Positions 1-53,292 of a DNA stretch of 53,292 nucleotides are shown here, in pieces (within the stretch, counting starts at the first letter, position 1; each line of letters opens with the position of its first letter). The stretch is from a virus. Location: positions 1-53,292 of the IMG/VR virus record IMGVR_UViG_3300037297_000142; one strand, written 5' to 3'. The notes beneath the pieces are model-generated. The model was not told the DNA's origin. It worked only from the letters and a program-made list of their open reading frames with translations, and did no database searches. The position numbers and the translations under genes were made by a program.

Positions 1-127
1 GATACTTCATAATCGCGAAATGATTTTAAATGAAGGTCAAATGAAAAATCTTTTTAATATGATTAATGCCGGTAATTCCGGGGGTGGCGGTAGTCGTATA
101 ATACAGGTGACAGCAATAATTGAAATG
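1..127. repeat. Terminal direct repeat, copy 1 (identical to 53166..53292); circular-assembly overlap
   Basis: nt 1-127 (gatacttcataatcgcgaaatg...cagcaataattgaaatg) are identical to the last 127 nt, giving a unit length of 53165 bp. Confidence 0.95.
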
Positions 128-211
128 GACGGTAGAGTAATAGGAAAAGGTGTTGAAAAATTACAGAATGATGGAATAATAAAATTTAAGGTAAACAGGT
201 TAATACCATGA
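1..211 (+). CDS. Tape measure protein, C-terminal end (continuation of 50032..53292 across the circular junction)
   Basis: Same frame as 50032.. once nt 1 is equated with 53166. Track ORF 20..211 is its tail. Stop TGA at 209-211. Confidence 0.85.
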   Translation, partial: ILHNREMILNEGQMKNLFNMINAGNSGGGGSRIIQVTAIIEMDGRVIGKGVEKLQNDGIIKFKVNRLIP

Positions 212-930
212 GAGTATCATATAATAATTTACTGAAAGATGCAACATTATCAGCGACAAATGAAAATCTCAACAGACAGGTTACGAATATAATTCATAAT
301 TTTCTTGAATTAGCTTTTTACGCGACCGGTAATAATTCAATAATTACGGCTGAACTCAATACAACTCATGATATTGATCATGTTGCTTTTGACTATCATA
401 ATATTGATACTATGACAATTAGATTTTATAACGTTTTTGATGTTCTCATAACAACAGAAACTATAACGGTAATTGATGATTGTAATTTTCATTATTTTGA
501 CACTGTTGAAAGCGTATTTTCAGTTCAAATTGAAATGACTACCTTGGATAGTTATCTTTATGTTGGCGGGATTTCCATAGGTGAATATTTTCAATTACCG
601 AATTTCCAACAGACGATAACAGAAGGGCTTAACCTTAATGACTCTTATTTTACTTCACCGGGCGGACAGAGGTCCGGGAATAAACGGTTTTGCCCCTTGC
701 CTAAAAGCGTAAATTTTGCTAATATTTCTAATGATGAAAAAAATAATATTGTTACTTATATGAGATATATGCAGAATTCAACACCGCATTTTATTGATTT
801 TTACCCGGATGCACAGGAATACTTTCCTCCGGTGTATGGATGTATTGAAATGAGTAATACGTCTATTCCCAAACGAAGAATTTCAACCTGGGAATGGGAT
901 ATTAATATTAATTATATGGAGTGTAGATAA
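208..930 (+). CDS. Tail protein, distal-tail (Dit)-like by position only
   Basis: 240 aa. ATGA start/stop overlap with the TMP; first gene after the TMP. No motif recognised. Confidence 0.4.
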   Translation: MRVSYNNLLKDATLSATNENLNRQVTNIIHNFLELAFYATGNNSIITAELNTTHDIDHVAFDYHNIDTMTIRFYNVFDVLITTETITVIDDCNFHYFDTVESVFSVQIEMTTLDSYLYVGGISIGEYFQLPNFQQTITEGLNLNDSYFTSPGGQRSGNKRFCPLPKSVNFANISNDEKNNIVTYMRYMQNSTPHFIDFYPDAQEYFPPVYGCIEMSNTSIPKRRISTWEWDININYMECR

Positions 931-1709
931 TGGCTATTGATCTGGTGAAGGCTCCCACAGGCGGCGCGCCTTTGGGTGATGCTGATTATGATGCGCAGAA
1001 TAATTACATTCAGGCTGCGATATATGCATTAATGTCAAAACAATTACACCTTACGCGATGGGATAACCTTCTTGAACCGAAAATTAAACAAGGTGTATAT
1101 ATTCCTCACGGCGGCGCGTTGTTTGTCGTTAATTCTGCAAATGAAGAGATAACAGATCCGGGCGGGCTTGCAAACGGCCGGTGGTATATCAAAGTTGAAA
1201 GAACTGGCGATATACTTGAAGCTGAATTTACCGATTCGGCGGCCGGTTATTCATGGGATTATACGTACTGTGGGTTTTATCATGCAGATGGAAGTCAATT
1301 ACTTCCGTATATTTTATATTACACGGCAGCGGGCGATTATTATAAATTTGATTTAAGAAAAATAGATGATATTTTTGATATAACGTCGGATTTATGGATA
1401 GAAGAAATATATGATATTGGCGATTGGAATATGACGGCGGTTGGATTAAAAACAGTCGCTCATACTATGCTTGAATGGAAAAATTTACGTGAAATAGATG
1501 TCATAATTCGAAATGACGCAGATACTTCACATAGTTCATTATGGAAATTTAGAAATACGGCTGATCCTCAAATGTTATCTGGCGGTGCTTATACTATTAG
1601 CAGTAATCAGTTTGAACTTGACAAGAGAACAGGCGGATTATTTGATACTATTGAATATAACGATACTTCATATAATAGGGGGTGGATTTATGTTAAATAT
1701 TTTATTTAA
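930..1709 (+). CDS. Tail-tip block protein, function unknown
   Basis: 259 aa; TAATG overlap with the upstream gene; lies inside the tail-tip gene block. Confidence 0.5.
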   Translation: MAIDLVKAPTGGAPLGDADYDAQNNYIQAAIYALMSKQLHLTRWDNLLEPKIKQGVYIPHGGALFVVNSANEEITDPGGLANGRWYIKVERTGDILEAEFTDSAAGYSWDYTYCGFYHADGSQLLPYILYYTAAGDYYKFDLRKIDDIFDITSDLWIEEIYDIGDWNMTAVGLKTVAHTMLEWKNLREIDVIIRNDADTSHSSLWKFRNTADPQMLSGGAYTISSNQFELDKRTGGLFDTIEYNDTSYNRGWIYVKYFI

Positions 1710-2148
1710 AATTATTCTAATTCTTTTTGTAATTTTTTTGTTCTCTTGTAATATTAATTATGAATATCCAGAATATAATATCAGATTTCCAGATTTTTTA
1801 AGAGATGAATTCAACGGTAATACAAAACATGATATCTTAATAATTTACGAATGGACTTCTTCAATTATAAGATTACCATATATTGACAGCCCTGATTGGC
1901 AGGAACCAATTATAACTTTTAATAAACGATGGGGGGATACTATTGATATATTTATTTTTACAATGTGGGTTATTTATCAGGAATTAAATATAAAACCAGA
2001 ATTAGTATTTTTTCATGATTTTGAAACATATGCACCTGCTATTTGTTATAAAGATATATTTATCTATTGCAATAAAAAAGATTTTTATGTTTTCTATAAT
2101 TCTTTTTCATTTGATGATACTATGTATTTAGCTAAGTATAAATGGTAA
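1690..2148 (+). CDS. Putative lipoprotein
   Basis: Internal ATG 1690 gives MLNILFKIILILFVIFLFSC, a signal peptide plus a lipobox-like LFSC. The N-terminal part of track ORF 1513.. overlaps the previous gene and is probably not translated. Confidence 0.5.
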   Translation: MLNILFKIILILFVIFLFSCNINYEYPEYNIRFPDFLRDEFNGNTKHDILIIYEWTSSIIRLPYIDSPDWQEPIITFNKRWGDTIDIFIFTMWVIYQELNIKPELVFFHDFETYAPAICYKDIFIYCNKKDFYVFYNSFSFDDTMYLAKYKW

Positions 2149-2151
2149 ATT

Positions 2152-4071
2152 ATGGCAGACTTTTTTTTAATCGTTGAACTTCTAAAATATTATGAACTTG
2201 AAAACAGTAAACTTATGATACATAATTCTTATACTTACAAAACAAAAGTAACGACTAACACGGTAATAGATTCTTATTTTTACAATACCTTTTCAGCTAC
2301 GGAAGACAACACAAATAAACAGACATTAAATATCAAGGGAATATATGTTGATATTGAAACTTCTTACTCCCTTCAAACTTCCGTTGATGACTGTGAAGAT
2401 AATGAAAAATCTTTTTATTTTGATATCACTGAACAGATGTTATATATACACTTTGATCATACCATTAATCCTTATACTGTTATAGTAGAATATGGGAAGG
2501 TTTTCGGTTATACAAATGATAAAATACGCAATTTCAACGGTATTGATTATATACCTATGGTTAAAGAAATACCGAATTTTTCTCTTCGTGTTGATCCACT
2601 ACGTTACACAAGGCAATCACATTTAAGCGGTAATGTAATCATGAATAACACACCGGTAGACGGTTCATCAGATGGTACGTTTGACAGCAATGATGAATTT
2701 ACGGGAAATGATATTTTTATGCTTTACGGATTAGACGGTTATACTTATAGTGAACTTATTTTGATCACAAATAATTATATTGAAAATACAATAGTTTCAC
2801 TAAATGAAGTTGTGGTTATAACAAAAGACAAAAGAGAGAAAGAAACACCGACAGCGCCGACAGATACATTTTCCTTGACTGATTTTCCTGATATGGATAA
2901 TGACCTTGATGGAATTATAAAGCCCGATGGATACGGCAGGTTACGCGGTGTTCCCGGTATATGTGTTAATTCAGAACAGGCAGGGAATAAAACTTTTTAT
3001 TTCGCGTCAGTAATCCAGGCCGCTCCCGCGCCGGTTTTCAGATGTAAACAAGATGAAAAATGGACTATAATTGTACCGTCAGCGACAGATTATGCGAATG
3101 GTATGGCTACATTCGCAACAGCAGACGTACATGTTGACGGTGATAATACAAAAGGACTTGAAGATGTTTTTTGTACTGGATATTTTCGGCCATATTATAA
3201 TCCAGGGGATATCATTGCAGATTTAAATTTACGGTTCAATTCCATCGCGTATAATTCATCAAATTACAATACGACCGAATGGGAAGATGAAAAACAATAC
3301 CTTGAAGATGTCGGTTTGTATATGCCAGATGAAAAGGAATTATTTGAATATATAGAACAACTGCAAAATGGTAGTACTGTCGGTTTTCAATATTTTTTTC
3401 ATAATGGCAAACGAACGTTAAGACTCGATAACCCAAACAGGAATATTGAGAAGACAATATATGCACAGGAAATTTTAAACGAACTGGAATTTAATAATAA
3501 TGAAGATTTTTTCTCAACTCACGCAGTAATATGTTATAGAGAAAATTATACTACAGATAAAAAATTTAGGTATAAAAATACTGATTATTATCTTGAAGTT
3601 TTAAGGCAGCATAGAAAATCGAATCAATATAAATGTGATTGTCTTATGTGGGATGAATCTGAAGCTCAAAATAAATCTGTCATTATAATGGAAGATCAAA
3701 AAAAAGAAAGACCGACAGGGACTATAATTTTACATGGTATTGATAATTATATTTTAAAACTTTTTGACATAATTTATGCTGAAATTTCGCAGCCTGGACA
3801 AAAATTTAGTACAGAAAAACTTGACCTTTATAGATTCGGCGACACGGGCGATATTTACAGATTCGGTGATTTAACCAGCGTTGATGTTTACAGATTTACC
3901 GACTATACAAGAAAAGATATAATTGTAAACTACCGGGAATTTTTAGGCTGGGAAAGATTTCAGATTATAGGGATAACTCCCGATTTCAAAAACGGAAATA
4001 CTGAACTTGAAATCAGACAACGTGATTATTCAGATGAATATGAATCAATAACCGGATATATTCCAACATAG
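2152..4071 (+). CDS. Large tail-tip / tail-associated protein
   Basis: 639 aa, the largest ORF after the TMP; triple D-x-YRF(G/T)D repeat near the C-terminus. Confidence 0.5.
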   Translation: MADFFLIVELLKYYELENSKLMIHNSYTYKTKVTTNTVIDSYFYNTFSATEDNTNKQTLNIKGIYVDIETSYSLQTSVDDCEDNEKSFYFDITEQMLYIHFDHTINPYTVIVEYGKVFGYTNDKIRNFNGIDYIPMVKEIPNFSLRVDPLRYTRQSHLSGNVIMNNTPVDGSSDGTFDSNDEFTGNDIFMLYGLDGYTYSELILITNNYIENTIVSLNEVVVITKDKREKETPTAPTDTFSLTDFPDMDNDLDGIIKPDGYGRLRGVPGICVNSEQAGNKTFYFASVIQAAPAPVFRCKQDEKWTIIVPSATDYANGMATFATADVHVDGDNTKGLEDVFCTGYFRPYYNPGDIIADLNLRFNSIAYNSSNYNTTEWEDEKQYLEDVGLYMPDEKELFEYIEQLQNGSTVGFQYFFHNGKRTLRLDNPNRNIEKTIYAQEILNELEFNNNEDFFSTHAVICYRENYTTDKKFRYKNTDYYLEVLRQHRKSNQYKCDCLMWDESEAQNKSVIIMEDQKKERPTGTIILHGIDNYILKLFDIIYAEISQPGQKFSTEKLDLYRFGDTGDIYRFGDLTSVDVYRFTDYTRKDIIVNYREFLGWERFQIIGITPDFKNGNTELEIRQRDYSDEYESITGYIPT

Positions 4072-4084
4072 GAGAATTTTAAAA

Positions 4085-5092
4085 ATGAGTGATATTATTA
4101 ATGCAAGAAAACAAAATGTAATACAGGATTTTTCTACATATAACTTTGCGGCTAATATTCCGTTAGTCGGTGAACAAAGATTTTTCAATAATGTAAAAAG
4201 CGATGTTCAGAATATTCTTTCAGTTATGGGTACAGGTGCAGCGCAGGCAGATACAAGGCCATTTCTTGAACCTGTAATAATTCACGCAACCGGAAATGTT
4301 GATTTAACAGATATAGAAATTTCAGGAAACAGAGTCATTATTTATAATACAACAGGTGCTACAATAGAAATTGATATTGATTTATCTGATAATATACAAC
4401 TACCAACAGGTTGCGTTATACAAATGTATTACAACGGTTCCGCTTGGCGGGTAGTTGATACATTTATATTTCATATCACTGGAAATTTTAATCTTGAATT
4501 TTTACGGCTAACTGGTACAAAAGTTTTGATATGGAATGCAACAGCCGGAACTTTAACAGTAAATCTTAATACCGCAGCCGCGCCCTATAATATAGATTTA
4601 CTTTCATACAATTTATTATATTTATATTTTGACGGTAACGACTGGCGGAATATAGGCGGTCATGTTTTTGACAGTAATTATTTAGGGAAAGCTTATATGT
4701 TGCCGGAAAGCGACAGACCGGCAGCTTGGGTATTGGGCGGAGGTAACGCGGTAGCGCCTAACTGGACAGACGTTGACTTTTCCGCATATGTACCGGAAGA
4801 TGATTATTTGACAGGATTAATATTATTGGGTATGTTGTCATTTGACGGGGATAATGCGCAGGATACACAGTACGCCTGTATAAGGCAAAACGGTTCGGCA
4901 GAGGTAGACGATTTTAAAACACGCATGATTATTAATGGTTATTCAAATTTAGCGGCCGGAACGACTTTAAAAACATCTTCTATTTTTCCTGTGTTATGCG
5001 ATACATCGGCAATAATTGAATATATAGTATCGGATGCTGTCGCTGGATTAAGCTTGACGGTGTTGGGTTATTACAAAGAAAGCAGGTTGTAA
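4085..5092 (+). CDS. Tail fibre / receptor-binding protein candidate
   Basis: 335 aa with two tandem homologous modules of about 64 aa (IIHATGN...YYNGSAWR and IFHITGN...YFDGNDWR); near the end of the structural block, upstream of the lysis cassette. Confidence 0.45.
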   Translation: MSDIINARKQNVIQDFSTYNFAANIPLVGEQRFFNNVKSDVQNILSVMGTGAAQADTRPFLEPVIIHATGNVDLTDIEISGNRVIIYNTTGATIEIDIDLSDNIQLPTGCVIQMYYNGSAWRVVDTFIFHITGNFNLEFLRLTGTKVLIWNATAGTLTVNLNTAAAPYNIDLLSYNLLYLYFDGNDWRNIGGHVFDSNYLGKAYMLPESDRPAAWVLGGGNAVAPNWTDVDFSAYVPEDDYLTGLILLGMLSFDGDNAQDTQYACIRQNGSAEVDDFKTRMIINGYSNLAAGTTLKTSSIFPVLCDTSAIIEYIVSDAVAGLSLTVLGYYKESRL

Positions 5093-5093
5093 A

Positions 5094-5462
5094 ATGGGTG
5101 ACAAAGAGGTATATGAATATTTTTTAGACGGTGAAAATTTTATTTTATCATGGCGCGCATGGAATAAAGACAAAAAAGAAAAATATAATGAATTTAAAAA
5201 TAATCCAGATCCAATTCCGCAAATGAATGATGCAGTAAGAGATGAAAACGGCCGGTTATGGTATAAAAAAACAAATAAAAATTTTAAGCTAATTAATCAT
5301 GAAATAGTGATTTTATCACACAATAAATCAGATGATGAAATTTTCAAAAATAAATATTCAATCACAGAATCATTCCGAAGAATCGCAAAGGGTTTAGTAA
5401 ATAATCTTGATCCTGAATTTGTGGAATGGCTGAACGATATAAATAAAACTGTAAGAAAGTGA
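5094..5462 (+). CDS. Hypothetical protein
   Basis: 122 aa, tightly packed between the fibre and endolysin genes. Confidence 0.5.
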   Translation: MGDKEVYEYFLDGENFILSWRAWNKDKKEKYNEFKNNPDPIPQMNDAVRDENGRLWYKKTNKNFKLINHEIVILSHNKSDDEIFKNKYSITESFRRIAKGLVNNLDPEFVEWLNDINKTVRK

Positions 5463-5469
5463 GGTTTTT

Positions 5470-5967
5470 ATGATAACTTTTAAAACTCTAAAGTATAAAG
5501 ATTTAAGTGAAAAATTCGGAGATCCGGGAACCGATGAGGGGCTTTTTAGAATTAAACAAAGCTTGGTGACTAAAAAACTACCGTTTACTTTTTACAATGA
5601 AGATCGTAAAACAGGTAAACTTATCCCGGTAAATTATGTAAGAATCCATGGATATATAGCTGACGCATACATTGATGGATTGGAAGAAATACTTGAACAT
5701 TATGGACCTGAAGAGATTGAAAGGCTAACACTAAACAGAGAACACGGGGGGGGGTTTTGCCATCGTCCGATAAGAGATGGTAAAGATTGGTCTGTTCATG
5801 CCTGGGGTGCAGCCGTTGATCAATGGTGCCACATGGGGAAAATGGGGCAAGTCCCTAAAACACCGGAATTTTGTGTATTGGTTTTCAAGAAACGCGGGTT
5901 TGTTTGGGGTGGATATTTTCCAGGCAAATATATTGATGGTATGCATTGGAGTGTGTGTTTTGGGTAA
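5470..5967 (+). CDS. Endolysin, M15-family zinc peptidase-like
   Basis: SVHAWGAAVD and DGMHWS resemble the SxHxxGxAxD ... DxxHW pattern of peptidase M15 (VanY / L-Ala-D-Glu peptidase type); followed by a holin-like gene. Confidence 0.7.
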   Translation: MITFKTLKYKDLSEKFGDPGTDEGLFRIKQSLVTKKLPFTFYNEDRKTGKLIPVNYVRIHGYIADAYIDGLEEILEHYGPEEIERLTLNREHGGGFCHRPIRDGKDWSVHAWGAAVDQWCHMGKMGQVPKTPEFCVLVFKKRGFVWGGYFPGKYIDGMHWSVCFG

Positions 5968-5986
5968 AAAAAAATATAGTATAAAA

Positions 5987-6196
5987 ATGAGAGTATTTTA
6001 CTGTTCTCTTTTTTGTATTTTAATTTGTATAGCTGGCAATCTTTTTACTCTGAAATCAGAGAATGTGTTTATTGCGGGAATTTGGGGAATTGTTACATTG
6101 GCAGGTATAGCAGTAACAGGGAAGGCAGCGGACGATTTCCAGAAAAGTGCATTTTTTAATAAGGAATTATATAATGAAGAAAAGGAAGTATCATAA
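5987..6196 (+). CDS. Holin-like small membrane protein
   Basis: 69 aa from internal ATG 5987. Two hydrophobic segments (FYCSLFCILICIAGNLF, IAGIWGIVTLAGIAV) and a charged C-terminus. Confidence 0.5.
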   Translation: MRVFYCSLFCILICIAGNLFTLKSENVFIAGIWGIVTLAGIAVTGKAADDFQKSAFFNKELYNEEKEVS

Positions 6197-6647
6197 ATGG
6201 TTAAGTATGGTTTTATTGTTTTGCTTTGTATTCTCTCCGGTATTCTCATATACACATGGATTGACGCGGGAAGAAAAAAAGCAGCGCATATACGAAATAT
6301 TGAAAAACTTGAAAATACGATTTCAGAACTCAAAAAAAATAATAATGAGCTTAGAAAATACAATAAAGAATTTAAACTTAAGCTTACAAAGGGCGATGAA
6401 AAATTTAAGCTCATCAAATCAAGCTATGATGAACTTGAAAAAAAATATAAATCAGCTATGGAAAATTTGGGCAGATCTGAAAATTTATCAAATGAACTTA
6501 GAGAGAATACAGAGATACTACGAAAGGAAAATACAGCAATTAGAGACGAATTCCAGGAGCTTGAAAAACTCTTACAAGAATTCTTGGATAATTAATCTTA
6601 TTTCATTTGGAATAGGGTTTATTATTGCTTTTTTTCTCCAAAAATAA
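6174..6647 (+). CDS. Alternative-frame ORF fully overlapping 6197..6595 (signal anchor, coiled coil, C-terminal TM)
   Basis: ATG 6174 after an AAGGAA RBS. Begins MKKRKYHKWLSMVLLFCFVFSPVFS and ends WIINLISFGIGFIIAFFLQK just before the terminator. Could be a composition artefact. Confidence 0.25.
   Translation: MKKRKYHKWLSMVLLFCFVFSPVFSYTHGLTREEKKQRIYEILKNLKIRFQNSKKIIMSLENTIKNLNLSLQRAMKNLSSSNQAMMNLKKNINQLWKIWADLKIYQMNLERIQRYYERKIQQLETNSRSLKNSYKNSWIINLISFGIGFIIAFFLQK
6197..6595 (+). CDS. N-terminally membrane-anchored coiled-coil protein (lysis accessory / spanin-like)
   Basis: 132 aa with a TM segment (YGFIVLLCILSGILIYTW) followed by a K/E/L heptad-rich region; AAAGGAAG RBS. Confidence 0.4.
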   Translation: MVKYGFIVLLCILSGILIYTWIDAGRKKAAHIRNIEKLENTISELKKNNNELRKYNKEFKLKLTKGDEKFKLIKSSYDELEKKYKSAMENLGRSENLSNELRENTEILRKENTAIRDEFQELEKLLQEFLDN

Positions 6648-6680
6648 AAAAAGCCGGTTTCCCGGCTTTAAAAAGGTTTT
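6645..6680. terminator. Bidirectional rho-independent terminator between the convergent late and early arms
   Basis: AGCCGG-TTTC-CCGGCT hairpin (6652-6667) with an A-run upstream and a T-rich tract downstream. Confidence 0.7.
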
Positions 6681-6846
6681 AAAAAATAGTCGACATTTGA
6701 AAAATAAAAAATGCAAGAAATGAAACTATTGCACATACGGCAATTATATTCAATACTTTTTCCTCTACTTCAATATTATTTTCCATTTTTGTTAATCCAT
6801 CATATATTTTTTTTATTTCTGGACAGTTCAAAAGATTTATTTTCAT
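6679..6846 (-). CDS. Small C-terminally membrane-anchored protein (55 aa)
   Basis: AGGAGG RBS upstream of ATG 6846. MKINLLNCPEIKK...IIAVCAIVSFLAFFIF. Shorter than the track cut-off. Confidence 0.4.
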   Translation of the reverse strand: MKINLLNCPEIKKIYDGLTKMENNIEVEEKVLNIIAVCAIVSFLAFFIFQMSTIF

Positions 6847-6906
6847 TTTGAAACCTCCTTATTTTATGCGGATACCCCGAAGATACCCGCATAAAATTGG
6901 GAGATC

Positions 6907-7101
6907 TTAGTCAATACTTTTCCATGTAACATTACCTTTTATTGATCCGTAATCAATCCTTTTTAATCCTTGTTTTGTTTCCATGATGCTATCCCCAAAC
7001 TCCCCGACCACTTCACTCCAATCCTGTAATACTTGGGCAGCATCCGCACACGAAACCCCATCTTCATTATCGTATGTGATTGTTATAATTAATTTTCTCA
7101 T
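6907..7101 (-). CDS. Hypothetical protein
   Basis: 64 aa track ORF in the early arm, acidic. Confidence 0.5.
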   Translation of the reverse strand: MRKLIITITYDNEDGVSCADAAQVLQDWSEVVGEFGDSIMETKQGLKRIDYGSIKGNVTWKSID

Positions 7102-7113
7102 TTCTATTCCTTT

Positions 7114-7911
7114 CTATAGTGGAATACCAACTATTTTCATATATGTGAATGCATATTTACCGTTGTCGTATTTTATATGTCTTCCCCACATTTCAACCTT
7201 TACAATAATTTTTGTTGCGTCATAATTCGCGGAATCTTCTGGAAAAACAGCGTTTGCCGCTTCTTCTTTTGTTTTATACGCATAATAACCGCCCTGGTGA
7301 TTTGACTGTACTTTCTCTCTGTAAGTTTTCCCTTCTTCATATTTTTCTCCAGAGTAGATACTATAGTATTCATTATTAATGAGAGCGACTTTCTTGTACA
7401 TTATTTGCTTTTTAACTTTCCTTTTCGGGGTTTCTTTATTCATCGCTTTTTTGACTTCCCTGTAATTAAGCCCGTATTTTGAACAAACATGTTTCAATGT
7501 ACGGCAGTGTATCATGTATGAATATGGCCATGCCCGCGAAGGTGAACGCACCACGGCGCAACATTCGCATTTCTCCTTTTCAGACGGATACCAACGACCC
7601 GCATCGTCAAAGGTTCCATCCGGGTTAATTTCCCTTGATTGTAGTTTCTGATACTCTTCAATTGCTTTATTGATTGTTTGTTCTCTGTTAATTGAGCTGT
7701 CCAATTCCTCTATTTCTATACCAAGTTTTTTAATGTCATCTTTTGTTAAAATGATGCCATCTGGGTGATCTGCATAGGCTGACACATTTGAGTCAACCGG
7801 CCAAACAAGCGGAAATTCGAAAGGAAGTCTCGTAACGGGTTCCCCAGTATTAATGTACAGTATATCATAATCATTATCATCTCTTTTTCTCGCAAAAAAA
7901 TTGTTTTTCAT
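7114..7911 (-). CDS. Hypothetical protein (265 aa)
   Basis: Start moved to internal ATG 7911 (MKNNFFARK), which follows a GAGGGGAAA RBS. The track's N-terminal extension translates the GC-rich leader. Confidence 0.6.
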   Translation of the reverse strand: MKNNFFARKRDDNDYDILYINTGEPVTRLPFEFPLVWPVDSNVSAYADHPDGIILTKDDIKKLGIEIEELDSSINREQTINKAIEEYQKLQSREINPDGTFDDAGRWYPSEKEKCECCAVVRSPSRAWPYSYMIHCRTLKHVCSKYGLNYREVKKAMNKETPKRKVKKQIMYKKVALINNEYYSIYSGEKYEEGKTYREKVQSNHQGGYYAYKTKEEAANAVFPEDSANYDATKIIVKVEMWGRHIKYDNGKYAFTYMKIVGIPL

Positions 7912-8007
7912 CGTTTCCCCTCTTCTCCGGTCGCATCCCCGACCGGTGGGTAGTCTCATCAGTACCGGCATTACCGGCAGACCGGGGTCAACCCGGTTTC
8001 GACTTTG
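7912..8007 (-). promoter_or_regulatory. GC-rich structured leader L1
   Basis: Three consecutive hairpins on the minus-strand RNA: ACCGGG/CCCGGU, UGCCGG/CCGGUA and CCGGUCG/CGACCGG. Ends in the SD GAGGGGAAA. Confidence 0.55.
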
Positions 8008-8160
8008 TTAATCGTTTAATGACCAATAATTTATTTTTACAATCATTTTTTTACCTTTAATATTTTTACAAACAAATCCATTTTTTTTCATGGTATATAT
8101 ATCCGCTTCGAATATATCAATTACATTCATTTCTTTATCACATTCCATTCTTTCTTCCAT
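8008..8160 (-). CDS. Small hypothetical protein (50 aa)
   Basis: ATG 8160 after GGAGAAAGAGGAGAG. MEERMECDKEMNVIDIFEADIYTMKKNGFVCKNIKGKKMIVKINYWSLND. Shorter than the track cut-off. Confidence 0.45.
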   Translation of the reverse strand: MEERMECDKEMNVIDIFEADIYTMKKNGFVCKNIKGKKMIVKINYWSLND

Positions 8161-8220
8161 ACTCTCCTCTTTCTCCCCTTAACCCTGGGGGGTTGAGTAG
8201 GTGGGGTGCTAAAATAGCAA
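8161..8220 (-). promoter_or_regulatory. GC-rich leader L2 carrying the conserved block CCCCCAGGGUUAAGGGG
   Basis: The 17-nt block at 8175-8191 is identical to 9383-9399 and sits 13-14 nt upstream of the start codon in both cases. Confidence 0.5.
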
Positions 8221-8400
8221 TCACCAAGAATTTCCATCTCTATCATTCCAATGGAATGAATTACCCTGCGCTGTATTGCATTCATAACAATATCCATTTT
8301 CAATATTATTAGTTTCTTCACAGAAACTGTCTCCACAATTTTGACACGTAGCGACAATTTCTTTGTCACATTCCAAATGACCGGAACATTTCTTTGACAT
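8221..8400 (-). CDS. Small Cys-rich (zinc-ribbon-like) protein (59 aa)
   Basis: Start at internal ATG 8400. MSKKCSGHLECDKEIVATCQNCGDSFCEE...YCYECN has several CxxC pairs. Confidence 0.5.
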   Translation of the reverse strand: MSKKCSGHLECDKEIVATCQNCGDSFCEETNNIENGYCYECNTAQGNSFHWNDRDGNSW

Positions 8401-8485
8401 TTCTTGCTCTCTTTCTCGGGCATTACTCCCGTCCAGGCTGTCCGCGGACAACCCAGAGAGGAGGGGGATTTCTCCCCCTGCCGTG
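8401..8485 (-). promoter_or_regulatory. GC-rich structured leader L3
   Basis: Hairpins GGGGGA-GAAA-UCCCCC, GGGUUGUCC/GGACAGCCU and CGGG/CCCG. A CCUCCUCUCU tract could pair with the downstream SD GAGAAAGAGAG. Confidence 0.55.
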
Positions 8486-8908
8486 TTAGTATATAGTAAG
8501 TAGATTTTTGTTCTTTTTTCCTATTACCCCTTGAGGGAATAAAGGCATCTCATTAAATGGAATTGTAAATTCCGCACCTGCATGAATCTCATCATACTTG
8601 CGTACGATGAAAAAATCATAACCACATTTCTCTATTTCCTGCCGAGAGAGTATTTTCCCTTCAGGTGGCCGCTTGCGAAGCTGGAACACTATTGCAATAT
8701 CATCACAAGTTTGTTCATACTTAATACGATTTACGGGCACTTCTATTTCAAGAAGTTCTGACATAATTTGAGCCGTCGAATTGTGTCCTATTACGGATTC
8801 ATAATCGTTATCAGCAATAAGTAGTTTTACTTCCAGGAGTGTAATTTTCTTTTTCAAGAAAATTCCTTCTGTAGTCATAATACTACAGTTCATTAATGTT
8901 ATTTGCAC
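8486..8908 (-). CDS. DUF1874 (STIV B116-like) family protein
   Basis: 140 aa. SVIGHNSTAQIMSELLEIEVPVNRI...IAIVFQLRKRPPEGKIL matches my recollection of the AIGH..tA...vp.nR...qL.gR..EG pattern. Confidence 0.6.
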   Translation of the reverse strand: MQITLMNCSIMTTEGIFLKKKITLLEVKLLIADNDYESVIGHNSTAQIMSELLEIEVPVNRIKYEQTCDDIAIVFQLRKRPPEGKILSRQEIEKCGYDFFIVRKYDEIHAGAEFTIPFNEMPLFPQGVIGKKNKNLLTIY

Positions 8909-9087
8909 AATAAACCCCTTTCTTGTAATTCTTCAATTTCAGCATTACTTACTTTTTCAAGTATCCGTAAATACTGACATCCATATGATCCGCATTTGTC
9001 TCTATACCACCCATTTTCTGTTTTATGGTACATAATTGCCGCTGTACCATTATTGAAATCAACAATATGACTTTCCATTATCTTCAT
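8899..9087 (-). CDS. Hypothetical protein (62 aa)
   Basis: Track ORF; overlaps the DUF1874 gene start by 10 nt, consistent with translational coupling. Confidence 0.5.
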   Translation of the reverse strand: MKIMESHIVDFNNGTAAIMYHKTENGWYRDKCGSYGCQYLRILEKVSNAEIEELQERGLLCK

Positions 9088-9219
9088 ATTCTTCCTCTTC
9101 TCTCTGCCACGTACCCGGCAGCCGGTAATTTCGCCCAGGCACCCCGCAGGGTGACCGGGTAAAATGAGGAGAGTTTGTACAGTACTCTCCTCAATAAAGA
9201 CTTAATAATATTCGTTCGC
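9088..9219 (-). promoter_or_regulatory. Leader L4: intrinsic terminator followed by GC-rich hairpins
   Basis: UGAGGAGAGU/ACUCUCCUCA stem plus UUUU (9161-9193), then CACCC/GGGUG and CUGCC/GGCAG hairpins. The motif GCCGGGUAC is shared with L1. Confidence 0.55.
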
Positions 9220-9369
9220 AAGTAACCATGAAAATGCGGATTCCTCAGCATCTTCTTTTTGATCAAAGGGCGGGACATTACTGCTATTCGTAATTTCCTG
9301 CCCATTATCGTATATTACATACGACCATGTTTCCGTAGTCTGATTATAATCATATTTCGTCGTTATCAT
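9220..9369 (-). CDS. Small hypothetical protein (49 aa)
   Basis: ATG 9369 after GGAGAG. MITTKYDYNQTTETWSYVIYDNGQEITNSSNVPPFDQKEDAEESAFSWLLANEYY. Shorter than the track cut-off. Confidence 0.4.
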
Positions 9370-9467
9370 GATTCTCTCCTTTCCCCTTAACCCTGGGGGT
9401 AGGGTAAATATAGGAAACCGGGGGAATTGAACCCCCTCCCGTGATGGTCAGCCTTGTTTCCGTGTGC
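9370..9467 (-). promoter_or_regulatory. Leader L5: tRNA-like acceptor/T-arm minihelix plus the conserved CCCCCAGGGUUAAGGGG block
   Basis: RNA reads GGAAAC..(19 nt)..GGGGG-UUCAAUU-CCCCC-GUUUCC (9412-9461), followed by the block at 9383-9399. Confidence 0.5.
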
Positions 9468-9728
9468 TTAATTGAAAATCGTTGTGAAATTGTTTGCTTT
9501 CCATAGCCGAATAAGATCTTCTTTTTCATAATCAAGGTGATTAAAAAAGAAAACCAATTCTGAAAAGTTTTCTTTCTCCCATGTCTGCTTAATTGCATTT
9601 CTGATTGCAGTAATCAGAAATGCATATTTGTTTTGTCTTCTTTCGTTTTTTGTACAAAAAGAAAGTTTTCTTTCCAATTCTACATATATTTTTCCTTTGA
9701 AAGATTCCTGTTTCTCTGTAAGTTCCAT
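9468..9728 (-). CDS. Hypothetical protein (86 aa)
   Basis: Start moved to ATG 9728 (MELTEKQESF), which follows AAGGGAGAAAGAAGGGAA. The track's N-terminal extension lies in the GC-rich leader. Confidence 0.5.
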   Translation of the reverse strand: MELTEKQESFKGKIYVELERKLSFCTKNERRQNKYAFLITAIRNAIKQTWEKENFSELVFFFNHLDYEKEDLIRLWKANNFTTIFN

Positions 9729-10046
9729 AATTCCCTTCTTTCTCCCTTTCGGGTAATTACAAGCAGGAAGCCGAATCAATACACTTCCTCGACCGTAGGT
9801 TCCCACATGATTCGGTTTCACTTCCTGCTATGGAAACATGCGCCCTTGAAACGCCCGTCAGCCTGGTTACTGATTGTTCCCCTGTTCTGTTTTTCCCCGC
9901 CGTTTCGGTTAGTCCTGGGCTTTTTCGGTTTCCCGCTTTCCACCTGTACGCTCTTTCAGGTTTCTGCCCTCAACCCCGATGTGGTCACTTCCGGCCACCC
10001 GGCTGCTTATCAAATAACATCCGCCCTGCTGTTTCCCTCACTCTCT
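9729..10046 (-). promoter_or_regulatory. Long (about 318 nt) purine-rich, GC-rich untranslated leader L6 / candidate structured RNA
   Basis: 57% GC where counted (9841-9900), in an AT-rich genome. Stops in all three minus-strand frames. GAAA-capped hairpins, a long-range GGAAACA/UGUUUCC pairing and a 17-bp interrupted hairpin at 9762-9829. Confidence 0.55.
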
Positions 10047-10052
10047 ATTAAT

Positions 10053-10081
10053 AGTATACTCCAATATCGTTTAAACGTCAA
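10053..10081 (-). promoter_or_regulatory. Sigma70-type promoter driving leader L6
   Basis: TTGACG, 17 nt, TATACT on the minus strand. Confidence 0.6.
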
Positions 10082-10131
10082 GCATTTTATGAAAAATAAT
10101 TAAAAGAATTTCATTTTTTTTTCTCATGATA

Positions 10132-10317
10132 CTACTTGTTTGTTAAGCTTTTTTTCTTATTCTGTTTCTTTTCTTCTATTGTATTAATGTCAGCATCGGT
10201 ATACATATATTCCCTACCTAATTTTTTTCCGATTTCTCCATTTTTTGACCATCGCTGAAGAGCGCGAATTGATACCCCGGTTATTTCTGAAATTTCCTGT
10301 GAATTGTATATTTTCAT
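10132..10317 (-). CDS. Small HTH DNA-binding protein (MerR/excisionase-like)
   Basis: 61 aa. SQEISEITGVSIRALQRWSKNG is a typical helix-turn-helix. Divergent from a palindromic operator. Confidence 0.6.
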   Translation of the reverse strand: MKIYNSQEISEITGVSIRALQRWSKNGEIGKKLGREYMYTDADINTIEEKKQNKKKSLTNK

Positions 10318-10337
10318 TTTATAGCCTCCTGATTATA

Positions 10338-10403
10338 AATATATAAAAAAAACGTATAAACGTCAACCTTTTACTTGACGTTTATACGATAATGTATTAT
10401 ATT
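10338..10403. promoter_or_regulatory. Divergent promoter pair built on a perfect 14-bp inverted repeat
   Basis: CGTATAAACGTCAA (10353-10366), 8 nt, TTGACGTTTATACG (10375-10388). Each arm supplies a TTGACG -35 box, 17 nt from a TATATT -10 on its own strand. Confidence 0.65.
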
Positions 10404-10427
10404 TATAGTATGATCAAGGAGGGAAAC

Positions 10428-10718
10428 ATGAAATACAATTTAAACGCTATTATGACAGCAGCCCACGGATTAAGGAAACAATACAATATTACATTATCAA
10501 AAGCACTTCAAATGGCATGGGCAGGGGTAAAAAGCGGAATAACCTATCAGGACTGGAAAGCGAACAAAATAGCGGCCATGGTTGCCAGAAATAAAAGATA
10601 CGCTTTCAAGGTTGCTTATGATGTTTCCCCCTTAAAATACCTTGCAACACGTAAGGCGGTGCAGGCACAGGGTAATTGCGATGTTGAGATCGATACCCTG
10701 GATTTTCAAAATATGTAA
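10428..10718 (+). CDS. Hypothetical protein (96 aa)
   Basis: Start at ATG 10428 after GGAGGGAAAC. Its leader at 10398-10433 is almost identical to that of minus-strand gene 39762..40049. Confidence 0.55.
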   Translation: MKYNLNAIMTAAHGLRKQYNITLSKALQMAWAGVKSGITYQDWKANKIAAMVARNKRYAFKVAYDVSPLKYLATRKAVQAQGNCDVEIDTLDFQNM

Positions 10719-10729
10719 AGGAGTATTTT

Positions 10730-10942
10730 ATGAAATTAAACGGAATTCGTGTCTTATTCGATTATCACAAAGTAAATAAATTGACGCTTCATGTAGTTGT
10801 CAATGGTAAAACAATTGTTAGAGAAGTGCCATTTAAAAATTTTACACGTATTTGTCAAGATGTTCTGAATATGATAGATGACTACGGGAAACATGAAAAA
10901 ACAATAGAGTCATATGATTTTATTTTATATCCGGGAGATTAA
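10730..10942 (+). CDS. Hypothetical protein (70 aa)
   Basis: Track ORF with a GGAG RBS; second gene of a small plus-strand islet inside the early arm. Confidence 0.5.
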   Translation: MKLNGIRVLFDYHKVNKLTLHVVVNGKTIVREVPFKNFTRICQDVLNMIDDYGKHEKTIESYDFILYPGD

Positions 10943-11177
10943 AAAACCTGTTCTTTTTTCTTATATGATTATTAAAACCTTCGGGATTCCCGGGGCTTTC
11001 ATGTATTCTTTTTTTCAATTCATTAAAATCGTTTTCATATATCGTAAAAGGTGTATTTTTATTACCGGATATAAAATGAGGCACACCGATACAAGCGCAG
11101 TGCTTTCTAATACATACCTGTGATTTATTCAATAATTTCGCTGCTGTTTTTGTTCCAATGGGGAATTTTATATTCAT
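10920..11177 (-). CDS. Small DNA-binding-like protein (HTH candidate)
   Basis: 85 aa. GTKTAAKLLNKSQVCIRKHCACIGVPHF resembles the product of 24291..24482. ATGA overlap with the upstream gene. Confidence 0.45.
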   Translation of the reverse strand: MNIKFPIGTKTAAKLLNKSQVCIRKHCACIGVPHFISGNKNTPFTIYENDFNELKKRIHESPGNPEGFNNHIRKKNRFFNLPDIK

Positions 11178-14100
11178 GTATTCTTTCCAATTTCTTCTAT
11201 ATTAATAGTATTCTTTATGAAATTATATATTTCAGATTTTTGACTCATGATAAATCGTGTATGCCCTTCAGGTAATGAATCTTGCATAGCGTCAAAATAT
11301 TTCTGTATGTGCTTATACTTAATAAAATTATCCTGTTCATCATATATTGACCATTGGAAAATTATATTTTCATTTTCCTGTCGTTTCTCTCTTAATGCCT
11401 GGGAAATCGGCTCATGAAAATATAAAGCCCGTTGCCCTGGGGAATGTTTCAATAATGATTTTTCTATCCCTGAAATCGGGTTATAAACAAGGATGTCAAA
11501 TCTATCTATTATTTCACCATTTTTATTAATATCCTGCGTTATTGTTTTAATAATATACTTTCCCTTTAATTTCTGATTTATTGAAAAATCAATATCCCGA
11601 AGAATTATATCAAGTTCAAATGCCGGGAATTTATTCGATGCCATATCCCTTTCTATAATTTCCCATTCATGAATTTCAAAATCAAGAAAATCTATTCTTT
11701 TTTTAAGGTCTTTTATATTTTTTTCATACTGCTGGATATTGCTGTATTGATTCTTTTTTTCTTTAAGCAGTACTTGATTACTTGAAATATTTTTATCAAT
11801 TTCAATTATATTATTATGAATTAAGTACAATTCATTCCCGAGTTCATTATAATTTTTCTCTATGTGAGGATTTATTTTATCCACAAAATCATTTTTATTT
11901 TTTATAAGTATATCAAGTTCATCATTTAAGTTTTTTAGATTTTCTTCATATACTTCAATCTTTGAGTATTGATTAATTGAATTATTAATGGCTGATATAT
12001 CCAGTTCTGTTAATAGCAATTTTTTTAGGTTCTTTATTGTATTTTCACCTTCTTTCATTTCGTCTATTATATTCTGAATATCAAGTTTATTTATATCTTT
12101 TACATGTTCTTTTTTTAATTCAATATATTGATTTATTTGTATATTGTATCCTTTTGCTTTTTTCTCATTTTCTTTTATTATTATTTCATTTTCCTTTATT
12201 GTGTCTTTATTTTTTTTATTGATATGATTGCAATTTTCACAAGGAACGGACAAAAATGAATTCTGGTTTCTTAAATTTTCATTTTCATTAAATAAAATAA
12301 TTATGTTATTCTTTAATTCTTTTATCTTTATATTACAATCAATAATACAGGACTGATGATAATCTCTATCCTGTTTTATTTCTTCTTTCTGTTTTGTTAA
12401 CTGTTGTATTTTTTTATACTGATTTTCTATAGCAATTTTAAACTTTTTATTTTCTGCTAAGTTTTCTTTTAATTTCTTAATATCATTTTTTTTCAATCTT
12501 CTTATTTTTTCTTGTATAATATTTTTCTGAACTTGTTTTGAATGTATTTCATTTTCTATATTTTTAATTTTCATATTAATTAAAATTTGATTTTCATTTT
12601 CTACTTTTAAATTATCAAATTCTTTTCGTTTTTCATTTTCTTCATAAACAAATTCGTTTGCTTTATTATCAAGTATATTTAAATTTCTTTTTAATTCTAC
12701 TATTTTATTCCATATCATATATTTATCTTTTATCAGTTCCAACATAGTATTTTTTTTCATATTTAACCCTGAACACTCAAGGTTTAATATTACTTTTTTT
12801 TCACGGGCATATAATTTCTCTTTTTCCCTTGATATACCTATAATTTCATGATAAGCGTTTCTCATGTCAGTTGAATTTGAGGAAGTTATTGAACTGGTGA
12901 AATTTTTCATTCTCCACGGTTCCTGTGAAAAAAATGACGTGCTTATAAAAGAAGACAAAGGTCCAAAGAACTTTTCGCATTCAATCATGAAATTTTTTAA
13001 TGATAAAGCATTATGAAGATTTCTAAAAAGCATTTTCCCTTCTTCTCTGTAAAACCAGAAACATTCTATTTTGTTTTCTCTTATAGAGATAATGTGTCTG
13101 TGTATAATTCCATTAACGTTAAATTCTTTTTTTATATGACCATCGCCTAAAAATAATTCTTTCAAGCTTCGATAATCAAAACCGATAAACACGGGATAAG
13201 GTGAGGCAAAACCAAAGAAAGAGGATTTTCCTTGTCCGTTATCGCCTTCTATTAATATTAATCCTGTTGTATCTTTTGAAAAATCATAAACAAATGTATT
13301 TTTACCTTGCCCGTCTATACTGAAGATTGAATTTTTTATTTCCAGATAAAGTAAATCTACAATTATTTTTTCCCTGTGCTTTGATTGAAAAGATACATTT
13401 TTTTCTATTTCATTTATTTTATCCTGTGATACTTCATAATCATGAGTATTTTCCCATCCTTTGAAAAAACAATATTTTTCCCATAATGTATTTAATTTCT
13501 CCGCCTGTTCATATGTTATGCGTTGAGATTCTTCTTTTATTATTTCAGGAATTATTTTACAGGAATTGAGAGAATAATTATTTTTAATTTTATTTTCATA
13601 ATCATGGATATTTACTTTCAATAAATCAGCCTTTTTAATTTTTAAATTGATACGAACATCAAAAGAATTACTATTCAATAGATTTTTTGAATATTCTTTT
13701 ATTTTAAAATTATTATAATCAATTTTAAATTTATTTTTTCTTACAACCGGATAATCAATACGGACTGTTTCTGTTAAAAACCTGGGAACAATTTCAGATC
13801 TATAATTTATAAACATATCACTTTTTTTAATTTCAGTTAAATTAAACCCGGGCTGGAAACCTGTACTATTCCAGGGATGATCATCAAAACCGGTGAAACC
13901 AACATAACCGCCGTTTAATATTTTACTTTCACTCGGTGTATGTATATGACCGAAAATATATCTATCTGCGTTTATTTCTGTAAGTATTTTATTATCAATT
14001 ATAAAATCCGTATTTCTTATTATAGGATTATTATGATGGATATTATCAACAAAAACGCCATGCCCTAAAAAAATACAGGGTATATTTTTATTCGCTTCAC

Positions 14101-14560
14101 GGCATGGAACCCAGAATTCTGTTATAAATTTATTTATATTTTCCTGTATTTTTAAATTTGCATCTTTCATGCTACATTTATTTTTTGCAATAAAATGACT
14201 TTTGTCTATTTCCGGTAATCCTATAAAAAGATAATTAAATATAATTTGTGGTTTTTCAGGTTTTATAATATAACAACCAACATTTTTTAATATACTCAAA
14301 CTTCCGGCAGTATCATGCGCAGGGGTGCCGTAAATTATTATTACATTCGTTATAAATGCTAATTCCTTAAAATAATTCTGGATGTAAGAAATATAGTCAT
14401 TATCGGAATTATAAAGAGGCCGGTTAAATATATCACCAGCAATACAAACAAAATGTACACGTTCATTTTCTACCACATATTTTATTTTATCTAAACATGG
14501 TTTCTGCTGTTCAATCCATTTTGGATCAAGGTGAAGGTCCGCAAGTTCAAGTATTTTCAT
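11174..14560 (-). CDS. Fused SbcD/Mre11-like nuclease and SbcC/Rad50-like ATPase (single 1128-aa polypeptide)
   Basis: Phosphoesterase motifs DLHLD, GDIFNR, GTPAHD, GHGVF and GHIHTP. Walker A GDNGQGKS. About 350 aa of coiled coil with a central CENC (zinc-hook-like CxxC). Signature-like SPGQR and Walker B-like IYDEQD. Confidence 0.8.
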   Translation of the reverse strand: MKILELADLHLDPKWIEQQKPCLDKIKYVVENERVHFVCIAGDIFNRPLYNSDNDYISYIQNYFKELAFITNVIIIYGTPAHDTAGSLSILKNVGCYIIKPEKPQIIFNYLFIGLPEIDKSHFIAKNKCSMKDANLKIQENINKFITEFWVPCREANKNIPCIFLGHGVFVDNIHHNNPIIRNTDFIIDNKILTEINADRYIFGHIHTPSESKILNGGYVGFTGFDDHPWNSTGFQPGFNLTEIKKSDMFINYRSEIVPRFLTETVRIDYPVVRKNKFKIDYNNFKIKEYSKNLLNSNSFDVRINLKIKKADLLKVNIHDYENKIKNNYSLNSCKIIPEIIKEESQRITYEQAEKLNTLWEKYCFFKGWENTHDYEVSQDKINEIEKNVSFQSKHREKIIVDLLYLEIKNSIFSIDGQGKNTFVYDFSKDTTGLILIEGDNGQGKSSFFGFASPYPVFIGFDYRSLKELFLGDGHIKKEFNVNGIIHRHIISIRENKIECFWFYREEGKMLFRNLHNALSLKNFMIECEKFFGPLSSFISTSFFSQEPWRMKNFTSSITSSNSTDMRNAYHEIIGISREKEKLYAREKKVILNLECSGLNMKKNTMLELIKDKYMIWNKIVELKRNLNILDNKANEFVYEENEKRKEFDNLKVENENQILINMKIKNIENEIHSKQVQKNIIQEKIRRLKKNDIKKLKENLAENKKFKIAIENQYKKIQQLTKQKEEIKQDRDYHQSCIIDCNIKIKELKNNIIILFNENENLRNQNSFLSVPCENCNHINKKNKDTIKENEIIIKENEKKAKGYNIQINQYIELKKEHVKDINKLDIQNIIDEMKEGENTIKNLKKLLLTELDISAINNSINQYSKIEVYEENLKNLNDELDILIKNKNDFVDKINPHIEKNYNELGNELYLIHNNIIEIDKNISSNQVLLKEKKNQYSNIQQYEKNIKDLKKRIDFLDFEIHEWEIIERDMASNKFPAFELDIILRDIDFSINQKLKGKYIIKTITQDINKNGEIIDRFDILVYNPISGIEKSLLKHSPGQRALYFHEPISQALREKRQENENIIFQWSIYDEQDNFIKYKHIQKYFDAMQDSLPEGHTRFIMSQKSEIYNFIKNTINIEEIGKNT

Positions 14561-15753
14561 AATTTCCCTTTCTTAAAAATATCAACTTCTGAATTATCTT
14601 TAAATTCCTGATGATCTATTTTTATTATTCCCTTTATGCTTTCAATTTTGGAAAGCAAATCAATTGCCTTTGTTTCATCAATTTTATCCCAGTTATCAAG
14701 ATTTGAACAAATATAATTATACGCACGCGGTGTATTTTTTATCGTATAGAGATTTTCATTTTCACCGTTATTATTAATATACTTTTCAATAATAATTTTA
14801 ATTTGTGTTTTTGCGTCCAACTCGGCCGGTTTATCAGTCAACTCGACATTCTGGATATCATCTTCAGACTCGGGAAAATTGGTCAACTCGGCATCCTGTA
14901 AATCTGATTGTATAGGCGCTTCTATCTGATTTGTTCCGAATGTTTCAGCACTGATTTTTTCAATCTGTGCAGTATTACCTTTTCTTATTGCGTCAAGTTT
15001 TGCCATTGTATATAATTTTTGGTATTGTTTTGATCTTACGAATTTTACAAAACCAAAACAACCATAATTTAGTAATTCCTTATTAAAGCCGGTTGGTAAT
15101 CCTGCCAATATTGAAACCACTGCGTTTATCGCTTTTGTGCGTGCAATACCCAGAGCATGAATTTTTAATGTGTCAAGATGTGATTTTCTTTTATAATAAC
15201 TTTGGTATTTAGGATATATTTTGTGCTCTTTTCCGTATTTATCTGTATATGAAAATTTCGTATAACCTTCTGTGAAAGCCTCTTCTTTGTTCCACATGGC
15301 AACCGCTTTATTATAAAATGGATGTTCAGCGCTTTGCGCTCCCGATGTTCTAAATTGCCCGTCACCGGTCCGTCTTATTCCTGCCTTTGTAACCTTAACT
15401 GATATATCCATTAACCTAATTGTTTCTTCGTCAAAATCACTTTTCACAAGAAGAGGATTTATATTAATTCTGCGCTGGACATATTCTACAATCTCATGAT
15501 TTGTATTATCTATCTTACATAGATCTATACCGCACTTTTCAAGTATATCAAGAAAAGTTTCTTTTTTGGGATACCATGTATTTGATGGTTCAATAAAAGT
15601 AAAATGCTTATCAATATCTTCTGGATTAAAAACGAACTCAGAAAATACCGGTTCCCATTCATCAGATTGTAAAGCGGTTTCAATATCTTCCCAATTTGCA
15701 AAACTATTTAATTTAGTTCCATATTTTTTTTCAAAATCCTTTCTTGTTATCAT
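14557..15753 (-). CDS. Hypothetical protein; recombination-module partner (possible single-strand annealing protein)
   Basis: 398 aa; 4-nt overlap with the SbcDC gene. HALGIARTKAINAVVSILAGLPTGF only loosely recalls Erf/Rad52-type motifs, so the functional call is weak. Confidence 0.3.
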   Translation of the reverse strand: MITRKDFEKKYGTKLNSFANWEDIETALQSDEWEPVFSEFVFNPEDIDKHFTFIEPSNTWYPKKETFLDILEKCGIDLCKIDNTNHEIVEYVQRRININPLLVKSDFDEETIRLMDISVKVTKAGIRRTGDGQFRTSGAQSAEHPFYNKAVAMWNKEEAFTEGYTKFSYTDKYGKEHKIYPKYQSYYKRKSHLDTLKIHALGIARTKAINAVVSILAGLPTGFNKELLNYGCFGFVKFVRSKQYQKLYTMAKLDAIRKGNTAQIEKISAETFGTNQIEAPIQSDLQDAELTNFPESEDDIQNVELTDKPAELDAKTQIKIIIEKYINNNGENENLYTIKNTPRAYNYICSNLDNWDKIDETKAIDLLSKIESIKGIIKIDHQEFKDNSEVDIFKKGKL

Positions 15754-15811
15754 AATGATTTACCTCCTGATATTTTTCCTTTCTTAATATAACAATATTA
15801 TTATGTTACCG

Positions 15812-16873
15812 TCAAGTGAAATTCATAATCTCACACATATTGTGATAAAAATTATCTCTGTCAATAAAATTGGGGAAATACTCATTATTTTCTTTTCTTA
15901 TCAAATCATTTTCAAGGGCTTTCCTCATGAGTATAGAATGTTTTTCTTCAGTAAAACTATGACATACTTTCGACGCTATATTCATAAATGCAGTTTTACC
16001 CGCTAAACTTTTAGATTGTTTTTTTTCAATACCCCCCCAGGCGATAACACAAAAATGTCTCAATTCATTTTTTGTTATTTTTACAGGAGTATAAATATTT
16101 TTTATTTCCTTGATTTCATTTTTTTTTGTATTAAAGAATTCAATTTTTATAATTGAAAAAATGGATAACTGTGCAATACTTTCTATTATAATAGATAATA
16201 TTACCTGGAAAATAAATTGTACTTTCTCTGGTGAATTTTCATTATAAAAAATATATAAGGTTTTTGACATTTTTATATCATCTTGATTTTTCGCGGATAC
16301 TTTATTTTTTTTTAATAAATTTTCTAATTTTGTTTCATAATCTTTTAATTCTGTTTTTATTTCTGTCTTCATATCCTCAATGGTTTTTGTTGTATTTTTA
16401 TAATAATATAGATCTGATAAATCTGACAAGGAATTATCTCTTATGGTATTTAGTTTTTTATACTCATTTTTTAAATCATTTATTTTTTCCTTATAAAGCG
16501 AAATTAGAAAAGCCGTATTTTCTTTGTCTATAATTACTGTATCGGATTGCTGGTTTATTTTTTGTTGGTCCCAGTATTGCCCGGCGGTAGTACAGTTAAT
16601 AGAATAGATCGCTAATATTATATATACAGAAAAAAATAAAACCCATAATCTTGATTTTTTTTCCCTGAAATATTGAGAACAGCCAAAAACAAACGACGCA
16701 AAAATAATTAGAGTAACCGCAATAACTATTGATAAAGGAAAATCAAAACCTTCAGATTGAAATCTTGAAAAATAATATTTTCCGTTCAAAAACCATCCCA
16801 GAGGTACAAGCAGTAATATACTGTGATATAATTTTAATTCAGGTATTTTCATTCCGTATTCGTTCCTTTTCAT
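15812..16873 (-). CDS. Multi-pass membrane protein with a central coiled coil
   Basis: 353 aa with 3-4 N-terminal hydrophobic helices, a K/E/N-rich coiled coil, another TM segment (VILSIIIESIAQLSIFSII) and a soluble C-terminal domain. Confidence 0.55.
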   Translation of the reverse strand: MKRNEYGMKIPELKLYHSILLLVPLGWFLNGKYYFSRFQSEGFDFPLSIVIAVTLIIFASFVFGCSQYFREKKSRLWVLFFSVYIILAIYSINCTTAGQYWDQQKINQQSDTVIIDKENTAFLISLYKEKINDLKNEYKKLNTIRDNSLSDLSDLYYYKNTTKTIEDMKTEIKTELKDYETKLENLLKKNKVSAKNQDDIKMSKTLYIFYNENSPEKVQFIFQVILSIIIESIAQLSIFSIIKIEFFNTKKNEIKEIKNIYTPVKITKNELRHFCVIAWGGIEKKQSKSLAGKTAFMNIASKVCHSFTEEKHSILMRKALENDLIRKENNEYFPNFIDRDNFYHNMCEIMNFT

Positions 16874-17183
16874 TTTTAAAATAATCTTTAAAGGATAAAT
16901 TTTTTAAATCTATTGCAATAGGCACTCTTTTTAATTTTCTTTTTTCTCTCATCTTTCTTAAATACCAAATCTTTGCAAGTTCAAGAGTTTCTATTTCTAT
17001 AGCTCCGTTTTTAATGGCAAGTTGTTTTTTTGACAAACAAATATCATAATGATTATTATGTTTCCATTTTCGTTGAATACCTATTTTATCCACCATTTCA
17101 TATAATTCCTGTTCGGTGTCTGCTATCATATGACACATGGTCATGCGTGCATATTTTTTGTTATAATTATCAATATATACCAT
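16839..17183 (-). CDS. DUF4031-like protein
   Basis: 114 aa. MCHMIADTEQELYEMVDKIGIQRKW...HYDICLSKKQLAIKNGA fits the H..AD...EL...IG....HYDI....A...GA pattern as I recall it. Confidence 0.55.
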   Translation of the reverse strand: MVYIDNYNKKYARMTMCHMIADTEQELYEMVDKIGIQRKWKHNNHYDICLSKKQLAIKNGAIEIETLELAKIWYLRKMREKRKLKRVPIAIDLKNLSFKDYFKNEKERIRNENT

Positions 17184-17186
17184 TAT

Positions 17187-17402
17187 TTATTTCCCTTCAA
17201 ATTCTTCTTTTGAAATACTTTTTATAATAGGAATATATTCAAATTCTTTTTGTCTATTATAAGAAATTATCATTAATTCAACAGTACTTTTATGATCAAA
17301 ACCTATACCACGGAAACCTCTATAATCTTTTTTTAATCTTATAATCATTTTATTTTTTTGTGATGATAAATCATTTATATTAAATAATTCGCCTTGTTTC
17401 AT
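17187..17402 (-). CDS. Hypothetical protein (71 aa)
   Basis: Track ORF with an ATGA overlap with the upstream gene. Confidence 0.5.
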   Translation of the reverse strand: MKQGELFNINDLSSQKNKMIIRLKKDYRGFRGIGFDHKSTVELMIISYNRQKEFEYIPIIKSISKEEFEGK

Positions 17403-18337
17403 AATTCATCGTTATTCAGTTTTTCCACTATGCTATCTAACTTTTTTTTATCAATATTTTCTTTTAAAATAGCATAATTCCATAATTCATCATCGATATA
17501 TTTTCCAATATTATTGATTATAAGATTTTCTATTACGTCTGGAGAAAGTGCGTCAAGTTCCCATGAATCATTACCGTACTGATCAATATATGTTTGATAT
17601 CTGCTATCTGTCATTTTTGCCGGTGAAGGCGGGGGATTATATTTTTTAATTTGATTCATGTTTAAAGCAATTCTTTTTACTTTCACCTTTGCCTTAAACA
17701 TTTTTAACCTGTCCTGTATATCCCTTGACATATCAATTCCGCTTGGATCATGATCACCTAAATGTAATATAATACATTTTTTATGATTTCTGTGAATAAA
17801 TCTTTGTGATGCTGTATGCATTTCAGATTGGCTTGTATAACCGCGACAAGAAAAATAAGGAACTTCATATTTATTCGCCGCTTTTCCGACTATTTGTATT
17901 AATGCATCTTTTTCAACCCATACCTCAACATAATTATTTTGATATTTCCATTTATCAATTCTATATTGATATGCTGCCGATTCAATTATATCCCCCGGTT
18001 TTTCCCATGTGGAAAGACGTTTTAAATTTCTTGTCAAATCGTGTAAATAATTCCAGTCAACTAAGCCACATAACCGCGCGTTATTCATAGTTTCACCTAA
18101 AAAATTATAATTAGGTTGACAGTTTTTTGTCCCATTTTTGTCAGGTATCCATTTTCGACCGTTCCAGGAATAACGTTTTGACTCGGGAAATAGATCGTGT
18201 GCTATGAACTGATAATAAAGCTGTCGCAAAGTAACGGCATAACCCTTTTCTGAGTATGAAAGAAATATTTTATTTGCCTTTACAATAATATCTCTTGTTA
18301 TACTATTAAACCTTTGTTGTTTGTATGCTTGTTTCAT
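17399..18337 (-). CDS. Spo11 / topoisomerase VI subunit A-like protein (A-subunit only)
   Basis: 312 aa. TLRQLYYQF (R-x-L-Y-Y catalytic-Tyr-like motif), then Toprim-like EVWVEKDAL, GYTS and HLGDHDPSGIDM (DxDPxG). Confidence 0.6.
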   Translation of the reverse strand: MKQAYKQQRFNSITRDIIVKANKIFLSYSEKGYAVTLRQLYYQFIAHDLFPESKRYSWNGRKWIPDKNGTKNCQPNYNFLGETMNNARLCGLVDWNYLHDLTRNLKRLSTWEKPGDIIESAAYQYRIDKWKYQNNYVEVWVEKDALIQIVGKAANKYEVPYFSCRGYTSQSEMHTASQRFIHRNHKKCIILHLGDHDPSGIDMSRDIQDRLKMFKAKVKVKRIALNMNQIKKYNPPPSPAKMTDSRYQTYIDQYGNDSWELDALSPDVIENLIINNIGKYIDDELWNYAILKENIDKKKLDSIVEKLNNDEL

Positions 18338-18753
18338 AATTCTAATCCTATCTTGATAAATTCATCTACGGATTTACCTTTTATTGCTTTTTCGCAGTCA
18401 TGAGGAAATTTTAAATTTAACCCCGATTCTGCCAATCCGTTTAATGCATATTCCTGAAAATCAATAATACATGAAATCATACGCTTTGACGTTTGTACAA
18501 GTATTATCGAATCTGAAGTAAACGGCCAATCTTTAAAATCAGATTTTTTTAAAACTTTTGTTTTTTTAATAAATGAATTACTTGTCATTTTACGGGCTGC
18601 CTGATTAAGCCGTTTTTTTATATGCCCTGCATCCTTTGTATTTTTCCAGCCCGGATAATTTGAATCCATATATTCGATGAGTACATTTAATGTATCATTA
18701 AATTTCTTTTTCCTTTTATGTAGATGTAGTTTGTGTTTAAATTTGTTTTTCAT
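18334..18753 (-). CDS. Hypothetical protein (139 aa)
   Basis: Track ORF, basic N-terminus, 4-nt overlaps on both sides. Confidence 0.55.
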   Translation of the reverse strand: MKNKFKHKLHLHKRKKKFNDTLNVLIEYMDSNYPGWKNTKDAGHIKKRLNQAARKMTSNSFIKKTKVLKKSDFKDWPFTSDSIILVQTSKRMISCIIDFQEYALNGLAESGLNLKFPHDCEKAIKGKSVDEFIKIGLEL

Positions 18754-18754
18754 T

Positions 18755-19222
18755 TTATATATCCCCTTCTATGGTTTTTATAATTTGATATAATGCAAGC
18801 AATAATTTTGCATCATTAATATTTTCAATTTTCATTTTCAACATATCTTTAAAATCTTTTAATTGATAAGTCTCAAATTTTTTATATTCAAAATGACTAC
18901 AATTTTTCGCAATTTCAAGCGCTATTTCTTCAAATGTTTTCTTAGTGGTTAATAAATCATCAATACCATTTTTATATTTTATACAAACATTAAAATGAGA
19001 ACACTTAAAACAATTTTTAATTTCTTCTTTAATTTTACTCATTTTGTTTCCTTTCTTCAAATGCAAATCTTCCATTTCTAAATACTTTACATGTGGTATT
19101 TTTCCCGCATCGGTTTTTAGAAATAGAACAATAAAATAACCTTCGTTTTCTAAAATTGTTATAACCAACATTTGACCCGAGTCCACTTGTGGCAGTTTTA
19201 TTAAACCGGCAATTACCGCCAC
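18755..19222 (-). CDS. Hypothetical protein; start uncertain (19222, 19171 or 19042)
   Basis: The C-terminal 95 aa (MSKIKEEIKNCFKCSHFNVC...) follow a GAAAGGAAAC RBS. The upstream in-frame part also looks protein-like. Confidence 0.45.
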   Translation of the reverse strand: MAVIAGLIKLPQVDSGQMLVITILENEGYFIVLFLKTDAGKIPHVKYLEMEDLHLKKGNKMSKIKEEIKNCFKCSHFNVCIKYKNGIDDLLTTKKTFEEIALEIAKNCSHFEYKKFETYQLKDFKDMLKMKIENINDAKLLLALYQIIKTIEGDI

Positions 19223-19236
19223 ACACTTTGACGGCT

Positions 19237-19752
19237 TTATATTTCTCTTTTTTCTTCATAAATTCCCCCATGTTCAAGTAATATTTTTTTATATCTTTTT
19301 TGTTCCGGTGTCAATTTCAACTTTCCTGTTTTTATTTCCACTGCTCTGAATATAGCAATTTTTTTATGAAAAGGACAGAGTTCACAAGATTTTTTTTCAT
19401 TTTTTTTATTTTTATAAATCCGGCAAGGATGTTTTTGCATATTTTCATTTAACCATTCGCAGATCTCAATACTTTTCCAGCCGATTATATCCGGGGTACC
19501 TTCAGGCATACCATGAAACACGCGTATATTAATCAATATTATTAGATTTTTAAATCTAATATTTATTTTTTTTAAAAAGCTTATTAAAGAATTAATTATT
19601 TTTTTAACAATTCCTTTTTCATTTTTTCCTATTCTTAAATGTTGAATATTTTTACCTTGATATCCCATGCCGGAATTCGCCCGGAATAACCGACCATCAT
19701 AAGAACCCTCCAATAATACTTCGTCTATAATTTCACGTTCTTTTTCTCCCAT
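19237..19752 (-). CDS. VRR-NUC domain nuclease
   Basis: GTPDIIGWKS ... AVEIKTGKLKLTPEQKRYKKILLEHGGIY matches the PD...E-x-K...Q...G pattern of VRR-NUC. Confidence 0.6.
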   Translation of the reverse strand: MGEKEREIIDEVLLEGSYDGRLFRANSGMGYQGKNIQHLRIGKNEKGIVKKIINSLISFLKKINIRFKNLIILINIRVFHGMPEGTPDIIGWKSIEICEWLNENMQKHPCRIYKNKKNEKKSCELCPFHKKIAIFRAVEIKTGKLKLTPEQKRYKKILLEHGGIYEEKREI

Positions 19753-20273
19753 TATACAAACACCTTTCCTATTAAATCTGGTTTATTTATATGTCCGCAA
19801 TTTTCACATTTTTGATTATTGCGCAAAAAAACCATTTCACTTGATAATCTCAATAAGATTTTTCTTTTAATTATTTTTTCTTGATTAGAAAAAATATAAT
19901 TATTCATTTTACACTTTTTTATTATTGTTAAATATCCGTTAAAAGTAATTAATCCATAAGGTAGTTTATTATTATCTAAATATTCTAAACATTTTTTTTT
20001 CAAATCAGCGGGAATACAAAAATATAATTTATTTGCATATAGATAAGGAAAACCGGGAGTACCTTTTATTTTTTTATGTTTCAATTTTTTAAAATCTGCT
20101 AAAAAATCAGAATATGATATTTTTATTTCTATATCAATTATTTCATTATCATCATTACATAACATAATGTCTGATGTTTGTCCATGCAATCGTACTTCTG
20201 TTGCACATAAATAAAATCCTCTTTTAAATCTAAAATGATGCAAAATTGCATTTTTTAAAATATTAGAATTCAT
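19752..20273 (-). CDS. PD-(D/E)XK nuclease-like protein (MmcB-like)
   Basis: SDIMLCNDDNEIIDIEIKISYSDFLADFKK contains a D...E-x-K core followed by S..DF..D.K. Confidence 0.45.
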   Translation of the reverse strand: MNSNILKNAILHHFRFKRGFYLCATEVRLHGQTSDIMLCNDDNEIIDIEIKISYSDFLADFKKLKHKKIKGTPGFPYLYANKLYFCIPADLKKKCLEYLDNNKLPYGLITFNGYLTIIKKCKMNNYIFSNQEKIIKRKILLRLSSEMVFLRNNQKCENCGHINKPDLIGKVFV

Positions 20274-21625
20274 TTTATAACCTCCTGTCTATTCTTAGTA
20301 CTCCAGATATGATAAGCCCAATGTGGCTTGTAATTCATTTTTAATGCGATGGCTTGTAATTCTTCAAGAGATTCGCTTTTATTTATCTCATCGTTTAACT
20401 CTTTATAGTCGATCATTTTTAAATTACCTTGTTTTTCCACCGGACCTTCTTTTGTTCTGCGAATAGGTTCTTTCCCGCAATATGGACATTTTGTTTTAAA
20501 AGCGGGATAAGAAGCAAAACAGTATTTACAAGTTTTTACTTTTGATATTTTCGGTTCAAATTTTTCCTTTGTCAATTTCCAGGCTATCGGCCAATGTATT
20601 AATCCGTGTCTTTCACAATTCCCGACGGAATCAATATGTATAGAGAATTCCTTTCCTGGATATGGACGCAACCCCCGGCCGTTCTGTTGATGATTAAGAC
20701 AAAGGGATAATGTCGGTCTCAATTGTATTATGCATTCAACACGGGGAATGTCAGTACCTTCACCTATCATATCGCAGCTTGTAACAACATGAATTTTCCC
20801 ATCACGTAGATCAAGTATAGCTTTTTTTATTTTTTCTTTTTCAAGTTTTGAATGTACTGCTATCGCTTTATAACCAGCTTTTATAAATTCGTCGGCGGTT
20901 TTTTTCGCTTCATGTATGTTTATGCAGAAAATCATACAAGGTTTTTTGTCTGCAAGTTTTGAATAATGTTCAATTGCATTTCCGATTATATATTTATCTG
21001 TATTGAATCTTTCGCTTAATTGGTGTTTGTTGTAATCCCCCATTGACTTTTTTATATCGTCAAGATTAATATGATCGGGTACATAATACCGCGGTTTTGA
21101 TAGATAACTTTTTTCGATTAAATATTGATAAGACGGTCCTAAAACCATAGAATCAAAATCATTTCCGAGTCCGTAATTATCCAGCCGTAACGGTGTAGCA
21201 GTACATCCATATAATTTAGATTTACAGAAGTGATTCCTTATCTTCTGCCATGTTTTGGATCCGAAATGATGACATTCATCAGCGATAATTAAATCAAAGT
21301 GTTCCCAATGTTGTAAACGTCTAACAAGTGTCTGTACTGATGCAACCTGGACTCTATATCGTATAGATGGATAACCGGCAGCAATTATCCCGTGTTTTAA
21401 TCCGTTTTCTTTCAACTTTTCGCTTGTTTGTTGTAGTAAATTATTCCTGTGTGTCAATATTAATATGGACTTGCCCTTATTATATGCGTTATTTGTTATG
21501 TGAGAAAATACAACAGTCTTTCCGCTGCCTGTAGGTGACACATGAAGTACAGCACCTGCACCGGCGCGATATTCGGCGCGTATTTTGTATATATCATTTG
21601 CCTGATATTCACGGAGTTTATACAT
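20270..21625 (-). CDS. SF2 DEAH-box DNA helicase with a C-terminal zinc ribbon
   Basis: Walker A SPTGSGKT, DEAH-type box ADECHH, helicase C-terminal motifs, and CKYCFASYPAFKTKCPYCG. Confidence 0.85.
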   Translation of the reverse strand: MYKLREYQANDIYKIRAEYRAGAGAVLHVSPTGSGKTVVFSHITNNAYNKGKSILILTHRNNLLQQTSEKLKENGLKHGIIAAGYPSIRYRVQVASVQTLVRRLQHWEHFDLIIADECHHFGSKTWQKIRNHFCKSKLYGCTATPLRLDNYGLGNDFDSMVLGPSYQYLIEKSYLSKPRYYVPDHINLDDIKKSMGDYNKHQLSERFNTDKYIIGNAIEHYSKLADKKPCMIFCINIHEAKKTADEFIKAGYKAIAVHSKLEKEKIKKAILDLRDGKIHVVTSCDMIGEGTDIPRVECIIQLRPTLSLCLNHQQNGRGLRPYPGKEFSIHIDSVGNCERHGLIHWPIAWKLTKEKFEPKISKVKTCKYCFASYPAFKTKCPYCGKEPIRRTKEGPVEKQGNLKMIDYKELNDEINKSESLEELQAIALKMNYKPHWAYHIWSTKNRQEVIK

Positions 21626-21654
21626 ATACTATTTTTCCTTTAATAATGGCATAA

Positions 21655-23919
21655 TTAAAATCCTGCCTCCATATAAATTTTATCATCCGATAAACGTAAA
21701 ACATTTTCAGCCTTCAAAATAACAGCGCGCCCATGATACCATGATGAAAAATGACAAACCTCTGTTCTCTGTTCTGCAAATGATAATCTTTTTAAAACCT
21801 GTCCATAATTATTATACCACATAGTTTGTATTAATATATTTTTTATCCACTCATAATTATAAGCAATATATATTTTATTTTTATCATATTTTATTCCGTA
21901 TTTCAGTAACTCTTTTGTCGCGATTATATCAGGTGTATTATTTTCCATCCCGGCGGCACGCTGTAAAAGATTAAATAATGTCGTATCTTCTCTTTTTGAA
22001 TCGTAACCTATATATTGAATTTTAGTTGTAAATATTTTCAATAACAATTCTAATTCATCGGTTATATTATCATCGTCTGTATTTATGTCTTTTATATATT
22101 TCTCACAGATTTTATTTATTTCATTTTCAGTATAATTTTTTAGATGATACAAAGTAAAAGCACCGGCAAGTAATGTACCTATTTGATCGCCGATTCTTTG
22201 ATCATTACAGTACACTCCGCATACATCACAAAAGTTTTTTATATTTTCCTGGAAAATCGGAAAGTTATAAAAAACCCGGCTTCTTATTTTTTGACAAGTT
22301 TCGTTATTAAATGTTTGTCTGATTTCATTACGAAAATCTTTCCAGTCAATTTGTCTATTCCTTGTTAAATTAACAAGAGAAATTCTTGATTTATCACTTT
22401 TTTTTTCAAGCAAGTGATTTATTGAGGAAAAACAAAACATACTGTTGAAATTAAATCTTTTCCCTATATGATCGGCAGTACCTTTTAATAAATTTCCTTT
22501 ACTCGAACTTGACGACCTGGAAATATCAAGTTCAAATCTTAATTCATCCTTTGTCTTTTTATTTTTGTCGACCTCATCATGAACGACAGGGAAACTATCA
22601 TTTTTTAGATTCTGAATAACCCCCGCGCCGGTACTACCGCCCTCCGCATAAAGGACGAAATCACCGAGTATTTTTAATATAATCATTTGTATTATAGCCG
22701 TTTTTCCACTCCCGGCCGGTCCCGTAATCCAAATATGAGGCCGCCATTCCAAAGCACCGCCAAACGGGGCCAACACGCACCATCCTAATAAAAATAGTTT
22801 TTCCAATTCTGTTGAAATAGACAATTTCTGTACACATTCTTTTATGTTACTTATTTCAAATTCATTTATTTCAACTTTATCAATATTTAATTTTAATTCG
22901 TTTGTTCTTTCATATATATGTCCGTTAGGTGAATATTTACGCACATCAATTTTAGTTTCACCGATGATTAAATTTCTACCGGTATGAATTACTAATTTTT
23001 CCCCGTCTCTCCATATCCCCCTCCCTCGGATTTTATTTTGATCGAAAGGTGGTTTATTATTTAATTTTCTGTTTATCACGTCTTGTGCATCCATCCAGGA
23101 TATTGAAATCCCTCTTTTTGTTTCATATCCGAATTCATCACGCCAGAATTCCAGGGGTGCCAAATATGTTAAATTCGAATTACTTAACGTTCCTTGTTTC
23201 ACTCTGTATATCTGCCCGGTTTCCCCGTGTAAAAAATACATATAACCATTTCCGGGACCTAAAATTTTAAATGGAAATTTTATGTCTTCAGATGGTTTGT
23301 CTTTTGATAATTCTTTTTTTTCTATTTGTATCCATGCCCGTATAGTTTCTCTATCCAGGTGCATATCTTCTATATCATCAACTATATTCCATCCTGGACG
23401 CTCTACCATAGGCGGAACTATTACTATATCAATTTTTTTTTCTTTTATGTAATTAATTATATTTTTACTCAGTACCCATGATGATGAAAAATAATATACT
23501 GTTTTATTTTTGAAAATAGAAAAATCGAGTTTTTCTATAATAGACACGTCACCATTCCAGGTCGTAAAAGTAAAATCTTCTTTATTTGTTTTATTTAAAA
23601 TATCAATACAAAATTCATTATCTACAATTACAATGGGTTTCTTTGTTTCCTGTATTTCTTTTATATTATAAAAAGAAAATATATCATTTGATATTTCCCA
23701 TTCATTATTTTTATAAATAAAGGTTTTAAAATTTTTTTCTATTATAGTTTTTTTATTTTGAAAAAAATCTTTCCCTTGCACTGGGTTTTTGTAATACGCA
23801 GTACAAAAAATCCAATTTCCTTTTTCATCAAACCATTTCCACGCTTTAATGAAATGACCATATTTTTTAGTATATAATTTACTATCAAAATCAGGTTTTT
23901 TATGATCAAAAGGTATCAA
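21655..23919 (-). CDS. Replicative primase-helicase candidate (D5/P4-type NTPase)
   Basis: 754 aa with Walker A GPAGSGKT and Walker B VVHDEVD in the central region. The large N-terminal domain is of unknown type. The primase part is inferred only. Confidence 0.55.
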   Translation of the reverse strand: MIPFDHKKPDFDSKLYTKKYGHFIKAWKWFDEKGNWIFCTAYYKNPVQGKDFFQNKKTIIEKNFKTFIYKNNEWEISNDIFSFYNIKEIQETKKPIVIVDNEFCIDILNKTNKEDFTFTTWNGDVSIIEKLDFSIFKNKTVYYFSSSWVLSKNIINYIKEKKIDIVIVPPMVERPGWNIVDDIEDMHLDRETIRAWIQIEKKELSKDKPSEDIKFPFKILGPGNGYMYFLHGETGQIYRVKQGTLSNSNLTYLAPLEFWRDEFGYETKRGISISWMDAQDVINRKLNNKPPFDQNKIRGRGIWRDGEKLVIHTGRNLIIGETKIDVRKYSPNGHIYERTNELKLNIDKVEINEFEISNIKECVQKLSISTELEKLFLLGWCVLAPFGGALEWRPHIWITGPAGSGKTAIIQMIILKILGDFVLYAEGGSTGAGVIQNLKNDSFPVVHDEVDKNKKTKDELRFELDISRSSSSSKGNLLKGTADHIGKRFNFNSMFCFSSINHLLEKKSDKSRISLVNLTRNRQIDWKDFRNEIRQTFNNETCQKIRSRVFYNFPIFQENIKNFCDVCGVYCNDQRIGDQIGTLLAGAFTLYHLKNYTENEINKICEKYIKDINTDDDNITDELELLLKIFTTKIQYIGYDSKREDTTLFNLLQRAAGMENNTPDIIATKELLKYGIKYDKNKIYIAYNYEWIKNILIQTMWYNNYGQVLKRLSFAEQRTEVCHFSSWYHGRAVILKAENVLRLSDDKIYMEAGF

Positions 23920-23937
23920 TATTATTCATTCCTTAAT

Positions 23938-24294
23938 TCATTTTATTTCAACATTAACACTATCAGGCAATTTTTTTAATTCTGGATTCTCAATAATAAG
24001 CTTTTTTTTCTTCTGATATAAAGATAAAATTACATTATTTATTTCCTCTATATTTTCCATTTTCGTAATAAGTTCAGCAGGGGTCCAGGAGCGAAAAATA
24101 TTACAAAAACAGAAACCTAATAAAATTGCTGTGATAGCTACAATTAAAAAAACTACTTCATACTCCAATATAGAAAATTCTAAATCGTGATCATTATTTG
24201 TTTTTAATGCTAAAATTAAATTAAAAACTCCAATTTCTAAAAATAGAAATAAAATAAAAATTACAACTTTCATTCCGCGCGGTAAATCTTTCAA
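23938..24294 (-). CDS. Small membrane protein (2 TM)
   Basis: 118 aa. VVIFILFLFLEIGVFNLILAL and VVFLIVAITAILLGFCFCNIF. Confidence 0.5.
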   Translation of the reverse strand: MKDLPRGMKVVIFILFLFLEIGVFNLILALKTNNDHDLEFSILEYEVVFLIVAITAILLGFCFCNIFRSWTPAELITKMENIEEINNVILSLYQKKKKLIIENPELKKLPDSVNVEIK

Positions 24295-24482
24295 TTATAC
24301 GCCTTTCTTTTTTTCGGTTTTAGCGTTTTTAAATATTCCAGGAATCTTTCAGAGACTAAATAAGCAGCGGACCCGAACATTGGGATATTTTTCCTTTTTG
24401 CATGAACACATATAGTACAAATTGAAAGACCGGTAATCTCGGAAGCTTTTTTTACTGAAATAGGAAAATTTTTATCATTCAT
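24291..24482 (-). CDS. Small HTH DNA-binding protein
   Basis: 63 aa. ISVKKASEITGLSICTICVHAKRKNIP. A consensus promoter lies directly upstream. Confidence 0.5.
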   Translation of the reverse strand: MNDKNFPISVKKASEITGLSICTICVHAKRKNIPMFGSAAYLVSERFLEYLKTLKPKKRKAYN

Positions 24483-24491
24483 AATGCACCT

Positions 24492-24520
24492 ATTATAATA
24501 ATTTTTTTATATATAGTCAA
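24492..24520 (-). promoter_or_regulatory. Consensus sigma70-type promoter
   Basis: TTGACT, 17 nt, TATAAT on the minus strand. Confidence 0.7.
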
Positions 24521-25329
24521 GTATCAAACAAACCGTTATTATCACATCGTTCTCTGGATATATTGCAATATTTTTCTGAACAGTCAATACCAATATACCG
24601 CCGGTTGTTATTTTTTGCCACTTTGCAGGTCGTACCACTTCCACACATGGGGTCAAGGATTATGTCACCTTCATTACTCCATGACCGGATATGGTCATAT
24701 GCCAGAAGGTCCGGGAATATAGCGGGCTGCTCATATGCGATTTCGTCTTTTGTTGTATAGATTCCGCCTGTTTTATATTTCCAAATATTAAACCTAACTC
24801 CATATTGCTGCGTTTTCCTTCCTTTTTTATTTCCTGATTTAATTCTAAATGTTCCATCTTTTTCCCTTGCATACTTGCTTATTTTCTCACCTGCGGTTTT
24901 ATTAATTCTATCCTGTAATAAATTGTATGTTTTCGGAATTCCTTTTGAAAAGATAAACATATACTCAAATATTTGATAATACCGTTTTGTTTCTGGATAT
25001 GATATTCCTATTTTCTTATAAATCATAGTATCATGCAGCTTGAATCCACACTCCATAAAATAAAGCGCCTGCCTAAAACTTGTACCCGTTTCGCTTCCTT
25101 TTTTGACCATATCCCCTACAACCCAAACTACAACGCCACCTGGTACGGTTACCCTGTACAATTCAGGAATAAGCTTTTTATAATCAAAAACATACCCTTC
25201 GTAATCTCTCAAATCATCATAAGGTGGTGACGTTACTGTGAGATCAATTATATCGTCCGGGATATACTGCATAACTTCCAGATGATCGCCACAAATTATT
25301 TTGTTTATAAAATCTTCCGGATATTTCAT
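24517..25329 (-). CDS. DNA methyltransferase (N6A/N4C, beta-class order)
   Basis: Motif IV TSPPY near the N-terminus and motif I DPMCGSGTT near the C-terminus. Confidence 0.8.
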   Translation of the reverse strand: MKYPEDFINKIICGDHLEVMQYIPDDIIDLTVTSPPYDDLRDYEGYVFDYKKLIPELYRVTVPGGVVVWVVGDMVKKGSETGTSFRQALYFMECGFKLHDTMIYKKIGISYPETKRYYQIFEYMFIFSKGIPKTYNLLQDRINKTAGEKISKYAREKDGTFRIKSGNKKGRKTQQYGVRFNIWKYKTGGIYTTKDEIAYEQPAIFPDLLAYDHIRSWSNEGDIILDPMCGSGTTCKVAKNNNRRYIGIDCSEKYCNISRERCDNNGLFDT

Positions 25330-25331
25330 TT

Positions 25332-25796
25332 TTAACCTGAATATTTCTTTTTTATAATTTCCAGGATTTCCAGGGCAATTTTTTTTCTCAATTCCGAACT
25401 GTCAGCTTCTTGCCATTCTTTAAATTTCCCCGAAAAACACCTTTCACCTATAACCTTTTTTTCGTTATAAAAAGGACAATTACGGGTATAACAATATATA
25501 GTTTCAATATTAACTTTACCGAATCCGCAATAATTACCAAATGTATTTATTTCCTTAAAATGTTCCCATTTATAAATATATTTTTCCCCTGTTTCTGCAA
25601 GCCATTCCCATTTTTTTACAGTCAATTCAATAGGATTTTCTGCAACCGGGATATATTGATTTAATTGGCTATCTTCAGGATGAAAGCAATTGTTACATTT
25701 TTCTATTATACCATTTTTTATTTTACGAATATTCATACATTTAAATTCTGTGATTTTATTAATTCCTGTAATCATATAACATTCTATTTCTGTCAC
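25332..25796 (-). CDS. Cys-rich paralog family member P3
   Basis: KKWEWLAETG...YCGF...YCYTRNCPF...ERC...WQ aligns with P1, P2 and P4; has an extra N-terminal CxxC region. Confidence 0.55.
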   Translation of the reverse strand: MTEIECYMITGINKITEFKCMNIRKIKNGIIEKCNNCFHPEDSQLNQYIPVAENPIELTVKKWEWLAETGEKYIYKWEHFKEINTFGNYCGFGKVNIETIYCYTRNCPFYNEKKVIGERCFSGKFKEWQEADSSELRKKIALEILEIIKKKYSG

Positions 25797-25809
25797 AATT
25801 TATTCCTTT

Positions 25810-26031
25810 CTAATTTACATAATATTTATATGCTTTCATTTTTTGTAAATAAAAATAATTTTGCGTATTTAAAATAAAAGAAACAAATTTATTAAATTTA
25901 GTTTCCCTTAAATGATATTTATAATTCCAGGTAAATTTATTATTAAATTTATAATCAATATATTTTTTAACTTCAAATAATCTTGAATAATTTATAAAAT
26001 ACGCAGAGTTAATAAAAAATAGATCTATCAT
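25810..26031 (-). CDS. Hypothetical protein (73 aa)
   Basis: Track ORF with an ATGA overlap with the upstream gene. Confidence 0.4.
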   Translation of the reverse strand: MIDLFFINSAYFINYSRLFEVKKYIDYKFNNKFTWNYKYHLRETKFNKFVSFILNTQNYFYLQKMKAYKYYVN

Positions 26032-26315
26032 TTTATTAATCCTTTTTCAAACAAATATTTATATATTTCATCCCTTATAGCTGCTGCATATTGTTTTTTA
26101 CTTTCGCTTTCATATTTTGCATTTACCCATTTATGATATAATCTGTCGCATACAGAATCATTTAAAGGACAATCAGTACAGTTGGAATAATGGCAAAAAG
26201 CACAACTAACAAAAAGATGTTGTATTTTATTATACTTAGGCCAATCCTCTTTATTTCTTCCCGTTTTTGCCATCCATACCCAGCATTTATATGTATTTAT
26301 AAAATCAGGTTTCAT
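26028..26315 (-). CDS. Cys-rich paralog family member P2
   Basis: Start probably ATG 26315, after GGAGAG. CWVWMAKTGRNKEDW...SCAFCHYSNCTDCPLNDSVC...KW. Confidence 0.55.
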   Translation of the reverse strand: MKPDFINTYKCWVWMAKTGRNKEDWPKYNKIQHLFVSCAFCHYSNCTDCPLNDSVCDRLYHKWVNAKYESESKKQYAAAIRDEIYKYLFEKGLIK

Positions 26316-26529
26316 CTTTTTTTCTCTCCATTTCATATATCTGAATTGCCTGGTTTAAATTTCTATATAGAATTGAATTTATACATGGATAGGTACTTTC
26401 CATTTCTCCTATTGTAGCCATTAACGCTTCGAGTATAACACCTATCTCTATATCATTTTTAATTTGAGAAAACATAGTTTTTATCATATCATATAAATGG
26501 TCAGTTAAATTTATCATTATTGTTTTCAT
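26305..26529 (-). CDS. Hypothetical protein (74 aa)
   Basis: Start at internal ATG 26529 (TAATG overlap with the upstream peptide gene). Confidence 0.45.
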   Translation of the reverse strand: MKTIMINLTDHLYDMIKTMFSQIKNDIEIGVILEALMATIGEMESTYPCINSILYRNLNQAIQIYEMERKKDET

Positions 26530-26657
26530 TATTTTTTCCTTACTGATGTAATAAAAATAATGATGAGAAGTATGCATATTATAAATAAAGTTATGCCTAC
26601 TAAAATATAAACTGCAATACTTTGTCCGTTTGTTGCATTATGTATTAATGTTTTCAT
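26529..26657 (-). CDS. Small hydrophobic peptide (42 aa)
   Basis: AAAGGGG RBS. MKTLIHNATNGQSIAVYILVGITLFIICILLIIIFITSVRKK. Confidence 0.35.
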   Translation of the reverse strand: MKTLIHNATNGQSIAVYILVGITLFIICILLIIIFITSVRKK

Positions 26658-26667
26658 ATAACCCCTT

Positions 26668-26847
26668 TCATTCAATTCTTTCCCATATTTGAATTAATTT
26701 TTTTTGTTGTGGCCATGTTAATTTTATATTTTTTGATATTCGTTTTAAATAAATATCATCAATAAAATTTTGTTCCCATTCAGTTAATTTCAAAAACCCA
26801 TTATCGCTTGCTTCTATTATATCATTATATCTTTCCTGATTTGTCAT
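26668..26847 (-). CDS. Small hypothetical protein (59 aa)
   Basis: MTNQERYNDIIEASDNGFLKLTEWEQNFIDDIYLKRISKNIKLTWPQQKKLIQIWERIE fills an otherwise ORF-free gap. Confidence 0.4.
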   Translation of the reverse strand: MTNQERYNDIIEASDNGFLKLTEWEQNFIDDIYLKRISKNIKLTWPQQKKLIQIWERIE

Positions 26848-27205
26848 GTTTCCATTTACCCTTTCTTACTTTAATAAGCCGTCTTTGTTCCCTCCGTAGC
26901 TTTGATGCAATATAGGCGCGGGCTTGTTTTTGTCTGTCAGGGTTAATTTTATTATATATTCTAAATTCAGCATAATATTCATAAGCGGTATTAGTATATT
27001 TTTTGTAACATGCTCTTTTCTTTGACAGTATACAGTTATCACATAAAGGTCCGTGATAACATAGATAAAAATCGCATAAAGGGCAATTACCCCACATTCC
27101 CTTAATATCTTCCCAGTATGGAGAGTCCTCTTTTATTTTTGTAGGATTATCATACAGCCACCGCCATACCTTTACTGACAAATCAATTGCTTCCTTATAT
27201 GTCAT
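26825..27205 (-). CDS. Cys-rich paralog family member P1
   Basis: KVWRWLYDNPTKIKEDSPYW...GNCPLCDFYLCYHGPLCDNCIL...AC. Confidence 0.55.
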   Translation of the reverse strand: MTYKEAIDLSVKVWRWLYDNPTKIKEDSPYWEDIKGMWGNCPLCDFYLCYHGPLCDNCILSKKRACYKKYTNTAYEYYAEFRIYNKINPDRQKQARAYIASKLRREQRRLIKVRKGKWKHDKSGKI

Positions 27206-27214
27206 ATTTTCCCC

Positions 27215-27340
27215 TTATATAAAAATTATTTTCACATGGTTAATAAGCCATCCAAAAATGAATATTAATATAATACCTGCTGCTAATCCGATTATTATAA
27301 AAAACACTGCAATAGGCCAAAATTTTATTCCACTAAACAA
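27215..27340 (-). CDS. Small hydrophobic peptide (41 aa), first ORF of the early transcript
   Basis: AGGAGG, then 8 nt, then TTG 27340. MFSGIKFWPIAVFFIIIGLAAGIILIFIFGWLINHVKIIFI. Confidence 0.4.
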   Translation of the reverse strand: MFSGIKFWPIAVFFIIIGLAAGIILIFIFGWLINHVKIIFI

Positions 27341-27470
27341 TTTTATACCTCCTATATTTTCCCTTCCTTTTAAATTATCATCTTCCCCATATGGGGAAAA
27401 TAAAACCGGGGTGAATTACTTACTGCAATCCAGGATACACAATACCCACGGTCCCCGGTTTTTATATTGA
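27341..27470 (-). promoter_or_regulatory. Structured 5' leader of the early transcript
   Basis: 10-bp long-range stem AAAACCGGGG/CCCCGGUUUU enclosing about 40 nt, followed by the perfect hairpin UUCCCC-AUAU-GGGGAA. Confidence 0.5.
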
Positions 27471-27483
27471 TTAGGTTCATTTT

Positions 27484-27512
27484 AACATAATAATATTTTT
27501 ATATAGAGTCAA
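27484..27512 (-). promoter_or_regulatory. Early leftward promoter candidate
   Basis: TTGACT, 17 nt, TATGTT on the minus strand, at the head of the minus-strand arm. Confidence 0.5.
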
Positions 27513-27579
27513 GTAATTCTGTTATTTTTTATAAAAAAATTACTTCCCGGATTTCGTGAAATTTATTTTTAGTAGTCAG

Positions 27580-28108
27580 TGTTACAAAATGGTCAAGTTT
27601 TAACGTTAAAATTCCATGTTTATAACAGGGTTTTTGTTCTCTGTAACAATTATATGCATATTTATTATTTTCTATTACATCATAATTCTTTATATAATAA
27701 ATAAATAATCCACGTGTGTCATTATAACATAGTGTATCATTTTAACCCTGTTATAATTTGGTCAAGCAAATTCCATAGTATATTTTTTAAATAATTCCTT
27801 ATAGGATAAGTAAATATATAAATATATATCTATTAATTATAGAGATATTAATATAATTATAACTTAACACAAATATATACACTATAGGATATTGGGAAAA
27901 ATATATTTTACCATATGTATAAATATCCATATATATATATATACATTCGAGTTATTTGTTATAATTTGGTCAGCAAGTACTTAATTTTTTACGGTATAAG
28001 GAATTATCTTATGACACCCCCCTGTTACAATTCCAATTGAATTTAAATATTTCCTTACTGTACAAGGAAATAACCTGTTATAATCTGGTCAATTTGACCA
28101 TTTGACCA
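27580..28108 (+). repeat. Array of 16-nt TGTTAYAAWWTGGTCA repeats (iteron-like / extended -10-like) flanking an AT-rich stretch
   Basis: Full copies at 27580-27595, 27749-27764, 27957-27972 and 28076-28091. Half copy at 28023-28031. Inverted half copy near 27621. Palindrome TGGTCAA-T-TTGACCA at 28086-28100. Confidence 0.7.
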
Positions 28109-28131
28109 TAAATATTAGCATATGCTAATAT
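28102..28131 (+). promoter_or_regulatory. Rightward promoter candidate
   Basis: TTGACC, 18 nt, TAATAT. The spacer end and -10 box (tatatgcTAATAT) match the promoter at 40141-40170. Confidence 0.5.
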
Positions 28132-28184
28132 TCGAATATGGTAATATAGCCATATAAGAATATAATATTTTTTTCCCAGGGGAC

Positions 28185-28213
28185 TTGACTTTTTTCTTCA
28201 GGTTTTATATATT
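28185..28213 (+). promoter_or_regulatory. Rightward promoter of the small RNA
   Basis: TTGACT, 17 nt, TATATT. Confidence 0.6.
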
Positions 28214-28219
28214 GTAGGT

Positions 28220-28315
28220 ATATTGTTTCCATTTTAATTTTTTTTCCATTTCTGGTTTATTCCTTGATTTTATCCGGTGTCAAATGTTTCCCCCTTTCTG
28301 GCACCGGATTTTTTT
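28220..28315 (+). ncRNA. Candidate small RNA of about 96 nt, pyrimidine-rich with a C-rich terminator loop
   Basis: Bounded by the promoter at 28185-28213 and an intrinsic terminator (AUCCGGUG/CACCGGAU stem 28272-28309 plus a U7 tract). No RBS-preceded ORF. Repeated UUUCC and UUUCUGG motifs. Confidence 0.5.
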
Positions 28316-28325
28316 ATTAATTTAC

Positions 28326-28354
28326 TTGACTTTATATAATAATTTTTTTATATT
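28326..28354 (+). promoter_or_regulatory. Promoter upstream of the tRNA
   Basis: TTGACT, 17 nt, TATATT, about 38 nt upstream of the tRNA 5' end. Confidence 0.55.
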
Positions 28355-28391
28355 GTTTTAGATACAGGAGGTTTGTTAATGAATGCCTGGT

Positions 28392-28463
28392 AGCGGAGTA
28401 GAGCAGGGGTAGCTTGACGGTCTCATAAGCCGTAGGTCAGTGGTTCAATTCCACTCTCCGCTA
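28392..28463 (+). tRNA. tRNA with anticodon CAU (elongator Met or lysidine-modified Ile2)
   Basis: Hand-folded cloverleaf, 72 nt. Acceptor AGCGGAG/CTCCGCT, D arm GAGC..GCTT, anticodon arm ACGGT-CTCATAA-GCCGT, T arm AGTGG-TTCAATT-CCACT. No encoded CCA. Lacks the initiator features (no 1:72 mismatch, no three G-C pairs in the anticodon stem). Confidence 0.85.
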
Positions 28464-28668
28464 AACTTATTATAAAGGTAATAAATGCGTATGAAAGGAG
28501 GTGATTTTCAGCGCGGGGAAACGGAAAGCCCGCTATTATTTAATTACTAATGTTTTATTATTATATAATTTATTTAGTTTATTTTATTGTAATCAGCGGC
28601 GGTCTGTTAGGCTGCCGCATGTTATTAAAGGAATATATAGGTAAATATTTTATTGGTAAGGTGAAAAA

Positions 28669-29049
28669 ATGGGAAATAATACAGGAAATAAAAGAAAAAT
28701 TATAAAGGTAATAAAGCAGTCAATAACTCATTGGCAGTATATGATTAGATGGGCAAAAAAACATAATCAAGATGATTTCGCATATAGACAAGAAATGTTA
28801 GACGATATTGGCGAAAACTGGGCAGGTTATTATTGTCCATTATGTAAGATGTTTTATAAATGTAATAATTGCCCTTTATCTTATTATGATTCATTTATCC
28901 CCAGAGATTGTATAAATGAATGGCGACTTGTGGATATTTCAAAAACATGGGGCGAGTGGCTTGAAAATGCTGAACAGATGTTATTAATTTTAAAAAATGT
29001 TTTAAAAAAATATAGTCCGCCACCACCACCCAGACACCCAAACAGGTAA
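28669..29049 (+). CDS. Cys-rich paralog family member P4 (plus strand), with a poly-Pro C-terminus
   Basis: HWQYMIRWAKKHNQDDF...YYCPLCKMFYKCNNCPL...DC...W aligns with P1-P3. Ends in SPPPPPRHPNR. Confidence 0.55.
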   Translation: MGNNTGNKRKIIKVIKQSITHWQYMIRWAKKHNQDDFAYRQEMLDDIGENWAGYYCPLCKMFYKCNNCPLSYYDSFIPRDCINEWRLVDISKTWGEWLENAEQMLLILKNVLKKYSPPPPPRHPNR

Positions 29050-29055
29050 AATAAT

Positions 29056-29475
29056 ATGGATAAACCAAAAACAAATTATAAAATATGTATTCAGTGTGGA
29101 AAAAAGAAGATCAGAAAAATCCACTTTCATAAAAATGTAGATTCCCCCGATGGATATAGAAATATCTGTAAATCCTGCCGGGGAGTAAATAAACCACATA
29201 AGCGGAAAAATAAATATCCATTTTTTAATTCAGCTATAATACAGTTATGCGGTCAGCATAAACATATTGAAGTAAAGAAATTTGGTTTTTTTTACGGCAT
29301 ACTTATTTACATCCGCCCGGCTGAAATACTTGCTTTTTCCGTACTGGCGGATACGGAAAAGGGGTCTGAAACTTTCAAGACAGAGAGAGAAGCGCGGGCA
29401 TGGCTGTATAAATTTGCCATATATGCAGGAAACCGGACTCTTATAGGATTGACAAAGGGAATTAAAATTGATTAA
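29056..29475 (+). CDS. Zinc-ribbon protein, function unknown
   Basis: 139 aa. The N-terminal CIQCGKKK...F....DSPDGYRNICKSC is the C..C...F...dG...C..C pattern common in phage proteins. Confidence 0.5.
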   Translation: MDKPKTNYKICIQCGKKKIRKIHFHKNVDSPDGYRNICKSCRGVNKPHKRKNKYPFFNSAIIQLCGQHKHIEVKKFGFFYGILIYIRPAEILAFSVLADTEKGSETFKTEREARAWLYKFAIYAGNRTLIGLTKGIKID

Positions 29476-29510
29476 ATTTACTGATGAATAATTTATTTAA
29501 AGGAGTTTTT

Positions 29511-30122
29511 ATGTTTTTAAGAAAACCAATTTTTGAGATCTTAACAAAATTAAATAGGATTACCATTTTAAAACAAATTGAAATAGCAGGTAGAACTTGT
29601 TATAAATCCGATAGTGAATATACGGAAAAAACAGGTTCGGAATTTCTAAAAAAAATAATAAAAAGAGGACATTTGTCCGTTATTGAACATGTTAATATAA
29701 CAGTAAAATTTATTTGCGATCGTGGAGTATCTCATGAATTAGTCAGACATAGATTGTGTGCTTTTTCACAAGAGAGCACAAGATATTGTAATTATTCAGG
29801 CAGCGGAGTTACTTTTATCATTCCTTCATGGTTTAAATATGAAATAAAAGAGTCAAAAGCTAAAAATATTTGGCTGGATGCTATGGAGCAAGCAGAAAAA
29901 AATTATTTTTTATTAATAAAAGAAGGATGGTCACCACAGCAAGCCCGTTCAGTTTTACCGAATAGTTTAAAAACCGAAATAGTAACAACGGCAAATCTTA
30001 GAGAATGGAAACATATTTTTTCTTTAAGAACATCTAATGCAGCACATCCACAGATAAGAGAGATTATGATTCCGTTACAAACAGAATTTAAAAATATATT
30101 ACCGGAATTATTTTATGAATAA
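29511..30122 (+). CDS. thyX: Flavin-dependent thymidylate synthase ThyX
   Basis: RGHLSVIEH and the ThyX signature RHRLCAFSQESTRY (RHRxxSxxxxSxR). Start at ATG 29511 after AAAGGAG. Confidence 0.85.
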   Translation: MFLRKPIFEILTKLNRITILKQIEIAGRTCYKSDSEYTEKTGSEFLKKIIKRGHLSVIEHVNITVKFICDRGVSHELVRHRLCAFSQESTRYCNYSGSGVTFIIPSWFKYEIKESKAKNIWLDAMEQAEKNYFLLIKEGWSPQQARSVLPNSLKTEIVTTANLREWKHIFSLRTSNAAHPQIREIMIPLQTEFKNILPELFYE

Positions 30123-30226
30123 TTTATTTTTGATCGGTATAATATTTTTTATAATCGGTGTGGTGATTTTAATTTTTTGTCATATAGAAGAAATCAAGAA
30201 TTTTTTCAAAAGGAAATAAATGAATA

Positions 30227-30418
30227 ATGAAATTCCAAATAGGGGATTATATTGTTTTTAAAGACATACCTTTTAAAGAGGGAAAAATAATATCTATATC
30301 TCCAGAGGCAAAAATTTATTTAATAAAATATGGAAGACTAATATTTTGTTTCAAGTGTTTAATTGAATTGTTTTTTAAAAAAAAGTGGTTTAAAGAAAAT
30401 GAATTAGAATTATTATAA
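30227..30418 (+). CDS. Hypothetical protein (63 aa)
   Basis: Track ORF in a co-oriented, tightly packed gene block. Confidence 0.45.
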   Translation: MKFQIGDYIVFKDIPFKEGKIISISPEAKIYLIKYGRLIFCFKCLIELFFKKKWFKENELELL

Positions 30419-30432
30419 TGATAGAGGAATAA

Positions 30433-31035
30433 ATGATATTTGACGATTCCTGGACGCAAGGTCTTACAAAAAAACAACAAAATCTTATAGTTGACTACGT
30501 GCTAAATGGCTGTCAATTCTTCCAGGGCGCGGGCGGGTATAAAAATAAAAATAATGCCTTGAAATTTCTTAACTCTCCTGAAGGCAGAAAAGCTTTACGG
30601 AAATACGCAGAGTTTTTTATTGATTGCAAAAAAGATCTTGTAAAGATGCGGGCGATAAAATTACATACAATCCGCGCGTTTTATAACCCTGCTGATATTA
30701 TTGATAAAGATGGTAATTTTAATTTATCTGATACTGAAGATTTAAGAAAACTCGGCGACCTTGCTTATTGTATTGATGGTATAGAAACGAAAGAATTTTA
30801 TAATGATAAAGGCATCGTTATTTCAAAGCATATTAAAATTAAAATATGTGACAGGAATAAGTCAATTGAATTTCTGTCTAAAGTTTTTCATTTCGACGAA
30901 GAGGAAAAGATTGAAGATTTCATCGGTGAAAAAAATGTACATGAGATGTCAGACGAAGAAATTGACGCTGATATTCTAAAACTTATAAAAAAAGGCAAAA
31001 TTGCTTTACCGGCACCAGAAGAAAAGGCGGAATAG
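30433..31035 (+). CDS. Terminase small subunit candidate
   Basis: 200 aa. LTKKQQNLIVDYVLNG at the N-terminus is typical of TerS; lies upstream of TerL. Confidence 0.5.
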   Translation: MIFDDSWTQGLTKKQQNLIVDYVLNGCQFFQGAGGYKNKNNALKFLNSPEGRKALRKYAEFFIDCKKDLVKMRAIKLHTIRAFYNPADIIDKDGNFNLSDTEDLRKLGDLAYCIDGIETKEFYNDKGIVISKHIKIKICDRNKSIEFLSKVFHFDEEEKIEDFIGEKNVHEMSDEEIDADILKLIKKGKIALPAPEEKAE

Positions 31036-31232
31036 TGGAGTTAAATAAATGTATAAAATGTAAAGTCATATTCACCGGGTTTAATTCCTGCCCTGGATGT
31101 CATAGTATTTGTTATAGAAAATTAACGGATCGGGAAAAAGAAAAATATATAAATAATGTTAAGATAATTAAAAAAGATCCGGTGACATACATAAGTGAAA
31201 AAATTATTTTTCCTTTATTAGAGAAAGGATAA
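31035..31232 (+). CDS. Small zinc-ribbon protein
   Basis: 65 aa. CIKCKVIFTGFNSCPGC. Confidence 0.45.
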   Translation: MELNKCIKCKVIFTGFNSCPGCHSICYRKLTDREKEKYINNVKIIKKDPVTYISEKIIFPLLEKG

Positions 31233-31237
31233 GTATA

Positions 31238-31639
31238 ATGAAGAATATTAAGGATTCAATTATAGAGGCAATACAAAACTATCCAGGTGATATAAAACAA
31301 TTAAAATTTGAAATACCCGTAATAATAGATGATATATTAGAAATAACCAGTGAAGTAGAAAATTCTTTTCAAGAAATGTGGAATACACTAAAAAATTCGT
31401 ATAAGCAAGTAATATGTCCACCAAAGATAGGTGAATTAAAATTGATGAAAATAATTGAAGATAATATACGGAGAAGAAGACGTATAATTAAAATAAGATA
31501 TACTGGTAGAAATTTAATCGGTGACGTTTATTCAAAAGTTTTTACGATAGAAGAAATTGAACAGGGTAATGTATTTAACTGGATAAAGGAAAACAATATT
31601 GTCCAGAGTTCAATAAAGAAACTAATAAAACATTCATAA
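31238..31639 (+). CDS. Hypothetical protein (133 aa)
   Basis: Track ORF between the TerS candidate and TerL. Confidence 0.5.
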   Translation: MKNIKDSIIEAIQNYPGDIKQLKFEIPVIIDDILEITSEVENSFQEMWNTLKNSYKQVICPPKIGELKLMKIIEDNIRRRRRIIKIRYTGRNLIGDVYSKVFTIEEIEQGNVFNWIKENNIVQSSIKKLIKHS

Positions 31640-31654
31640 AATTGAAGCGATAAA

Positions 31655-33058
31655 ATGACAAACGTTCTTTCCAGGACCGACAAAATACAATTACTCAAAT
31701 TATTAAGACAAAAAGATAAAGACAAAATACCGCCTATTCTATATCCATTATGGAAACCCTGCCGTAAAAAAATGATTACCGGGGGGAGGGGATCTGCAAA
31801 ATCTGAAACCGTTTGCCGCATAACAATACGTCAAGCGTCAAATTACAGATTGCGTGTGTTATGGGCGCGGGAAATTATGGAATCAATAAAAGAATCCATG
31901 TGGTCGATGCTTTCTTATTTGATTCCATACCTGGGATATCCAGGATGGGATATAAAAGACGAGTACATACGGAATAAAAAAACAGGTTCCTATTTTGCTT
32001 TCAAAGGTTTAAAAGACATGCGGGCTGCAAGATCTATGAAAGGATATGCTTTTTTTGACAGACTCATAGTTGATGAGGCGGAAGCGGTCCCAGAAGATTC
32101 CTGGATTATGGCAGTACCCACTATCCGCCGCCCTGGTTCGGAAATTTGGGCGATTTTTAACAGATATGAAGATCTGGACCCAGTGTATAAACTGTACTGT
32201 CTACAATCTGATTTTCAAACTATAACAGAAAACGGTTATAGTTATCAGTATAACGGTTCGACGATGGTTATAGAATGTAATTGGACAGACAACCCGTGGT
32301 TTCCTCCTGAATTGGAATTAGAAAAAAATGAAATGATGAAAAATGACTATGAACTATATTTGCACGTATATGAAAATCACCCAATTGCACAGTTAGAATT
32401 CGCAATTATGGAACGTGCACTTGTAGATATAGCCATGAAAACAATTTTTCAACCATCCGGTATACAAACGTTAGGCGTCGATCCTGCGCGTCATGGCATG
32501 GACAAAACAAAAGTTTATGAGCGCAGGGGACCGGTAGCAAAAAAGATTATTGACAGAAAACACCAATCACCGGTCAAAACCGCGCGGGAATTAGCTGACA
32601 AAGCTGATGATAAATGGACAGTTTTCAATATTGACGGTGCGGGACTCGGGGCGGGCGGTATAATAGATCTGTTAAAAGAATGGGAATTTGAGAACGTAAA
32701 TGAAATTAAGTTTAATGAGCGACCGAAAGATCAAAAACAATATGCCGATACTGCTACAGAAATGTATTTTGAATGTAAGGAAAAGTTAAAAACAGCGAGT
32801 ATTCCAAATGACCCGGTATTAAAACAAGATCTTTGCGGGCGTAAATACGGGTATGACCGTAATAATAAAAAGAAAATTGAACAAAAAGAGGATTTCAGGA
32901 AAAGATATCATAGATCACCTGATGACGGTGACGCTTGCGTTTTGTGTTTTTATGATAGCGGGCAAAAAATAAATATGTCCGGTGAAGATAAAAACGAAAT
33001 GCGCAAATTAGTACGCGAAAGAATAATTAAGAATAGAAAAAGGTGGGCAGGTTTATGA
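31655..33058 (+). CDS. Terminase large subunit
   Basis: 467 aa. Walker A TGGRGSAKS, Walker B LIVDEAE, C-terminal nuclease-type acidic residues. Lies upstream of the portal gene. Confidence 0.85.
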   Translation: MTNVLSRTDKIQLLKLLRQKDKDKIPPILYPLWKPCRKKMITGGRGSAKSETVCRITIRQASNYRLRVLWAREIMESIKESMWSMLSYLIPYLGYPGWDIKDEYIRNKKTGSYFAFKGLKDMRAARSMKGYAFFDRLIVDEAEAVPEDSWIMAVPTIRRPGSEIWAIFNRYEDLDPVYKLYCLQSDFQTITENGYSYQYNGSTMVIECNWTDNPWFPPELELEKNEMMKNDYELYLHVYENHPIAQLEFAIMERALVDIAMKTIFQPSGIQTLGVDPARHGMDKTKVYERRGPVAKKIIDRKHQSPVKTARELADKADDKWTVFNIDGAGLGAGGIIDLLKEWEFENVNEIKFNERPKDQKQYADTATEMYFECKEKLKTASIPNDPVLKQDLCGRKYGYDRNNKKKIEQKEDFRKRYHRSPDDGDACVLCFYDSGQKINMSGEDKNEMRKLVRERIIKNRKRWAGL

Positions 33059-33270
33059 AAATACGCAGGAAATTTAAATTAAAAATATTACCATGCAAAG
33101 AAGTATTTAAAAAACCAGAAGAATCAAATTGTTATACGTGCAGTATGTTGGGCGATGATAATTATTGTTATGGATTATTAAACTTTTTTAGGAATTTAAG
33201 ATTTGTTCCCGGTGATATTATAAGATACATAAAAAATCTTTTTGATAATAATAATGACATACCATTTTAA
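33043..33270 (+). CDS. Hypothetical protein (75 aa)
   Basis: Track ORF overlapping the TerL 3' end by 16 nt. Confidence 0.4.
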   Translation: MGRFMKIRRKFKLKILPCKEVFKKPEESNCYTCSMLGDDNYCYGLLNFFRNLRFVPGDIIRYIKNLFDNNNDIPF

Positions 33271-33282
33271 AGGAGGTAACTA

Positions 33283-33474
33283 TTGATTTATTTAATTGCA
33301 TTATTAATTTTTTGTGATCTTTATTATTTTGATGAATCCGGTAATAATTGGCCGGTTATAAAAATTAAAATAATATTTAAAATGATAAATATTATTAAAA
33401 AGTTTTTTAGACGTAAGACGGTAAAAAGTTTAAAACAGCCGATTAGGTTTAAAGGCTGGAAGGGGGAAAGATGA
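33283..33474 (+). CDS. Hypothetical small protein with a hydrophobic N-terminus
   Basis: 63 aa. MIYLIALLIFCDLYYF..., ATGA overlap with the next gene. Confidence 0.35.
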   Translation: MIYLIALLIFCDLYYFDESGNNWPVIKIKIIFKMINIIKKFFRRKTVKSLKQPIRFKGWKGER

Positions 33475-33878
33475 AAACTGTATTTATTTGTGGACCTTAC
33501 ACAACGATTATTGATGAATACAAAGAATCGTATAAAAGATATAAACATAATTTAAAGGTTAAAAAAATTATAGAGAGAAAATGCATAGAAGAAAATATAA
33601 ACATAGCAATCAAGGCGGCGCAATATTTATATGATCATGCGTATAATGTGTTTTGTCCGCATGTGGCTATTGCCGGTTATATGGAAGATAAAACGGACAG
33701 CAACCCGGAAAATTACCGCCGTGTGTTGGAAATGTGTTTCCAGTGGATTGAAAAATGTGATTTTTTTGCTCTCCTGCCTGGATGGAATGAATCGGCAGGA
33801 TGTAAAGAGGAATTATCACACGCGATTGAAAACGATAAATACATAATGTACTTGACTTATGAAAGAATAGGGGTATAA
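33471..33878 (+). CDS. Nucleoside 2-deoxyribosyltransferase-like protein (DUF4406-type)
   Basis: KTVFICGPYT at the N-terminus and CDFFALLPGWNESAGCKEELSHA match the I.GP... and mL.GW..S.G...E...A pattern. Confidence 0.55.
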   Translation: MKTVFICGPYTTIIDEYKESYKRYKHNLKVKKIIERKCIEENINIAIKAAQYLYDHAYNVFCPHVAIAGYMEDKTDSNPENYRRVLEMCFQWIEKCDFFALLPGWNESAGCKEELSHAIENDKYIMYLTYERIGV

Positions 33879-33879
33879 T

Positions 33880-34596
33880 TTGAATATGAAAAATGAATGT
33901 TACCTAATTGATAACATGGAATTTATGTCTGAAATACCTAATAAGTTTTATGATTTGGCTATTGCGGACCCGCCTTATGGAATAGGTGAAGGCTCAGGAG
34001 AAAAGAATTTAACAAGAGGAAACAAAGCATCCCCAACAAAGTATCATTCCTATGATGATAAGCCACCCGATAAAGAATATTTTAATGAACTTTTTAGAAT
34101 TTCAAAAAATCAAATTATATGGGGTGCTAATCATTTTATATCAAAAATTCCTTATGATTCATCCTGCTGGATTGTATGGGATAAATTAAATGGCAATACT
34201 GATCAAGCCGACTGTGAACTTGCCTGGACTTCTTTTGACTGTTCTGCAAGAATTTTCAAATTTAGATGGCAAGGAATGTTACAGGGAAACATGAAAAATA
34301 AAGAACATAGGATACATATAAATCAGAAGCCTGTAGCATTATATAAGTGGAGTTTAAGAAAATTTGCGAAGCCGGGCTGGAAGATCTTTGACTCACATGT
34401 TGGAAGTGGTTCAATACGTGTAGTTTGTTTTGATATGGATTTATATTTTGAGGGTTGCGAAATAAAACCGGTATTTCATGAAGATCAAGAAAAACGATTT
34501 AAAAATCACGTATCTAAACATAAAGAATCATCCGGGGATTTATGGAATAAAGAGGAAATCCAGGAATTTGTATATCAGCAGGCTGAATTTATTTAA
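33880..34596 (+). CDS. DNA N6-adenine (or N4-C) methyltransferase, beta-class order
   Basis: Motif IV IADPPYGIG followed later by motif I-like FDSHVGSGS. Confidence 0.7.
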   Translation: MNMKNECYLIDNMEFMSEIPNKFYDLAIADPPYGIGEGSGEKNLTRGNKASPTKYHSYDDKPPDKEYFNELFRISKNQIIWGANHFISKIPYDSSCWIVWDKLNGNTDQADCELAWTSFDCSARIFKFRWQGMLQGNMKNKEHRIHINQKPVALYKWSLRKFAKPGWKIFDSHVGSGSIRVVCFDMDLYFEGCEIKPVFHEDQEKRFKNHVSKHKESSGDLWNKEEIQEFVYQQAEFI

Positions 34597-34982
34597 TGGA
34601 GGTAAACATGAAAGATATAAATAAAATAAAGAATATAGATGAACTTGAAGAATTAAAAATAATACTTGAAAAAAGAATAAAAGAATTGCAAAGTGAACAC
34701 GGGCTGACGATAGCAGAAGAAACACCGGGGGAAGGTGCTTTGTCACTTGAAGAAAAACCAGAAGTTGAAGATAATGAAAATTTCTCTTTGTTTAAGATAT
34801 TCAGTAAATATGATGTTGAGGAAATATATATAATTTCAAAAAGAAAAAATATTTTAAAAGATTTGGAAAGTTTAAGAGAATTGGATTATGAATATTTAGA
34901 TTTTACCGATTTTATAAAAATTGAAGTACTCGGAGAAATGGGAACTTATGACAATAAAGAATTGGTTTTCTTCAGGAGGTAA
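34596..34982 (+). CDS. Hypothetical acidic protein (128 aa)
   Basis: Track ORF with a TAATG overlap, directly upstream of the portal gene. Confidence 0.5.
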   Translation: MEVNMKDINKIKNIDELEELKIILEKRIKELQSEHGLTIAEETPGEGALSLEEKPEVEDNENFSLFKIFSKYDVEEIYIISKRKNILKDLESLRELDYEYLDFTDFIKIEVLGEMGTYDNKELVFFRR

Positions 34983-34988
34983 AAAGTT

Positions 34989-36545
34989 ATGAAAAAATAT
35001 GGAAAGTTCAGAAATTTTCTGATTAAAAAAATAAACTCATTTAACGACTGGATAACAGACATTTTATCAGGTATCACTACAACTACACAGGATAATATCA
35101 TAAGAACACGGTCCTCAGGTGCTACCGTAGATTTGACCTGCCCGGATACTGTCAACTATGATTTGGCTATGCAGTTATACAGAAATACAAAAAGCGGTTA
35201 TAAACTCGGTGCTTTCTTTTTCCATCCGATTATCAATATACCCATGGCATTCATGGGATTTCCGCACTTTGAAATTGATGATATTGAAAAACAAAAAAAC
35301 GCAAAGTACTGGAAAAAAAGACTTGAATTCTATAATAAAAAATTCATGATGAGTAAAATCAACCTTCAGAAAATATGTCATATAACCGGTACAATTGCGG
35401 TTTTCCCGTGGTTTGATTCCCGCGCAGGATTCGTAAAATTGTATTTTATAAAATCAAAATATATTACAGATATATATCAGGACCCTGATAGACAGGAATT
35501 AACAGGGCTTGAAACGACTATAAATTATACTTTCAATTATGACGGTGAAATGTATACTTTTGAAGAAAAAAAAATATATACAGTAAATTATATTGAAACT
35601 GTGAGATCTGGAAGAATACCGTCATGGATGCGGGAAAAAGAAATACGCAGAAACGCCGCCGGTATACTTCCCGTTATTTTTCGTAATGATGCAGAGGCCG
35701 GGGAATTCGAAGGCCATTCAGAATTTGAGAGAATTTTGCCGATTATAAAAGTATATTCAGAGGTAAATATATCCGCACACCAGCAAGCCGCAAATATGAA
35801 GACAAAACTTGTACAAGGCGTTAATAACTGGGGTGACTGGAAAAAAGCAAACGGATTCACAGATATAAATGAAGTTAGTATCGAAAACGTTGATTTGATA
35901 GTAAATAAAATGCCGGATGAAAAAACAGAGTTTTTAACACCCCAGGGCTTCCTTGATCAAATCTTTAGATTGTTGAATTTGGATTTCTGGTCAATTGTAG
36001 AGACATCGGGTGTACCTGAGATAGTGTTTGGAAAGAAAACTGAAGGTAATCACGCAAGTGCGGCGGAACAAATGGGAATGTTAATTGCATTTGCAAAGGA
36101 AAAGCAAAGGCAAAAACAAGAAGCGTATGATCAATTGTTATATGCTATTATTTTACTTGATGCGATGGCATATAATCAGAATATGCCTGAAAATCTTGTA
36201 TCTTCATGGAATGAATTAAGTACATTAACAGAGGTTGAACGCTCACAGGTATTCGATAATTGGTGCGCTGGTATTCAAAAACTTGCTGATAATCATTTAG
36301 TTGATTTAGAAACGATTCATAATTTACTGAAAGATTTATTGCCTGGAATGATTACTAATAATCTTGACGATTTCAAAGAAGCTATAAAAAATACTGGCAC
36401 TCTCCGGGCTTTTCTTGAACAGGAATATTATGATATGAAAGGTTCAAAAGATGATGCGGAAAATATCGAAGATATAGAAAATACTGAAAAAGAAAAAATA
36501 GAGGTATCCGGGGGGAATGGTAGAAAATACGTTGTACAAGTATAA
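34989..36545 (+). CDS. Portal protein
   Basis: 518 aa. Positioned after TerL and before the MuF-like head protein; the size is typical. No motif check was possible. Confidence 0.7.
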   Translation: MKKYGKFRNFLIKKINSFNDWITDILSGITTTTQDNIIRTRSSGATVDLTCPDTVNYDLAMQLYRNTKSGYKLGAFFFHPIINIPMAFMGFPHFEIDDIEKQKNAKYWKKRLEFYNKKFMMSKINLQKICHITGTIAVFPWFDSRAGFVKLYFIKSKYITDIYQDPDRQELTGLETTINYTFNYDGEMYTFEEKKIYTVNYIETVRSGRIPSWMREKEIRRNAAGILPVIFRNDAEAGEFEGHSEFERILPIIKVYSEVNISAHQQAANMKTKLVQGVNNWGDWKKANGFTDINEVSIENVDLIVNKMPDEKTEFLTPQGFLDQIFRLLNLDFWSIVETSGVPEIVFGKKTEGNHASAAEQMGMLIAFAKEKQRQKQEAYDQLLYAIILLDAMAYNQNMPENLVSSWNELSTLTEVERSQVFDNWCAGIQKLADNHLVDLETIHNLLKDLLPGMITNNLDDFKEAIKNTGTLRAFLEQEYYDMKGSKDDAENIEDIENTEKEKIEVSGGNGRKYVVQV

Positions 36546-37525
36546 TGACGCAAGCTGAATTTTACGCCGCCGAACGTGCGGCTCAAAAAAAATATAGAGA
36601 ACTCTACAGAAAAATTCAAAAAGGATTAGCGGAATTATACAAAACTGCTGCAAATCAAATAGCAGAAAAAATCAGACAATTAGACATTAACGGGCGCGGA
36701 ACTTCTTTGACGCGCGCATCATACGAAAAGCTTGAATCATCATTAAGAAAGACGGGCGCGTATCTTGCCGGTGAAGTTGAGAATATTATTGTTGACGGCA
36801 TAACGGATTTATCGTCTTTTACAAGTAAGCCGCATTTATCTTTTATATCCGATGCAGTGAAATTATCAGATACAAGAAAAATTGATTTTTCCATCATAGA
36901 AACCATGTATTCAAATCTTAATACAACATTAATTGACCTAACATATACAAGATTATGGAATGATGGCTATACATTTGTAGAAAGAATATGGAAAAAAATA
37001 CCGGCCAATTTTCAGCAGGCCGTAAAAAGTATAGTCTCTATGGGAATAGCACAGGGGAGGGATATATTACAGATCGCAAAGGACTTGACATTTTACGCAG
37101 CATACGGAAAAGAAAAATTGATAAAAAGGTACGGTGAGATCGTTCGCGGTACTTATAAATTTAAAAAGCGAATTCCTAAAAATATTGATTATCGTGCGAT
37201 GGCCATTGCACGGTCTGAATTGTATATTAGTCTCCAGGAAGCTGCTAAATTTCAAGGTAGCAGAAATCCCGCCGTGTATCTATACGACTGGAATCTTACG
37301 GGCGGTACTGGAATTCATGTTTGTATTTGCCCGGACCTTGCCGCGAATTCTCCATACACTGAAAATAATATACCTAATTTCCCGCACACAAATTGTTTAT
37401 GCTACATTACACACCGAATACGCGGGAGAGACGAATTCGTCAACGATCTTATTGACTGGGGGAAAGGTTTAAGTATACCCTATCTGGATGCATGGTACAT
37501 GAATGTTTATTTACCGGCTGCTTAA
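36545..37525 (+). CDS. Head morphogenesis protein (Mu gpF / SPP1 gp7-like)
   Basis: 326 aa, directly after the portal gene. AIARSELYISLQEAA and the C-terminal CICP...PNFPHTNCLC resemble the family's conserved H.nC.C end. Confidence 0.65.
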   Translation: MTQAEFYAAERAAQKKYRELYRKIQKGLAELYKTAANQIAEKIRQLDINGRGTSLTRASYEKLESSLRKTGAYLAGEVENIIVDGITDLSSFTSKPHLSFISDAVKLSDTRKIDFSIIETMYSNLNTTLIDLTYTRLWNDGYTFVERIWKKIPANFQQAVKSIVSMGIAQGRDILQIAKDLTFYAAYGKEKLIKRYGEIVRGTYKFKKRIPKNIDYRAMAIARSELYISLQEAAKFQGSRNPAVYLYDWNLTGGTGIHVCICPDLAANSPYTENNIPNFPHTNCLCYITHRIRGRDEFVNDLIDWGKGLSIPYLDAWYMNVYLPAA

Positions 37526-37526
37526 A

Positions 37527-37712
37527 TTAATATTTAGGTGACCATTCAAAACAATAATTATAATCATCTGGGTAATAATGAAAAATGCAAAATTTAAAAA
37601 TTAAAACTTTTTTATAATAAGTGCATGTTAAGCAGTATTTATATTTATTTTGATATATTTCAGAGAATAATTTATCATGTTTTAAGCACCATAGAATATT
37701 TTTATTACACAT
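37527..37712 (-). CDS. Small Cys-rich protein (last gene of the minus-strand island)
   Basis: 61 aa with 8 Cys, ending 2 nt from the stop of the convergent MuF-like gene. Confidence 0.4.
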   Translation of the reverse strand: MCNKNILWCLKHDKLFSEIYQNKYKYCLTCTYYKKVLIFKFCIFHYYPDDYNYCFEWSPKY

Positions 37713-37713
37713 A

Positions 37714-37983
37714 TCAATTAAAAATTTCCTTATATTTATCCGGTAATTGCATTATTGATATACCACCATTTACTTTATCTTTCACAATTAAAAATAAATC
37801 ATTTGTGGGAATACATCTAATAATTATTATTGTTCTATAAGCGTCAATTTCTTCTGTTAAGATTATCTTGAAATACTTTTCATCTGTTATTATTTTCTTA
37901 TCAGGATAATTCTCAGATTCACCAGCTGCAAAAATTGTCATACATAAAATTAAAAAAACAAATAAAAAAATAATTTTCTTCAT
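37714..37983 (-). CDS. Small secreted protein
   Basis: 89 aa. The signal peptide MKKIIFLFVFLILCMTIFAAGE may include a lipobox-like LILC. Confidence 0.5.
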   Translation of the reverse strand: MKKIIFLFVFLILCMTIFAAGESENYPDKKIITDEKYFKIILTEEIDAYRTIIIIRCIPTNDLFLIVKDKVNGGISIMQLPDKYKEIFN

Positions 37984-37998
37984 GATATAATACTCCTA

Positions 37999-38214
37999 TT
38001 AAGATCCGCCTGTAACATAAAAAGCTTTTTCTTGTAAATTGTATTGCATAGGATTTTTATCGTATATTTCCTTATGTATAGAATCAAAATCTAATCCATC
38101 ATTACAACATCTTTTCCATAATATATTACGTGCATGTGACAAGCTTTCAGCAATGACAATAGCAAGTCCAGATGTCCAATTGGGACAAAAATCATTCCAT
38201 TCATATATATACAT
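37999..38214 (-). CDS. Hypothetical protein (71 aa)
   Basis: Track ORF in the island. Confidence 0.45.
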   Translation of the reverse strand: MYIYEWNDFCPNWTSGLAIVIAESLSHARNILWKRCCNDGLDFDSIHKEIYDKNPMQYNLQEKAFYVTGGS

Positions 38215-38225
38215 ACATGTTACTC

Positions 38226-38582
38226 CTATTCAATTAAAAAAGTTATCTGTTTACCATGATCATTTTTTACCCATACTGGAGTAATTTTTCCAGGTGTTAA
38301 CGGATAATTTGGGTTATTGCTTATATCAAAGTTATCAAAATTAAAATTGTATGTATTCATTCCGATACTGAAGAATTTTTCTTGACATTGTGAATCTATT
38401 TTACAATGTACATCAATACTGTTTTTATCGTAAATATTTGTATTCCAAAATTCTATAGTAAAAAAAATATTACAATAACAAAACTGTTTACATGATGATA
38501 GAAAAAACTTGAAATCAAAATTTTTAAAAGAAAAACAAAGATATGGCTCATATTTTAAATAAATTATTATTATTACTTTCAT
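38226..38582 (-). CDS. Hypothetical Cys/Phe-rich protein (118 aa)
   Basis: Track ORF with a GGGAGAG RBS. Confidence 0.45.
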   Translation of the reverse strand: MKVIIIIYLKYEPYLCFSFKNFDFKFFLSSCKQFCYCNIFFTIEFWNTNIYDKNSIDVHCKIDSQCQEKFFSIGMNTYNFNFDNFDISNNPNYPLTPGKITPVWVKNDHGKQITFLIE

Positions 38583-38599
38583 TTCTTACTCTCCCTTTA

Positions 38600-38725
38600 T
38601 CAATTCAATTTCATTTTTTTCTTATATGACACATCTATATAAATTATAGCCGCTATTTTTTTTCTACTAATAATTTCTGCTACTTTTTTTAATATTTTTT
38701 CCTGGTGCGGATGTAACTTTTTCAT
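38600..38725 (-). CDS. Small basic protein (41 aa)
   Basis: ATGA overlap with the upstream gene. MKKLHPHQEKILKKVAEIISRKKIAAIIYIDVSYKKKMKLN. Confidence 0.3.
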   Translation of the reverse strand: MKKLHPHQEKILKKVAEIISRKKIAAIIYIDVSYKKKMKLN

Positions 38726-38934
38726 TTTTTTTTCGCCTCCAATTCCTTTTCCTCTTTTTTTATTTCTATTTCCAGGTCCGTTATAATTTCCATAAGGAAT
38801 TTTAATTTTTCTTCTGTCTCAAAAACAAATACGGGACTTGAAATTTCTATTTTTTTACTATTGCCGCTTACGTTTAAATTTCTTATTATCCCTTTTAAGA
38901 ATTCCTGGATTTCAATCTTCTGGTTTAATCTCAT
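38722..38934 (-). CDS. Hypothetical acidic coiled-coil protein (70 aa)
   Basis: Track ORF. Confidence 0.45.
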   Translation of the reverse strand: MRLNQKIEIQEFLKGIIRNLNVSGNSKKIEISSPVFVFETEEKLKFLMEIITDLEIEIKKEEKELEAKKK

Positions 38935-39079
38935 TTTCTTTATCCTTTCTTAATTCTTCATTAGAATGATAGCAACCCTTACAAGTAAATACGGTTTTCT
39001 CAATATTCGGGCACTGTATTTTTAATTTACACCACACAGGATTCTCATAATTTATAGTTCCGTCAAGTTTTTCTTTCAT
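38912..39079 (-). CDS. Small Cys-containing protein (55 aa)
   Basis: ATGA overlap with the upstream gene. MKEKLDGTINYENPVWCKLKIQCPNIEKTVFTCKGCYHSNEELRKDKENEIKPED. Confidence 0.35.
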   Translation of the reverse strand: MKEKLDGTINYENPVWCKLKIQCPNIEKTVFTCKGCYHSNEELRKDKENEIKPED

Positions 39080-39375
39080 TTGTTTTTCTCCTGTAAGAGT
39101 TTATCATATTTTTTTTGACATTTCTTGCATATACTCTCTCTCATTATACCTTGAATCTCTAATGATTTGAATTCGATTATTCCATCAGTATGTGTATATT
39201 GATCCAAGTCGCCCTTAAACTTCCTGTCAAATACACCTGGATCAAGATCGTAACTGTTATAATGCCCGCCTTTTGAATACCCGGGTTTATGTTTAACTTT
39301 ACATAAAATTTCCCCGTCTATAAAAATATGTCTTTTCCGTGATCCCCAGGCAATAACTACTTTATCACCTGTCAT
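39076..39375 (-). CDS. Hypothetical protein (99 aa)
   Basis: Start moved to ATG 39375 (ATGA overlap). MTGDKVVIAWGSRKRHIFIDGE...CKKCQKKY. Confidence 0.45.
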   Translation of the reverse strand: MTGDKVVIAWGSRKRHIFIDGEILCKVKHKPGYSKGGHYNSYDLDPGVFDRKFKGDLDQYTHTDGIIEFKSLEIQGIMRESICKKCQKKYDKLLQEKNK

Positions 39376-39689
39376 TTTAATAATCCTTGATTTTTTAAAA
39401 CTCTTCTCACACATTCGCTAATCATACCATAGCAGTACGCCTGGATGTGATCTTTATAATGATGATTTGGATCATGCTCATCGTGATAACATCTTTCAAG
39501 AGTTTCTTTGAGATCGTTAAGAAAAGGATATTTTTTTTTGACAGTAATTCTTACAAATTTACTTAGTGGGTTATTATCAGGCATGTAATAATAGCTTTTT
39601 ATTTCTGTAATTTCCTCACAATCCTGGGTTAAAATTTCAAGTTCAGGATTAAGATTTTTTAAAATCGAAATAGCGTCTTTGACTTTCAT
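39372..39689 (-). CDS. Hypothetical protein (105 aa)
   Basis: Track ORF, preceded by a structured leader at 39690-39761. Confidence 0.5.
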   Translation of the reverse strand: MKVKDAISILKNLNPELEILTQDCEEITEIKSYYYMPDNNPLSKFVRITVKKKYPFLNDLKETLERCYHDEHDPNHHYKDHIQAYCYGMISECVRRVLKNQGLLK

Positions 39690-39708
39690 ATGTCCCCTTT
39701 CCGGGGGA

Positions 39709-39731
39709 AAATAAGCTTGGAGGCTGTACTT
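39709..39731. repeat. 23-bp direct repeat, copy 1 (aaataagcttggaggctgtactt)
   Basis: Identical to 40179-40201, 470 bp away. Confidence 0.9.
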
Positions 39732-39761
39732 TCCCCCTATGCGGTTTTTATTCCGGGTAAG

Positions 39762-40049
39762 TCAACCCGTTATTACCGGATTCTGGTCGGCCGGTACCGT
39801 TAAAGAAAATTCGTAATAATCATGGTCAAATTCGAAATGGGCGGGATTATTACAGTCATAGTCACAACAAAAATGATTATTTTTTATACCGTCAACATAC
39901 AATCCTGCGAATTCACAGGTATTGTCTGAAAGATTTAATTTCCAGTATTCTTCTGATGAGGTGTCGTTAACCTCATCATAGAAAACTATGAAACCTGAAG
40001 TTATTTTTTTGTTTTTGATTTCCTGTATTTGTTTCTCTGTAAGTTTCAT
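39762..40049 (-). CDS. Hypothetical protein (95 aa), first gene of the minus-strand island
   Basis: ATG 40049 after GGAGGGAAAC. The promoter-proximal 36 nt match 10398-10433 with one mismatch. Confidence 0.5.
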   Translation of the reverse strand: MKLTEKQIQEIKNKKITSGFIVFYDEVNDTSSEEYWKLNLSDNTCEFAGLYVDGIKNNHFCCDYDCNNPAHFEFDHDYYEFSLTVPADQNPVITG

Positions 40050-40073
40050 GTTTCCCTCCTTGATCATATTATA

Positions 40074-40102
40074 AATATATATCTATATAGATAAATTGTC
40101 AA
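40074..40102 (-). promoter_or_regulatory. Promoter of the minus-strand island
   Basis: TTGACA, 17 nt, TATATT on the minus strand. Confidence 0.6.
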
Positions 40103-40140
40103 GTATTTTATGAAAAAAAATAAAAAAAATCGTTTTTTTC

Positions 40141-40170
40141 TTGACTTTTATTATAAGTATATGCTAATAT
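40141..40170 (+). promoter_or_regulatory. Rightward promoter upstream of the protease/scaffold-capsid operon
   Basis: TTGACT, 18 nt, TAATAT. Confidence 0.55.
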
Positions 40171-40178
40171 ATGATTAT

Positions 40179-40201
40179 AAATAAGCTTGGAGGCTGTACT
40201 T
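40179..40201. repeat. 23-bp direct repeat, copy 2; contains the RBS and first 2 nt of the TTG start codon of 40200..41330
   Basis: Identical to 39709-39731. Confidence 0.9.
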
Positions 40202-41330
40202 GAAAAGTACATGTAAACAAATCTCTTCTGATATACGGATAATCAGGAATATTAAACTGAATTTGTCAGTATCCCCGGATACAATTCCTATATTAATCCC
40301 TGAAAAAACTCTCAATATTATACAGGAAAATGATACCAGTCCATTTTACATTATCGAAGAAATAGAGGATATCAAGGAACTCGCGAACGGTATTGAATTT
40401 ACTCCTGATTTCTGGAAATCTTATTTGAAGGTACTCGAAACCCGTCCGATTCCAGGACGTAAACATGGGCATATTTCCCCCTATTCTTATGAGACAGCAG
40501 AAAATGATTTTTATACTGTTGGGGGAAAAATTAAGGGCGATAAAGTTTTTCTACGTATATACATACCGCCTGAAGGTTTTGAAACCCCAAATAAAGGATT
40601 CATACGGGATATAAAAGCCGGGCTTGTCAACTTTTCAATTGTGTCATATACACGCGATATAATTGAACGTGACGAAGACGGATGGATTTCAAGCGTAAAG
40701 GCGATTGAATCGGTACGCGGAGAGCGTAATGATGCTGTTGAAATAAATCTTGGCGCTATGGATCAAAAAGTCAGTAAAAAGCAAAATAAAAAGGAGGTGT
40801 ATCTTATGAACAACGATACATATAAAGAAATAATTCAGAACATTGTCAATCAAATTGACAATGGAAAAATAAATAAAAATCAGGTTGCGGCAGATCTAAA
40901 AATTAATGTCGTTACTGATGAGCATCTTTCAGCATTGAAAGATATCGAAGAAATTAAAAAGCTTTGTGGCGATAACTACAAAGCTGCCATTGCCGATATG
41001 ATTAAAAATCAGGAAAACGTAAAAAAAGAAAATTTCAAGAATATAAGAGAAAAAGCAATGAGTGAAAAATTCGGACCTGTAAAAATAAATGTGAACGGAA
41101 AAGAAGAGGATAATCTTAAAAGGATTGCCGCCGATTCGATGGTTACAAAAGAAATCGTAACCGAAGAGGAATTGAAAAAACAGATCGAAATTGCAAACGA
41201 AAACCCTGCCGTAAAAAAATTATCCTTTGATTCTGTTGACGTTAACTCGGATGTGAATCTTATATCCGTCACCGGCAGCGACAATACAAATGATAAAACG
41301 GTCCGAAAAACTGAACACATAGAAATTTAA
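40200..41330 (+). CDS. Prohead protease (S78-like) fused to a scaffolding-like coiled coil
   Basis: 376 aa with a TTG start after GGAGG. PGRKHGH... and GLVNFSIVSY resemble the His/Ser regions of HK97-type proteases. The C-terminal half is a K/E-rich coiled coil. Confidence 0.5.
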   Translation: MKSTCKQISSDIRIIRNIKLNLSVSPDTIPILIPEKTLNIIQENDTSPFYIIEEIEDIKELANGIEFTPDFWKSYLKVLETRPIPGRKHGHISPYSYETAENDFYTVGGKIKGDKVFLRIYIPPEGFETPNKGFIRDIKAGLVNFSIVSYTRDIIERDEDGWISSVKAIESVRGERNDAVEINLGAMDQKVSKKQNKKEVYLMNNDTYKEIIQNIVNQIDNGKINKNQVAADLKINVVTDEHLSALKDIEEIKKLCGDNYKAAIADMIKNQENVKKENFKNIREKAMSEKFGPVKINVNGKEEDNLKRIAADSMVTKEIVTEEELKKQIEIANENPAVKKLSFDSVDVNSDVNLISVTGSDNTNDKTVRKTEHIEI

Positions 41331-41344
41331 GGAGGTATAATATT

Positions 41345-41755
41345 ATGAACAGAATAGAGAGACCTGCCGCCCAAAGGTGGTATGAATACGATAATAACTC
41401 GGATGTCAATTTAAGTCAATTTCATTTTGTTTTCTGGAATAATGGAAATGAAATTGCACTCCCTGTACTGGGTTATATTGCAGATAATAACGGACTTGCC
41501 GCCGGTGCAGCCGGGAAAATTTGCAGCGAAGTAGGCGCGGTATGGCAAATATCACAGATTGCAGATGACTGCGTGAATCTACCCAGGTGGACAGTTTTAT
41601 ACATGACACCTGGGGTTGGTAATTTTCACGCAACCCCGATCGACGGCGACTATAAAGTTGGTTTTCTTACTGTCGCGCAGGCAGCAGGTGAGGAATTTGT
41701 GACAATACAGTTTACACCGCCTGAGCGTGTATCAGACGATGAACTTTCAACATAA
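41345..41755 (+). CDS. Small head-module protein (decoration / DUF2190-like by position)
   Basis: 136 aa, between the scaffold and capsid genes, Gly/Ala-rich. Confidence 0.35.
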   Translation: MNRIERPAAQRWYEYDNNSDVNLSQFHFVFWNNGNEIALPVLGYIADNNGLAAGAAGKICSEVGAVWQISQIADDCVNLPRWTVLYMTPGVGNFHATPIDGDYKVGFLTVAQAAGEEFVTIQFTPPERVSDDELST

Positions 41756-41773
41756 AAAAGGAGGTAAAAGGAT

Positions 41774-43042
41774 ATGGCTCATATTTTAAATAAAACTTTT
41801 ATTTCAGATCAAAATTTCAAAATGAAACGCGTTCATACCATGAAGGTATATAAAACGCATGATCTTGAATTGATGATGAAAACCAGGGGTGAAGACGAGA
41901 TACGGGAAATAAATGAACGGACAGTCAGATTATCATTAAGCAAGAGCGCGCCTTTCTATAACGGAAGTAAAGGCGAATCTGTAATTTTGCAACAAATTGA
42001 AGACAGGTTGAGGCAGCTTAAAAAGAAAGGAATCACCAGTCTTAAACAGTGCCTTGAACATTACCCGACAGGTGCGGAAACACTGTTTGATCTTTTCAGG
42101 ATGGATATTACCGCGCGGATTCTTGATCTTGCCGACATAACACCTTACGTCGCGAATGTAATACAGAATGATGCATTTACAGACCCTTGTTATGCGCGGT
42201 GGTTTTTTGAATACGTCGCGTATTTTGATAAGATAACCGGCCGCGGTGATCCTGTAAACATGCTTGAAACAAAAACCGGCGATCAGGAAACCATGAGTTT
42301 TGAAATTTACGGTGTTGGTTTTGAGCAGGATTTGTACAATCAACTTTTCAATAATATTTTCGATGCGCAGAAAGTAACACGGGCAATCGCACGCGGTTAT
42401 GTATTGAGAAAAAATTCCCTTGTATTGAATCCTATCCTCAACTTTTCATACCCTACACCGAAAACGGTAACAACGGCAACCGGCGGGACATATGAACAGA
42501 ATGTCTATGACACTCTCCAGAGTGCAATAAATAAACTCGGATTACTCCGCGATTATCAAACCGGTGAATATGTTGATGTTATGGAAGGCATAACCCTGAT
42601 GATACATACTACCCAGGTGCGCGGTGTAAACCGGTGTATAAATGGGGGTTTGACTCCCGGCTCAACGATCAAAAATATTAACCCGATTAATGAGATTACC
42701 CGTATACTTCCGAGTCAAACAAGATATCAATTTTACGGGAATAAAAGAAAAGAATTTAAGGGTTGCAGTCAAAATCAGTTTTTTATGTTTATACCGCGTA
42801 AATATTTTTGGCTTGGACTGAAAAGAGATCTTACACATGTAACCGGACCCGGTGATACATTCGGTATCACTTCAAAAAAAGAGGCATGGTATTTTGTACC
42901 TACAACATATTACCAGCAGTTCTTTGGTGGAAGTAAATCAGATAAAGCATCCAGTAAAGATCCTACGGTAATGTGTCAAGATCATGGCTGGATTGTTACC
43001 GGCGAATTGCCGACACCGGAAACAGCAGGGGAAGATACATAA
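41774..43042 (+). CDS. Major capsid protein
   Basis: 422 aa with a strong AAGGAGG RBS, followed by a terminator. Position and size are typical of HK97-fold capsid proteins. Confidence 0.65.
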   Translation: MAHILNKTFISDQNFKMKRVHTMKVYKTHDLELMMKTRGEDEIREINERTVRLSLSKSAPFYNGSKGESVILQQIEDRLRQLKKKGITSLKQCLEHYPTGAETLFDLFRMDITARILDLADITPYVANVIQNDAFTDPCYARWFFEYVAYFDKITGRGDPVNMLETKTGDQETMSFEIYGVGFEQDLYNQLFNNIFDAQKVTRAIARGYVLRKNSLVLNPILNFSYPTPKTVTTATGGTYEQNVYDTLQSAINKLGLLRDYQTGEYVDVMEGITLMIHTTQVRGVNRCINGGLTPGSTIKNINPINEITRILPSQTRYQFYGNKRKEFKGCSQNQFFMFIPRKYFWLGLKRDLTHVTGPGDTFGITSKKEAWYFVPTTYYQQFFGGSKSDKASSKDPTVMCQDHGWIVTGELPTPETAGEDT

Positions 43043-43055
43043 TACAGGAAAGGAT

Positions 43056-43087
43056 ACCGGGGGAGGCGAAAGTTGAACCCGGTTTTT
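43056..43087 (+). terminator. Intrinsic terminator/attenuator after the capsid gene
   Basis: ACCGGG/CCCGGU stem with a 16-nt loop, followed by a U5 tract. Confidence 0.55.
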
Positions 43088-43091
43088 AAAA

Positions 43092-43844
43092 ATGTCGAAT
43101 ATAGAAATAATTACAGTTCAGTTTAATTATCCACCACCACGGCCAAATTATAAAGTTTTACTTGACGTTTTTCAATTCTCAGTAAAAAAATTTATGCCAA
43201 ATGCAATTTTTATTAAGCATGAAATTAAAGCACCGCCTAACAAAACAAACAGGCCGTTAAACTTCAATTATAATGATGTGAAATTAAAGATTTGGCGCGA
43301 TCATATGCGGAGTACAAAAAATAATGTAATTTTTGCAGACTGTGATATGCTAATGTTAAGGTCTGCTGAACATGCATTTAAAAAAGATTTTGACGTTGCA
43401 TATACCGCGCGTACAATAATCAAGCGTATCCCAATGAACGGAGGCATTGTATTTGCAAGACCGACAAAACGCGCAATTGCTTTTTTCAATGAATGGTATA
43501 ACGTAAATCATAAGATGTTACATGATATTACTTTTCATCATGAATGGCGCGCGCGATGGGCCGGAATGAATCAAGCCGCATTTGGATACATGCATGATCG
43601 CCGTGCAAATTGTGCAAAATTAAAAAAATACATTACGCGTACATGGAATGCTGTTGACTGTGACTGGAATTTTATTGATGAAAATACAGTATTTTGTCAT
43701 TATAAATCTAAATTACGAAAACTTGTACTTTCAGGAAAAGAACCGTTTGGAATATACAGAAAGGCCATGAATATTTGGTACAGAATGAATGATGAAATGA
43801 AAAGGTCAAAAATGTCAAGAAAAAGAAGAAAGAAAACCGCGTGA
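43092..43844 (+). CDS. GT-A-type glycosyltransferase (nucleotide-diphospho-sugar transferase-like), paralog 1
   Basis: 250 aa. FADCDMLMLRS (DxD), DVAYTARTIIKRIPMNGGIVFARPTKRAIAFFNEW. Paralogous to 43841..44518. Confidence 0.6.
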   Translation: MSNIEIITVQFNYPPPRPNYKVLLDVFQFSVKKFMPNAIFIKHEIKAPPNKTNRPLNFNYNDVKLKIWRDHMRSTKNNVIFADCDMLMLRSAEHAFKKDFDVAYTARTIIKRIPMNGGIVFARPTKRAIAFFNEWYNVNHKMLHDITFHHEWRARWAGMNQAAFGYMHDRRANCAKLKKYITRTWNAVDCDWNFIDENTVFCHYKSKLRKLVLSGKEPFGIYRKAMNIWYRMNDEMKRSKMSRKRRKKTA

Positions 43845-44518
43845 AAATAATTACCGTTTGTTTTGCAAGGAAATTTTATTATAATAAATTATTACGTGTT
43901 TTTGAAAATTCTTTAAAAGCCGTAATGCCGAAAATAAAACCAAAGATTTTACGTCCTAAACTTCCGAGGAGTATTGATCATAAAAGAGACACGGCATTTG
44001 CCTTTATCGCCGCCGCAAAATATGTATTAAAAGCAAAACACCTAACGGCCGTTTGTGACTGTGATTTAATGTTTTTAAAGAGTATTGCTGATATAACAGA
44101 AAAAGATTTTGATATTGCGGTAACAACACGTTCAAAAGTAAAATATAATACAGGGTTATGGTTTTATCGTCCGTCAAATAACGCGGCTTTATTTGTACGT
44201 GAATGGATTGAACAGACAAATAATATAATGAAAGATTTTTGTACCTGGGAAGATTTCTGCTGGAATCATGGAGGAATAGATCAGGCATCTTTATATTTAA
44301 CAATAAGAAAATTAAAAAGGAAAATAAAAATATTAGAATTACCCTGTGAAGAATGGAATTCGACACAAAGCGAATGGCGTTATATTGATGAAAATACAAG
44401 GATAATACATATTAAAAGTCAATTACGCGGTTTTTGTTGTAAGCCGAATAAAAATAAAATAACTGAAAAATGGGAATTCTTAAGACCTTATGTTAAAATG
44501 TGGAAAGGGTTTTTATGA
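43841..44518 (+). CDS. GT-A-type glycosyltransferase, paralog 2
   Basis: 225 aa. VCDCDLMFLKS, DIAVTTRSKVKYNTGLWFYRPSNNAALFVREW, IDENTRIIHIKSQLRG. Collinear with paralog 1. Confidence 0.6.
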   Translation: MKIITVCFARKFYYNKLLRVFENSLKAVMPKIKPKILRPKLPRSIDHKRDTAFAFIAAAKYVLKAKHLTAVCDCDLMFLKSIADITEKDFDIAVTTRSKVKYNTGLWFYRPSNNAALFVREWIEQTNNIMKDFCTWEDFCWNHGGIDQASLYLTIRKLKRKIKILELPCEEWNSTQSEWRYIDENTRIIHIKSQLRGFCCKPNKNKITEKWEFLRPYVKMWKGFL

Positions 44519-45132
44519 TTTTACCGGATAACTGTGAAAATCTTATAAAATTACAAAGGTCAAAATATGGAAAATCAGATATAAAAAAATCTTTCCAGGA
44601 TGATCTTGAAAATGAATTTAACTCAATAATAAATTTCCTTCCCGAAGATTGTAAAAAAATAATTGACATAGGCTGCGGGCTTGCTGGTATATCTATTCAA
44701 TTACATCATTATTATGATTCACCGTTTTTATATTTGGTGGATAAAAATGAAATAACACAAAATTTAAAATACGGATTTTCTGAAAATCCATCGTTTTATA
44801 ATTCATTTGAAATTTTAGAAAAGATAATGAAGTTAAATAATATTGGAAATTATGAATTTGTTTCTCCCGATAATGATTTTTCAAAGATGAAAAATATTGA
44901 TATTGTAATTTCTTTATTGGCTTGTGGTTTTCATTTTCCCCTTTATCATTATTTTGGAAGAATATATGAAAGTCTTTCAAAAAATGGAATACTTATTGTC
45001 GATATAAGAAAACAACAGTATAATAATGAAATAAAATTGATTGAATTATATTTTAGAAATTATGAAGAAATACAAACAGATAATCCGAAAACTGTACGGA
45101 TATGCGCAAAGGAGAAAATATGTCTGGCGTAA
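44515..45132 (+). CDS. Class I SAM-dependent methyltransferase
   Basis: ATGA-overlap start at 44515. Motif I IIDIGCGLAGIS. Confidence 0.55.
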   Translation: MILPDNCENLIKLQRSKYGKSDIKKSFQDDLENEFNSIINFLPEDCKKIIDIGCGLAGISIQLHHYYDSPFLYLVDKNEITQNLKYGFSENPSFYNSFEILEKIMKLNNIGNYEFVSPDNDFSKMKNIDIVISLLACGFHFPLYHYFGRIYESLSKNGILIVDIRKQQYNNEIKLIELYFRNYEEIQTDNPKTVRICAKEKICLA

Positions 45133-45710
45133 CAAAAGACGGAAAATTAAAACCTTATAAAAAAAGAATGAGGTGGGACGCGATACTATCCCGGTTACCT
45201 GAAAACAAAAAATTAAAAGGTGCGGAAATTGGAGTGTTAAACGGTAATACCGCCGCGCGCCTTTTAAGGGCAAGGCCATTATTAACACATATTATGATTG
45301 ATCCGTGGTGCGTACCCGGAAAGAATTCGTCATATTGGAAGTCAGCGGATGCAAATGCAAGAAAAGCGCAAAGAGAGCATGAGGCGGCATATCAAAGAAC
45401 ACTGAAGGTGACGGCGTTTGCTGGTAGTCGCGGGCGTGTTATGCGTATGACTTCGGAATTGGCAGCTCCGCAAATAAAAAACGGTTCTCTTGATTTTGTA
45501 TTCCTTGACGGTGATCATAGTTATCCAGGGATGAAAAAAGATATTGAACTCTGGACAAAGAAAGTAAAGCCGGGCGGATGGATAGGCGGGCATGATTACA
45601 AGCATGAAACGCGTCCCGATCTTCACGGAATTGACAAGGCCGTTGAGGAAGCTTTCCCGGTTAATAAAATAGAGATAGATGCAAATCACACTTGGTTTGT
45701 GAGGTTATAA
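45120..45710 (+). CDS. SAM-dependent methyltransferase (TylF / Methyltransf_24-like)
   Basis: Start at ATG 45120 after AAGGAG. GAEIGVLNGNTA and FVFLDGDHSYPGMKKDIELWTKKVKPGGWIGGHDY. About 50% GC in the lines counted, well above its neighbours. Confidence 0.6.
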   Translation: MSGVTKDGKLKPYKKRMRWDAILSRLPENKKLKGAEIGVLNGNTAARLLRARPLLTHIMIDPWCVPGKNSSYWKSADANARKAQREHEAAYQRTLKVTAFAGSRGRVMRMTSELAAPQIKNGSLDFVFLDGDHSYPGMKKDIELWTKKVKPGGWIGGHDYKHETRPDLHGIDKAVEEAFPVNKIEIDANHTWFVRL

Positions 45711-45715
45711 TTATA

Positions 45716-46117
45716 ATGTGTGTGGAAGATAAAATAATAAAAGAATTAGAGAATGAAAAACAAGATATACTTGAAGCGGTACAAATAATTAAAGACTTCG
45801 GTCCTGATGTAAAAGCTATACGTGTTATGTTAGATGATCATAAAAAAAGAATTGATGAGGAAGTACTGGAGAGAAAAGAGGAAAATAAAAGGATTACTTC
45901 AAACTATTTAAAAAGATTTGAAAAAATTGAAATTCTTATAAATTGTGTTAATAAAGGAATTAATACAAAATTTAAAGACTTTGTTATTGATATGAAAAAT
46001 GAATTAAAATCAACTAATAAGCTTATTATAAGTCTTTTTGTAACAATATTTATTATGTTTATGGGTAGTACTATATTTGTTGTCTTAAATAATATTTTTA
46101 AATGGATTACGATATGA
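45716..46117 (+). CDS. Coiled-coil protein with a C-terminal transmembrane helix
   Basis: 133 aa. K/E-rich helix followed by LIISLFVTIFIMFMGSTIFVVL. Confidence 0.5.
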   Translation: MCVEDKIIKELENEKQDILEAVQIIKDFGPDVKAIRVMLDDHKKRIDEEVLERKEENKRITSNYLKRFEKIEILINCVNKGINTKFKDFVIDMKNELKSTNKLIISLFVTIFIMFMGSTIFVVLNNIFKWITI

Positions 46118-46668
46118 TTTATGTTGTAATGGGCATGTCAAAAAGTGGAACTACTCTTGTATCAAAAACTCTTCACGAGTCTGGTATAAATATGTATCCT
46201 GGAAAAACCGGAAATTATAAGCAAAGCAAATATGAAGATCCTGAAATGATAAAAATCCTTTTAAAAATGTTCAACACAAAAAAATTACAATCTTTATATA
46301 TTCCAGAAAAGATAATTATAAATGATAAAATAAGAAATGATATAAAAAATTATATTTCAAAGCGTAGTTGCTGTCATAATTGGGGATTTAAGCAACCGTG
46401 GGTAACGCTTGCTTATTTACATTTTTTACATTTTCTACCTGAACATACAGCAATAGGAATACAAAGAAGCCCGGCAGGGTTAATTAATCATTGGAAAAAA
46501 CGCGGTAAAAAAGTTAATGAAAAAAAAGTAAAATACGTTCAAAATATTTATAATACTCTTATGCAAGGTTATGGAATATCGATTTTAAGTTTTGAGAATT
46601 TTATAAAAAACGGTCCCGGTGAATTGGAGAAAATAACAGGATTAAGATTAAAGGATGTGCGATCATGA
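46102..46668 (+). CDS. Sulfotransferase-like protein
   Basis: 188 aa. GMSKSGTTLV (PAPS 5'-phosphosulfate loop-like, K-x-G-T-T) and WGFKQPWVTLAYLHFLHFLPEHTAIGIQRSPAGL (resembles GxKdP....fP...i.i.RdP of bacterial sulfotransferases). Confidence 0.55.
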   Translation: MDYDMIYVVMGMSKSGTTLVSKTLHESGINMYPGKTGNYKQSKYEDPEMIKILLKMFNTKKLQSLYIPEKIIINDKIRNDIKNYISKRSCCHNWGFKQPWVTLAYLHFLHFLPEHTAIGIQRSPAGLINHWKKRGKKVNEKKVKYVQNIYNTLMQGYGISILSFENFIKNGPGELEKITGLRLKDVRS

Positions 46669-47000
46669 CAAATCTTGAAGAGGTACGGTTTATAATAGAT
46701 GACAAAAACAAAAATGATTTTTCTGATGCGGAAATAAACCATTTTTTTAATCAAGTAAATTCTGTAAATTACGTAGTATATAAATTATGTAATATTCTGA
46801 TTATAAAATTAAGGAATCAATTACTTGAAGCCGATACAACCGGAACTGAAGATACAAGATTAGCGAGTTTAACCAGCCGGATGAGGGTTTTACAGGCTAT
46901 TCAAAATGAGTATAAAGAGTTATATGAAAATGAAGATTCAAACGATACAGGACGATATATAAGTACAGTAAAACCGACTATTGCAGGCGGTGACATTTGA
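46665..47000 (+). CDS. Head-tail connector (gp6-like adaptor)
   Basis: 111 aa. TNLEEVRFIIDDKNKNDFSDAEINHFFNQ resembles the l.evK.hlRid..d..D..i..li N-terminus of this family. Confidence 0.45.
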   Translation: MTNLEEVRFIIDDKNKNDFSDAEINHFFNQVNSVNYVVYKLCNILIIKLRNQLLEADTTGTEDTRLASLTSRMRVLQAIQNEYKELYENEDSNDTGRYISTVKPTIAGGDI

Positions 47001-47398
47001 GCTTGATTTTATTACGAAAATATCACAAGGAAAAAATATTAAATAATAGTTTTTCCTTGTCTGGGAAATTATATCCATTAATTGATAATGGTCATGGAAA
47101 TTTGATTGAAAATAGAAACGGTGTACCGACACCTAAGAGTTATGTGAACCCTGTACGGATTTCAACTCTTAAAAAAACAATACAGAAAAAGGATGATTCC
47201 GGTACACCTGTAAGTATTGAAAAATATTATTATTTCATGATAAGTGATTATGAAACTATTGTTGATTTGCGGCTTGAATTTGTGTATTTTTCAAAAACTC
47301 TTAAAGTAACACAAAGAAGAGAATTAAAAAAATTTTCCGGTGTAATCGGATATGAATATGAATTGAAAGATATTACAGAGGGCGTTATATATGCTTAA
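46997..47398 (+). CDS. Head closure / neck protein (positional)
   Basis: 133 aa, non-ATG start, 4-nt overlap with the upstream gene. Confidence 0.35.
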   Translation: MSLILLRKYHKEKILNNSFSLSGKLYPLIDNGHGNLIENRNGVPTPKSYVNPVRISTLKKTIQKKDDSGTPVSIEKYYYFMISDYETIVDLRLEFVYFSKTLKVTQRRELKKFSGVIGYEYELKDITEGVIYA

Positions 47399-47633
47399 AG
47401 AAATTAAAGTAATTGACAGAGATGGAAATCAAATTATACCAGATAAAAAAAGTAATTTGATAACGATTCCTGTTAATGGAAGAATTGAATTTGTTGATGT
47501 TCAGACGGCTAAAGATTTGATTTCAATAATTAGAGGTCAATTAAATATATTGGAGGCTCAAAGAATTGAGCGCAAAACAGGTAATAGAAAACATACGACA
47601 CATATTGACGGTAAAGAAAATAGCTCAACTTGA
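47391..47633 (+). CDS. Hypothetical neck-module protein (80 aa)
   Basis: Track ORF; overlaps the next ORF by 68 nt. Confidence 0.35.
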   Translation: MLKEIKVIDRDGNQIIPDKKSNLITIPVNGRIEFVDVQTAKDLISIIRGQLNILEAQRIERKTGNRKHTTHIDGKENSST

Positions 47634-47928
47634 CGCGCTTAATAGATATTACGCGGCGCTTGCAATCAAGTATTTTATAAGCGTACAAAAAACTGGAATT
47701 GGAAATCCTGGGAAATATTGGGTAAATCAGACAGAGCAGGCGGCAGCGCGTATGTTTGCCGATGCATTTAGGGAAGGTAAAACAATAGGGTGGTTTATAG
47801 CTCACGGTGTTGACTATGGAATTTATTTGACGTTATGTAATGACAGAAAACATGACGCACTGACATCGATTATAAAAAGATTTGCAGGGCGTTATTTTTC
47901 TGATGTAAAGAAGGTAATGGAGAGTTGA
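47566..47928 (+). CDS. Neck / tail-completion protein (positional)
   Basis: 120 aa. TTG start 9 nt after GGAGG. Confidence 0.35.
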   Translation: MSAKQVIENIRHILTVKKIAQLDALNRYYAALAIKYFISVQKTGIGNPGKYWVNQTEQAAARMFADAFREGKTIGWFIAHGVDYGIYLTLCNDRKHDALTSIIKRFAGRYFSDVKKVMES

Positions 47929-48302
47929 AAAAAGCGATTGAAGACAGATTGAAAACAGGAAGTATAACTCGGGTATATCCGAAAGGTGATGTTGTATCAA
48001 ATATCCAACCGCCTTACATTATAATTGGCGGTCCTGTATTAGTTCCGCAACCCGGAAATGAGGATAGAGGAAAAAATCAATATACAATCTATGTTCATTT
48101 TCAAAGAGGTTATGTTGATCAGCTTGACGACTATATATATATTGAACTTGTATCGTTATTACACAAACAACGGTTAACCATGAGAGACGGAAGAAAGGCG
48201 ACTCTACATATATCCGGCGCACCTTCCGATCTCATAGAGGGTAATGATGACGGTACAATTTCAAAAGAAAGAATTTTTATCACGGCAGCAATTTACTCAT
48301 AA
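47925..48302 (+). CDS. Tail terminator-like protein (DUF3168-like)
   Basis: 125 aa. ...RVYPKGDVVSNIQPPYIIIG... resembles the vy......lPyiv motif. Lies directly upstream of the tail tube gene. Confidence 0.4.
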   Translation: MKKAIEDRLKTGSITRVYPKGDVVSNIQPPYIIIGGPVLVPQPGNEDRGKNQYTIYVHFQRGYVDQLDDYIYIELVSLLHKQRLTMRDGRKATLHISGAPSDLIEGNDDGTISKERIFITAAIYS

Positions 48303-48316
48303 GGAGGTATATCAAA

Positions 48317-49300
48317 ATGGGTATAGATATAAATAAAAAAACGGAATTCGGTCCTGAAGGTTTTCTTATTGCAAGAAACAACCCGGACGGAACTCCTCCG
48401 AGTCCATCCCGGGTATTGGGTTTTTACGGGACCGTGAATCTTTCAGCATACGGACCCGATAATGACGCATACCTGGGAATTAAAATTGATAACAACGCGA
48501 TACAAACAAATCAGGTTGACTGGACAGCGGCGGTTGACAAATCGGCGGTGACAGTCCAGGAAATGGTAAACGCAATTAACGCGGCAGGTTTCACCGACAT
48601 TACCGCTTCAGTTGATACGGCAACAAGCAGATTATTAATACAGTATACGGGTACTGGAAACCCGACATTTTTACAGGTTTTTTCAGTTGACACCCACCCG
48701 ACGTTTGCGGCGGAATTGGACTTTGGACAAGGTCAAACGTTTGGCGGTGAAGGGCTGATATATTTTGAGGCGTTTGATAATGCGCGGAGTATTGGATTGC
48801 CGAAAAATATTAAGGATTCTGAAGAAATCGAAAATGAATCTGGTGACGGTACACTTATAACAGTTATTATTCCGGCAATTGTAAAAGGTTACAATCCTGT
48901 TCTCACGTGTACTGATAATGACTATCAAATCAAACAGCTAATCCAGGGCGGTACATGGGTTTCTTTAACTTCCACATATACGCCGCCGTTATCATCACAG
49001 ACAAGAAGGCCGATTTTTAATATTATTCTTTTTTCACCTTTGTATAATAAGGGCAGTAATCAGCTGGAAGATGAGGCAGGGTATTTAATGAGGCGGATTA
49101 ATTCAATTACCGGTTATGAGTCTGATGAAACATTTGAAACGAAAACATTAAAGGAAACGGCTTATAATTGTAAGGCAACAGAATACGAAAATCAGAATGA
49201 TGTAAAACAGCCTTTTTACACTGATAAAAATCTTTCCAGTGAAGAATTCGAAGCGCTTCACGTTGATGAAATTACCCCGGATACGGACATAGACACATAA
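48317..49300 (+). CDS. Major tail (tube) protein
   Basis: 327 aa with a strong AGGAGG RBS, located before the chaperone and TMP genes. No sheath-sized gene is present. Confidence 0.55.
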   Translation: MGIDINKKTEFGPEGFLIARNNPDGTPPSPSRVLGFYGTVNLSAYGPDNDAYLGIKIDNNAIQTNQVDWTAAVDKSAVTVQEMVNAINAAGFTDITASVDTATSRLLIQYTGTGNPTFLQVFSVDTHPTFAAELDFGQGQTFGGEGLIYFEAFDNARSIGLPKNIKDSEEIENESGDGTLITVIIPAIVKGYNPVLTCTDNDYQIKQLIQGGTWVSLTSTYTPPLSSQTRRPIFNIILFSPLYNKGSNQLEDEAGYLMRRINSITGYESDETFETKTLKETAYNCKATEYENQNDVKQPFYTDKNLSSEEFEALHVDEITPDTDIDT

Positions 49301-49301
49301 A

Positions 49302-50039
49302 ATGGAAATTGACGTAAAAAATAATAAACCCCCTGAAGGGTATAACCCGATTCATGTTATACGCGGTGCTATGTTTCACGAAATATGTGTACCGTTTAAT
49401 AACTCCCCTGTGTGGTGTTATGTTACATGTTTAAATAGCATTCAAATACAATCAGCGGGCGATATATCTTGTTTGTGTTTTAATGATGAAAAAAAATCAG
49501 AAAAATATGATATAATCGAAGTCATAAAAAGGAAAAATGTTCAAGAAAACCTTGTGAAACTCGTGCTTGTCAAACCTACCTTTGATGAAATTATCGGGAT
49601 GATAATTGATGAAAATTTTATAATTTCTGAAAAAATAAAAGCGCTTGAAAAAATTAAAAACGAAATAAAAACAGCGCAGTTAAACAATTCAGAGAGAAAA
49701 AAATTGCAAAGGAAGATTGAAAAAATCGAGTTTCACATTGGTTTTTTACTGCCTGATGATACGATGAGTTTCCTTACTTCATGGGCACTTGGTATTGAAA
49801 TAACTGATATAAAAAAATTATCACGTGATATATTGTTAGACGCTGCAATAATGGCGGCAAATGGAAAGGATAATCCATCCGATCATATAACAGGAGTATT
49901 CACGGATTTTCAGCGTGAAGATATAAACAAACACGCATGGTATATTTATAAGGAATATATTGACGATAAAGAACGTGAAAGCAAACTAAAAAAATCTAAA
50001 TATAGATGGTATGGCGGAAAAAATAAAGTAAATGCCTGA
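49302..50039 (+). CDS. Tail assembly chaperone (positional)
   Basis: 245 aa, between the tube and TMP genes, overlapping the TMP start by 8 nt. Confidence 0.45.
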   Translation: MEIDVKNNKPPEGYNPIHVIRGAMFHEICVPFNNSPVWCYVTCLNSIQIQSAGDISCLCFNDEKKSEKYDIIEVIKRKNVQENLVKLVLVKPTFDEIIGMIIDENFIISEKIKALEKIKNEIKTAQLNNSERKKLQRKIEKIEFHIGFLLPDDTMSFLTSWALGIEITDIKKLSRDILLDAAIMAANGKDNPSDHITGVFTDFQREDINKHAWYIYKEYIDDKERESKLKKSKYRWYGGKNKVNA

Positions 50040-53000
50040 AAATGCCGGTAGTATATATAGTTCATTATTTTTAAAACTCGATCAACTGGACAGGGGAATA
50101 CTCCAGGTACAAAATAAATTAACAAAACTTGAAAAAACAACCCAGGCAAAGGCGGGCGGTTTCGCATCATTCTGGAGAAATGCTTTTCAAACGGCTTTCG
50201 GATTCGGAATAGTTCAACTAATCGGAAAAGTGACAGCAGCTATAAGAAATGCAATTGGTATTTTTTCAGGTTTTCAACAGAGTATGCAGAATGTAAAATC
50301 TGTGACAGGTGCGACAGAAGAGGAATTCCGGCAAATGACCGAAGCTGCAAAGGAAGCCGGAGAAACAACCAGATTCACGGGACGGCAGGCGGCGGACGCA
50401 TTGTACTATCTGGGTTCTGCCGGGTTCACTGCTCAACAGTCTATTGCGGCATTAGACGGCGTGCTACAATTGGCTGGAGCTACACAAGCCGATCTTGCGT
50501 CTACTTCTGAAGCCGTCGCGTCAATAATTTCTCAATATAGTTTGCAGGCTGAAGACGCGTCCAGGGTTAGCAATGTATTTGCCGCCGCGATTGGAAATAG
50601 TCAAGCGACTATGGAAAAATTGACTAATTCTTTCCGGCAGGTAGGACCGGTTGCGGCTGGACTCGGAATGTCATTAGAGCAGACTACCGGAGCGCTTCAA
50701 ATTCTTTATAATGCTGGTTTCCGGGGGCAGGCTGCGGGCCGGGCGTTAAAATCAGCTTTGGCGGATCTTGCATCACCGACTACAAACATGCAGAAAATAT
50801 TTACAAAACTTGGTGTATCGCTTAATTCCGTTAACCCTGCTACAAATGAATTAAGCGATATTATTGATGTACTCGGGAAATCAGGCGCGGATACTGCCGA
50901 CATCATAGATGCATTCGGAAAAATTGCAGGTCCGCAAATGGCCGTATTGATTAAGCAGGGCGGAAACGCGTTAAGAAAATACACACAAGATGTAACGGAC
51001 ACAAATGCGGCTACTGAAATGTACAGAATTCAAAATGATTCTTTAGCTGGCAGCCTGGATTTTTTGAAATCAAAACTTGAAGGCGTTGCAATAGCTATTT
51101 TTGAAAAGCTTTCCCCCGGTATGCGGGAAATGATAGATAGTTTTATATCATTTCTTGACGCGGCAAAACCGGCGGGCGTATTATTAGGGCAAGTCCTTAA
51201 TATACTATTAAAAATAGCTTCTTTTTCTGTAAAAGGTATTACAAATGTTTTTAAAACGCTAAATGACATATTTGGAGTATCTTCTATAGAAATGGAAAAA
51301 GCAGCGCAGGGAATTGACAAGGTGACGGAATCAATACAGCGCGCCGGGGAATTGGGAAATACAGCAAAAAAATTAAATGAACTTACAGACGAATATGAAC
51401 AGTTAAAATCAAAAACAAATCTTACGGAAAATGAACAGGACAGATTGAAAGCCGTAATCATGGCTATAAAAAATATTATGCCCGATGCAATTACAAAATT
51501 CGACGAATATGGAAACGCTATTGAAGTATCCGGAGAGAAAACACGTGAAGCCGCAAAACAAATGTTAATTGCAAGAGAAGCCGAATTGTCAAAATCTTTA
51601 TCCCTGCTGAAAGTAAGTGAAACCCTGTATAAAAATCAGATAAGAGAAAATGAAACGCAGGCCAAACTTGCAAAACAAAACAGGAACCGTCTTATTGCTG
51701 AAAGCGCAAACGCGGAGGCGCGGCTTGCAATACTCGAAAAATTGAGAATAGAATATAACCGGCAAATTGACGGACTAACAGGAAGTGAGACGGCTGCCGA
51801 TGCATATAATAAAACTATAAAATTATTGAATTCTGATTTAAAAAAAGTTGGTCTTAGTTTTAAAAATCAAGTTAGTTCAGTGTATGAGGCAAATCAACAG
51901 TTTCAAAATATAAACAGAGAAATACAGAAAGCTAATAAAACATATACGGATTATGCAAAGGCAATATCAAAACCAACACGGGCGGAACTAATAACAGAAG
52001 AGGCAACAAAAAAACTCCAGGAAATCGCGGATCTTGAAAAACAAATACAGGAAATTCAGGGGCAAATAAAAGATATAGAAAAAATTGACCCTGCTGATGA
52101 TAGCGCACCTGAAAAACTTGATTCGCTTTCTCAAAAAATAAATGAATTTTGGGAAAGTTTCAAAAACGATCTTCAGGATGCTACGCGGGAAAGTGAACTT
52201 TTCGGTAAAAAACAAGATGTGTTAAAAGCAAAACTTGATTTTCTACGGTCCAGTTATCTTAATTTGCTGAATGAAGGTATTGACCCGGCTTCCAGTACCA
52301 TGCAAAAATTAAGGCAGGAATATGATTTAACGTTAATTGAATTGAATGCGCTTATTGAAAATGAAAAAAGACACACTGAAGAATTACAAAACAAAGAAAA
52401 AGCAGAGCAGGACATTCAAAAGATGACTGCTGATTATTATGATAAAATACAGGAACTTGGGAAATCTGAAAATGAATTAATTGAAATTGAGAGAAACCGC
52501 GCTATAACTTCAGTATATGCAAGCGGCGCCAGTGTAGAGGCAATACAAAAAGCTATTGAGGCGATAAATTTATATTATGATAAATTAAAAGAAAATTCAG
52601 AGCAGACAAAAGAACAGGTAAAAATTACATTTGATGACATGTTAAGTTATGCTCAACAATTAGCGAATGCATTAACAGGGTTATGGCAGGCTATTACACA
52701 AGCCCGGCTTGACGAACTTGACAGACAAATGCAAGCAGAACTTGACGCGGCTGAATTATCAGAAGAGACGGAAAGGGAACGACTTGAAAGGGAGCTTGAA
52801 GAGGCAAAAAAAGCAGGGGACAAAGAACGCGCACAGGAAATAGAAAATGAAATGAAGCGGCTTGAAATCAAAGAAAAATATGAAAAAGAAGCCGCGATGA
52901 TAAAATATAAAGCTGCTCTCCAGGAATGGAAATTTAGTCTTGCAGCGGCTATAGTAAGTTTAGCGCAGGGAATAAATAAAGCGGTTGCAAGCGCGCCTTG

Positions 53001-53292
53001 GCCGTTTAATCTTCCGGCTATTGCATTTGCGACGGCGTTAGGTGGTATACAAGTTGCCTCCGTTAATCAACAGAAACCTAAACCACCGCAATTTTCAACG
53101 GGCGGATTATTTTTAGGTCCAGGGCAACAATATACAGGAAATACAAATGAACCCGGAACTCCCGCGATACTTCATAATCGCGAAATGATTTTAAATGAAG
53201 GTCAAATGAAAAATCTTTTTAATATGATTAATGCCGGTAATTCCGGGGGTGGCGGTAGTCGTATAATACAGGTGACAGCAATAATTGAAATG
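50032..53292 (+). CDS. Tail tape measure protein (N-terminal 1087 codons; about 1114 aa once joined to 1..211)
   Basis: Open frame from ATG 50032 to the window end, so it has no stop and is absent from the track. TP901-type core VKSVTGATEEEFRQMTEAAKEAGETTRFTGRQAADALYYLGSAGF, long coiled coils, hydrophobic and Gly-rich C-terminal part. Confidence 0.9.
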   Translation, partial: MPENAGSIYSSLFLKLDQLDRGILQVQNKLTKLEKTTQAKAGGFASFWRNAFQTAFGFGIVQLIGKVTAAIRNAIGIFSGFQQSMQNVKSVTGATEEEFRQMTEAAKEAGETTRFTGRQAADALYYLGSAGFTAQQSIAALDGVLQLAGATQADLASTSEAVASIISQYSLQAEDASRVSNVFAAAIGNSQATMEKLTNSFRQVGPVAAGLGMSLEQTTGALQILYNAGFRGQAAGRALKSALADLASPTTNMQKIFTKLGVSLNSVNPATNELSDIIDVLGKSGADTADIIDAFGKIAGPQMAVLIKQGGNALRKYTQDVTDTNAATEMYRIQNDSLAGSLDFLKSKLEGVAIAIFEKLSPGMREMIDSFISFLDAAKPAGVLLGQVLNILLKIASFSVKGITNVFKTLNDIFGVSSIEMEKAAQGIDKVTESIQRAGELGNTAKKLNELTDEYEQLKSKTNLTENEQDRLKAVIMAIKNIMPDAITKFDEYGNAIEVSGEKTREAAKQMLIAREAELSKSLSLLKVSETLYKNQIRENETQAKLAKQNRNRLIAESANAEARLAILEKLRIEYNRQIDGLTGSETAADAYNKTIKLLNSDLKKVGLSFKNQVSSVYEANQQFQNINREIQKANKTYTDYAKAISKPTRAELITEEATKKLQEIADLEKQIQEIQGQIKDIEKIDPADDSAPEKLDSLSQKINEFWESFKNDLQDATRESELFGKKQDVLKAKLDFLRSSYLNLLNEGIDPASSTMQKLRQEYDLTLIELNALIENEKRHTEELQNKEKAEQDIQKMTADYYDKIQELGKSENELIEIERNRAITSVYASGASVEAIQKAIEAINLYYDKLKENSEQTKEQVKITFDDMLSYAQQLANALTGLWQAITQARLDELDRQMQAELDAAELSEETERERLERELEEAKKAGDKERAQEIENEMKRLEIKEKYEKEAAMIKYKAALQEWKFSLAAAIVSLAQGINKAVASAPWPFNLPAIAFATALGGIQVASVNQQKPKPPQFSTGGLFLGPGQQYTGNTNEPGTPAILHNREMILNEGQMKNLFNMINAGNSGGGGSRIIQVTAIIEM
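53166..53292. repeat. Terminal direct repeat, copy 2 (identical to 1..127)
   Basis: Exact 127-nt match to the window start. Confidence 0.95.

What the first reader, a model, noticed from the sequence alone, without database searches (positions are those of the whole stretch)
7912..9467. GC-rich, hairpin-dense leaders in front of nearly every small early gene
Seen in sequence: in an arm made of very AT-rich genes, each gap between the small minus-strand genes from 9728 down to 7114 is conspicuously GC-rich and built from consecutive near-perfect hairpins. L1 (7912-8007) has ACCGGG/CCCGGU, UGCCGG/CCGGUA and CCGGUCG/CGACCGG. L3 (8401-8485) has GGGGGA-GAAA-UCCCCC, GGGUUGUCC/GGACAGCCU and CGGG/CCCG. 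L4 (9088-9219) has a true terminator followed by CACCC/GGGUG and CUGCC/GGCAG. L2 and L5 share an identical 17-mer, and L1 and L4 share GCCGG(G)UAC. Only L4 has a U tract, so these are mostly not terminators. Each leader ends in a purine-rich SD (GGGGA/AGAAAG) that nearby C-rich tracts could sequester. Inference: this may be a family of cis-regulatory RNAs (riboswitch-like, thermosensor, protein- or sRNA-controlled) or processing signals gating likely host-takeover or anti-defence genes, including a DUF1874 gene. Candidate RNA motifs upstream of phage DUF genes have been reported from comparative genomics. I cannot tell from memory whether any of them matches.
Basis: partly seen in the sequence, partly recalled or inferred. 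Interest (0 to 1): 0.7.

Follow-up and report, generated by a model that had tools for sequence, protein, structure and literature searches.

The report
Modular RNA-processing leaders between phage genes
The GC-rich gaps between small early genes of this AT-rich phage are conserved RNA cassettes, including a hammerhead ribozyme, a tRNA-like mini-helix, long hairpins and a small pseudoknot next to the ribosome-binding site, that most likely cut one long transcript into single-gene messages with protected, well-defined starts.

Summary
They are not one RNA family. They are a mosaic of conserved modules that recur in about 45 related phage contigs.

- **L1:** a type II hammerhead ribozyme with a complete catalytic core. 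It scores 31.6 bits, below Rfam's cut-off of 37, but four relatives score 39-45 bits. Predicted cleavage is between 7980 and 7979.
- **L5:** a tRNA-like mini-helix, an acceptor stem plus a perfect T arm.
- **L3:** a three-way junction with a long helix.
- **L4:** a weak terminator-like hairpin followed by a 16-bp helix.
- **L1, L2, L4 and L5:** each ends in a compact H-type pseudoknot 11-21 nt before the AUG, directly next to a polypurine Shine-Dalgarno sequence. The shared 17-mer of L2 and L5 is this pseudoknot.

Compensatory changes support all of these structures. Only the hammerhead matches Rfam.

Best reading (inferred, not shown): these are intercistronic processing and insulating cassettes for an anti-defence operon that includes an AcrIII-1-type DUF1874 gene. 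Hammerheads flanking phage genes are already known. The pseudoknot-SD, tRNA-like and hairpin modules appear undescribed. I rate this a new variant of a known kind, of moderate-to-high interest.

The parts
7912..8007 (-). Leader L1 between gene F and gene G: hammerhead ribozyme, then a pseudoknot or hairpin, then the SD.
   Evidence: GC 0.615. The minimum-energy fold reproduces the three-stem hammerhead plus the CCGGUCG/CGACCGG hairpin.
7945..8004 (-). Type II hammerhead ribozyme. Stem II is AGUC 8004-8001 paired with GACU 7955-7952. GAAA is 8000-7997. Stem III is 7997-7992 with 7986-7981. C17 is 7980. Stem I is 7979-7974 with 7968-7963. CUGAUGA is 7962-7956. Predicted self-cleavage is between 7980 and 7979.
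   Evidence: Rfam RF02276 scores 31.6 bits (gathering score 37), E=1.7e-4 in 601 nt and 1e-3 in 3.6 kb. All core positions match. Relatives L004, L179, L209 and L207 score 44.4, 45.0, 43.0 and 39.2 bits. In the five-sequence alignment 96% of cells pair and 5 pairs show compensatory change.
7927..7951 (-). Hairpin CCGGUCG (7946-7940) with CGACCGG (7933-7927). An imperfect pseudoknot stem is possible between ACCC (7951-7948) and GGG(G) (7939-7937). The polypurine SD lies at 7925-7916.
   Evidence: The topology matches the pseudoknots found in relatives. Stem 1 is only 3 bp here, so this is weaker than in L2, L4 and L5.
8161..8220 (-). Leader L2 between gene E and gene F: a small hairpin, then the 'PK17' pseudoknot (8194-8175: AACC, CCCC, AG, GGUU, AA, GGGG), then the SD GAGAAAGAGGAGAG.
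8401..8485 (-). Leader L3 between gene D (DUF1874/AcrIII-1-like) and gene E: a three-way junction. The outer helix pairs 8482-8479 with 8422-8419. The first hairpin pairs 8478-8473 with 8468-8463. The long helix pairs 8462-8447 with 8442-8427. The SD follows.
   Evidence: Fold z=-3.25. Relatives are L165:1112 (90% identical over 52 nt), L206:1387 and L214, and the long helix is kept through many changes on both sides. A covariance model of the related-looking T-type hairpin does not hit it.
9166..9192 (-). First hairpin of L4: GAGGAGAG, an 11-nt loop, CUCUCCUC, followed by AUUUU (9165-9161). It looks like a weak intrinsic terminator or a 3'-end hairpin for gene B.
   Evidence: helix 1: 98.7% of cells paired, 2 compensatory pairs. 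The terminator scanner did not call it, because the loop exceeds 8 nt and there are only 4 U.
9128..9165 (-). Second hairpin of L4: a 16-bp imperfect helix, AUUUU-A-CCCGG-U-CACCC-UGCG-GGGUG-C-CUGGG-C-GAAAU. It carries an invariant U.G / A.C tandem at its base.
   Evidence: Alignment A3 of 10 homologues, helix 2: 95.6% of cells paired and 4 compensatory pairs. Fold z=-3.6 for L4 as a whole.
9104..9127 (-). H-type pseudoknot of L4. Stem 1 is UACC 9127-9124 with GGUA 9115-9112. Stem 2 is CUGCC 9121-9117 with GGCAG 9108-9104. The polypurine SD at 9103-9091 follows directly.
   Evidence: score 25. In homologues stem 1 covaries: UACC/GGUA, UGCC/GGCA and UGCC/GGUA.
9413..9461 (-). tRNA-like mini-helix in L5. 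The acceptor-like stem is GGAAAC(A) 9461-9455 with GGUUUCC 9419-9413. The T arm is GGGGG-UUCAAUU-CCCCC at 9436-9420. There is no D arm and no anticodon arm.
   Evidence: The T arm matches the tmRNA/tRNA T arm (16.3 bits, E=2.5e-4). ARAGORN calls no tRNA there. The same design, with different stem sequences, occurs in L002 (twice), L158, L179, L188, L196 and L206.
9383..9405 (-). PK17 pseudoknot of L5: ACCCU, AC, CCCC, AGGGU, UAA, GGGG. The SD AAAGGAGAG follows.
   Evidence: (score 25).
9729..10046 (-). A 318-nt purine-rich, GC-rich leader in front of gene A. It ends in the small hairpin ACCC-GAAA-GGG (9754-9744) followed by the SD.
   Evidence: Folding is not significant (z=-1.2). Its start is conserved in L004, L178 and L209.
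10053..10081 (-). Sigma-70-like promoter TTGACG-17-TATACT, which would start the transcript that carries all the leaders. A second such promoter lies at 10366-10338.
   Evidence: This is a consensus match only.
8486..8908 (-). Gene D, a protein of the STIV_B116-like / DUF1874 family, which is the AcrIII-1 ring-nuclease anti-CRISPR family.
   Evidence: Pfam PF08960, E=4.5e-25. Family function is from bioRxiv 10.1101/778746.

Best explanation
The leaders are intercistronic RNA cassettes of one long early transcript, probably started at the sigma-70-like promoters at 10081-10053 and 10366-10338. Each cassette has two parts.

The 5' part makes RNA ends:
- In L1 a type II hammerhead ribozyme cuts itself between 7980 and 7979.
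- In L5 a tRNA-like acceptor/T-arm mini-helix is the kind of substrate that RNase P and RNase Z cut.
- In L3 and L4, long imperfect helices of 16 bp or more are the kind of substrate RNase III cuts in phage T7 early RNA.
- The first hairpin of L4 can also stop or pause some transcription, and would protect the 3' end of the upstream message.

The 3' part is a compact H-type pseudoknot that ends 11-21 nt before the AUG and abuts a polypurine Shine-Dalgarno sequence. In some leaders it is a small hairpin, and L3 has neither. It would give each released mRNA a structured 5' end that resists 5'-end-dependent decay. It would also keep the ribosome-binding site free of pairing with whatever lies upstream. 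This is the same logic as the synthetic RiboJ insulator (hammerhead plus hairpin plus RBS).

What is shown: the sequences, their conservation, the covariation, and the hammerhead core. What is inferred: cleavage at any site, the nucleases involved, and the stabilising and insulating effect.
For: 1. Hammerhead. L1 matches RF02276 across the whole model, with CUGAUGA, GAAA, A15.1-U16.1 and C17 all present. The minimum-energy fold gives the three-stem junction. Four homologous leaders in relatives pass Rfam's gathering score. Stems I and III and the loop I/tail pseudoknot show compensatory changes.
2. Second ribozyme class. A twister-like element (41.4 bits, E=1.2e-5, below the gathering score) occupies the same leader position in relative L148.
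3. tRNA-like mini-helices. Their acceptor and T stems covary, and they sit in the same position in 7 or more leaders. Full tRNAs also occur in these operons.
4. Hairpins. The L4-type helices are 95.6% paired with 7 compensatory pairs. The T-type helix has 9 of 16 pairs with compensatory change. L3 relatives keep the helix with different sequence.
5. Pseudoknot. The 17-mer recurs in about 56 distinct leaders. It is preceded by ACC(C/U) or AACC, mostly 2-4 variable nt upstream, and followed by SD and AUG 10-19 nt later. Sequence-different pseudoknots of the same topology sit at the same distance from the AUG, for example UACC..CUGCC..GGUA..GGCAG, ACCG..UCCCGGA..CGGU..UCCGGGA and UAGC..CUCCCG..GCUA..CGGGGG. 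After all 17-mer leaders are removed, such pseudoknots are still enriched: 8.9% of leaders against 1.9% of shuffles at score 22 or more, and 5.7% against 0.7% at 24 or more.
6. Transcription. Sigma-70-like promoters lie upstream of leaders in W, L150, L156, L159 and L003, so the motif is transcribed.
7. Precedent. Several hammerheads flanking single genes in prophages were proposed, and shown in vitro, to cut long phage transcripts (PMC3088659).
Against: - There is no experimental or transcriptomic evidence of cleavage at any of these sites.
- The window's own hammerhead is below Rfam's gathering score. It also lacks the loop I/3'-tail pseudoknot that its relatives have and that fast type II hammerheads usually need (PMC3088659), so it could be slow or inactive.
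- RNase P, RNase Z and RNase III cleavage of L5, L3 and L4 is inference from shape alone. The host is unknown.
- L2 has no obvious cutting module.
- L2 and L5 do not fold better than shuffles in a nested-structure model.
- The loci were collected by exact match to the 17-mer, so most pseudoknot copies carry no independent covariation. The support comes from a dozen or so variants.
- Sequence conservation of the 17-mer across phages of 32-48% GC could also reflect a DNA-level role or a protein-binding role.
Confidence: 0.5

Rival explanations
1. The leaders are translational or transcriptional control elements rather than cutting sites. A phage or host protein, a small RNA, temperature or a ligand would bind the conserved pseudoknot or the conserved U.G/A.C internal loops. 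That binding would open or close the ribosome-binding site, timing the expression of the whole set of early genes.
For: - The pseudoknot abuts the SD in every case.
- In L004:2786 and L158:3829 the GGAGG that serves as the SD is paired with CCUCC at the base of the T-type helix.
- In L1 the minimum-energy fold pairs CCC with the GGG of the SD region.
- Many copies of one motif per genome fit a single trans-acting regulator.
- Precedent from general knowledge, not tested here: the T4 gene 32 leader pseudoknot and the T4 RegA and RegB operators.
Against: - No Rfam riboswitch or thermometer match.
- The pseudoknot usually pairs the G run 5' of the SD, not the SD itself.
- A hammerhead core, a twister-like element and tRNA-like helices at the same positions point to end formation.
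- No candidate RNA-binding regulator was identified.
Confidence: 0.22
2. The conserved intergenic sequences act at the DNA level. They could be shared junctions for recombinational shuffling of small gene cassettes, attC-like or 'linker' sequences, as was suggested for the DUF1874 RNA motif. Alternatively the 17-mer could be a phage-specific promoter of T7 type (..TTAA|GGGGAGA).
For: - The same leader end precedes the same gene (MKYIGMY...) in different upstream contexts, and different genes in different phages.
- The 17-mer is identical across contigs of 32-48% GC.
- Weinberg et al. 2017 noted a motif in consecutive intergenic regions near DUF1874 genes and raised an attC-like role (PMC5737381).
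- The layout AT-rich tetramer followed by GGGAGA resembles single-subunit RNA polymerase promoters (general knowledge).
Against: - All modules are in the sense orientation directly before an SD and AUG.
- Stem sequences change while pairing is kept, including in a pseudoknot, which a promoter does not need.
- The spacing between ACCC and the C run varies, mostly 2-4 nt.
- No integrase and no phage RNA polymerase were found among the window ORFs scanned, although not every ORF was scanned and the genome may extend beyond the window.
- Host-type promoters lie upstream of the leaders.
Confidence: 0.13
3. The hairpins are only terminators or attenuators and 3'-end stabilisers (REP-like). No endonucleolytic processing occurs, and the hammerhead is a decayed relic.
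For: - The first hairpin of L4 is followed by UUUU, and this U run is invariant in 10 homologues.
- The window hammerhead is below the Rfam threshold and lacks the tertiary pseudoknot.
- The hammerheads in L004 and L209 carry CUGAUAA, that is G8 changed to A.
Against: - Only one of the five leaders has a U tract.
- The scanner calls no terminator in L1 on the sense strand, nor in L2-L4. Its one sense-strand call, in L5, is the T arm.
- The hammerhead core is intact in W, L179 and L207, with compensatory stem changes, which is not expected of a relic.
Confidence: 0.1

Closest known systems
Type II hammerhead ribozymes flanking genes in prophages and phages (Perreault et al. 2011, PMC3088659; Rfam RF02276)
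   Same: L1 has the complete hammerhead core. [quoted passage not shown] It lies between two small phage genes. Relatives carry the typical loop I/3'-tail pseudoknot. The published proposal is the same: long phage transcripts are cut into single-gene mRNAs.
   Different: The window copy scores below the gathering cut-off and lacks the loop I/tail pseudoknot. Here the hammerhead is only one of several interchangeable modules, and it is followed by a separate pseudoknot-SD unit.
RNase III processing sites between the early genes of phage T7, and 5' stabilisers of Bacillus phage SP82 early RNA (general knowledge, not tested here)
   Same: There are structured intergenic hairpins between consecutive small early genes. 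The helices are long and imperfect, with conserved internal mismatches (L3, L4). A polypurine tract and a structure lie at the new 5' end.
   Different: There is no sequence relationship. Cleavage is not shown and the host and its RNases are unknown. Here the modules also include a ribozyme and tRNA-like elements.
tRNA punctuation and tRNA-like processing elements (mitochondrial transcripts, MALAT1 mascRNA, archaeal tRNA-like elements; general knowledge)
   Same: An acceptor stem stacked on a canonical T arm (UUCAAUU loop) sits between coding regions, in the sense orientation. Real tRNAs occur in the same operons of relatives.
   Different: The element has no D arm or anticodon arm and no CCA. 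It is not called as a tRNA by ARAGORN or Rfam. RNase P or RNase Z cleavage is untested.
DUF1874 RNA motif (Weinberg et al. 2017, PMC5737381)
   Same: That motif is described as a multistem motif with a conserved internal loop, found in the 5' UTRs of consecutive intergenic regions in metagenomic DNA near DUF1874 genes. This is the same striking arrangement as here, and a DUF1874 gene is present.
   Different: No leader in the window or in relatives matched any Rfam 15 family other than hammerhead, twister or a tRNA T arm, even at E up to 10. I could not see the published consensus, and I could not confirm that the motif is in the Rfam copy, so identity is neither shown nor excluded.
RiboJ-type synthetic insulators (hammerhead plus hairpin in front of an RBS; general knowledge)
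   Same: L1 has the same order of parts: a self-cleaving hammerhead, a stable structure, then SD and AUG.
   Different: This is a natural element. The structure is a pseudoknot, and the function is inferred only.
preQ1-I riboswitch, a small H-type pseudoknot next to the SD (general knowledge)
   Same: Both are pseudoknots of about 22-25 nt immediately 5' of an SD.
   Different: The loop lengths and conserved bases differ: loop 3 here is only 2-4 nt and is not an A-rich tail. There is no Rfam hit. The motif occurs many times per genome before unrelated genes.

Membership tests
Hammerhead ribozyme, type II (RF02276) | Conserved core: C3 U4 G5 A6 N7 G8 A9, G12 A13 A14, the A15.1-U16.1 pair, and H17 at the cleavage site. 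| tested here: met
   CUGAUGA at 7962-7956, GAAA at 8000-7997, A7997-U7981, C7980.
Hammerhead ribozyme, type II (RF02276) | Three helices around the core, with stems I and III closed by loops and stem II open. | tested here: met
   The minimum-energy fold of 7945-8004 gives exactly this. In the alignment with four relatives 96% of cells pair and 5 pairs show compensatory change.
Hammerhead ribozyme, type II (RF02276) | Score at or above Rfam's gathering threshold of 37 bits. | tested here: not met
   The window copy scores 31.6 bits and is absent from the gathering-threshold scan. Relatives score 39.2-45.0 bits.
Hammerhead ribozyme, type II (RF02276) | Tertiary contact: a pseudoknot between loop I and the 3' tail. 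This is typical but not obligatory. | tested here: not met
   It is present in L004, L209, L179 and L207 (UAGCC/GGCUA or AGGCU/AGCCU). The window copy has loop UAAUG and no clear partner.
Hammerhead ribozyme, type II (RF02276) | Self-cleavage that yields a 2',3'-cyclic phosphate and a 5'-OH. | not testable with these tools
   Needs in vitro transcription or end-specific RNA-seq.
Twister ribozyme | Match to a twister covariance model. | tested here: not met
   No hit in the window. Only relative L148 has a sub-threshold twister-P1 match: 41.4 bits against a cut-off of 67.2.
tRNA / tRNA-like processing element | A 7-bp acceptor stem continuous with a 5-bp T stem and a canonical 7-nt T loop. | tested here: met
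   GGAAACA ... GGGGG-UUCAAUU-CCCCC-GGUUUCC at 9461-9413, with 6 of 7 acceptor pairs.
tRNA / tRNA-like processing element | A full cloverleaf with D arm and anticodon arm, that is, a real tRNA gene. | tested here: not met
   ARAGORN and the Rfam tRNA model call nothing in L5. Only 19 unstructured nt lie between the acceptor strand and the T arm.
tRNA / tRNA-like processing element | Cleavage by RNase P or RNase Z. | not testable with these tools
   Inference from shape only.
DUF1874 RNA motif (Weinberg 2017) | Occurs in consecutive intergenic regions, in 5' UTRs, near DUF1874 genes. | tested here: met
   Five consecutive structured leaders, with a DUF1874 gene at 8486-8908.
DUF1874 RNA motif (Weinberg 2017) | Sequence and structure match to the published consensus. 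| tested here: inconclusive
   No Rfam 15 hit at E up to 10. I could not verify that the family is in the library, and no supplement with the consensus was available.
T-type hairpin family of related phages (this study, model R1) | Match to a covariance model built from 7 T-type leaders (CCUCUAUGCGG...ACACGGAGG). | tested here: not met
   L3 and L4 of the window are not hit at E up to 1. L169 and L001 L4-type leaders are hit, at 34 and 32 bits. L3 resembles the family in architecture only.
Intrinsic (Rho-independent) terminator | A GC-rich stem followed directly by a U run. | tested here: inconclusive
   Only the first hairpin of L4 qualifies, with an 8-bp stem, an 11-nt loop and 4 U. The scanner did not call it. 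The U run is invariant in homologues but also pairs with the downstream GAAA.
Riboswitch | Match to a known aptamer class, or a single conserved ligand pocket upstream of functionally related genes. | tested here: not met
   No Rfam riboswitch hit. The motifs precede unrelated small genes many times per genome.
Integron attC site | An adjacent integron integrase, and imperfect palindromes that act as single-stranded DNA. | tested here: not met
   No integrase among the scanned ORFs, though not every ORF was scanned. The ssDNA role itself cannot be tested here.

The most novel reading that the evidence does not exclude
At least one of the modules that match nothing in Rfam is a new functional RNA class. 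One possibility is a new self-cleaving ribozyme. The candidates are the L3-type three-way junction, or the L4/T-type helix with its invariant U.G/A.C tandem. Both occupy the same slot as hammerhead and twister elements in this group of phages, which is the kind of context that led to the discovery of pistol, hatchet and twister-sister. The other possibility is that the pseudoknot-SD unit is a previously unrecognised, widespread 5'-end protection and translation element of phage mRNAs.
Probability: 0.12. Interest if true: 0.85.

Novelty: new variant of a known kind. Interest (0 to 1): 0.6.

Why it matters
What self-cleaving ribozymes do in bacteria and phages is still an open question. This is a compact natural case in which a hammerhead is interchangeable, position for position, with tRNA-like helices, long hairpins and (in a relative) a twister-like element. 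Nearly all are followed by the same small pseudoknot and a ribosome-binding site. That makes the 'transcript punctuation and insulation' idea directly testable on a 2.5-kb operon.

The operon carries an AcrIII-1-type anti-CRISPR gene, so the cassettes may set the dosage and timing of anti-defence genes. The finding also yields several conserved RNA motifs that are absent from Rfam and that are candidates for new processing signals or ribozymes. It further points to natural parts equivalent to the synthetic RiboJ insulator.

Tried and rejected
- **Close phage relatives:** BLAST of 6900-10100 against 50,697 GenBank phage genomes found nothing. A protein-based search with gene G in IMG/VR also found nothing.
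- **Short DNA pattern:** the 14-mer CTCTATGCGGCTGC gave mostly chance hits in IMG/VR. Only L001, L002 and L004 were real.
- **One RNA family:** rejected. The modules differ, and a covariance model of the T-type hairpin does not detect L3 or L4 of the window.
- **Known ribozyme, riboswitch or RAGATH families for L2-L5:** rejected, with no Rfam hits even at E up to 10 in short stretches. The RAGATH-27 and ilvH hits (19 and 17.6 bits) are noise.
- **L5 as a real tRNA or a tmRNA:** rejected.
- **L5 T arm as an attP remnant of a host tRNA:** unlikely. Both acceptor strands are present, several different mini-helices occur per genome, and all are in the sense orientation before an SD.
- **Group II intron domain V, K-turn, preQ1-I or guanidine-III for the T-type and pseudoknot modules:** considered from memory and dropped, because the defining bases are missing (AGC triad, GA/AG tandem, A-rich tail) and there is no Rfam hit.
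- **17-mer as a T7-type promoter:** not excluded, but disfavoured (see the rival explanations).
- **Asgard-archaeal host:** suggested because one related contig is binned in a Promethearchaeota MAG. This is doubtful, because the window encodes an M15 peptidoglycan peptidase and uses sigma-70-like promoters and strong SD sequences.
- **The 318-nt leader before gene A:** its folding is not significant, so I made no structural claim.

Full report
**Observation**

The window is a 32.4% GC phage genome segment. It encodes terminase large and small subunits, a primase, a helicase, an SbcCD-like nuclease, a DNA methylase, ThyX and an M15 peptidase.

On the minus strand between 9728 and 6907 lie eight small genes. 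Five gaps separate them:

| Leader | Coordinates | Length (nt) | GC |
|---|---|---|---|
| L5 | 9370-9467 | 98 | 0.54 |
| L4 | 9088-9201 | 114 | 0.54 |
| L3 | 8401-8485 | 85 | 0.61 |
| L2 | 8161-8220 | 60 | 0.52 |
| L1 | 7912-8007 | 96 | 0.62 |

The genes themselves are 22-37% GC.

Against dinucleotide shuffles, L4 (z=-3.6), L3 (z=-3.3) and L1 (z=-2.1) fold unusually well. L2 and L5 do not. A sixth GC-rich leader of 318 nt precedes gene A (9729-10046). It lies downstream of a sigma-70-like promoter at 10081-10053.

**L1 is a hammerhead ribozyme**

A permissive Rfam scan gave one meaningful hit. Hammerhead_II (RF02276) matches 7945-8004 on the minus strand over the full model, at 31.6 bits against a gathering score of 37. 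The E-value is 1e-3 in 3.6 kb and 1.7e-4 in 601 nt.

All core positions are there: CUGAUGA, GAAA, the A15.1-U16.1 pair and C17. The minimum-energy fold is the three-stem junction. Predicted cleavage is between 7980 and 7979.

Homologous leaders in related contigs pass the Rfam threshold: L004 at 44.4, L179 at 45.0, L209 at 43.0 and L207 at 39.2 bits. In the five-sequence alignment 96% of cells pair and five pairs show changes on both sides. The slid-register controls pair at only 26-42%.

There are two cautions. The window copy lacks the loop I/3'-tail pseudoknot that its relatives have and that is important for fast cleavage (PMC3088659). It is also below the curated cut-off.

**Relatives**

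GenBank phages hold no relative. The 17-mer shared by L2 and L5 served as a marker instead. It found 5 IMG/VR contigs and 68 metagenome contigs. About 45 of these are true relatives, in which the 17-mer is followed by a polypurine SD and an AUG.

BLAST of the window's early region against these loci found homologues of L4 in ten contigs, of L3 in L165, of L5 in L001, L158 and L179, and of gene G in L201.

**The 17-mer is a pseudoknot next to the SD**

In about 56 distinct leaders the motif reads: A/U-rich sequence, ACC(C/U) or AACC, mostly 2-4 variable nt, CCCC, A, GGGU, UAA, GGGG, then AG..GGAG and an AUG 10-19 nt after the GGGG. This is an H-type pseudoknot. Stem 1 is ACCC/GGGU and stem 2 is CCCC/GGGG.

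These loci were collected by the exact 17-mer, so the test of the fold has to come from variants. Leaders in the same position carry pseudoknots of the same topology but different sequence:

- L4 of the window: UACC, GG, CUGCC, G, GGUA, CGU, GGCAG.
- Homologues of L4: UGCC/GGCA.
- L165: ACCC, A, CCUGCCG, GGGU, UG, CGGCAGG.
- L004: ACCG, UCCCGGA, CGGU, A, UCCGGGA.
- L188: UAGC, GUG, CUCCCG, GCUA, UA, CGGGGG.
- L001: UGCUUG, CCCC, CAGGCA, UAA, GGGG.

With all 17-mer leaders removed, such pseudoknots ending 8-26 nt before a start codon occur in 8.9% of SD-bearing leaders against 1.9% of dinucleotide shuffles (score 22 or more). At score 24 or more the figures are 5.7% against 0.7%.

L1 has the stem 2 hairpin (CCGGUCG/CGACCGG), but only an imperfect stem 1. 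Host-type promoters (TTGACA-17-TATAAT) lie upstream of such leaders in several contigs. The motif is therefore transcribed as a 5' UTR.

**L5 holds a tRNA-like mini-helix**

The stretch 9461-9413 reads GGAAACA, 19 nt, GGGGG-UUCAAUU-CCCCC, GGUUUCC. That is an acceptor-like stem continuous with a perfect T arm. Rfam aligns the T arm to tmRNA and tRNA T arms. ARAGORN and the tRNA model call no gene there.

The same design with different stem sequences is found in L002 (twice), L158, L179, L188, L196 and L206. It is always just upstream of the pseudoknot or SD. Complete tRNAs occur in the same operons of L206 and L214.

This is the minimal shape recognised by RNase P and RNase Z. That statement is general knowledge, and cleavage is inferred.

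**L4 and L3 are conserved helices**

L4 has three parts in order. The first is a hairpin GAGGAGAG/CUCUCCUC followed by an invariant UUUU. The second is a 16-bp helix in which that UUUU pairs with an invariant GAAA, with an invariant A.C mismatch beside a U.G pair. The third is the pseudoknot. Over ten homologues 95.6% of cells pair and seven pairs change on both sides.

L3 folds as a three-way junction. L165:1112, L206:1387 and L214 share it, and the long helix is rebuilt from different sequence in L206 and extended in L214.

A look-alike family in relatives, which I call T-type (CCUCUAUGCGG..helix..ACACGGAGG), has 9 of 16 pairs with compensatory changes. A covariance model of it detects some L4-type leaders in L169 and L001. 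It does not detect L3 or L4 of the window, so I do not file L3 under it.

In L004 and L158 the GGAGG at the base of the T-type helix is itself the SD of the next gene. None of these modules matches any Rfam 15 family, even at E up to 10 in a 541-nt search.

**A second ribozyme class in the same slot**

In relative L148 a twister-P1-like element sits directly before an SD and AUG. It scores 41.4 bits, below the cut-off of 67.2, with E=1.2e-5 in 68 kb.

**Interpretation**

The leaders are combinations of interchangeable modules. Each has an 'end-forming' module (hammerhead, twister-like, tRNA-like or long helix), followed in most cases by a pseudoknot-SD unit.

The simplest account is the one Perreault et al. 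proposed for prophage hammerheads, and the one T7 achieves with RNase III: a long early transcript is cut into single-gene mRNAs. The structured element next to the SD would then define and protect the new 5' end and insulate the ribosome-binding site, as in the synthetic RiboJ design. This is inference, because no cleavage has been observed.

The rival readings are:

- Protein- or ligand-operated translational control.
- A DNA-level role, either as recombination linkers or attC-like sites (as suggested for the DUF1874 RNA motif), or as a phage promoter.
- Plain terminator or stabiliser hairpins.

**Comparison with known systems and novelty**

The hammerhead part is a known kind. The arrangement of structured motifs in consecutive intergenic regions near a DUF1874 gene matches the published description of the DUF1874 RNA motif. 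I could not confirm or exclude identity with it.

The pseudoknot-SD unit, the tRNA-like mini-helices in mRNA leaders, and the L3- and L4-type helices appear undescribed. Their position alongside two ribozyme classes makes them reasonable candidates for new processing elements.

Gene D belongs to the AcrIII-1 ring-nuclease family, so this is probably an anti-defence operon.

**Verdict**

The finding is a new variant of a known kind. Interest is 0.6.

Noticed in passing
window 9729-10046 (minus strand): A 318-nt purine-rich, 52% GC untranslated leader lies between a sigma-70-like promoter (10081-10053) and gene A. It contains three copies of AACCGAA(A) and ends in ACCC-GAAA-GGG followed by the SD. 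Its start is conserved in L004, L178 and L209. Folding is not significant (z=-1.2). Its function is unknown.
   Followed up: partly
window 8486-8908 (minus strand): Gene D is a STIV_B116-like / DUF1874 protein (E=4.5e-25). This is the family of the AcrIII-1 viral ring nuclease, which degrades cA4 and blocks type III CRISPR signalling. It overlaps the end of gene C by 10 nt and has no leader of its own.
   Followed up: partly
L198 (metagenome contig Ga0210056_1116889), about 130-300: This is a CRISPR array with the type I-E-like repeat GTGTTCCCCACAGGCGTGGGGATGAACCG. One spacer, AACCCGGCCCCCAGGGTTAAGGGGAAGGAGAA, matches the conserved pseudoknot-SD leader. Some host is therefore targeting this conserved non-coding sequence, and the repeat could be used to identify the host.
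   Followed up: no
L148 1903-1954 (minus strand): A twister-P1-like element lacking the P3 hairpin (41.4 bits, below the cut-off of 67.2) sits directly upstream of an SD and AUG in a related contig.
   Followed up: partly
L214 (JARRLT010000001.1, binned as a Promethearchaeota MAG); window 5470-5967: A 44.7-kb relative of 32.5% GC, carrying an L3-type leader plus the 17-mer, is binned in an Asgard archaeon MAG. Other relatives are binned with Saccharibacteria and with 'bacterium SM23_31'. The window encodes an M15 D-Ala-D-Ala peptidase and uses sigma-70-like promoters, so a bacterial host is more likely and the binning is probably wrong.
   Followed up: partly
window 10353-10388: A 36-bp near-perfect palindrome, CGTATAAACGTCAAGTAAAAGGTTGACGTTTATACG, lies between the divergent early promoters. 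Its two arms carry the TTGACG -35 boxes of both promoters. It sits next to a 61-aa MerR/HTH gene (10317-10132) and looks like an operator for that regulator.
   Followed up: no
window 9160-9161/9132-9133; A4 columns 32-33/73-74 (T-type leaders): An invariant tandem of a U.G wobble next to an A.C mismatch (5'-UA-3' opposite 5'-CG-3') sits at the base of both the L4-type and the T-type helices. The T-type helix has a second C.A mismatch two pairs further in. Conserved non-Watson-Crick pairs of this kind suggest a specific recognition or metal-binding site. They remain unexplained.
   Followed up: no
L004 2786-2830 and L158 3829-3785: In these two leaders the GGAGG at the 3' base of the T-type helix is the only SD of the next gene (AUG 6-7 nt downstream), and it is paired with CCUCC. 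Translation there should depend on opening or cutting the helix.
   Followed up: no
L004 1639-1702 and L209 2674-2737: These hammerheads pass the Rfam threshold but read CUGAUAA, that is G8 changed to A without the compensating C3-to-U change. That is expected to lower activity. They may be slow or regulated variants.
   Followed up: no
window 28391-28464: A tRNA-Met (CAT) gene lies in the phage genome (64.2 bits).
   Followed up: no
several loci: L146, L148, L175, L179, L192, L203: The same small gene (MKYIGMY...) is preceded by the same pseudoknot-SD leader but lies behind different upstream genes and modules. Small gene cassettes thus seem to be shuffled at the leaders.
   Followed up: no

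What the first reader, a model, noticed from the sequence alone, without database searches (positions are those of the whole stretch)
9729..10046. 318-nt purine-rich, GC-rich untranslated RNA with its own promoter upstream of an 86-aa gene
Seen in sequence: a sigma70-type promoter (TTGACG, 17 nt, TATACT; 10081-10053, minus strand) is followed by about 318 nt with stops in all three frames before ATG 9728. I counted 57% GC in 9841-9900. The sense strand is visibly purine-rich and poor in U. Structural elements include CGG-GAAA-CCG and CCG-AAA-CGG hairpins and a nested GGGC[CCUG..CAGG][CGGGAAACCG]GCCC domain. A 7-bp long-range pairing, GGAAACA (10036-10030) with UGUUUCC (9838-9832), closes about 190 nt. 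A 17-bp interrupted hairpin AGCAGGAAG-UGAAA-CCGAAUCA...UGAUUCGG-CUUCCUGCU (9829-9762) sits just before the SD. This is far longer than needed for an RBS and unlike anything else in the genome. Inference: it could be a large riboswitch or ribo-regulator, an RNA sponge (many GGRAA motifs), or a stand-alone ncRNA.
Basis: partly seen in the sequence, partly recalled or inferred. Interest (0 to 1): 0.6.

Follow-up and report, generated by a model that had tools for sequence, protein, structure and literature searches.

The report
Conserved phage early RNA, tRNA-mimic punctuated
The first thing this phage transcribes from its early promoter is a folded, non-coding RNA of about 165 bases that no database names; related phages conserve it, and a tRNA look-alike right behind it probably lets a host enzyme cut it free, but its job is untested.

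Summary
The stretch is real, but it is four modules, not one 318-nt RNA. (1) A ~115-nt core (10014-9899) occurs in three related phages at 77-92% identity, above the neighbouring genes (62-78% where comparable). It keeps one three-way-junction fold with compensatory changes, always first behind the early promoter, ahead of three different genes. Two more phages carry a related 'type B' RNA in that slot. (2) A tRNA-like element (9881-9831: acceptor, D-like arm, T-arm, no anticodon arm); all six RNAs have one 149-173 nt after the start, and one relative has a real tRNA in a similar leader. (3) A 17-bp hairpin seen only here. (4) A GNRA hairpin and the ribosome-binding site. No Rfam family matches; RNase P, T-box and c-di-GMP-I failed direct tests. 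Best reading: host RNase P cuts at 9881 and frees a ~165-nt RNA that acts alone, probably by binding a host protein (0.45); main rival: put/nut-like antiterminator (0.25). Riboswitch and sponge are unsupported. Expression is untested; the family rests on four sequences. The scan had not reported this RNA on other DNA; it noted a same-layout E. coli phage RNA, which my model did not match.

The parts
10053..10081 (-). Sigma70-type early promoter (-35 at 10081-10076, -10 at 10058-10053); predicted start near 10046
   Evidence: same promoter type in all 10 related loci. Start site inferred from spacing.
10015..10046 (-).
10006..10014 (-). Conserved unpaired motif UUGAYAAG, boxA-like by recollection only
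   Evidence: Invariant apart from Y in 4 of 4 type A copies; absent in type B
9899..10003 (-). Conserved structured core: three-way junction closed by P1 (10003-10000 / 9902-9899)
   Evidence: RNAalifold 28 pairs, 3 with both sides changed; 92.9% of cells paired; 77-92% identity
9981..9998 (-). P2 hairpin with a GNRA-type loop (GGAA or GUAA)
   Evidence: GUGG/CCAC changes to GCGC/GCGC and GCGG/UCGC in homologs
9905..9979 (-). P3-P4 arm: CGG/CCG, a 2-bp step, conserved GA/AG internal loop (9971-9970 / 9916-9915), GGGC/GCCC. Shared with type B RNA.
   Evidence: 12 pairs, 100% paired in 4 sequences; the 2-bp step is GG/YY in type A and CC/GG in type B
9921..9965 (-). Insert on P4: AGAAA linker, hairpin P5 (9960-9943), linker, optional GAAA hairpin P6 (9935-9926)
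   Evidence: P5 has a U-A to C-G change; P6 is deleted in L004 and rewritten AAGC/GCUU in L346; the whole insert is a tetraloop in type B
9882..9898 (-). A/G-rich linker; predicted 3' end of the released RNA at 9882
   Evidence: Variable among homologs; cut site inferred
9831..9881 (-). tRNA-like element without anticodon arm: 7-bp acceptor (9881-9875 / 9838-9832), D-like arm (9872-9859), T-arm (9855-9839), discriminator A9831
   Evidence: same module in L346, L348, L351; z -2.06
9762..9829 (-). 17-bp interrupted hairpin, found only in this genome; likely 5' protector of the processed message (inference)
   Evidence: z -3.06; not in L004, L346 or G001
9744..9753 (-). GNRA hairpin in front of the ribosome-binding site
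   Evidence: CCC-GAAA-GGG here, CCCC-GACA-GGGG in L004
9729..9743 (-). G/A-rich ribosome-binding region
   Evidence: 9745-9736 is unpaired with or without the upstream modules
9468..9728 (-). 86-aa gene of no known family; follows this RNA in some phages and a plain short leader in others
   Evidence: L003, L006, L350, L504 lack the RNA
9412..9461 (-). Second tRNA-like minihelix in the next leader
   Evidence: T-arm hit to the tmRNA model, E 2e-4; similar copies in L346 and L348
10132..10317 (-). Upstream MerR/excisionase-type HTH gene; syntenic in most carriers, used to find homologs

Best explanation
The early promoter makes a long transcript whose first unit is a folded non-coding RNA. SHOWN by comparison: the core is under selection for one fold, always comes first after the promoter, is independent of the gene behind it, and is always followed by a tRNA-like element. 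INFERRED: host RNase P reads the acceptor/T-arm element and cuts before G9881, and a 3' cut follows, as for the other punctuation modules of this operon. That releases a ~165-nt RNA (10046-9882) and leaves a message with a hairpin-protected 5' end. INFERRED, weakest step: because the phage separates this unit like a gene, the RNA is itself the product and acts in trans in the first minutes of infection, most likely by binding a host protein (decoy or inhibitor) through its conserved GA/AG loop and junction. My odds: conserved structured RNA 0.93; tRNA-like processing site 0.8; trans-acting product 0.45.
For: Core identity 77-92% against 62-78% for flanking genes where both could be compared. 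One fold predicted independently for the alignment; 92.9% paired, 6/500 shuffles; covariation score 5/500; slid controls 24-41%. A whole hairpin is deleted or rewritten. Three different first genes follow the core; the same 86-aa gene occurs without it. Start-to-acceptor distance 149-173 nt in six phages, with two different tRNA-like modules filling the slot. A real tRNA-His sits in an equivalent leader with the same tail in L492. The released 165 nt folds into the conserved structure (helix probabilities 0.6-1.0). RNase P cleaves acceptor plus T-stem-loop model substrates (PMC11143913), and the D-loop is dispensable (PMC4919913).
Against: Only four distinct type A sequences, all related; the shuffle test ignores relatedness, and pairs with double changes alone are not significant (114/500). 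Single-sequence z-scores of the core are weak (-0.7 to -1.4). In this genome the energy model prefers the long-range helix to the local acceptor (0.96 vs 0.03), and it does not favour the local acceptor in L351 or L345 either; it cannot score the tertiary elbow. The acceptor of this module barely varies, so it shows no double changes. No 3' CCA is clearly encoded. No binding partner is identified and the host is unknown. Relatives without the RNA show it is dispensable.
Confidence: 0.45

Rival explanations
1. Cis-acting antiterminator or elongation element (put- or nut-like): the nascent core loads on RNA polymerase or Nus factors so that the 3.4-kb early operon, rich in untranslated structure, is read through; the later cut is incidental.
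For: First position behind the early promoter in 6 of 6; a boxA-like motif followed by a GNRA hairpin in type A; HK022 putL lies just downstream of its early promoter (PMC9378689).
Against: No intrinsic terminator between 10046 and the operon end near 6650. Type B lacks the boxA-like motif. Four relatives transcribe the same gene from the same promoter type without the RNA. The fold is a three-way junction, not put's two stem-loops of ~70 nt.
Confidence: 0.25
2. tRNA-elbow clamp: the AGAAA and UGGAA linkers around P5 form interdigitated T-loops as in the RNase P specificity domain, and bind tRNA or the neighbouring tRNA mimic.
For: The order hairpin, helix, AGAAA, P5, GGUGGAAAG, P6 mirrors P9-P13; real RNase P loci show ACAGARA and GGUGRAA. 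A tRNA mimic follows in every copy.
Against: RF00010 and RF00373 find nothing while controls ring. My model does not hit the specificity domain in 29 RNase P loci. The second loop varies (UGGAA, CGGAA, UGAAC, GAGAA), and type B replaces the insert by a tetraloop.
Confidence: 0.1
3. Passive 5' stabiliser: the core only protects the first transcript end from decay.
For: 5'-most position; all early leaders here are structured.
Against: Many invariant unpaired bases and a conserved internal loop exceed what a protective hairpin needs; the core begins ~32 nt from the 5' end and would be cut away from the message.
Confidence: 0.07
4. New self-cleaving ribozyme used as one more punctuation mark.
For: A hammerhead-like sequence lies in another leader (8007-7912; scan note e1-3439313); compact junction with invariant linkers.
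Against: A tRNA-like processing site already follows it; no known ribozyme core matches; it never occurs between genes.
Confidence: 0.07
5. Riboswitch controlling the first gene, for example c-di-GMP-I-like.
For: Three-way junction with a GNRA arm; short word matches to the c-di-GMP-I consensus recalled from memory.
Against: RF01051 gives no match here (its controls rang only below the cut-off); no terminator; the ribosome-binding site is open with or without the core; three unrelated downstream genes.
Confidence: 0.04
6. RNA sponge built of GGRAA or GGA repeats.
For: GGRAA 10 vs 2.5 expected here; 7 each in L346 and L351.
Against: Only 1 in L004; GGA not enriched in any copy; many of the words are GNRA loops and acceptor-stem starts.
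Confidence: 0.02

Closest known systems
HK022 putL/putR RNAs (PMC9378689)
   Same: Structured non-coding RNA just downstream of a phage early promoter.
   Different: put is ~70 nt, two stem-loops, acts in cis on polymerase; this core is ~115 nt, a three-way junction, followed by a tRNA-like processing site.
MALAT1/mascRNA-type processing and tRNA punctuation by RNase P (non-tRNA substrates listed in PMC4919913; minihelix substrates in PMC11143913)
   Same: A small tRNA mimic without anticodon arm placed directly behind an RNA, so that a cut at its 5' side would define that RNA's 3' end.
   Different: Bacteriophage early operon; mimics alternate with hammerhead-like elements and a real tRNA; cleavage untested.
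RNase P specificity domain and T-box stem I (interdigitated T-loops)
   Same: Word-level likeness of the two linkers around P5 and the order of helices.
   Different: No catalytic domain, no model match either way, second loop not conserved.
T4 tRNA-like stable RNAs and phi29 pRNA (from my own knowledge)
   Same: Small stable structured phage RNAs made early; the T4 species come from a tRNA-processed transcript; pRNA is ~170 nt with a three-way junction.
   Different: No Rfam match; this phage has a Terminase_3 large subunit, unlike phi29.
Unnamed ~170-nt early RNA of P1 and lambdoid phages (scan notes e1-202806 and others; unchecked AI notes)
   Same: Same layout: early promoter, ~170-nt folded RNA, then a tRNA.
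   Different: My model finds nothing in P1, phiV10 or epsilon15; no pseudoknot seen here.

Membership tests
Any Rfam 15 family | Score at or above the family's gathering threshold | tested here: not met
   None in the region or in homologs L004, L348, L351
RNase P RNA (RF00010, RF00373) | Catalytic domain with the P4 pseudoknot, CR-I and CR-V | tested here: not met
   No match at E<=10 in G000 or G001; controls ring
RNase P RNA (RF00010, RF00373) | Specificity domain P7-P14 homologous to the core | tested here: not met
   Model R1 does not hit the S-domain in 29 RNase P loci
Interdigitated T-loop (tRNA elbow clamp) | Two conserved pentanucleotide T-loops on either side of a helix | tested here: inconclusive
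   First is AGAMA in 4 of 4; second varies; tertiary structure not testable
T-box riboswitch (RF00230) | Specifier loop, T-box antiterminator bulge, terminator | tested here: not met
   No match; no terminator
c-di-GMP-I riboswitch (RF01051) | Model match and an expression platform | tested here: not met
   No match in G000; one 8.9-bit match elsewhere in G001; ribosome-binding site independent of the core
HK022 put RNA | Position just downstream of an early promoter | tested here: met
   Core starts ~32 nt after the predicted start; first unit in 6 of 6
HK022 put RNA | ~70 nt, two adjacent stem-loops | tested here: not met
   ~115-nt three-way junction
HK022 put RNA | Binds the beta' zinc-binding domain and suppresses termination | not testable with these tools
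   Needs in vitro transcription
nut/rrn boxA site | boxA consensus of the host, bound by NusB-NusE | not tested
   Likeness recalled from memory; host unknown, so no host boxA to compare
tRNA-like RNase P substrate (element 9881-9831) | 7-bp acceptor stem stacked on a 5-bp T-stem with a 7-nt UUCRA loop | tested here: met
   here 4 of 5 T-stem pairs, 5 of 5 in L346; the stems differ in sequence among copies
tRNA-like RNase P substrate (element 9881-9831) | Cleavage 5' of the first acceptor G | not testable with these tools
   Needs enzyme or 5'-end mapping
tRNA gene | Anticodon arm and full cloverleaf | tested here: not met
   ARAGORN calls nothing here; 19 nt between acceptor and T-arm
CsrB/RsmZ-type sponge | Many conserved GGA motifs in loops | tested here: not met
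   GGA 13 vs 11.6 expected; not conserved

The most novel reading that the evidence does not exclude
The released RNA is a phage-made tRNA-elbow binder: a stand-alone mimic of the RNase P specificity domain that clamps host tRNA or the phage's own tRNA mimics, and so competes with or steers host RNase P or tRNA-targeting defences. It would be a fourth use of interdigitated T-loops and the first in a virus.
Probability: 0.1. Interest if true: 0.88.

Novelty: new variant of a known kind. Interest (0 to 1): 0.58.

Why it matters
It adds an undescribed structured RNA family, in two forms, at the most exposed place of a phage's infection programme. It also shows a clear way to give a non-coding RNA its 3' end in a phage: a swappable tRNA mimic, replaced by a real tRNA in one relative's leader. 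PMC4919913 names viral RNAs that handle tRNA-like structures as something to look for; this is a small, testable candidate. Limits: six uncultured phages, unknown host, no expression data.

Tried and rejected
Rfam at gathering and E<=10 thresholds: nothing for the core. BLASTN against cultured phages and plasmids: only 24-27-nt chance hits or none. Model R1 over 35 prokaryote genomes: best 19.8 bits, inside a long reading frame that looks like Lon protease. Public runs: no RNA holder listed; the one DNA run is probably the source and shows no variants. Hidden protein: the plus-strand 156-aa and 73-aa frames are frameshifted or stopped in L004. K-turn reading of the GA/AG loop: rejected, since the GG/YY to CC/GG change supports the symmetric register. 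Alternative helix GGUUG/YRACC: probability 0.002. Group II domain 5, twister, pistol, SAM-I, SRP and 16S S15-site likenesses were considered by eye from memory; none holds beyond short words. The SbcCD-like neighbour found no related loci. Host not identified: best terminase hits are under 30% identical.

Full report
Setting. The window is a complete 53,292-base phage genome with direct terminal repeats, 32% GC, seen in a wetland metagenome. The region lies on the minus strand at the head of a run of small genes that ends at a terminator near 6650. Upstream is a MerR/excisionase-type HTH gene. The host is unknown.

Observation. Promoter, length, stops, GC and purine content are as described. 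The segment is among the most GC-rich 0.07% of 318-nt windows, but it does not fold better than shuffles as a whole (z -0.65), and purine richness is a general trait of sense strands in this genome. Rfam has no family for it.

Homologs. DNA searches of cultured phages and plasmids failed, so I used the flanking proteins. The 86-aa gene led to L004/L005, the HTH gene to L345, L346/L347 and L348, and an invariant 17-mer to a complete 64.5-kb phage, L351. Duplicates removed, there are four type A cores (window, L004, L346, L351). They are 77-92% identical, while the flanking genes are 62-78% identical in the pairs where both could be compared. Each starts about 30 nt behind the same promoter type and precedes one of three different first genes. 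Four other phages have the 86-aa gene with the promoter and a short leader, without the RNA. The RNA is therefore a separable unit, not a regulator tied to this gene.

Fold. RNAalifold on the four cores gives the structure I had drawn by hand: P1 closes a three-way junction with a GNRA-capped P2 and a long P3-P4 arm that carries a GA/AG internal loop and ends in hairpins P5 and P6. Of 113 cells 92.9% pair (6/500 shuffles), the covariation score is reached by 5/500 shuffles, and slid controls pair 24-41%. Double changes occur in P2 (two pairs) and P5. P6 is deleted in L004 and rewritten in L346. These controls ignore relatedness and four sequences are few, so this is good evidence, not proof. 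L345 and L348 hold a 'type B' RNA in the same slot. It shares the order GNRA hairpin, CGG, two pairs, UUGA, GGGC...GCCC, AGGA; the two pairs read GG/YY in type A and CC/GG in type B, and these short pieces fold at z -3.3 and -3.8. Type B lacks the P5-P6 insert and has its own 3' domain.

The tRNA-like module. Positions 9881-9831 form a 7-bp acceptor stem, a D-like arm and a T-arm with a UUCAAGG loop, with no anticodon arm. The same module follows the core in L346 and stands in other leaders of L348 and L351, with all ten acceptor and D-arm pairs kept and different T-stem sequences. L004, L351, L345 and L348 use a second kind of mimic behind the first RNA (the L348 copy read by eye). The distance from predicted start to acceptor is 149-173 nt in all six. 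In L492 a real tRNA-His sits in a leader with the same tail sequence. RNase P cleaves acceptor plus T-stem-loop substrates (PMC11143913) and does not need a D-loop (PMC4919913). I infer that these are punctuation marks cut by host enzymes. The long-range strand does not follow changes in the acceptor across phages, so I read it as incidental, though it could slow processing here.

The 3' modules. The 17-bp hairpin is stable (z -3.06) but private to this genome. The small GNRA hairpin before the ribosome-binding site has a counterpart in L004. The G/A-rich site is open with or without the upstream modules, which argues against a switch.

Mechanism. Shown: a conserved fold, fixed first position, independence from the next gene, and a tRNA mimic behind it. 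Inferred: cleavage before G9881 releases ~165 nt, which folds into the conserved structure on its own. Since the units between punctuation marks elsewhere in this operon are genes, I take the RNA as a product that acts in trans, most likely by binding a host protein early in infection (0.45). The cis antiterminator reading (0.25) fits the position and a boxA-like word, but there is no terminator inside the operon, type B lacks the word, and the fold differs from put (PMC9378689).

Comparison with known families. The linkers around P5 recall the two T-loops of the RNase P specificity domain, but RNase P models find nothing, my model does not find RNase P S-domains, and the second loop is not conserved. 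T-box and c-di-GMP-I models give nothing here. Earlier notes of this scan describe a ~170-nt early RNA before a tRNA in P1 and lambdoid phages; the layout is the same, but my model has no match in P1, phiV10 or epsilon15.

Verdict. A real, undescribed structured RNA of a small phage group, inside a mosaic leader with tRNA-mimic punctuation. The kind of thing is known (early phage RNAs, RNase P punctuation); this family and this pairing are not, as far as Rfam and my paper searches reach. Function is unproven and no expression data were available. Interest 0.58.

Noticed in passing
L345:626-785 and L348:10252-10415: Type B early RNA with an extra 3' domain (second UUGA-type loop, GGAA hairpin, invariant A/G-rich linker); no Rfam match. 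Parts faintly recall RNase P CR-V and CR-I in swapped order, from memory only.
   Followed up: partly
L492:1271-1345: Real tRNA-His(GUG) in an early leader, with the same tail as minihelix leaders; a hammerhead-like sequence lies ~250 nt upstream.
   Followed up: partly
window 10338-10403: Two further copies of the early promoter, back to back on opposite strands, whose -35 regions form a 14-bp inverted repeat; a possible operator for the HTH protein.
   Followed up: no
window 9412-9461: Second minihelix with a perfect T-arm; similar copies in L346 (1401-1450) and L348 (11126-11175), replaced by another module in L004.
   Followed up: partly
window 7912-8007: Hammerhead-like leader sequence; related starts in L004 (~3725) and L492 (~1005).
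   Followed up: no
window 40026-40130: Promoter and translation start resemble those of the 86-aa gene in L003 and L004, so the opposite-strand island may be a second early cassette with a related first gene.
   Followed up: no
window 8168-8192 and 6629-6668: A 25-nt leader block is identical in L004, and the operon-end terminator is 95% identical in L004.
   Followed up: no
window 11174-14560: 1128-aa protein that joins a metallophosphoesterase domain to an SbcC-like part, a possible SbcD-SbcC fusion.
   Followed up: no
L348:8935-9180: GC-rich, hairpin-rich non-coding stretch in a related phage; not examined.
   Followed up: no
P0010: A 3137-aa protein with 23 short stretches matching residues 47-66 of the 86-aa profile; probably a repeat artefact.
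   Followed up: no

What the first reader, a model, noticed from the sequence alone, without database searches (positions are those of the whole stretch)
43092..46668. Six-gene glycan-modification island (2 GT-A glycosyltransferases, 2 SAM methyltransferases, a TM coiled-coil protein, a sulfotransferase-like protein) between the capsid and connector genes
Seen in sequence: six co-oriented genes interrupt the usual capsid -> connector order, just downstream of a hairpin terminator at 43056-43087. They are two collinear paralogs with DxD (DCD) and GT-A-like blocks, and a DxGCGxG methyltransferase. A TylF/Methyltransf_24-like methyltransferase follows; I counted about 50% GC in two of its 60-nt lines, against clearly AT-rich lines in the gene before it, which suggests separate acquisition. 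The last two are a coiled-coil protein with a C-terminal TM helix and a protein with a K-S-G-T-T PAPS-loop-like motif plus a WGFKQPW...IQRSP block typical of sulfotransferases. Established knowledge: glycosyltransferase and methyltransferase genes next to capsid genes underlie virion glycosylation in some mycobacteriophages. Other phage GTs perform O-antigen/teichoic-acid seroconversion or DNA glucosylation. Inference: this set could assemble a methylated, sulfated glycan on virion proteins or on the host envelope. Both the capsid and tail-tube proteins end in acidic S/T/P-rich tails (TGELPTPETAGEDT, EITPDTDIDT). I am not aware of a described phage-encoded sulfation route for virions.
Basis: partly seen in the sequence, partly recalled or inferred. 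Interest (0 to 1): 0.85.

Follow-up and report, generated by a model that had tools for sequence, protein, structure and literature searches.

The report
Phage capsid glycan-decorating enzyme cassette
An uncultured phage carries, right after its capsid gene, two sugar-adding enzymes, two methylating enzymes and a sulfate-adding enzyme, which most likely decorate short threonine-ended tails on its capsid, cement and tail-tube proteins; this would extend phage particle glycosylation beyond mycobacteriophages and add sulfation.

Summary
The six co-oriented genes are real. Profile, motif and structure tests support five enzymes: two paralogous retaining GT-A glycosyltransferases, two SAM methyltransferases and a compact Sulfotransfer_3-type sulfotransferase. 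The sixth gene, a tail-anchored membrane protein, is a poorly conserved accessory.

The cassette is not a private island. GT(1-3)-[MT]-MT24-[ST] modules recur in an uncultured phage clade with 32-64% GC. They always lie in the head module, at one of two positions, and are more conserved than the capsid protein.

All 29 cassette-bearing loci have a major capsid, cement or tube protein ending in a short tail that stops on Thr or Ser. None of 10 well-covered cassette-less relatives do. The glycosylated mycobacteriophages Che8 and Corndog likewise end capsid and tube proteins on Ser.

Cellular relatives of the sulfotransferase lie in polysaccharide loci. One related phage has an APS kinase, which makes PAPS, inside the cassette.

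Best reading (about 0.6): cytoplasmic O-glycosylation of virion protein C-termini, with methylation and sulfation of the glycan. It is a new variant of a known kind. No chemistry has been shown.

The parts
41345..41755 (+). Capsid decoration (cement) protein, 136 aa, ending ...SDDELST. Candidate substrate.
   Evidence: Homologs in L004 and L037 carry PF09956 Phage_cement_2. Its C-terminus ends in S or T in many cassette-bearing relatives and in none of the 10 well-covered cassette-less ones.
41774..43042 (+). Major capsid protein, 422 aa. The tail after the conserved 'LP' is TPETAGEDT (nt 43013-43039) and ends on Thr. Candidate substrate.
   Evidence: Profile hit to PDB 9gay major capsid protein at 2.9e-21 and to phrog_3116 at 2e-14. 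An acidic tail ending in Thr occurs in 21 cassette-bearing loci and in no well-covered cassette-less locus.
43056..43087 (+). GC hairpin followed by a T5 run, likely a leaky intrinsic terminator after the capsid gene.
   Evidence: A hairpin plus U-run sits at the same place in the 10 cassette-bearing relatives examined and in 3 cassette-less relatives.
43092..43844 (+). GT1, a retaining-type GT-A glycosyltransferase (PF03407, GT77-like) with DxD motif D83-C-D85.
   Evidence: PF03407 at 1.5e-7, 32.1 bits against a cutoff of 22. AF2 pLDDT 95.9. Foldseek top hit is PBCV-1 A64R (2p73, E 4.3e-8), then Skp1 alpha-GalT, glycogenin and LgtC. Invariant residues are listed.
43841..44518 (+). GT2, a paralog of GT1 with the DCD motif conserved.
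   Evidence: BLASTP against GT1 gives E 1e-22. PF03407 scores 22.1 bits against a cutoff of 22.
44500..45132 (+). Class I SAM-dependent methyltransferase (motif I is IDIGCGLAG; invariant D81).
   Evidence: Family members hit MTS (8 of 9) and Methyltransf_31 (7 of 9, best 3.9e-6). Among 25 PDB profile hits listed at E up to 10, nearly all are methyltransferases, best 1.7e-3. A cellular homolog sits next to a sulfotransferase homolog in a polysaccharide locus.
45102..45710 (+). Methyltransf_24 (TylF-like) methyltransferase with an FLDGDHSY motif. It is the best-conserved cassette gene.
   Evidence: PF13578 at 1.8e-17. It is 67-82% identical to orthologs in L001-L003. Corndog gp35 belongs to the same Pfam family.
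45716..46117 (+). Small coiled-coil-like protein with a C-terminal TM helix (the ORF opens at 45692). Accessory, function unknown.
   Evidence: KD19 2.44 at aa 112-130. Found only in the window and L002 among related loci. Only 13 relatives among 1.84 billion representatives.
46114..46668 (+). Compact (184 aa) Sulfotransfer_3-type sulfotransferase (the ORF opens at 46102). It has the 5'-PSB loop K14-S-G-T-T and invariant E45, K97 and R122.
48317..49300 (+). Major tail (tube) protein, assigned by position, with an 8-residue C-terminal extension TPDTDIDT (nt 49274-49297). Candidate substrate.
   Evidence: It lies upstream of a chaperone-position gene and of the tape-measure gene (PF10145 in L001 and L003). 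The extension beyond the '...ALDVxNV' end of other clade members occurs only in the window, L001, L003, L007 and L020, all of which carry the cassette.

Best explanation
This is a phage-encoded system that modifies virion proteins.

Proposed steps (all inferred unless marked):
1. Late in infection most transcripts stop at the hairpin after the capsid gene. Read-through yields low, catalytic amounts of five soluble enzymes.
2. GT1 and GT2 use host nucleotide sugars to build a short O-linked glycan on the hydroxyl of the C-terminal Thr. They may also use neighbouring Ser or Thr in the short acidic tails of the major capsid, cement and tail-tube proteins.
3. The two SAM methyltransferases O-methylate the sugars.
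4. The sulfotransferase transfers sulfate from host PAPS to the glycan.
5. Each virion then carries hundreds of capped, negatively charged glycans. These change its surface properties, for example stickiness, or recognition by binding proteins, proteases or grazers.

Shown by computation: the enzyme folds and families, the linkage to the head module, the co-variation of cassette and tails, and the link to PAPS. Not shown: the attachment site, the order of the steps, the sugars used, and the benefit to the phage.
For: Enzyme families.
- GT-A.
- Methyltransferases.
- Sulfotransferase: 17 of 19 family members hit PF13469. Ortholog P0018 scores 29.7 bits against a cutoff of 27 across profile positions 3-207 of 216. 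The K-S-G-T-T loop replaces the Walker A GK[ST] motif. G11, K14-L19, H25, E45, W94, G95, K97, P99 and R122 are shared with 71 cellular homologs.

Glycan rather than protein chemistry.
- Genes around 15 cellular homologs of the sulfotransferase are dominated by glycosyltransferase and sugar-nucleotide genes. Counts: GT1 24, GT4 18, GT2 11, plus epimerases, GDP-mannose dehydratase, RmlD, Polysacc_synt and pyruvyl transferase.
- A Rhodothermales MAG has an ORF3-like methyltransferase (E 8e-30) directly upstream of a sulfotransferase homolog, between GT2 and GT4 genes.
- In the phage loci, the sulfotransferase and MT24 never occur without a GT.

PAPS link. Phage L016 carries an adenylyl-sulfate kinase inside the cassette (E 7.8e-36 to PDB 2gks).

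Virion target.
- The cassette always lies in the head module, either between capsid and connector genes or between portal and scaffold genes.
- Cassette proteins are more conserved than the capsid protein.
- All 29 cassette-bearing loci have a capsid, cement or tube protein ending in a Thr/Ser-terminated tail. None of 10 well-covered cassette-less loci do (Fisher p 1.6e-9).
- A sister contrast inside one subclade supports this: L131 against L125, L126, L128 and L130.
- All five enzymes lack TM segments.

Precedent.
- Glycans sit at the C-termini of capsid and tube subunits of mycobacteriophages (PMC12619734, citing Freeman 2023).
- Che8 and Corndog capsid and tube proteins all end on Ser.
Against: - No biochemical or mass-spectrometry data exist. 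Host and habitat are unknown.
- The 'tail ending in S/T' feature was defined after looking at the data. The loci are phylogenetically related, so the Fisher p value overstates independence; I estimate only a handful of independent contrasts.
- Cassette-less loci could carry glycosyltransferases elsewhere in their genomes.
- The window's own ORF6 scores only 14.2 bits on PF13469. Foldseek places it equally close to adenylate kinases (TM 0.54-0.57) and to tyrosylprotein sulfotransferases (TM 0.60-0.62), which share the fold.
- The window has Asn where most homologs have Ser, next to H130.
- The APS kinase was found in only one phage.
- GT1 has a long basic C-terminal helix, and ORF5 is membrane-anchored. 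Both could point to a membrane-proximal acceptor.
- The window encodes no nucleotide-sugar or PAPS genes.
Confidence: 0.6

Rival explanations
1. The cassette remodels a host envelope glycan (O-antigen, capsule, teichoic acid or EPS) late in infection. This could block superinfection or stop progeny from re-adsorbing to debris. The tails on virion proteins would be unrelated.
For: - Cellular relatives of the sulfotransferase and of the ORF3 methyltransferase sit in polysaccharide loci.
- GT1 family members end in a long basic helix, which may bind membranes. That reading rests on my recollection of LgtC.
- ORF5 is membrane-anchored.
Against: - All five enzymes are soluble. The cassette has no flippase, polymerase or polyprenyl-phosphate GT.
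- The cassette is always in the head module and co-transcribed with structural genes.
- It co-occurs in all sampled loci with S/T-ended tails on virion proteins.
- ORF5 is missing in most relatives.
Confidence: 0.15
2. The sulfotransferase and/or the methyltransferases act directly on the protein tails rather than on a glycan built by the GTs. Examples would be O-sulfation of Thr, Ser or Tyr, or methyl-esterification of acidic residues or the C-terminal carboxylate.
For: - The highest TM-scores of the ORF6 model are to tyrosylprotein sulfotransferases (0.60-0.62).
- The tails are rich in Asp, Glu and Thr.
Against: - The sulfotransferase and MT24 never occur without a GT in 29 loci.
- Cellular homologs lie in glycan loci.
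- MT24 belongs to the TylF-like family, as does the Corndog cassette methyltransferase.
- No Tyr is conserved in the tails.
Confidence: 0.1
3. ORF6 is not a sulfotransferase but another P-loop enzyme, such as a small kinase. The cassette would then make only a methylated, possibly phosphorylated, glycan.
For: - The best Foldseek E-values are to archaeal adenylate kinases (5e-5).
- ORF6 is kinase-sized at 184 aa. Cellular homologs have a median of 256 aa.
- The window protein alone is below the Pfam cutoff.
Against: - There is no GK[ST] Walker A lysine. K-S-G-T-T is the sulfotransferase PAPS loop.
- Only sulfotransferase families are hit in Pfam, and orthologs pass the cutoff over the whole profile.
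- Cellular homologs reach 7e-35 on PF13469.
- An APS kinase sits in a sister cassette.
Confidence: 0.08
4. The enzymes modify phage DNA or nucleotides (glycosylated or methylated bases) to evade restriction.
For: - phrog_2675, the best PHROG for ORF4, is labelled 'DNA methyltransferase'.
- Many phage GTs glucosylate DNA (PMC12619734).
Against: - The cassette is in the head module, not among replication genes.
- The GT fold is closest to protein- and glycan-directed retaining GT-A enzymes.
- I know of no DNA sulfation (my knowledge).
- The window has separate N6_N4 DNA methylases and ThyX elsewhere.
- Cassette presence co-varies with the protein tails.
Confidence: 0.04

Closest known systems
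Mycobacteriophage virion glycosylation (Che8, Corndog, Myrna; Freeman et al. 2023, as cited in PMC12619734, PMC11600133 and PMC12363180)
   Same: [quoted passage not shown]
- Corndog has an O-methyltransferase plus three GT genes inside the head module, between the portal-side genes and the protease and capsid genes.
- The Corndog methyltransferase is in the same Pfam family as ORF4 (TylF/PF13578).
- Che8 and Corndog capsid and tube proteins end on a hydroxy amino acid, Ser.
   Different: - No sequence similarity to the window genes.
- The Corndog GTs are GT2- and GT25-like, not PF03407.
- The window tails end on acidic residues plus Thr, not Gly/Asp plus Ser.
- The cement protein is also tagged here.
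- The window adds a second methyltransferase and a sulfotransferase, and one relative adds an APS kinase.
- The hosts are unknown, and the GC range of 32-64% is not what high-GC actinobacterial hosts would predict.
- The modification is shown by experiment there and only inferred here.
Chlorovirus PBCV-1 capsid glycosylation (A064R, acting on Vp54)
   Same: - A virus-encoded, cytoplasmic GT-A enzyme builds the capsid glycan independently of host glycosylation machinery.
- The A64R GT domain is the best structural match of ORF1 (2p73, 2p72 and 2p6w; E 4e-8; TM 0.56-0.70).
- From my knowledge, PBCV-1 glycans carry O-methylated sugars made by a methyltransferase domain fused to GT domains. Relative L147 has a GT-MT fusion.
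   Different: - A eukaryotic giant virus with N-linked glycans on a double-jelly-roll capsid protein.
- About 11-12% sequence identity only.
- No sulfation described, to my knowledge.
Bacterial polysaccharide sulfotransferases of the Sulfotransfer_3 family in glycan biosynthesis loci
   Same: - ORF6 shares 27-42% identity and all core motifs with 145 cellular genes.
- These genes lie among GT1/GT4/GT2 and sugar-nucleotide genes.
   Different: - The phage proteins are compact: 184-200 aa against a median of 256 aa.
- They sit in a virion structural operon.
- None of these particular cellular relatives has, to my knowledge, been characterised.
Phage seroconversion and DNA glucosylation glycosyltransferases (Gtr systems, T4 alpha/beta-GT)
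   Same: They are phage-encoded sugar transferases.
   Different: From my knowledge, those systems use membrane Gtr proteins in lysogeny modules, or GT-B enzymes acting on hydroxymethylcytosine DNA next to replication genes. Here the enzymes are soluble GT-A proteins in the head module.

Membership tests
GT-A nucleotide-diphospho-sugar transferases (Pfam PF03407, CAZy GT77-like) | Profile score above the curated cutoff | tested here: met
   ORF1 scores 32.1 bits against a cutoff of 22. ORF2 scores 22.1 against 22, which is borderline, but it is a paralog of ORF1 at E 1e-22.
GT-A nucleotide-diphospho-sugar transferases (Pfam PF03407, CAZy GT77-like) | Conserved DxD metal and nucleotide-sugar binding motif | tested here: met
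   D83-C-D85 is invariant in 41 homologs and aligned in ORF2.
GT-A nucleotide-diphospho-sugar transferases (Pfam PF03407, CAZy GT77-like) | GT-A fold | tested here: met
   AF2 pLDDT 95.9. 224 PDB matches at E<=1e-3; the 50 best listed are nearly all retaining GT-A enzymes (A64R, Skp1 alpha-GalT, glycogenin, LgtC, GT6).
GT-A nucleotide-diphospho-sugar transferases (Pfam PF03407, CAZy GT77-like) | Glycosyl transfer activity, with donor and acceptor identified | not testable with these tools
   Needs enzyme assays.
Sulfotransferases (Pfam PF13469 Sulfotransfer_3) | Profile score above the curated cutoff (27 bits) | tested here: inconclusive
   The window ORF6 scores 14.2 bits, covering the P-loop only. 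Ortholog P0018 (55% identical) scores 29.7 bits over profile positions 3-207 of 216, and P0022 scores 27.1. Cellular homologs reach 7e-35.
Sulfotransferases (Pfam PF13469 Sulfotransfer_3) | 5'-phosphosulfate-binding loop (K/R)-S-G-T-T in place of the kinase Walker A GK[ST] | tested here: met
   G11-M-S-K14-S-G-T-T-L19 is invariant in 19 phage and 71 cellular homologs.
Sulfotransferases (Pfam PF13469 Sulfotransfer_3) | 3'-phosphate-binding Arg and candidate catalytic Glu and Lys conserved | tested here: met
   R122, E45 and K97 (in W-G-x-K-x-P) are invariant. Assigning roles to these residues rests on my memory of TPST and related enzymes and was not tested.
Sulfotransferases (Pfam PF13469 Sulfotransfer_3) | Sulfotransferase fold | tested here: inconclusive
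   pLDDT is 92. The fold matches both NMP kinases (TM 0.54-0.57) and TPST, CurM-ST and Stf1 (TM up to 0.62). The two classes share the fold.
Sulfotransferases (Pfam PF13469 Sulfotransfer_3) | Functional link to PAPS | tested here: met
   An APS kinase gene lies inside the cassette of related phage L016 (E 7.8e-36 to PDB 2gks). The link is indirect and comes from one phage only.
Class I SAM-dependent methyltransferases | Profile match and SAM-binding motif I | tested here: met
   ORF4 hits PF13578 at 64.6 bits against a cutoff of 26.3. ORF3 alone is below the cutoffs, but its family hits methyltransferase models (8 of 9 and 7 of 9, best 3.9e-6), nearly all its PDB profile hits are methyltransferases, and it has the DIGCG motif plus invariant D81.
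Phage virion glycosylation system of the mycobacteriophage type | Homology of the glycosyltransferases to Che8 or Corndog GTs | tested here: not met
   No HMM or BLAST match to Corndog gp35-38. The Corndog GTs are GT2- and GT25-like. Che8's GTs were not fetched.
Phage virion glycosylation system of the mycobacteriophage type | GT genes plus a TylF-type O-methyltransferase gene within the virion structural module | tested here: met
   Window layout compared with Corndog gp35-38 upstream of the protease and capsid genes.
Phage virion glycosylation system of the mycobacteriophage type | Capsid and tail-tube subunits offer a C-terminal attachment site | tested here: met
   The window capsid, cement and tube proteins end on Thr. 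Che8 and Corndog capsid and tube proteins end on Ser. This is a sequence feature only.
Phage virion glycosylation system of the mycobacteriophage type | Glycans physically present on virion proteins | not testable with these tools
   Needs mass spectrometry or glycan staining of virions or co-expressed proteins.

The most novel reading that the evidence does not exclude
An uncultured, environmentally widespread phage clade uses a portable C-terminal Thr/Ser 'glyco-tag' on its capsid, cement and tube proteins. A mobile head-module cassette builds a methylated and sulfated O-glycan on that tag. This would be the first sulfated phage particle and the first virion glycosylation system outside actinobacteriophages. 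It would be convergent with the mycobacteriophage system, down to the terminal hydroxy amino acid. Some members would even supply their own PAPS.
Probability: 0.4. Interest if true: 0.85.

Novelty: new variant of a known kind. Interest (0 to 1): 0.72.

Why it matters
From my memory of the abstract of Freeman et al. 2023, which I could not retrieve here, phage particle glycosylation was shown only in 2023, in mycobacteriophages, and evidence in the broader phage population was judged scarce.

If this cassette works as proposed, virion glycosylation is a recurrent, modular trait of environmental phages, with richer chemistry that includes methylation and sulfation.

It also gives a simple, sequence-readable predictor: a Thr/Ser-ended tail on abundant virion proteins together with a GT in the head module. 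That predictor can be tested at scale.

A short C-terminal tag with a five-enzyme soluble pathway would be a compact tool for putting defined anionic glycans on protein nanoparticles. That could matter for phage therapy (immune shielding), for phage display, and for how phages behave in sulfated-polysaccharide-rich habitats.

Tried and rejected
- Direct searches of GenBank phages with 10 kb of DNA, the capsid protein, GT1 and the sulfotransferase found nothing. Only MT24 has 34%-identical relatives, in Synechococcus phages.
- Single-sequence and profile searches of ORF6, ORF1 and P0026 against PDB sequences gave no meaningful hits. ORF4 gave only a weak hit to a 'methyltransferase domain protein' (E 0.29).
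- NCBIfam gave nothing useful. PHROGs has no family for GT1, GT2 or the sulfotransferase.
- The capsid search of IMG/VR with a single protein failed. The 16-sequence alignment was too diverse for the metagenome scan.
- Freeman et al. 2023 is not held in the library, so its content is cited second-hand.
- Separate acquisition of ORF4 from its GC content was rejected.
- The hairpin as an island boundary was rejected, because it follows the capsid gene in cassette-less phages too.
- Phage-supplied PAPS or nucleotide sugars in this window were rejected: none are encoded.
- Host assignment was not possible. One related contig is binned with a Gammaproteobacteria MAG, which is weak evidence.
- A literature search found no described phage sulfation route for virions. 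BFVD does hold phage proteins annotated as sulfotransferases, so a phage sulfotransferase gene as such is not new.

Full report
**Observation.**
- A profile of the 422-aa protein upstream matches a solved major capsid protein (PDB 9gay, 2.9e-21). The 136-aa protein before it is a Phage_cement_2-type decoration protein in relatives.
- Downstream come connector-position genes, a 327-aa tube-position protein, a chaperone-position gene, and a tape-measure ORF that runs off the window.
- The window is a whole 53,292-nt contig of a tailed phage. It encodes TerL, a helicase, a primase and a head morphogenesis protein.
- ORF6 most likely starts at 46114 and ORF5 at 45716.
- The hairpin plus T5 at 43056-43087 is real.

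**What the genes are.**
- *ORF1 and ORF2.* ORF1 passes the Pfam cutoff for PF03407 (32.1 bits against 22). ORF2 is a collinear paralog (E 1e-22) with the same DCD motif. D83 and D85 are invariant in 41 homologs. The ORF1 model (pLDDT 95.9) is a GT-A fold. Its best PDB matches are the PBCV-1 A64R capsid-glycosylating enzyme (E 4e-8), the Skp1 alpha-galactosyltransferase, glycogenin, LgtC and GT6 enzymes. All are retaining GT-A transferases.
- *ORF4.* It is a Methyltransf_24 (TylF-like) enzyme (1.8e-17).
- *ORF3.* It is weak alone. Its family consistently hits class I methyltransferase models, nearly all its PDB profile hits are methyltransferases, and it has the DIGCG motif with an invariant acidic residue after strand 2.
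- *ORF5.* It is the only protein with a TM helix. It has just 13 relatives among 1.84 billion representatives.
- *ORF6.* Alone it is marginal on Sulfotransfer_3 (0.052). However, 17 of 19 family members hit that family and no other enzyme family. Orthologs pass the cutoff across the whole profile. Its model (pLDDT 92) has the P-loop kinase/sulfotransferase fold, which does not discriminate between the two. The motif does discriminate: K-S-G-T-T with no GK[ST] lysine.

**The sulfotransferase call has three independent supports.**
1. The GTDB genome collection holds 145 cellular relatives at 27-42% identity that share every core residue. They hit PF13469 as strongly as 7e-35. Around 15 of them, the neighbouring genes are dominated by GT1/GT4/GT2 glycosyltransferases, sugar-nucleotide enzymes and polysaccharide export and biosynthesis genes.
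2. In a Rhodothermales MAG, an ORF3-like methyltransferase (31% identity, 8e-30) lies directly upstream of the sulfotransferase homolog, between GT2 and GT4 genes. The ORF3-ORF6 pair therefore has a cellular counterpart in a glycan locus.
3. Related phage L016 carries a 190-aa adenylyl-sulfate kinase inside its cassette, between GT2 and the methyltransferase genes (7.8e-36 to PDB 2gks and 2e-35 to 2yvu). APS kinase makes PAPS, the sulfotransferase donor.

The window itself encodes no PAPS or nucleotide-sugar enzymes. It must rely on the host.

**The cassette is a conserved, mobile module.**
- Contigs L001-L004 carry the same genes in the same place.
- Cassette proteins are more conserved than the capsid protein. 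Against L001-L003, MT24 is 67-82% identical, the sulfotransferase 55-66% and GT1 59-60%, while the capsid protein is 40-53% identical. Against L004 the values are 59%, 44% and 56%, with the capsid at 28%.
- A census covered 63 distinct capsid loci from IMG/VR, JGI, Logan and NCBI. 29 loci carry 1-3 GTs. Of these, 21 have MT24, 12 have the ORF3-type methyltransferase and 12 have the sulfotransferase. The sulfotransferase and MT24 never occur without a GT.
- The cassette occupies one of two slots. One is between the capsid and connector genes. The other is between the portal and the head-morphogenesis or scaffold genes.
- Variants exist. L005 has a UDP-glucose/GDP-mannose dehydrogenase and extra MT24-like genes. 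L147 has a GT-MT fusion.
- Bearers span 32-64% GC.
- GT1 and the sulfotransferase have no match in 50,697 GenBank phage records.

**Target.**
- 19 of 20 database capsid homologs end in an acidic run plus a terminal Thr.
- In the census, a tail of at least 3 residues ending in Thr occurs in 21 cassette-bearing loci. It occurs in no well-covered cassette-less locus. The two apparent exceptions are contigs of 2.7 and 3.8 kb without the relevant flank.
- In the 8 cassette-bearing loci without such a capsid tail, the cement protein ends in Ser or Thr (DEST, VVTS, LVTT, EAST, PDET).
- In the window's subclade the tube carries an 8-residue extension ending DIDT or EDDT.
- Counting any of the three proteins, 29 of 29 cassette-bearing loci have an S/T-ended tail. 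Among cassette-less loci with at least 9 kb upstream and 3 kb downstream, 0 of 10 do (Fisher p 1.6e-9).
- This feature was defined post hoc and the loci are related. The tree does show contrasts within subclades. L131 has a cassette, a capsid ending TLPEEDENT and a cement protein ending EEITS. Its neighbours L125, L126, L128 and L130 have no cassette, capsids ending TLPTES, TLPTEE or TLPTEA, and cement proteins ending GYIA.
- L011 has TerL, portal, morphogenesis and scaffold genes packed with no room for the cassette, and nothing GT-like after the capsid gene.

**Mechanism proposed.**
- A hairpin terminator follows the capsid gene in every clade member examined, with or without the cassette. 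The enzymes are therefore probably made by read-through at low level.
- All five enzymes are soluble. They should act in the cytoplasm on virion subunits.
- The GTs would build a short O-glycan on the terminal Thr and perhaps on neighbouring Ser or Thr. The methyltransferases would methylate it. The sulfotransferase would sulfate it using PAPS.
- The order of steps, the sugars, the exact site and the benefit to the phage are inferred.

**Comparison with what is known.**
- Mycobacteriophages attach glycans to the C-termini of capsid and tube subunits (PMC12619734, PMC12363180, citing Freeman 2023). [quoted passage not shown]
- I fetched Corndog and Che8. Corndog gp35 is TylF/PF13578, like ORF4. 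Its GTs are GT2- and GT25-like. No Corndog gene shows sequence similarity to the window.
- Corndog capsid and tube proteins end VGS and GDS. Che8's end TGS and DGS. The terminal hydroxy amino acid is thus shared by an experimentally proven system and this one.
- The window system is analogous rather than homologous, and it adds sulfation.

**Points not supported.**
- ORF4's higher GC does not indicate separate acquisition. Its orthologs show the same GC step in L001-L004, and the capsid and tube genes are equally GC-rich.
- ORF5 is an accessory gene, not a core member.

**Verdict.** It is sharpened to a virion target. It is extended with the co-varying terminal Thr/Ser tag, the clade-wide modular cassette and the PAPS link. 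It is a new variant of a known kind (phage virion glycosylation). All chemistry remains to be shown.

Noticed in passing
L016:10321-10893 (same sequence in L019 and L029; IMG/VR 3300005663_001170 and LAZR01000593.1): An adenylyl-sulfate (APS) kinase gene lies inside the GT/MT/ST cassette of a related phage, flanked by two small Cys-rich ORFs of 65 and 52 aa. It was seen in only one phage among the loci held.
   Followed up: partly
L170 (Corndog, AY129335) gp41 and gp49; L171 (Che8, AY129330) gp6 and gp11: [quoted passage not shown] This parallels the terminal Thr seen here.
   Followed up: partly
window 37527-40067, - strand: A block of small reverse-strand genes, several Cys-rich, splits the head-morphogenesis gene from the scaffold gene. 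Other clade members carry the cassette in roughly this region of the head module.
   Followed up: no
window 50039-53292 and 208-6647: A tape-measure-position ORF stays open to the 3' end of the window (at least 1084 codons), and large unannotated + strand genes (candidate tail genes) lie at the 5' end. The contig may therefore be a permuted, near-complete genome.
   Followed up: no
window 11174-14560, - strand: A 1128-aa protein has an N-terminal calcineurin-like phosphoesterase domain (PF00149, 7.4e-7). The rest has no family match.
   Followed up: no
window 28391-28464: A single tRNA-Met (CAT) gene lies near the switch between the - strand replication module and the + strand packaging module.
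   Followed up: no
window 43749-43844 (GT1 C-terminus) and homologs: GT1 family members end in a long helix (residues 220-249 in the model) with a strongly basic tip (KRSKMSRKRRKKTA, RKHRYNRRKKTA, RGLRRSRRRY). This could bind a membrane or the acidic substrate tails.
   Followed up: no
L147:12713-14131; L005:7162-8004 and 9230-11850: Cassette variants exist. L147 has a 472-aa GT-methyltransferase fusion. L005 has a UDP-glucose/GDP-mannose dehydrogenase followed by three Methyltransf_24-like genes, one of them a 419-aa double-domain protein.
   Followed up: partly
L089:7114-8732 (Rhodothermales MAG JANJTM010000020.1): A cellular ORF3-like methyltransferase and an ORF6-like sulfotransferase are adjacent inside a GT2/GT4/FkbM polysaccharide locus. 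This is a possible source of the phage gene pair.
   Followed up: partly
window 43013-43039: The window capsid tail reads PET-AGEDT. It looks like the usual '...PET' ending of relatives (L001 and L003 end EPET) followed by a second acidic, Thr-ended unit, so the tag may be duplicated.
   Followed up: no
the window's other genes (exact ORFs not resolved; pooled scan of 37 ORFs): The phage also encodes two N6_N4 DNA methylases, ThyX, a Peptidase_M15_4 lysin-like protein and a further Methyltransf_25/31/11-type methyltransferase outside the cassette.
   Followed up: no
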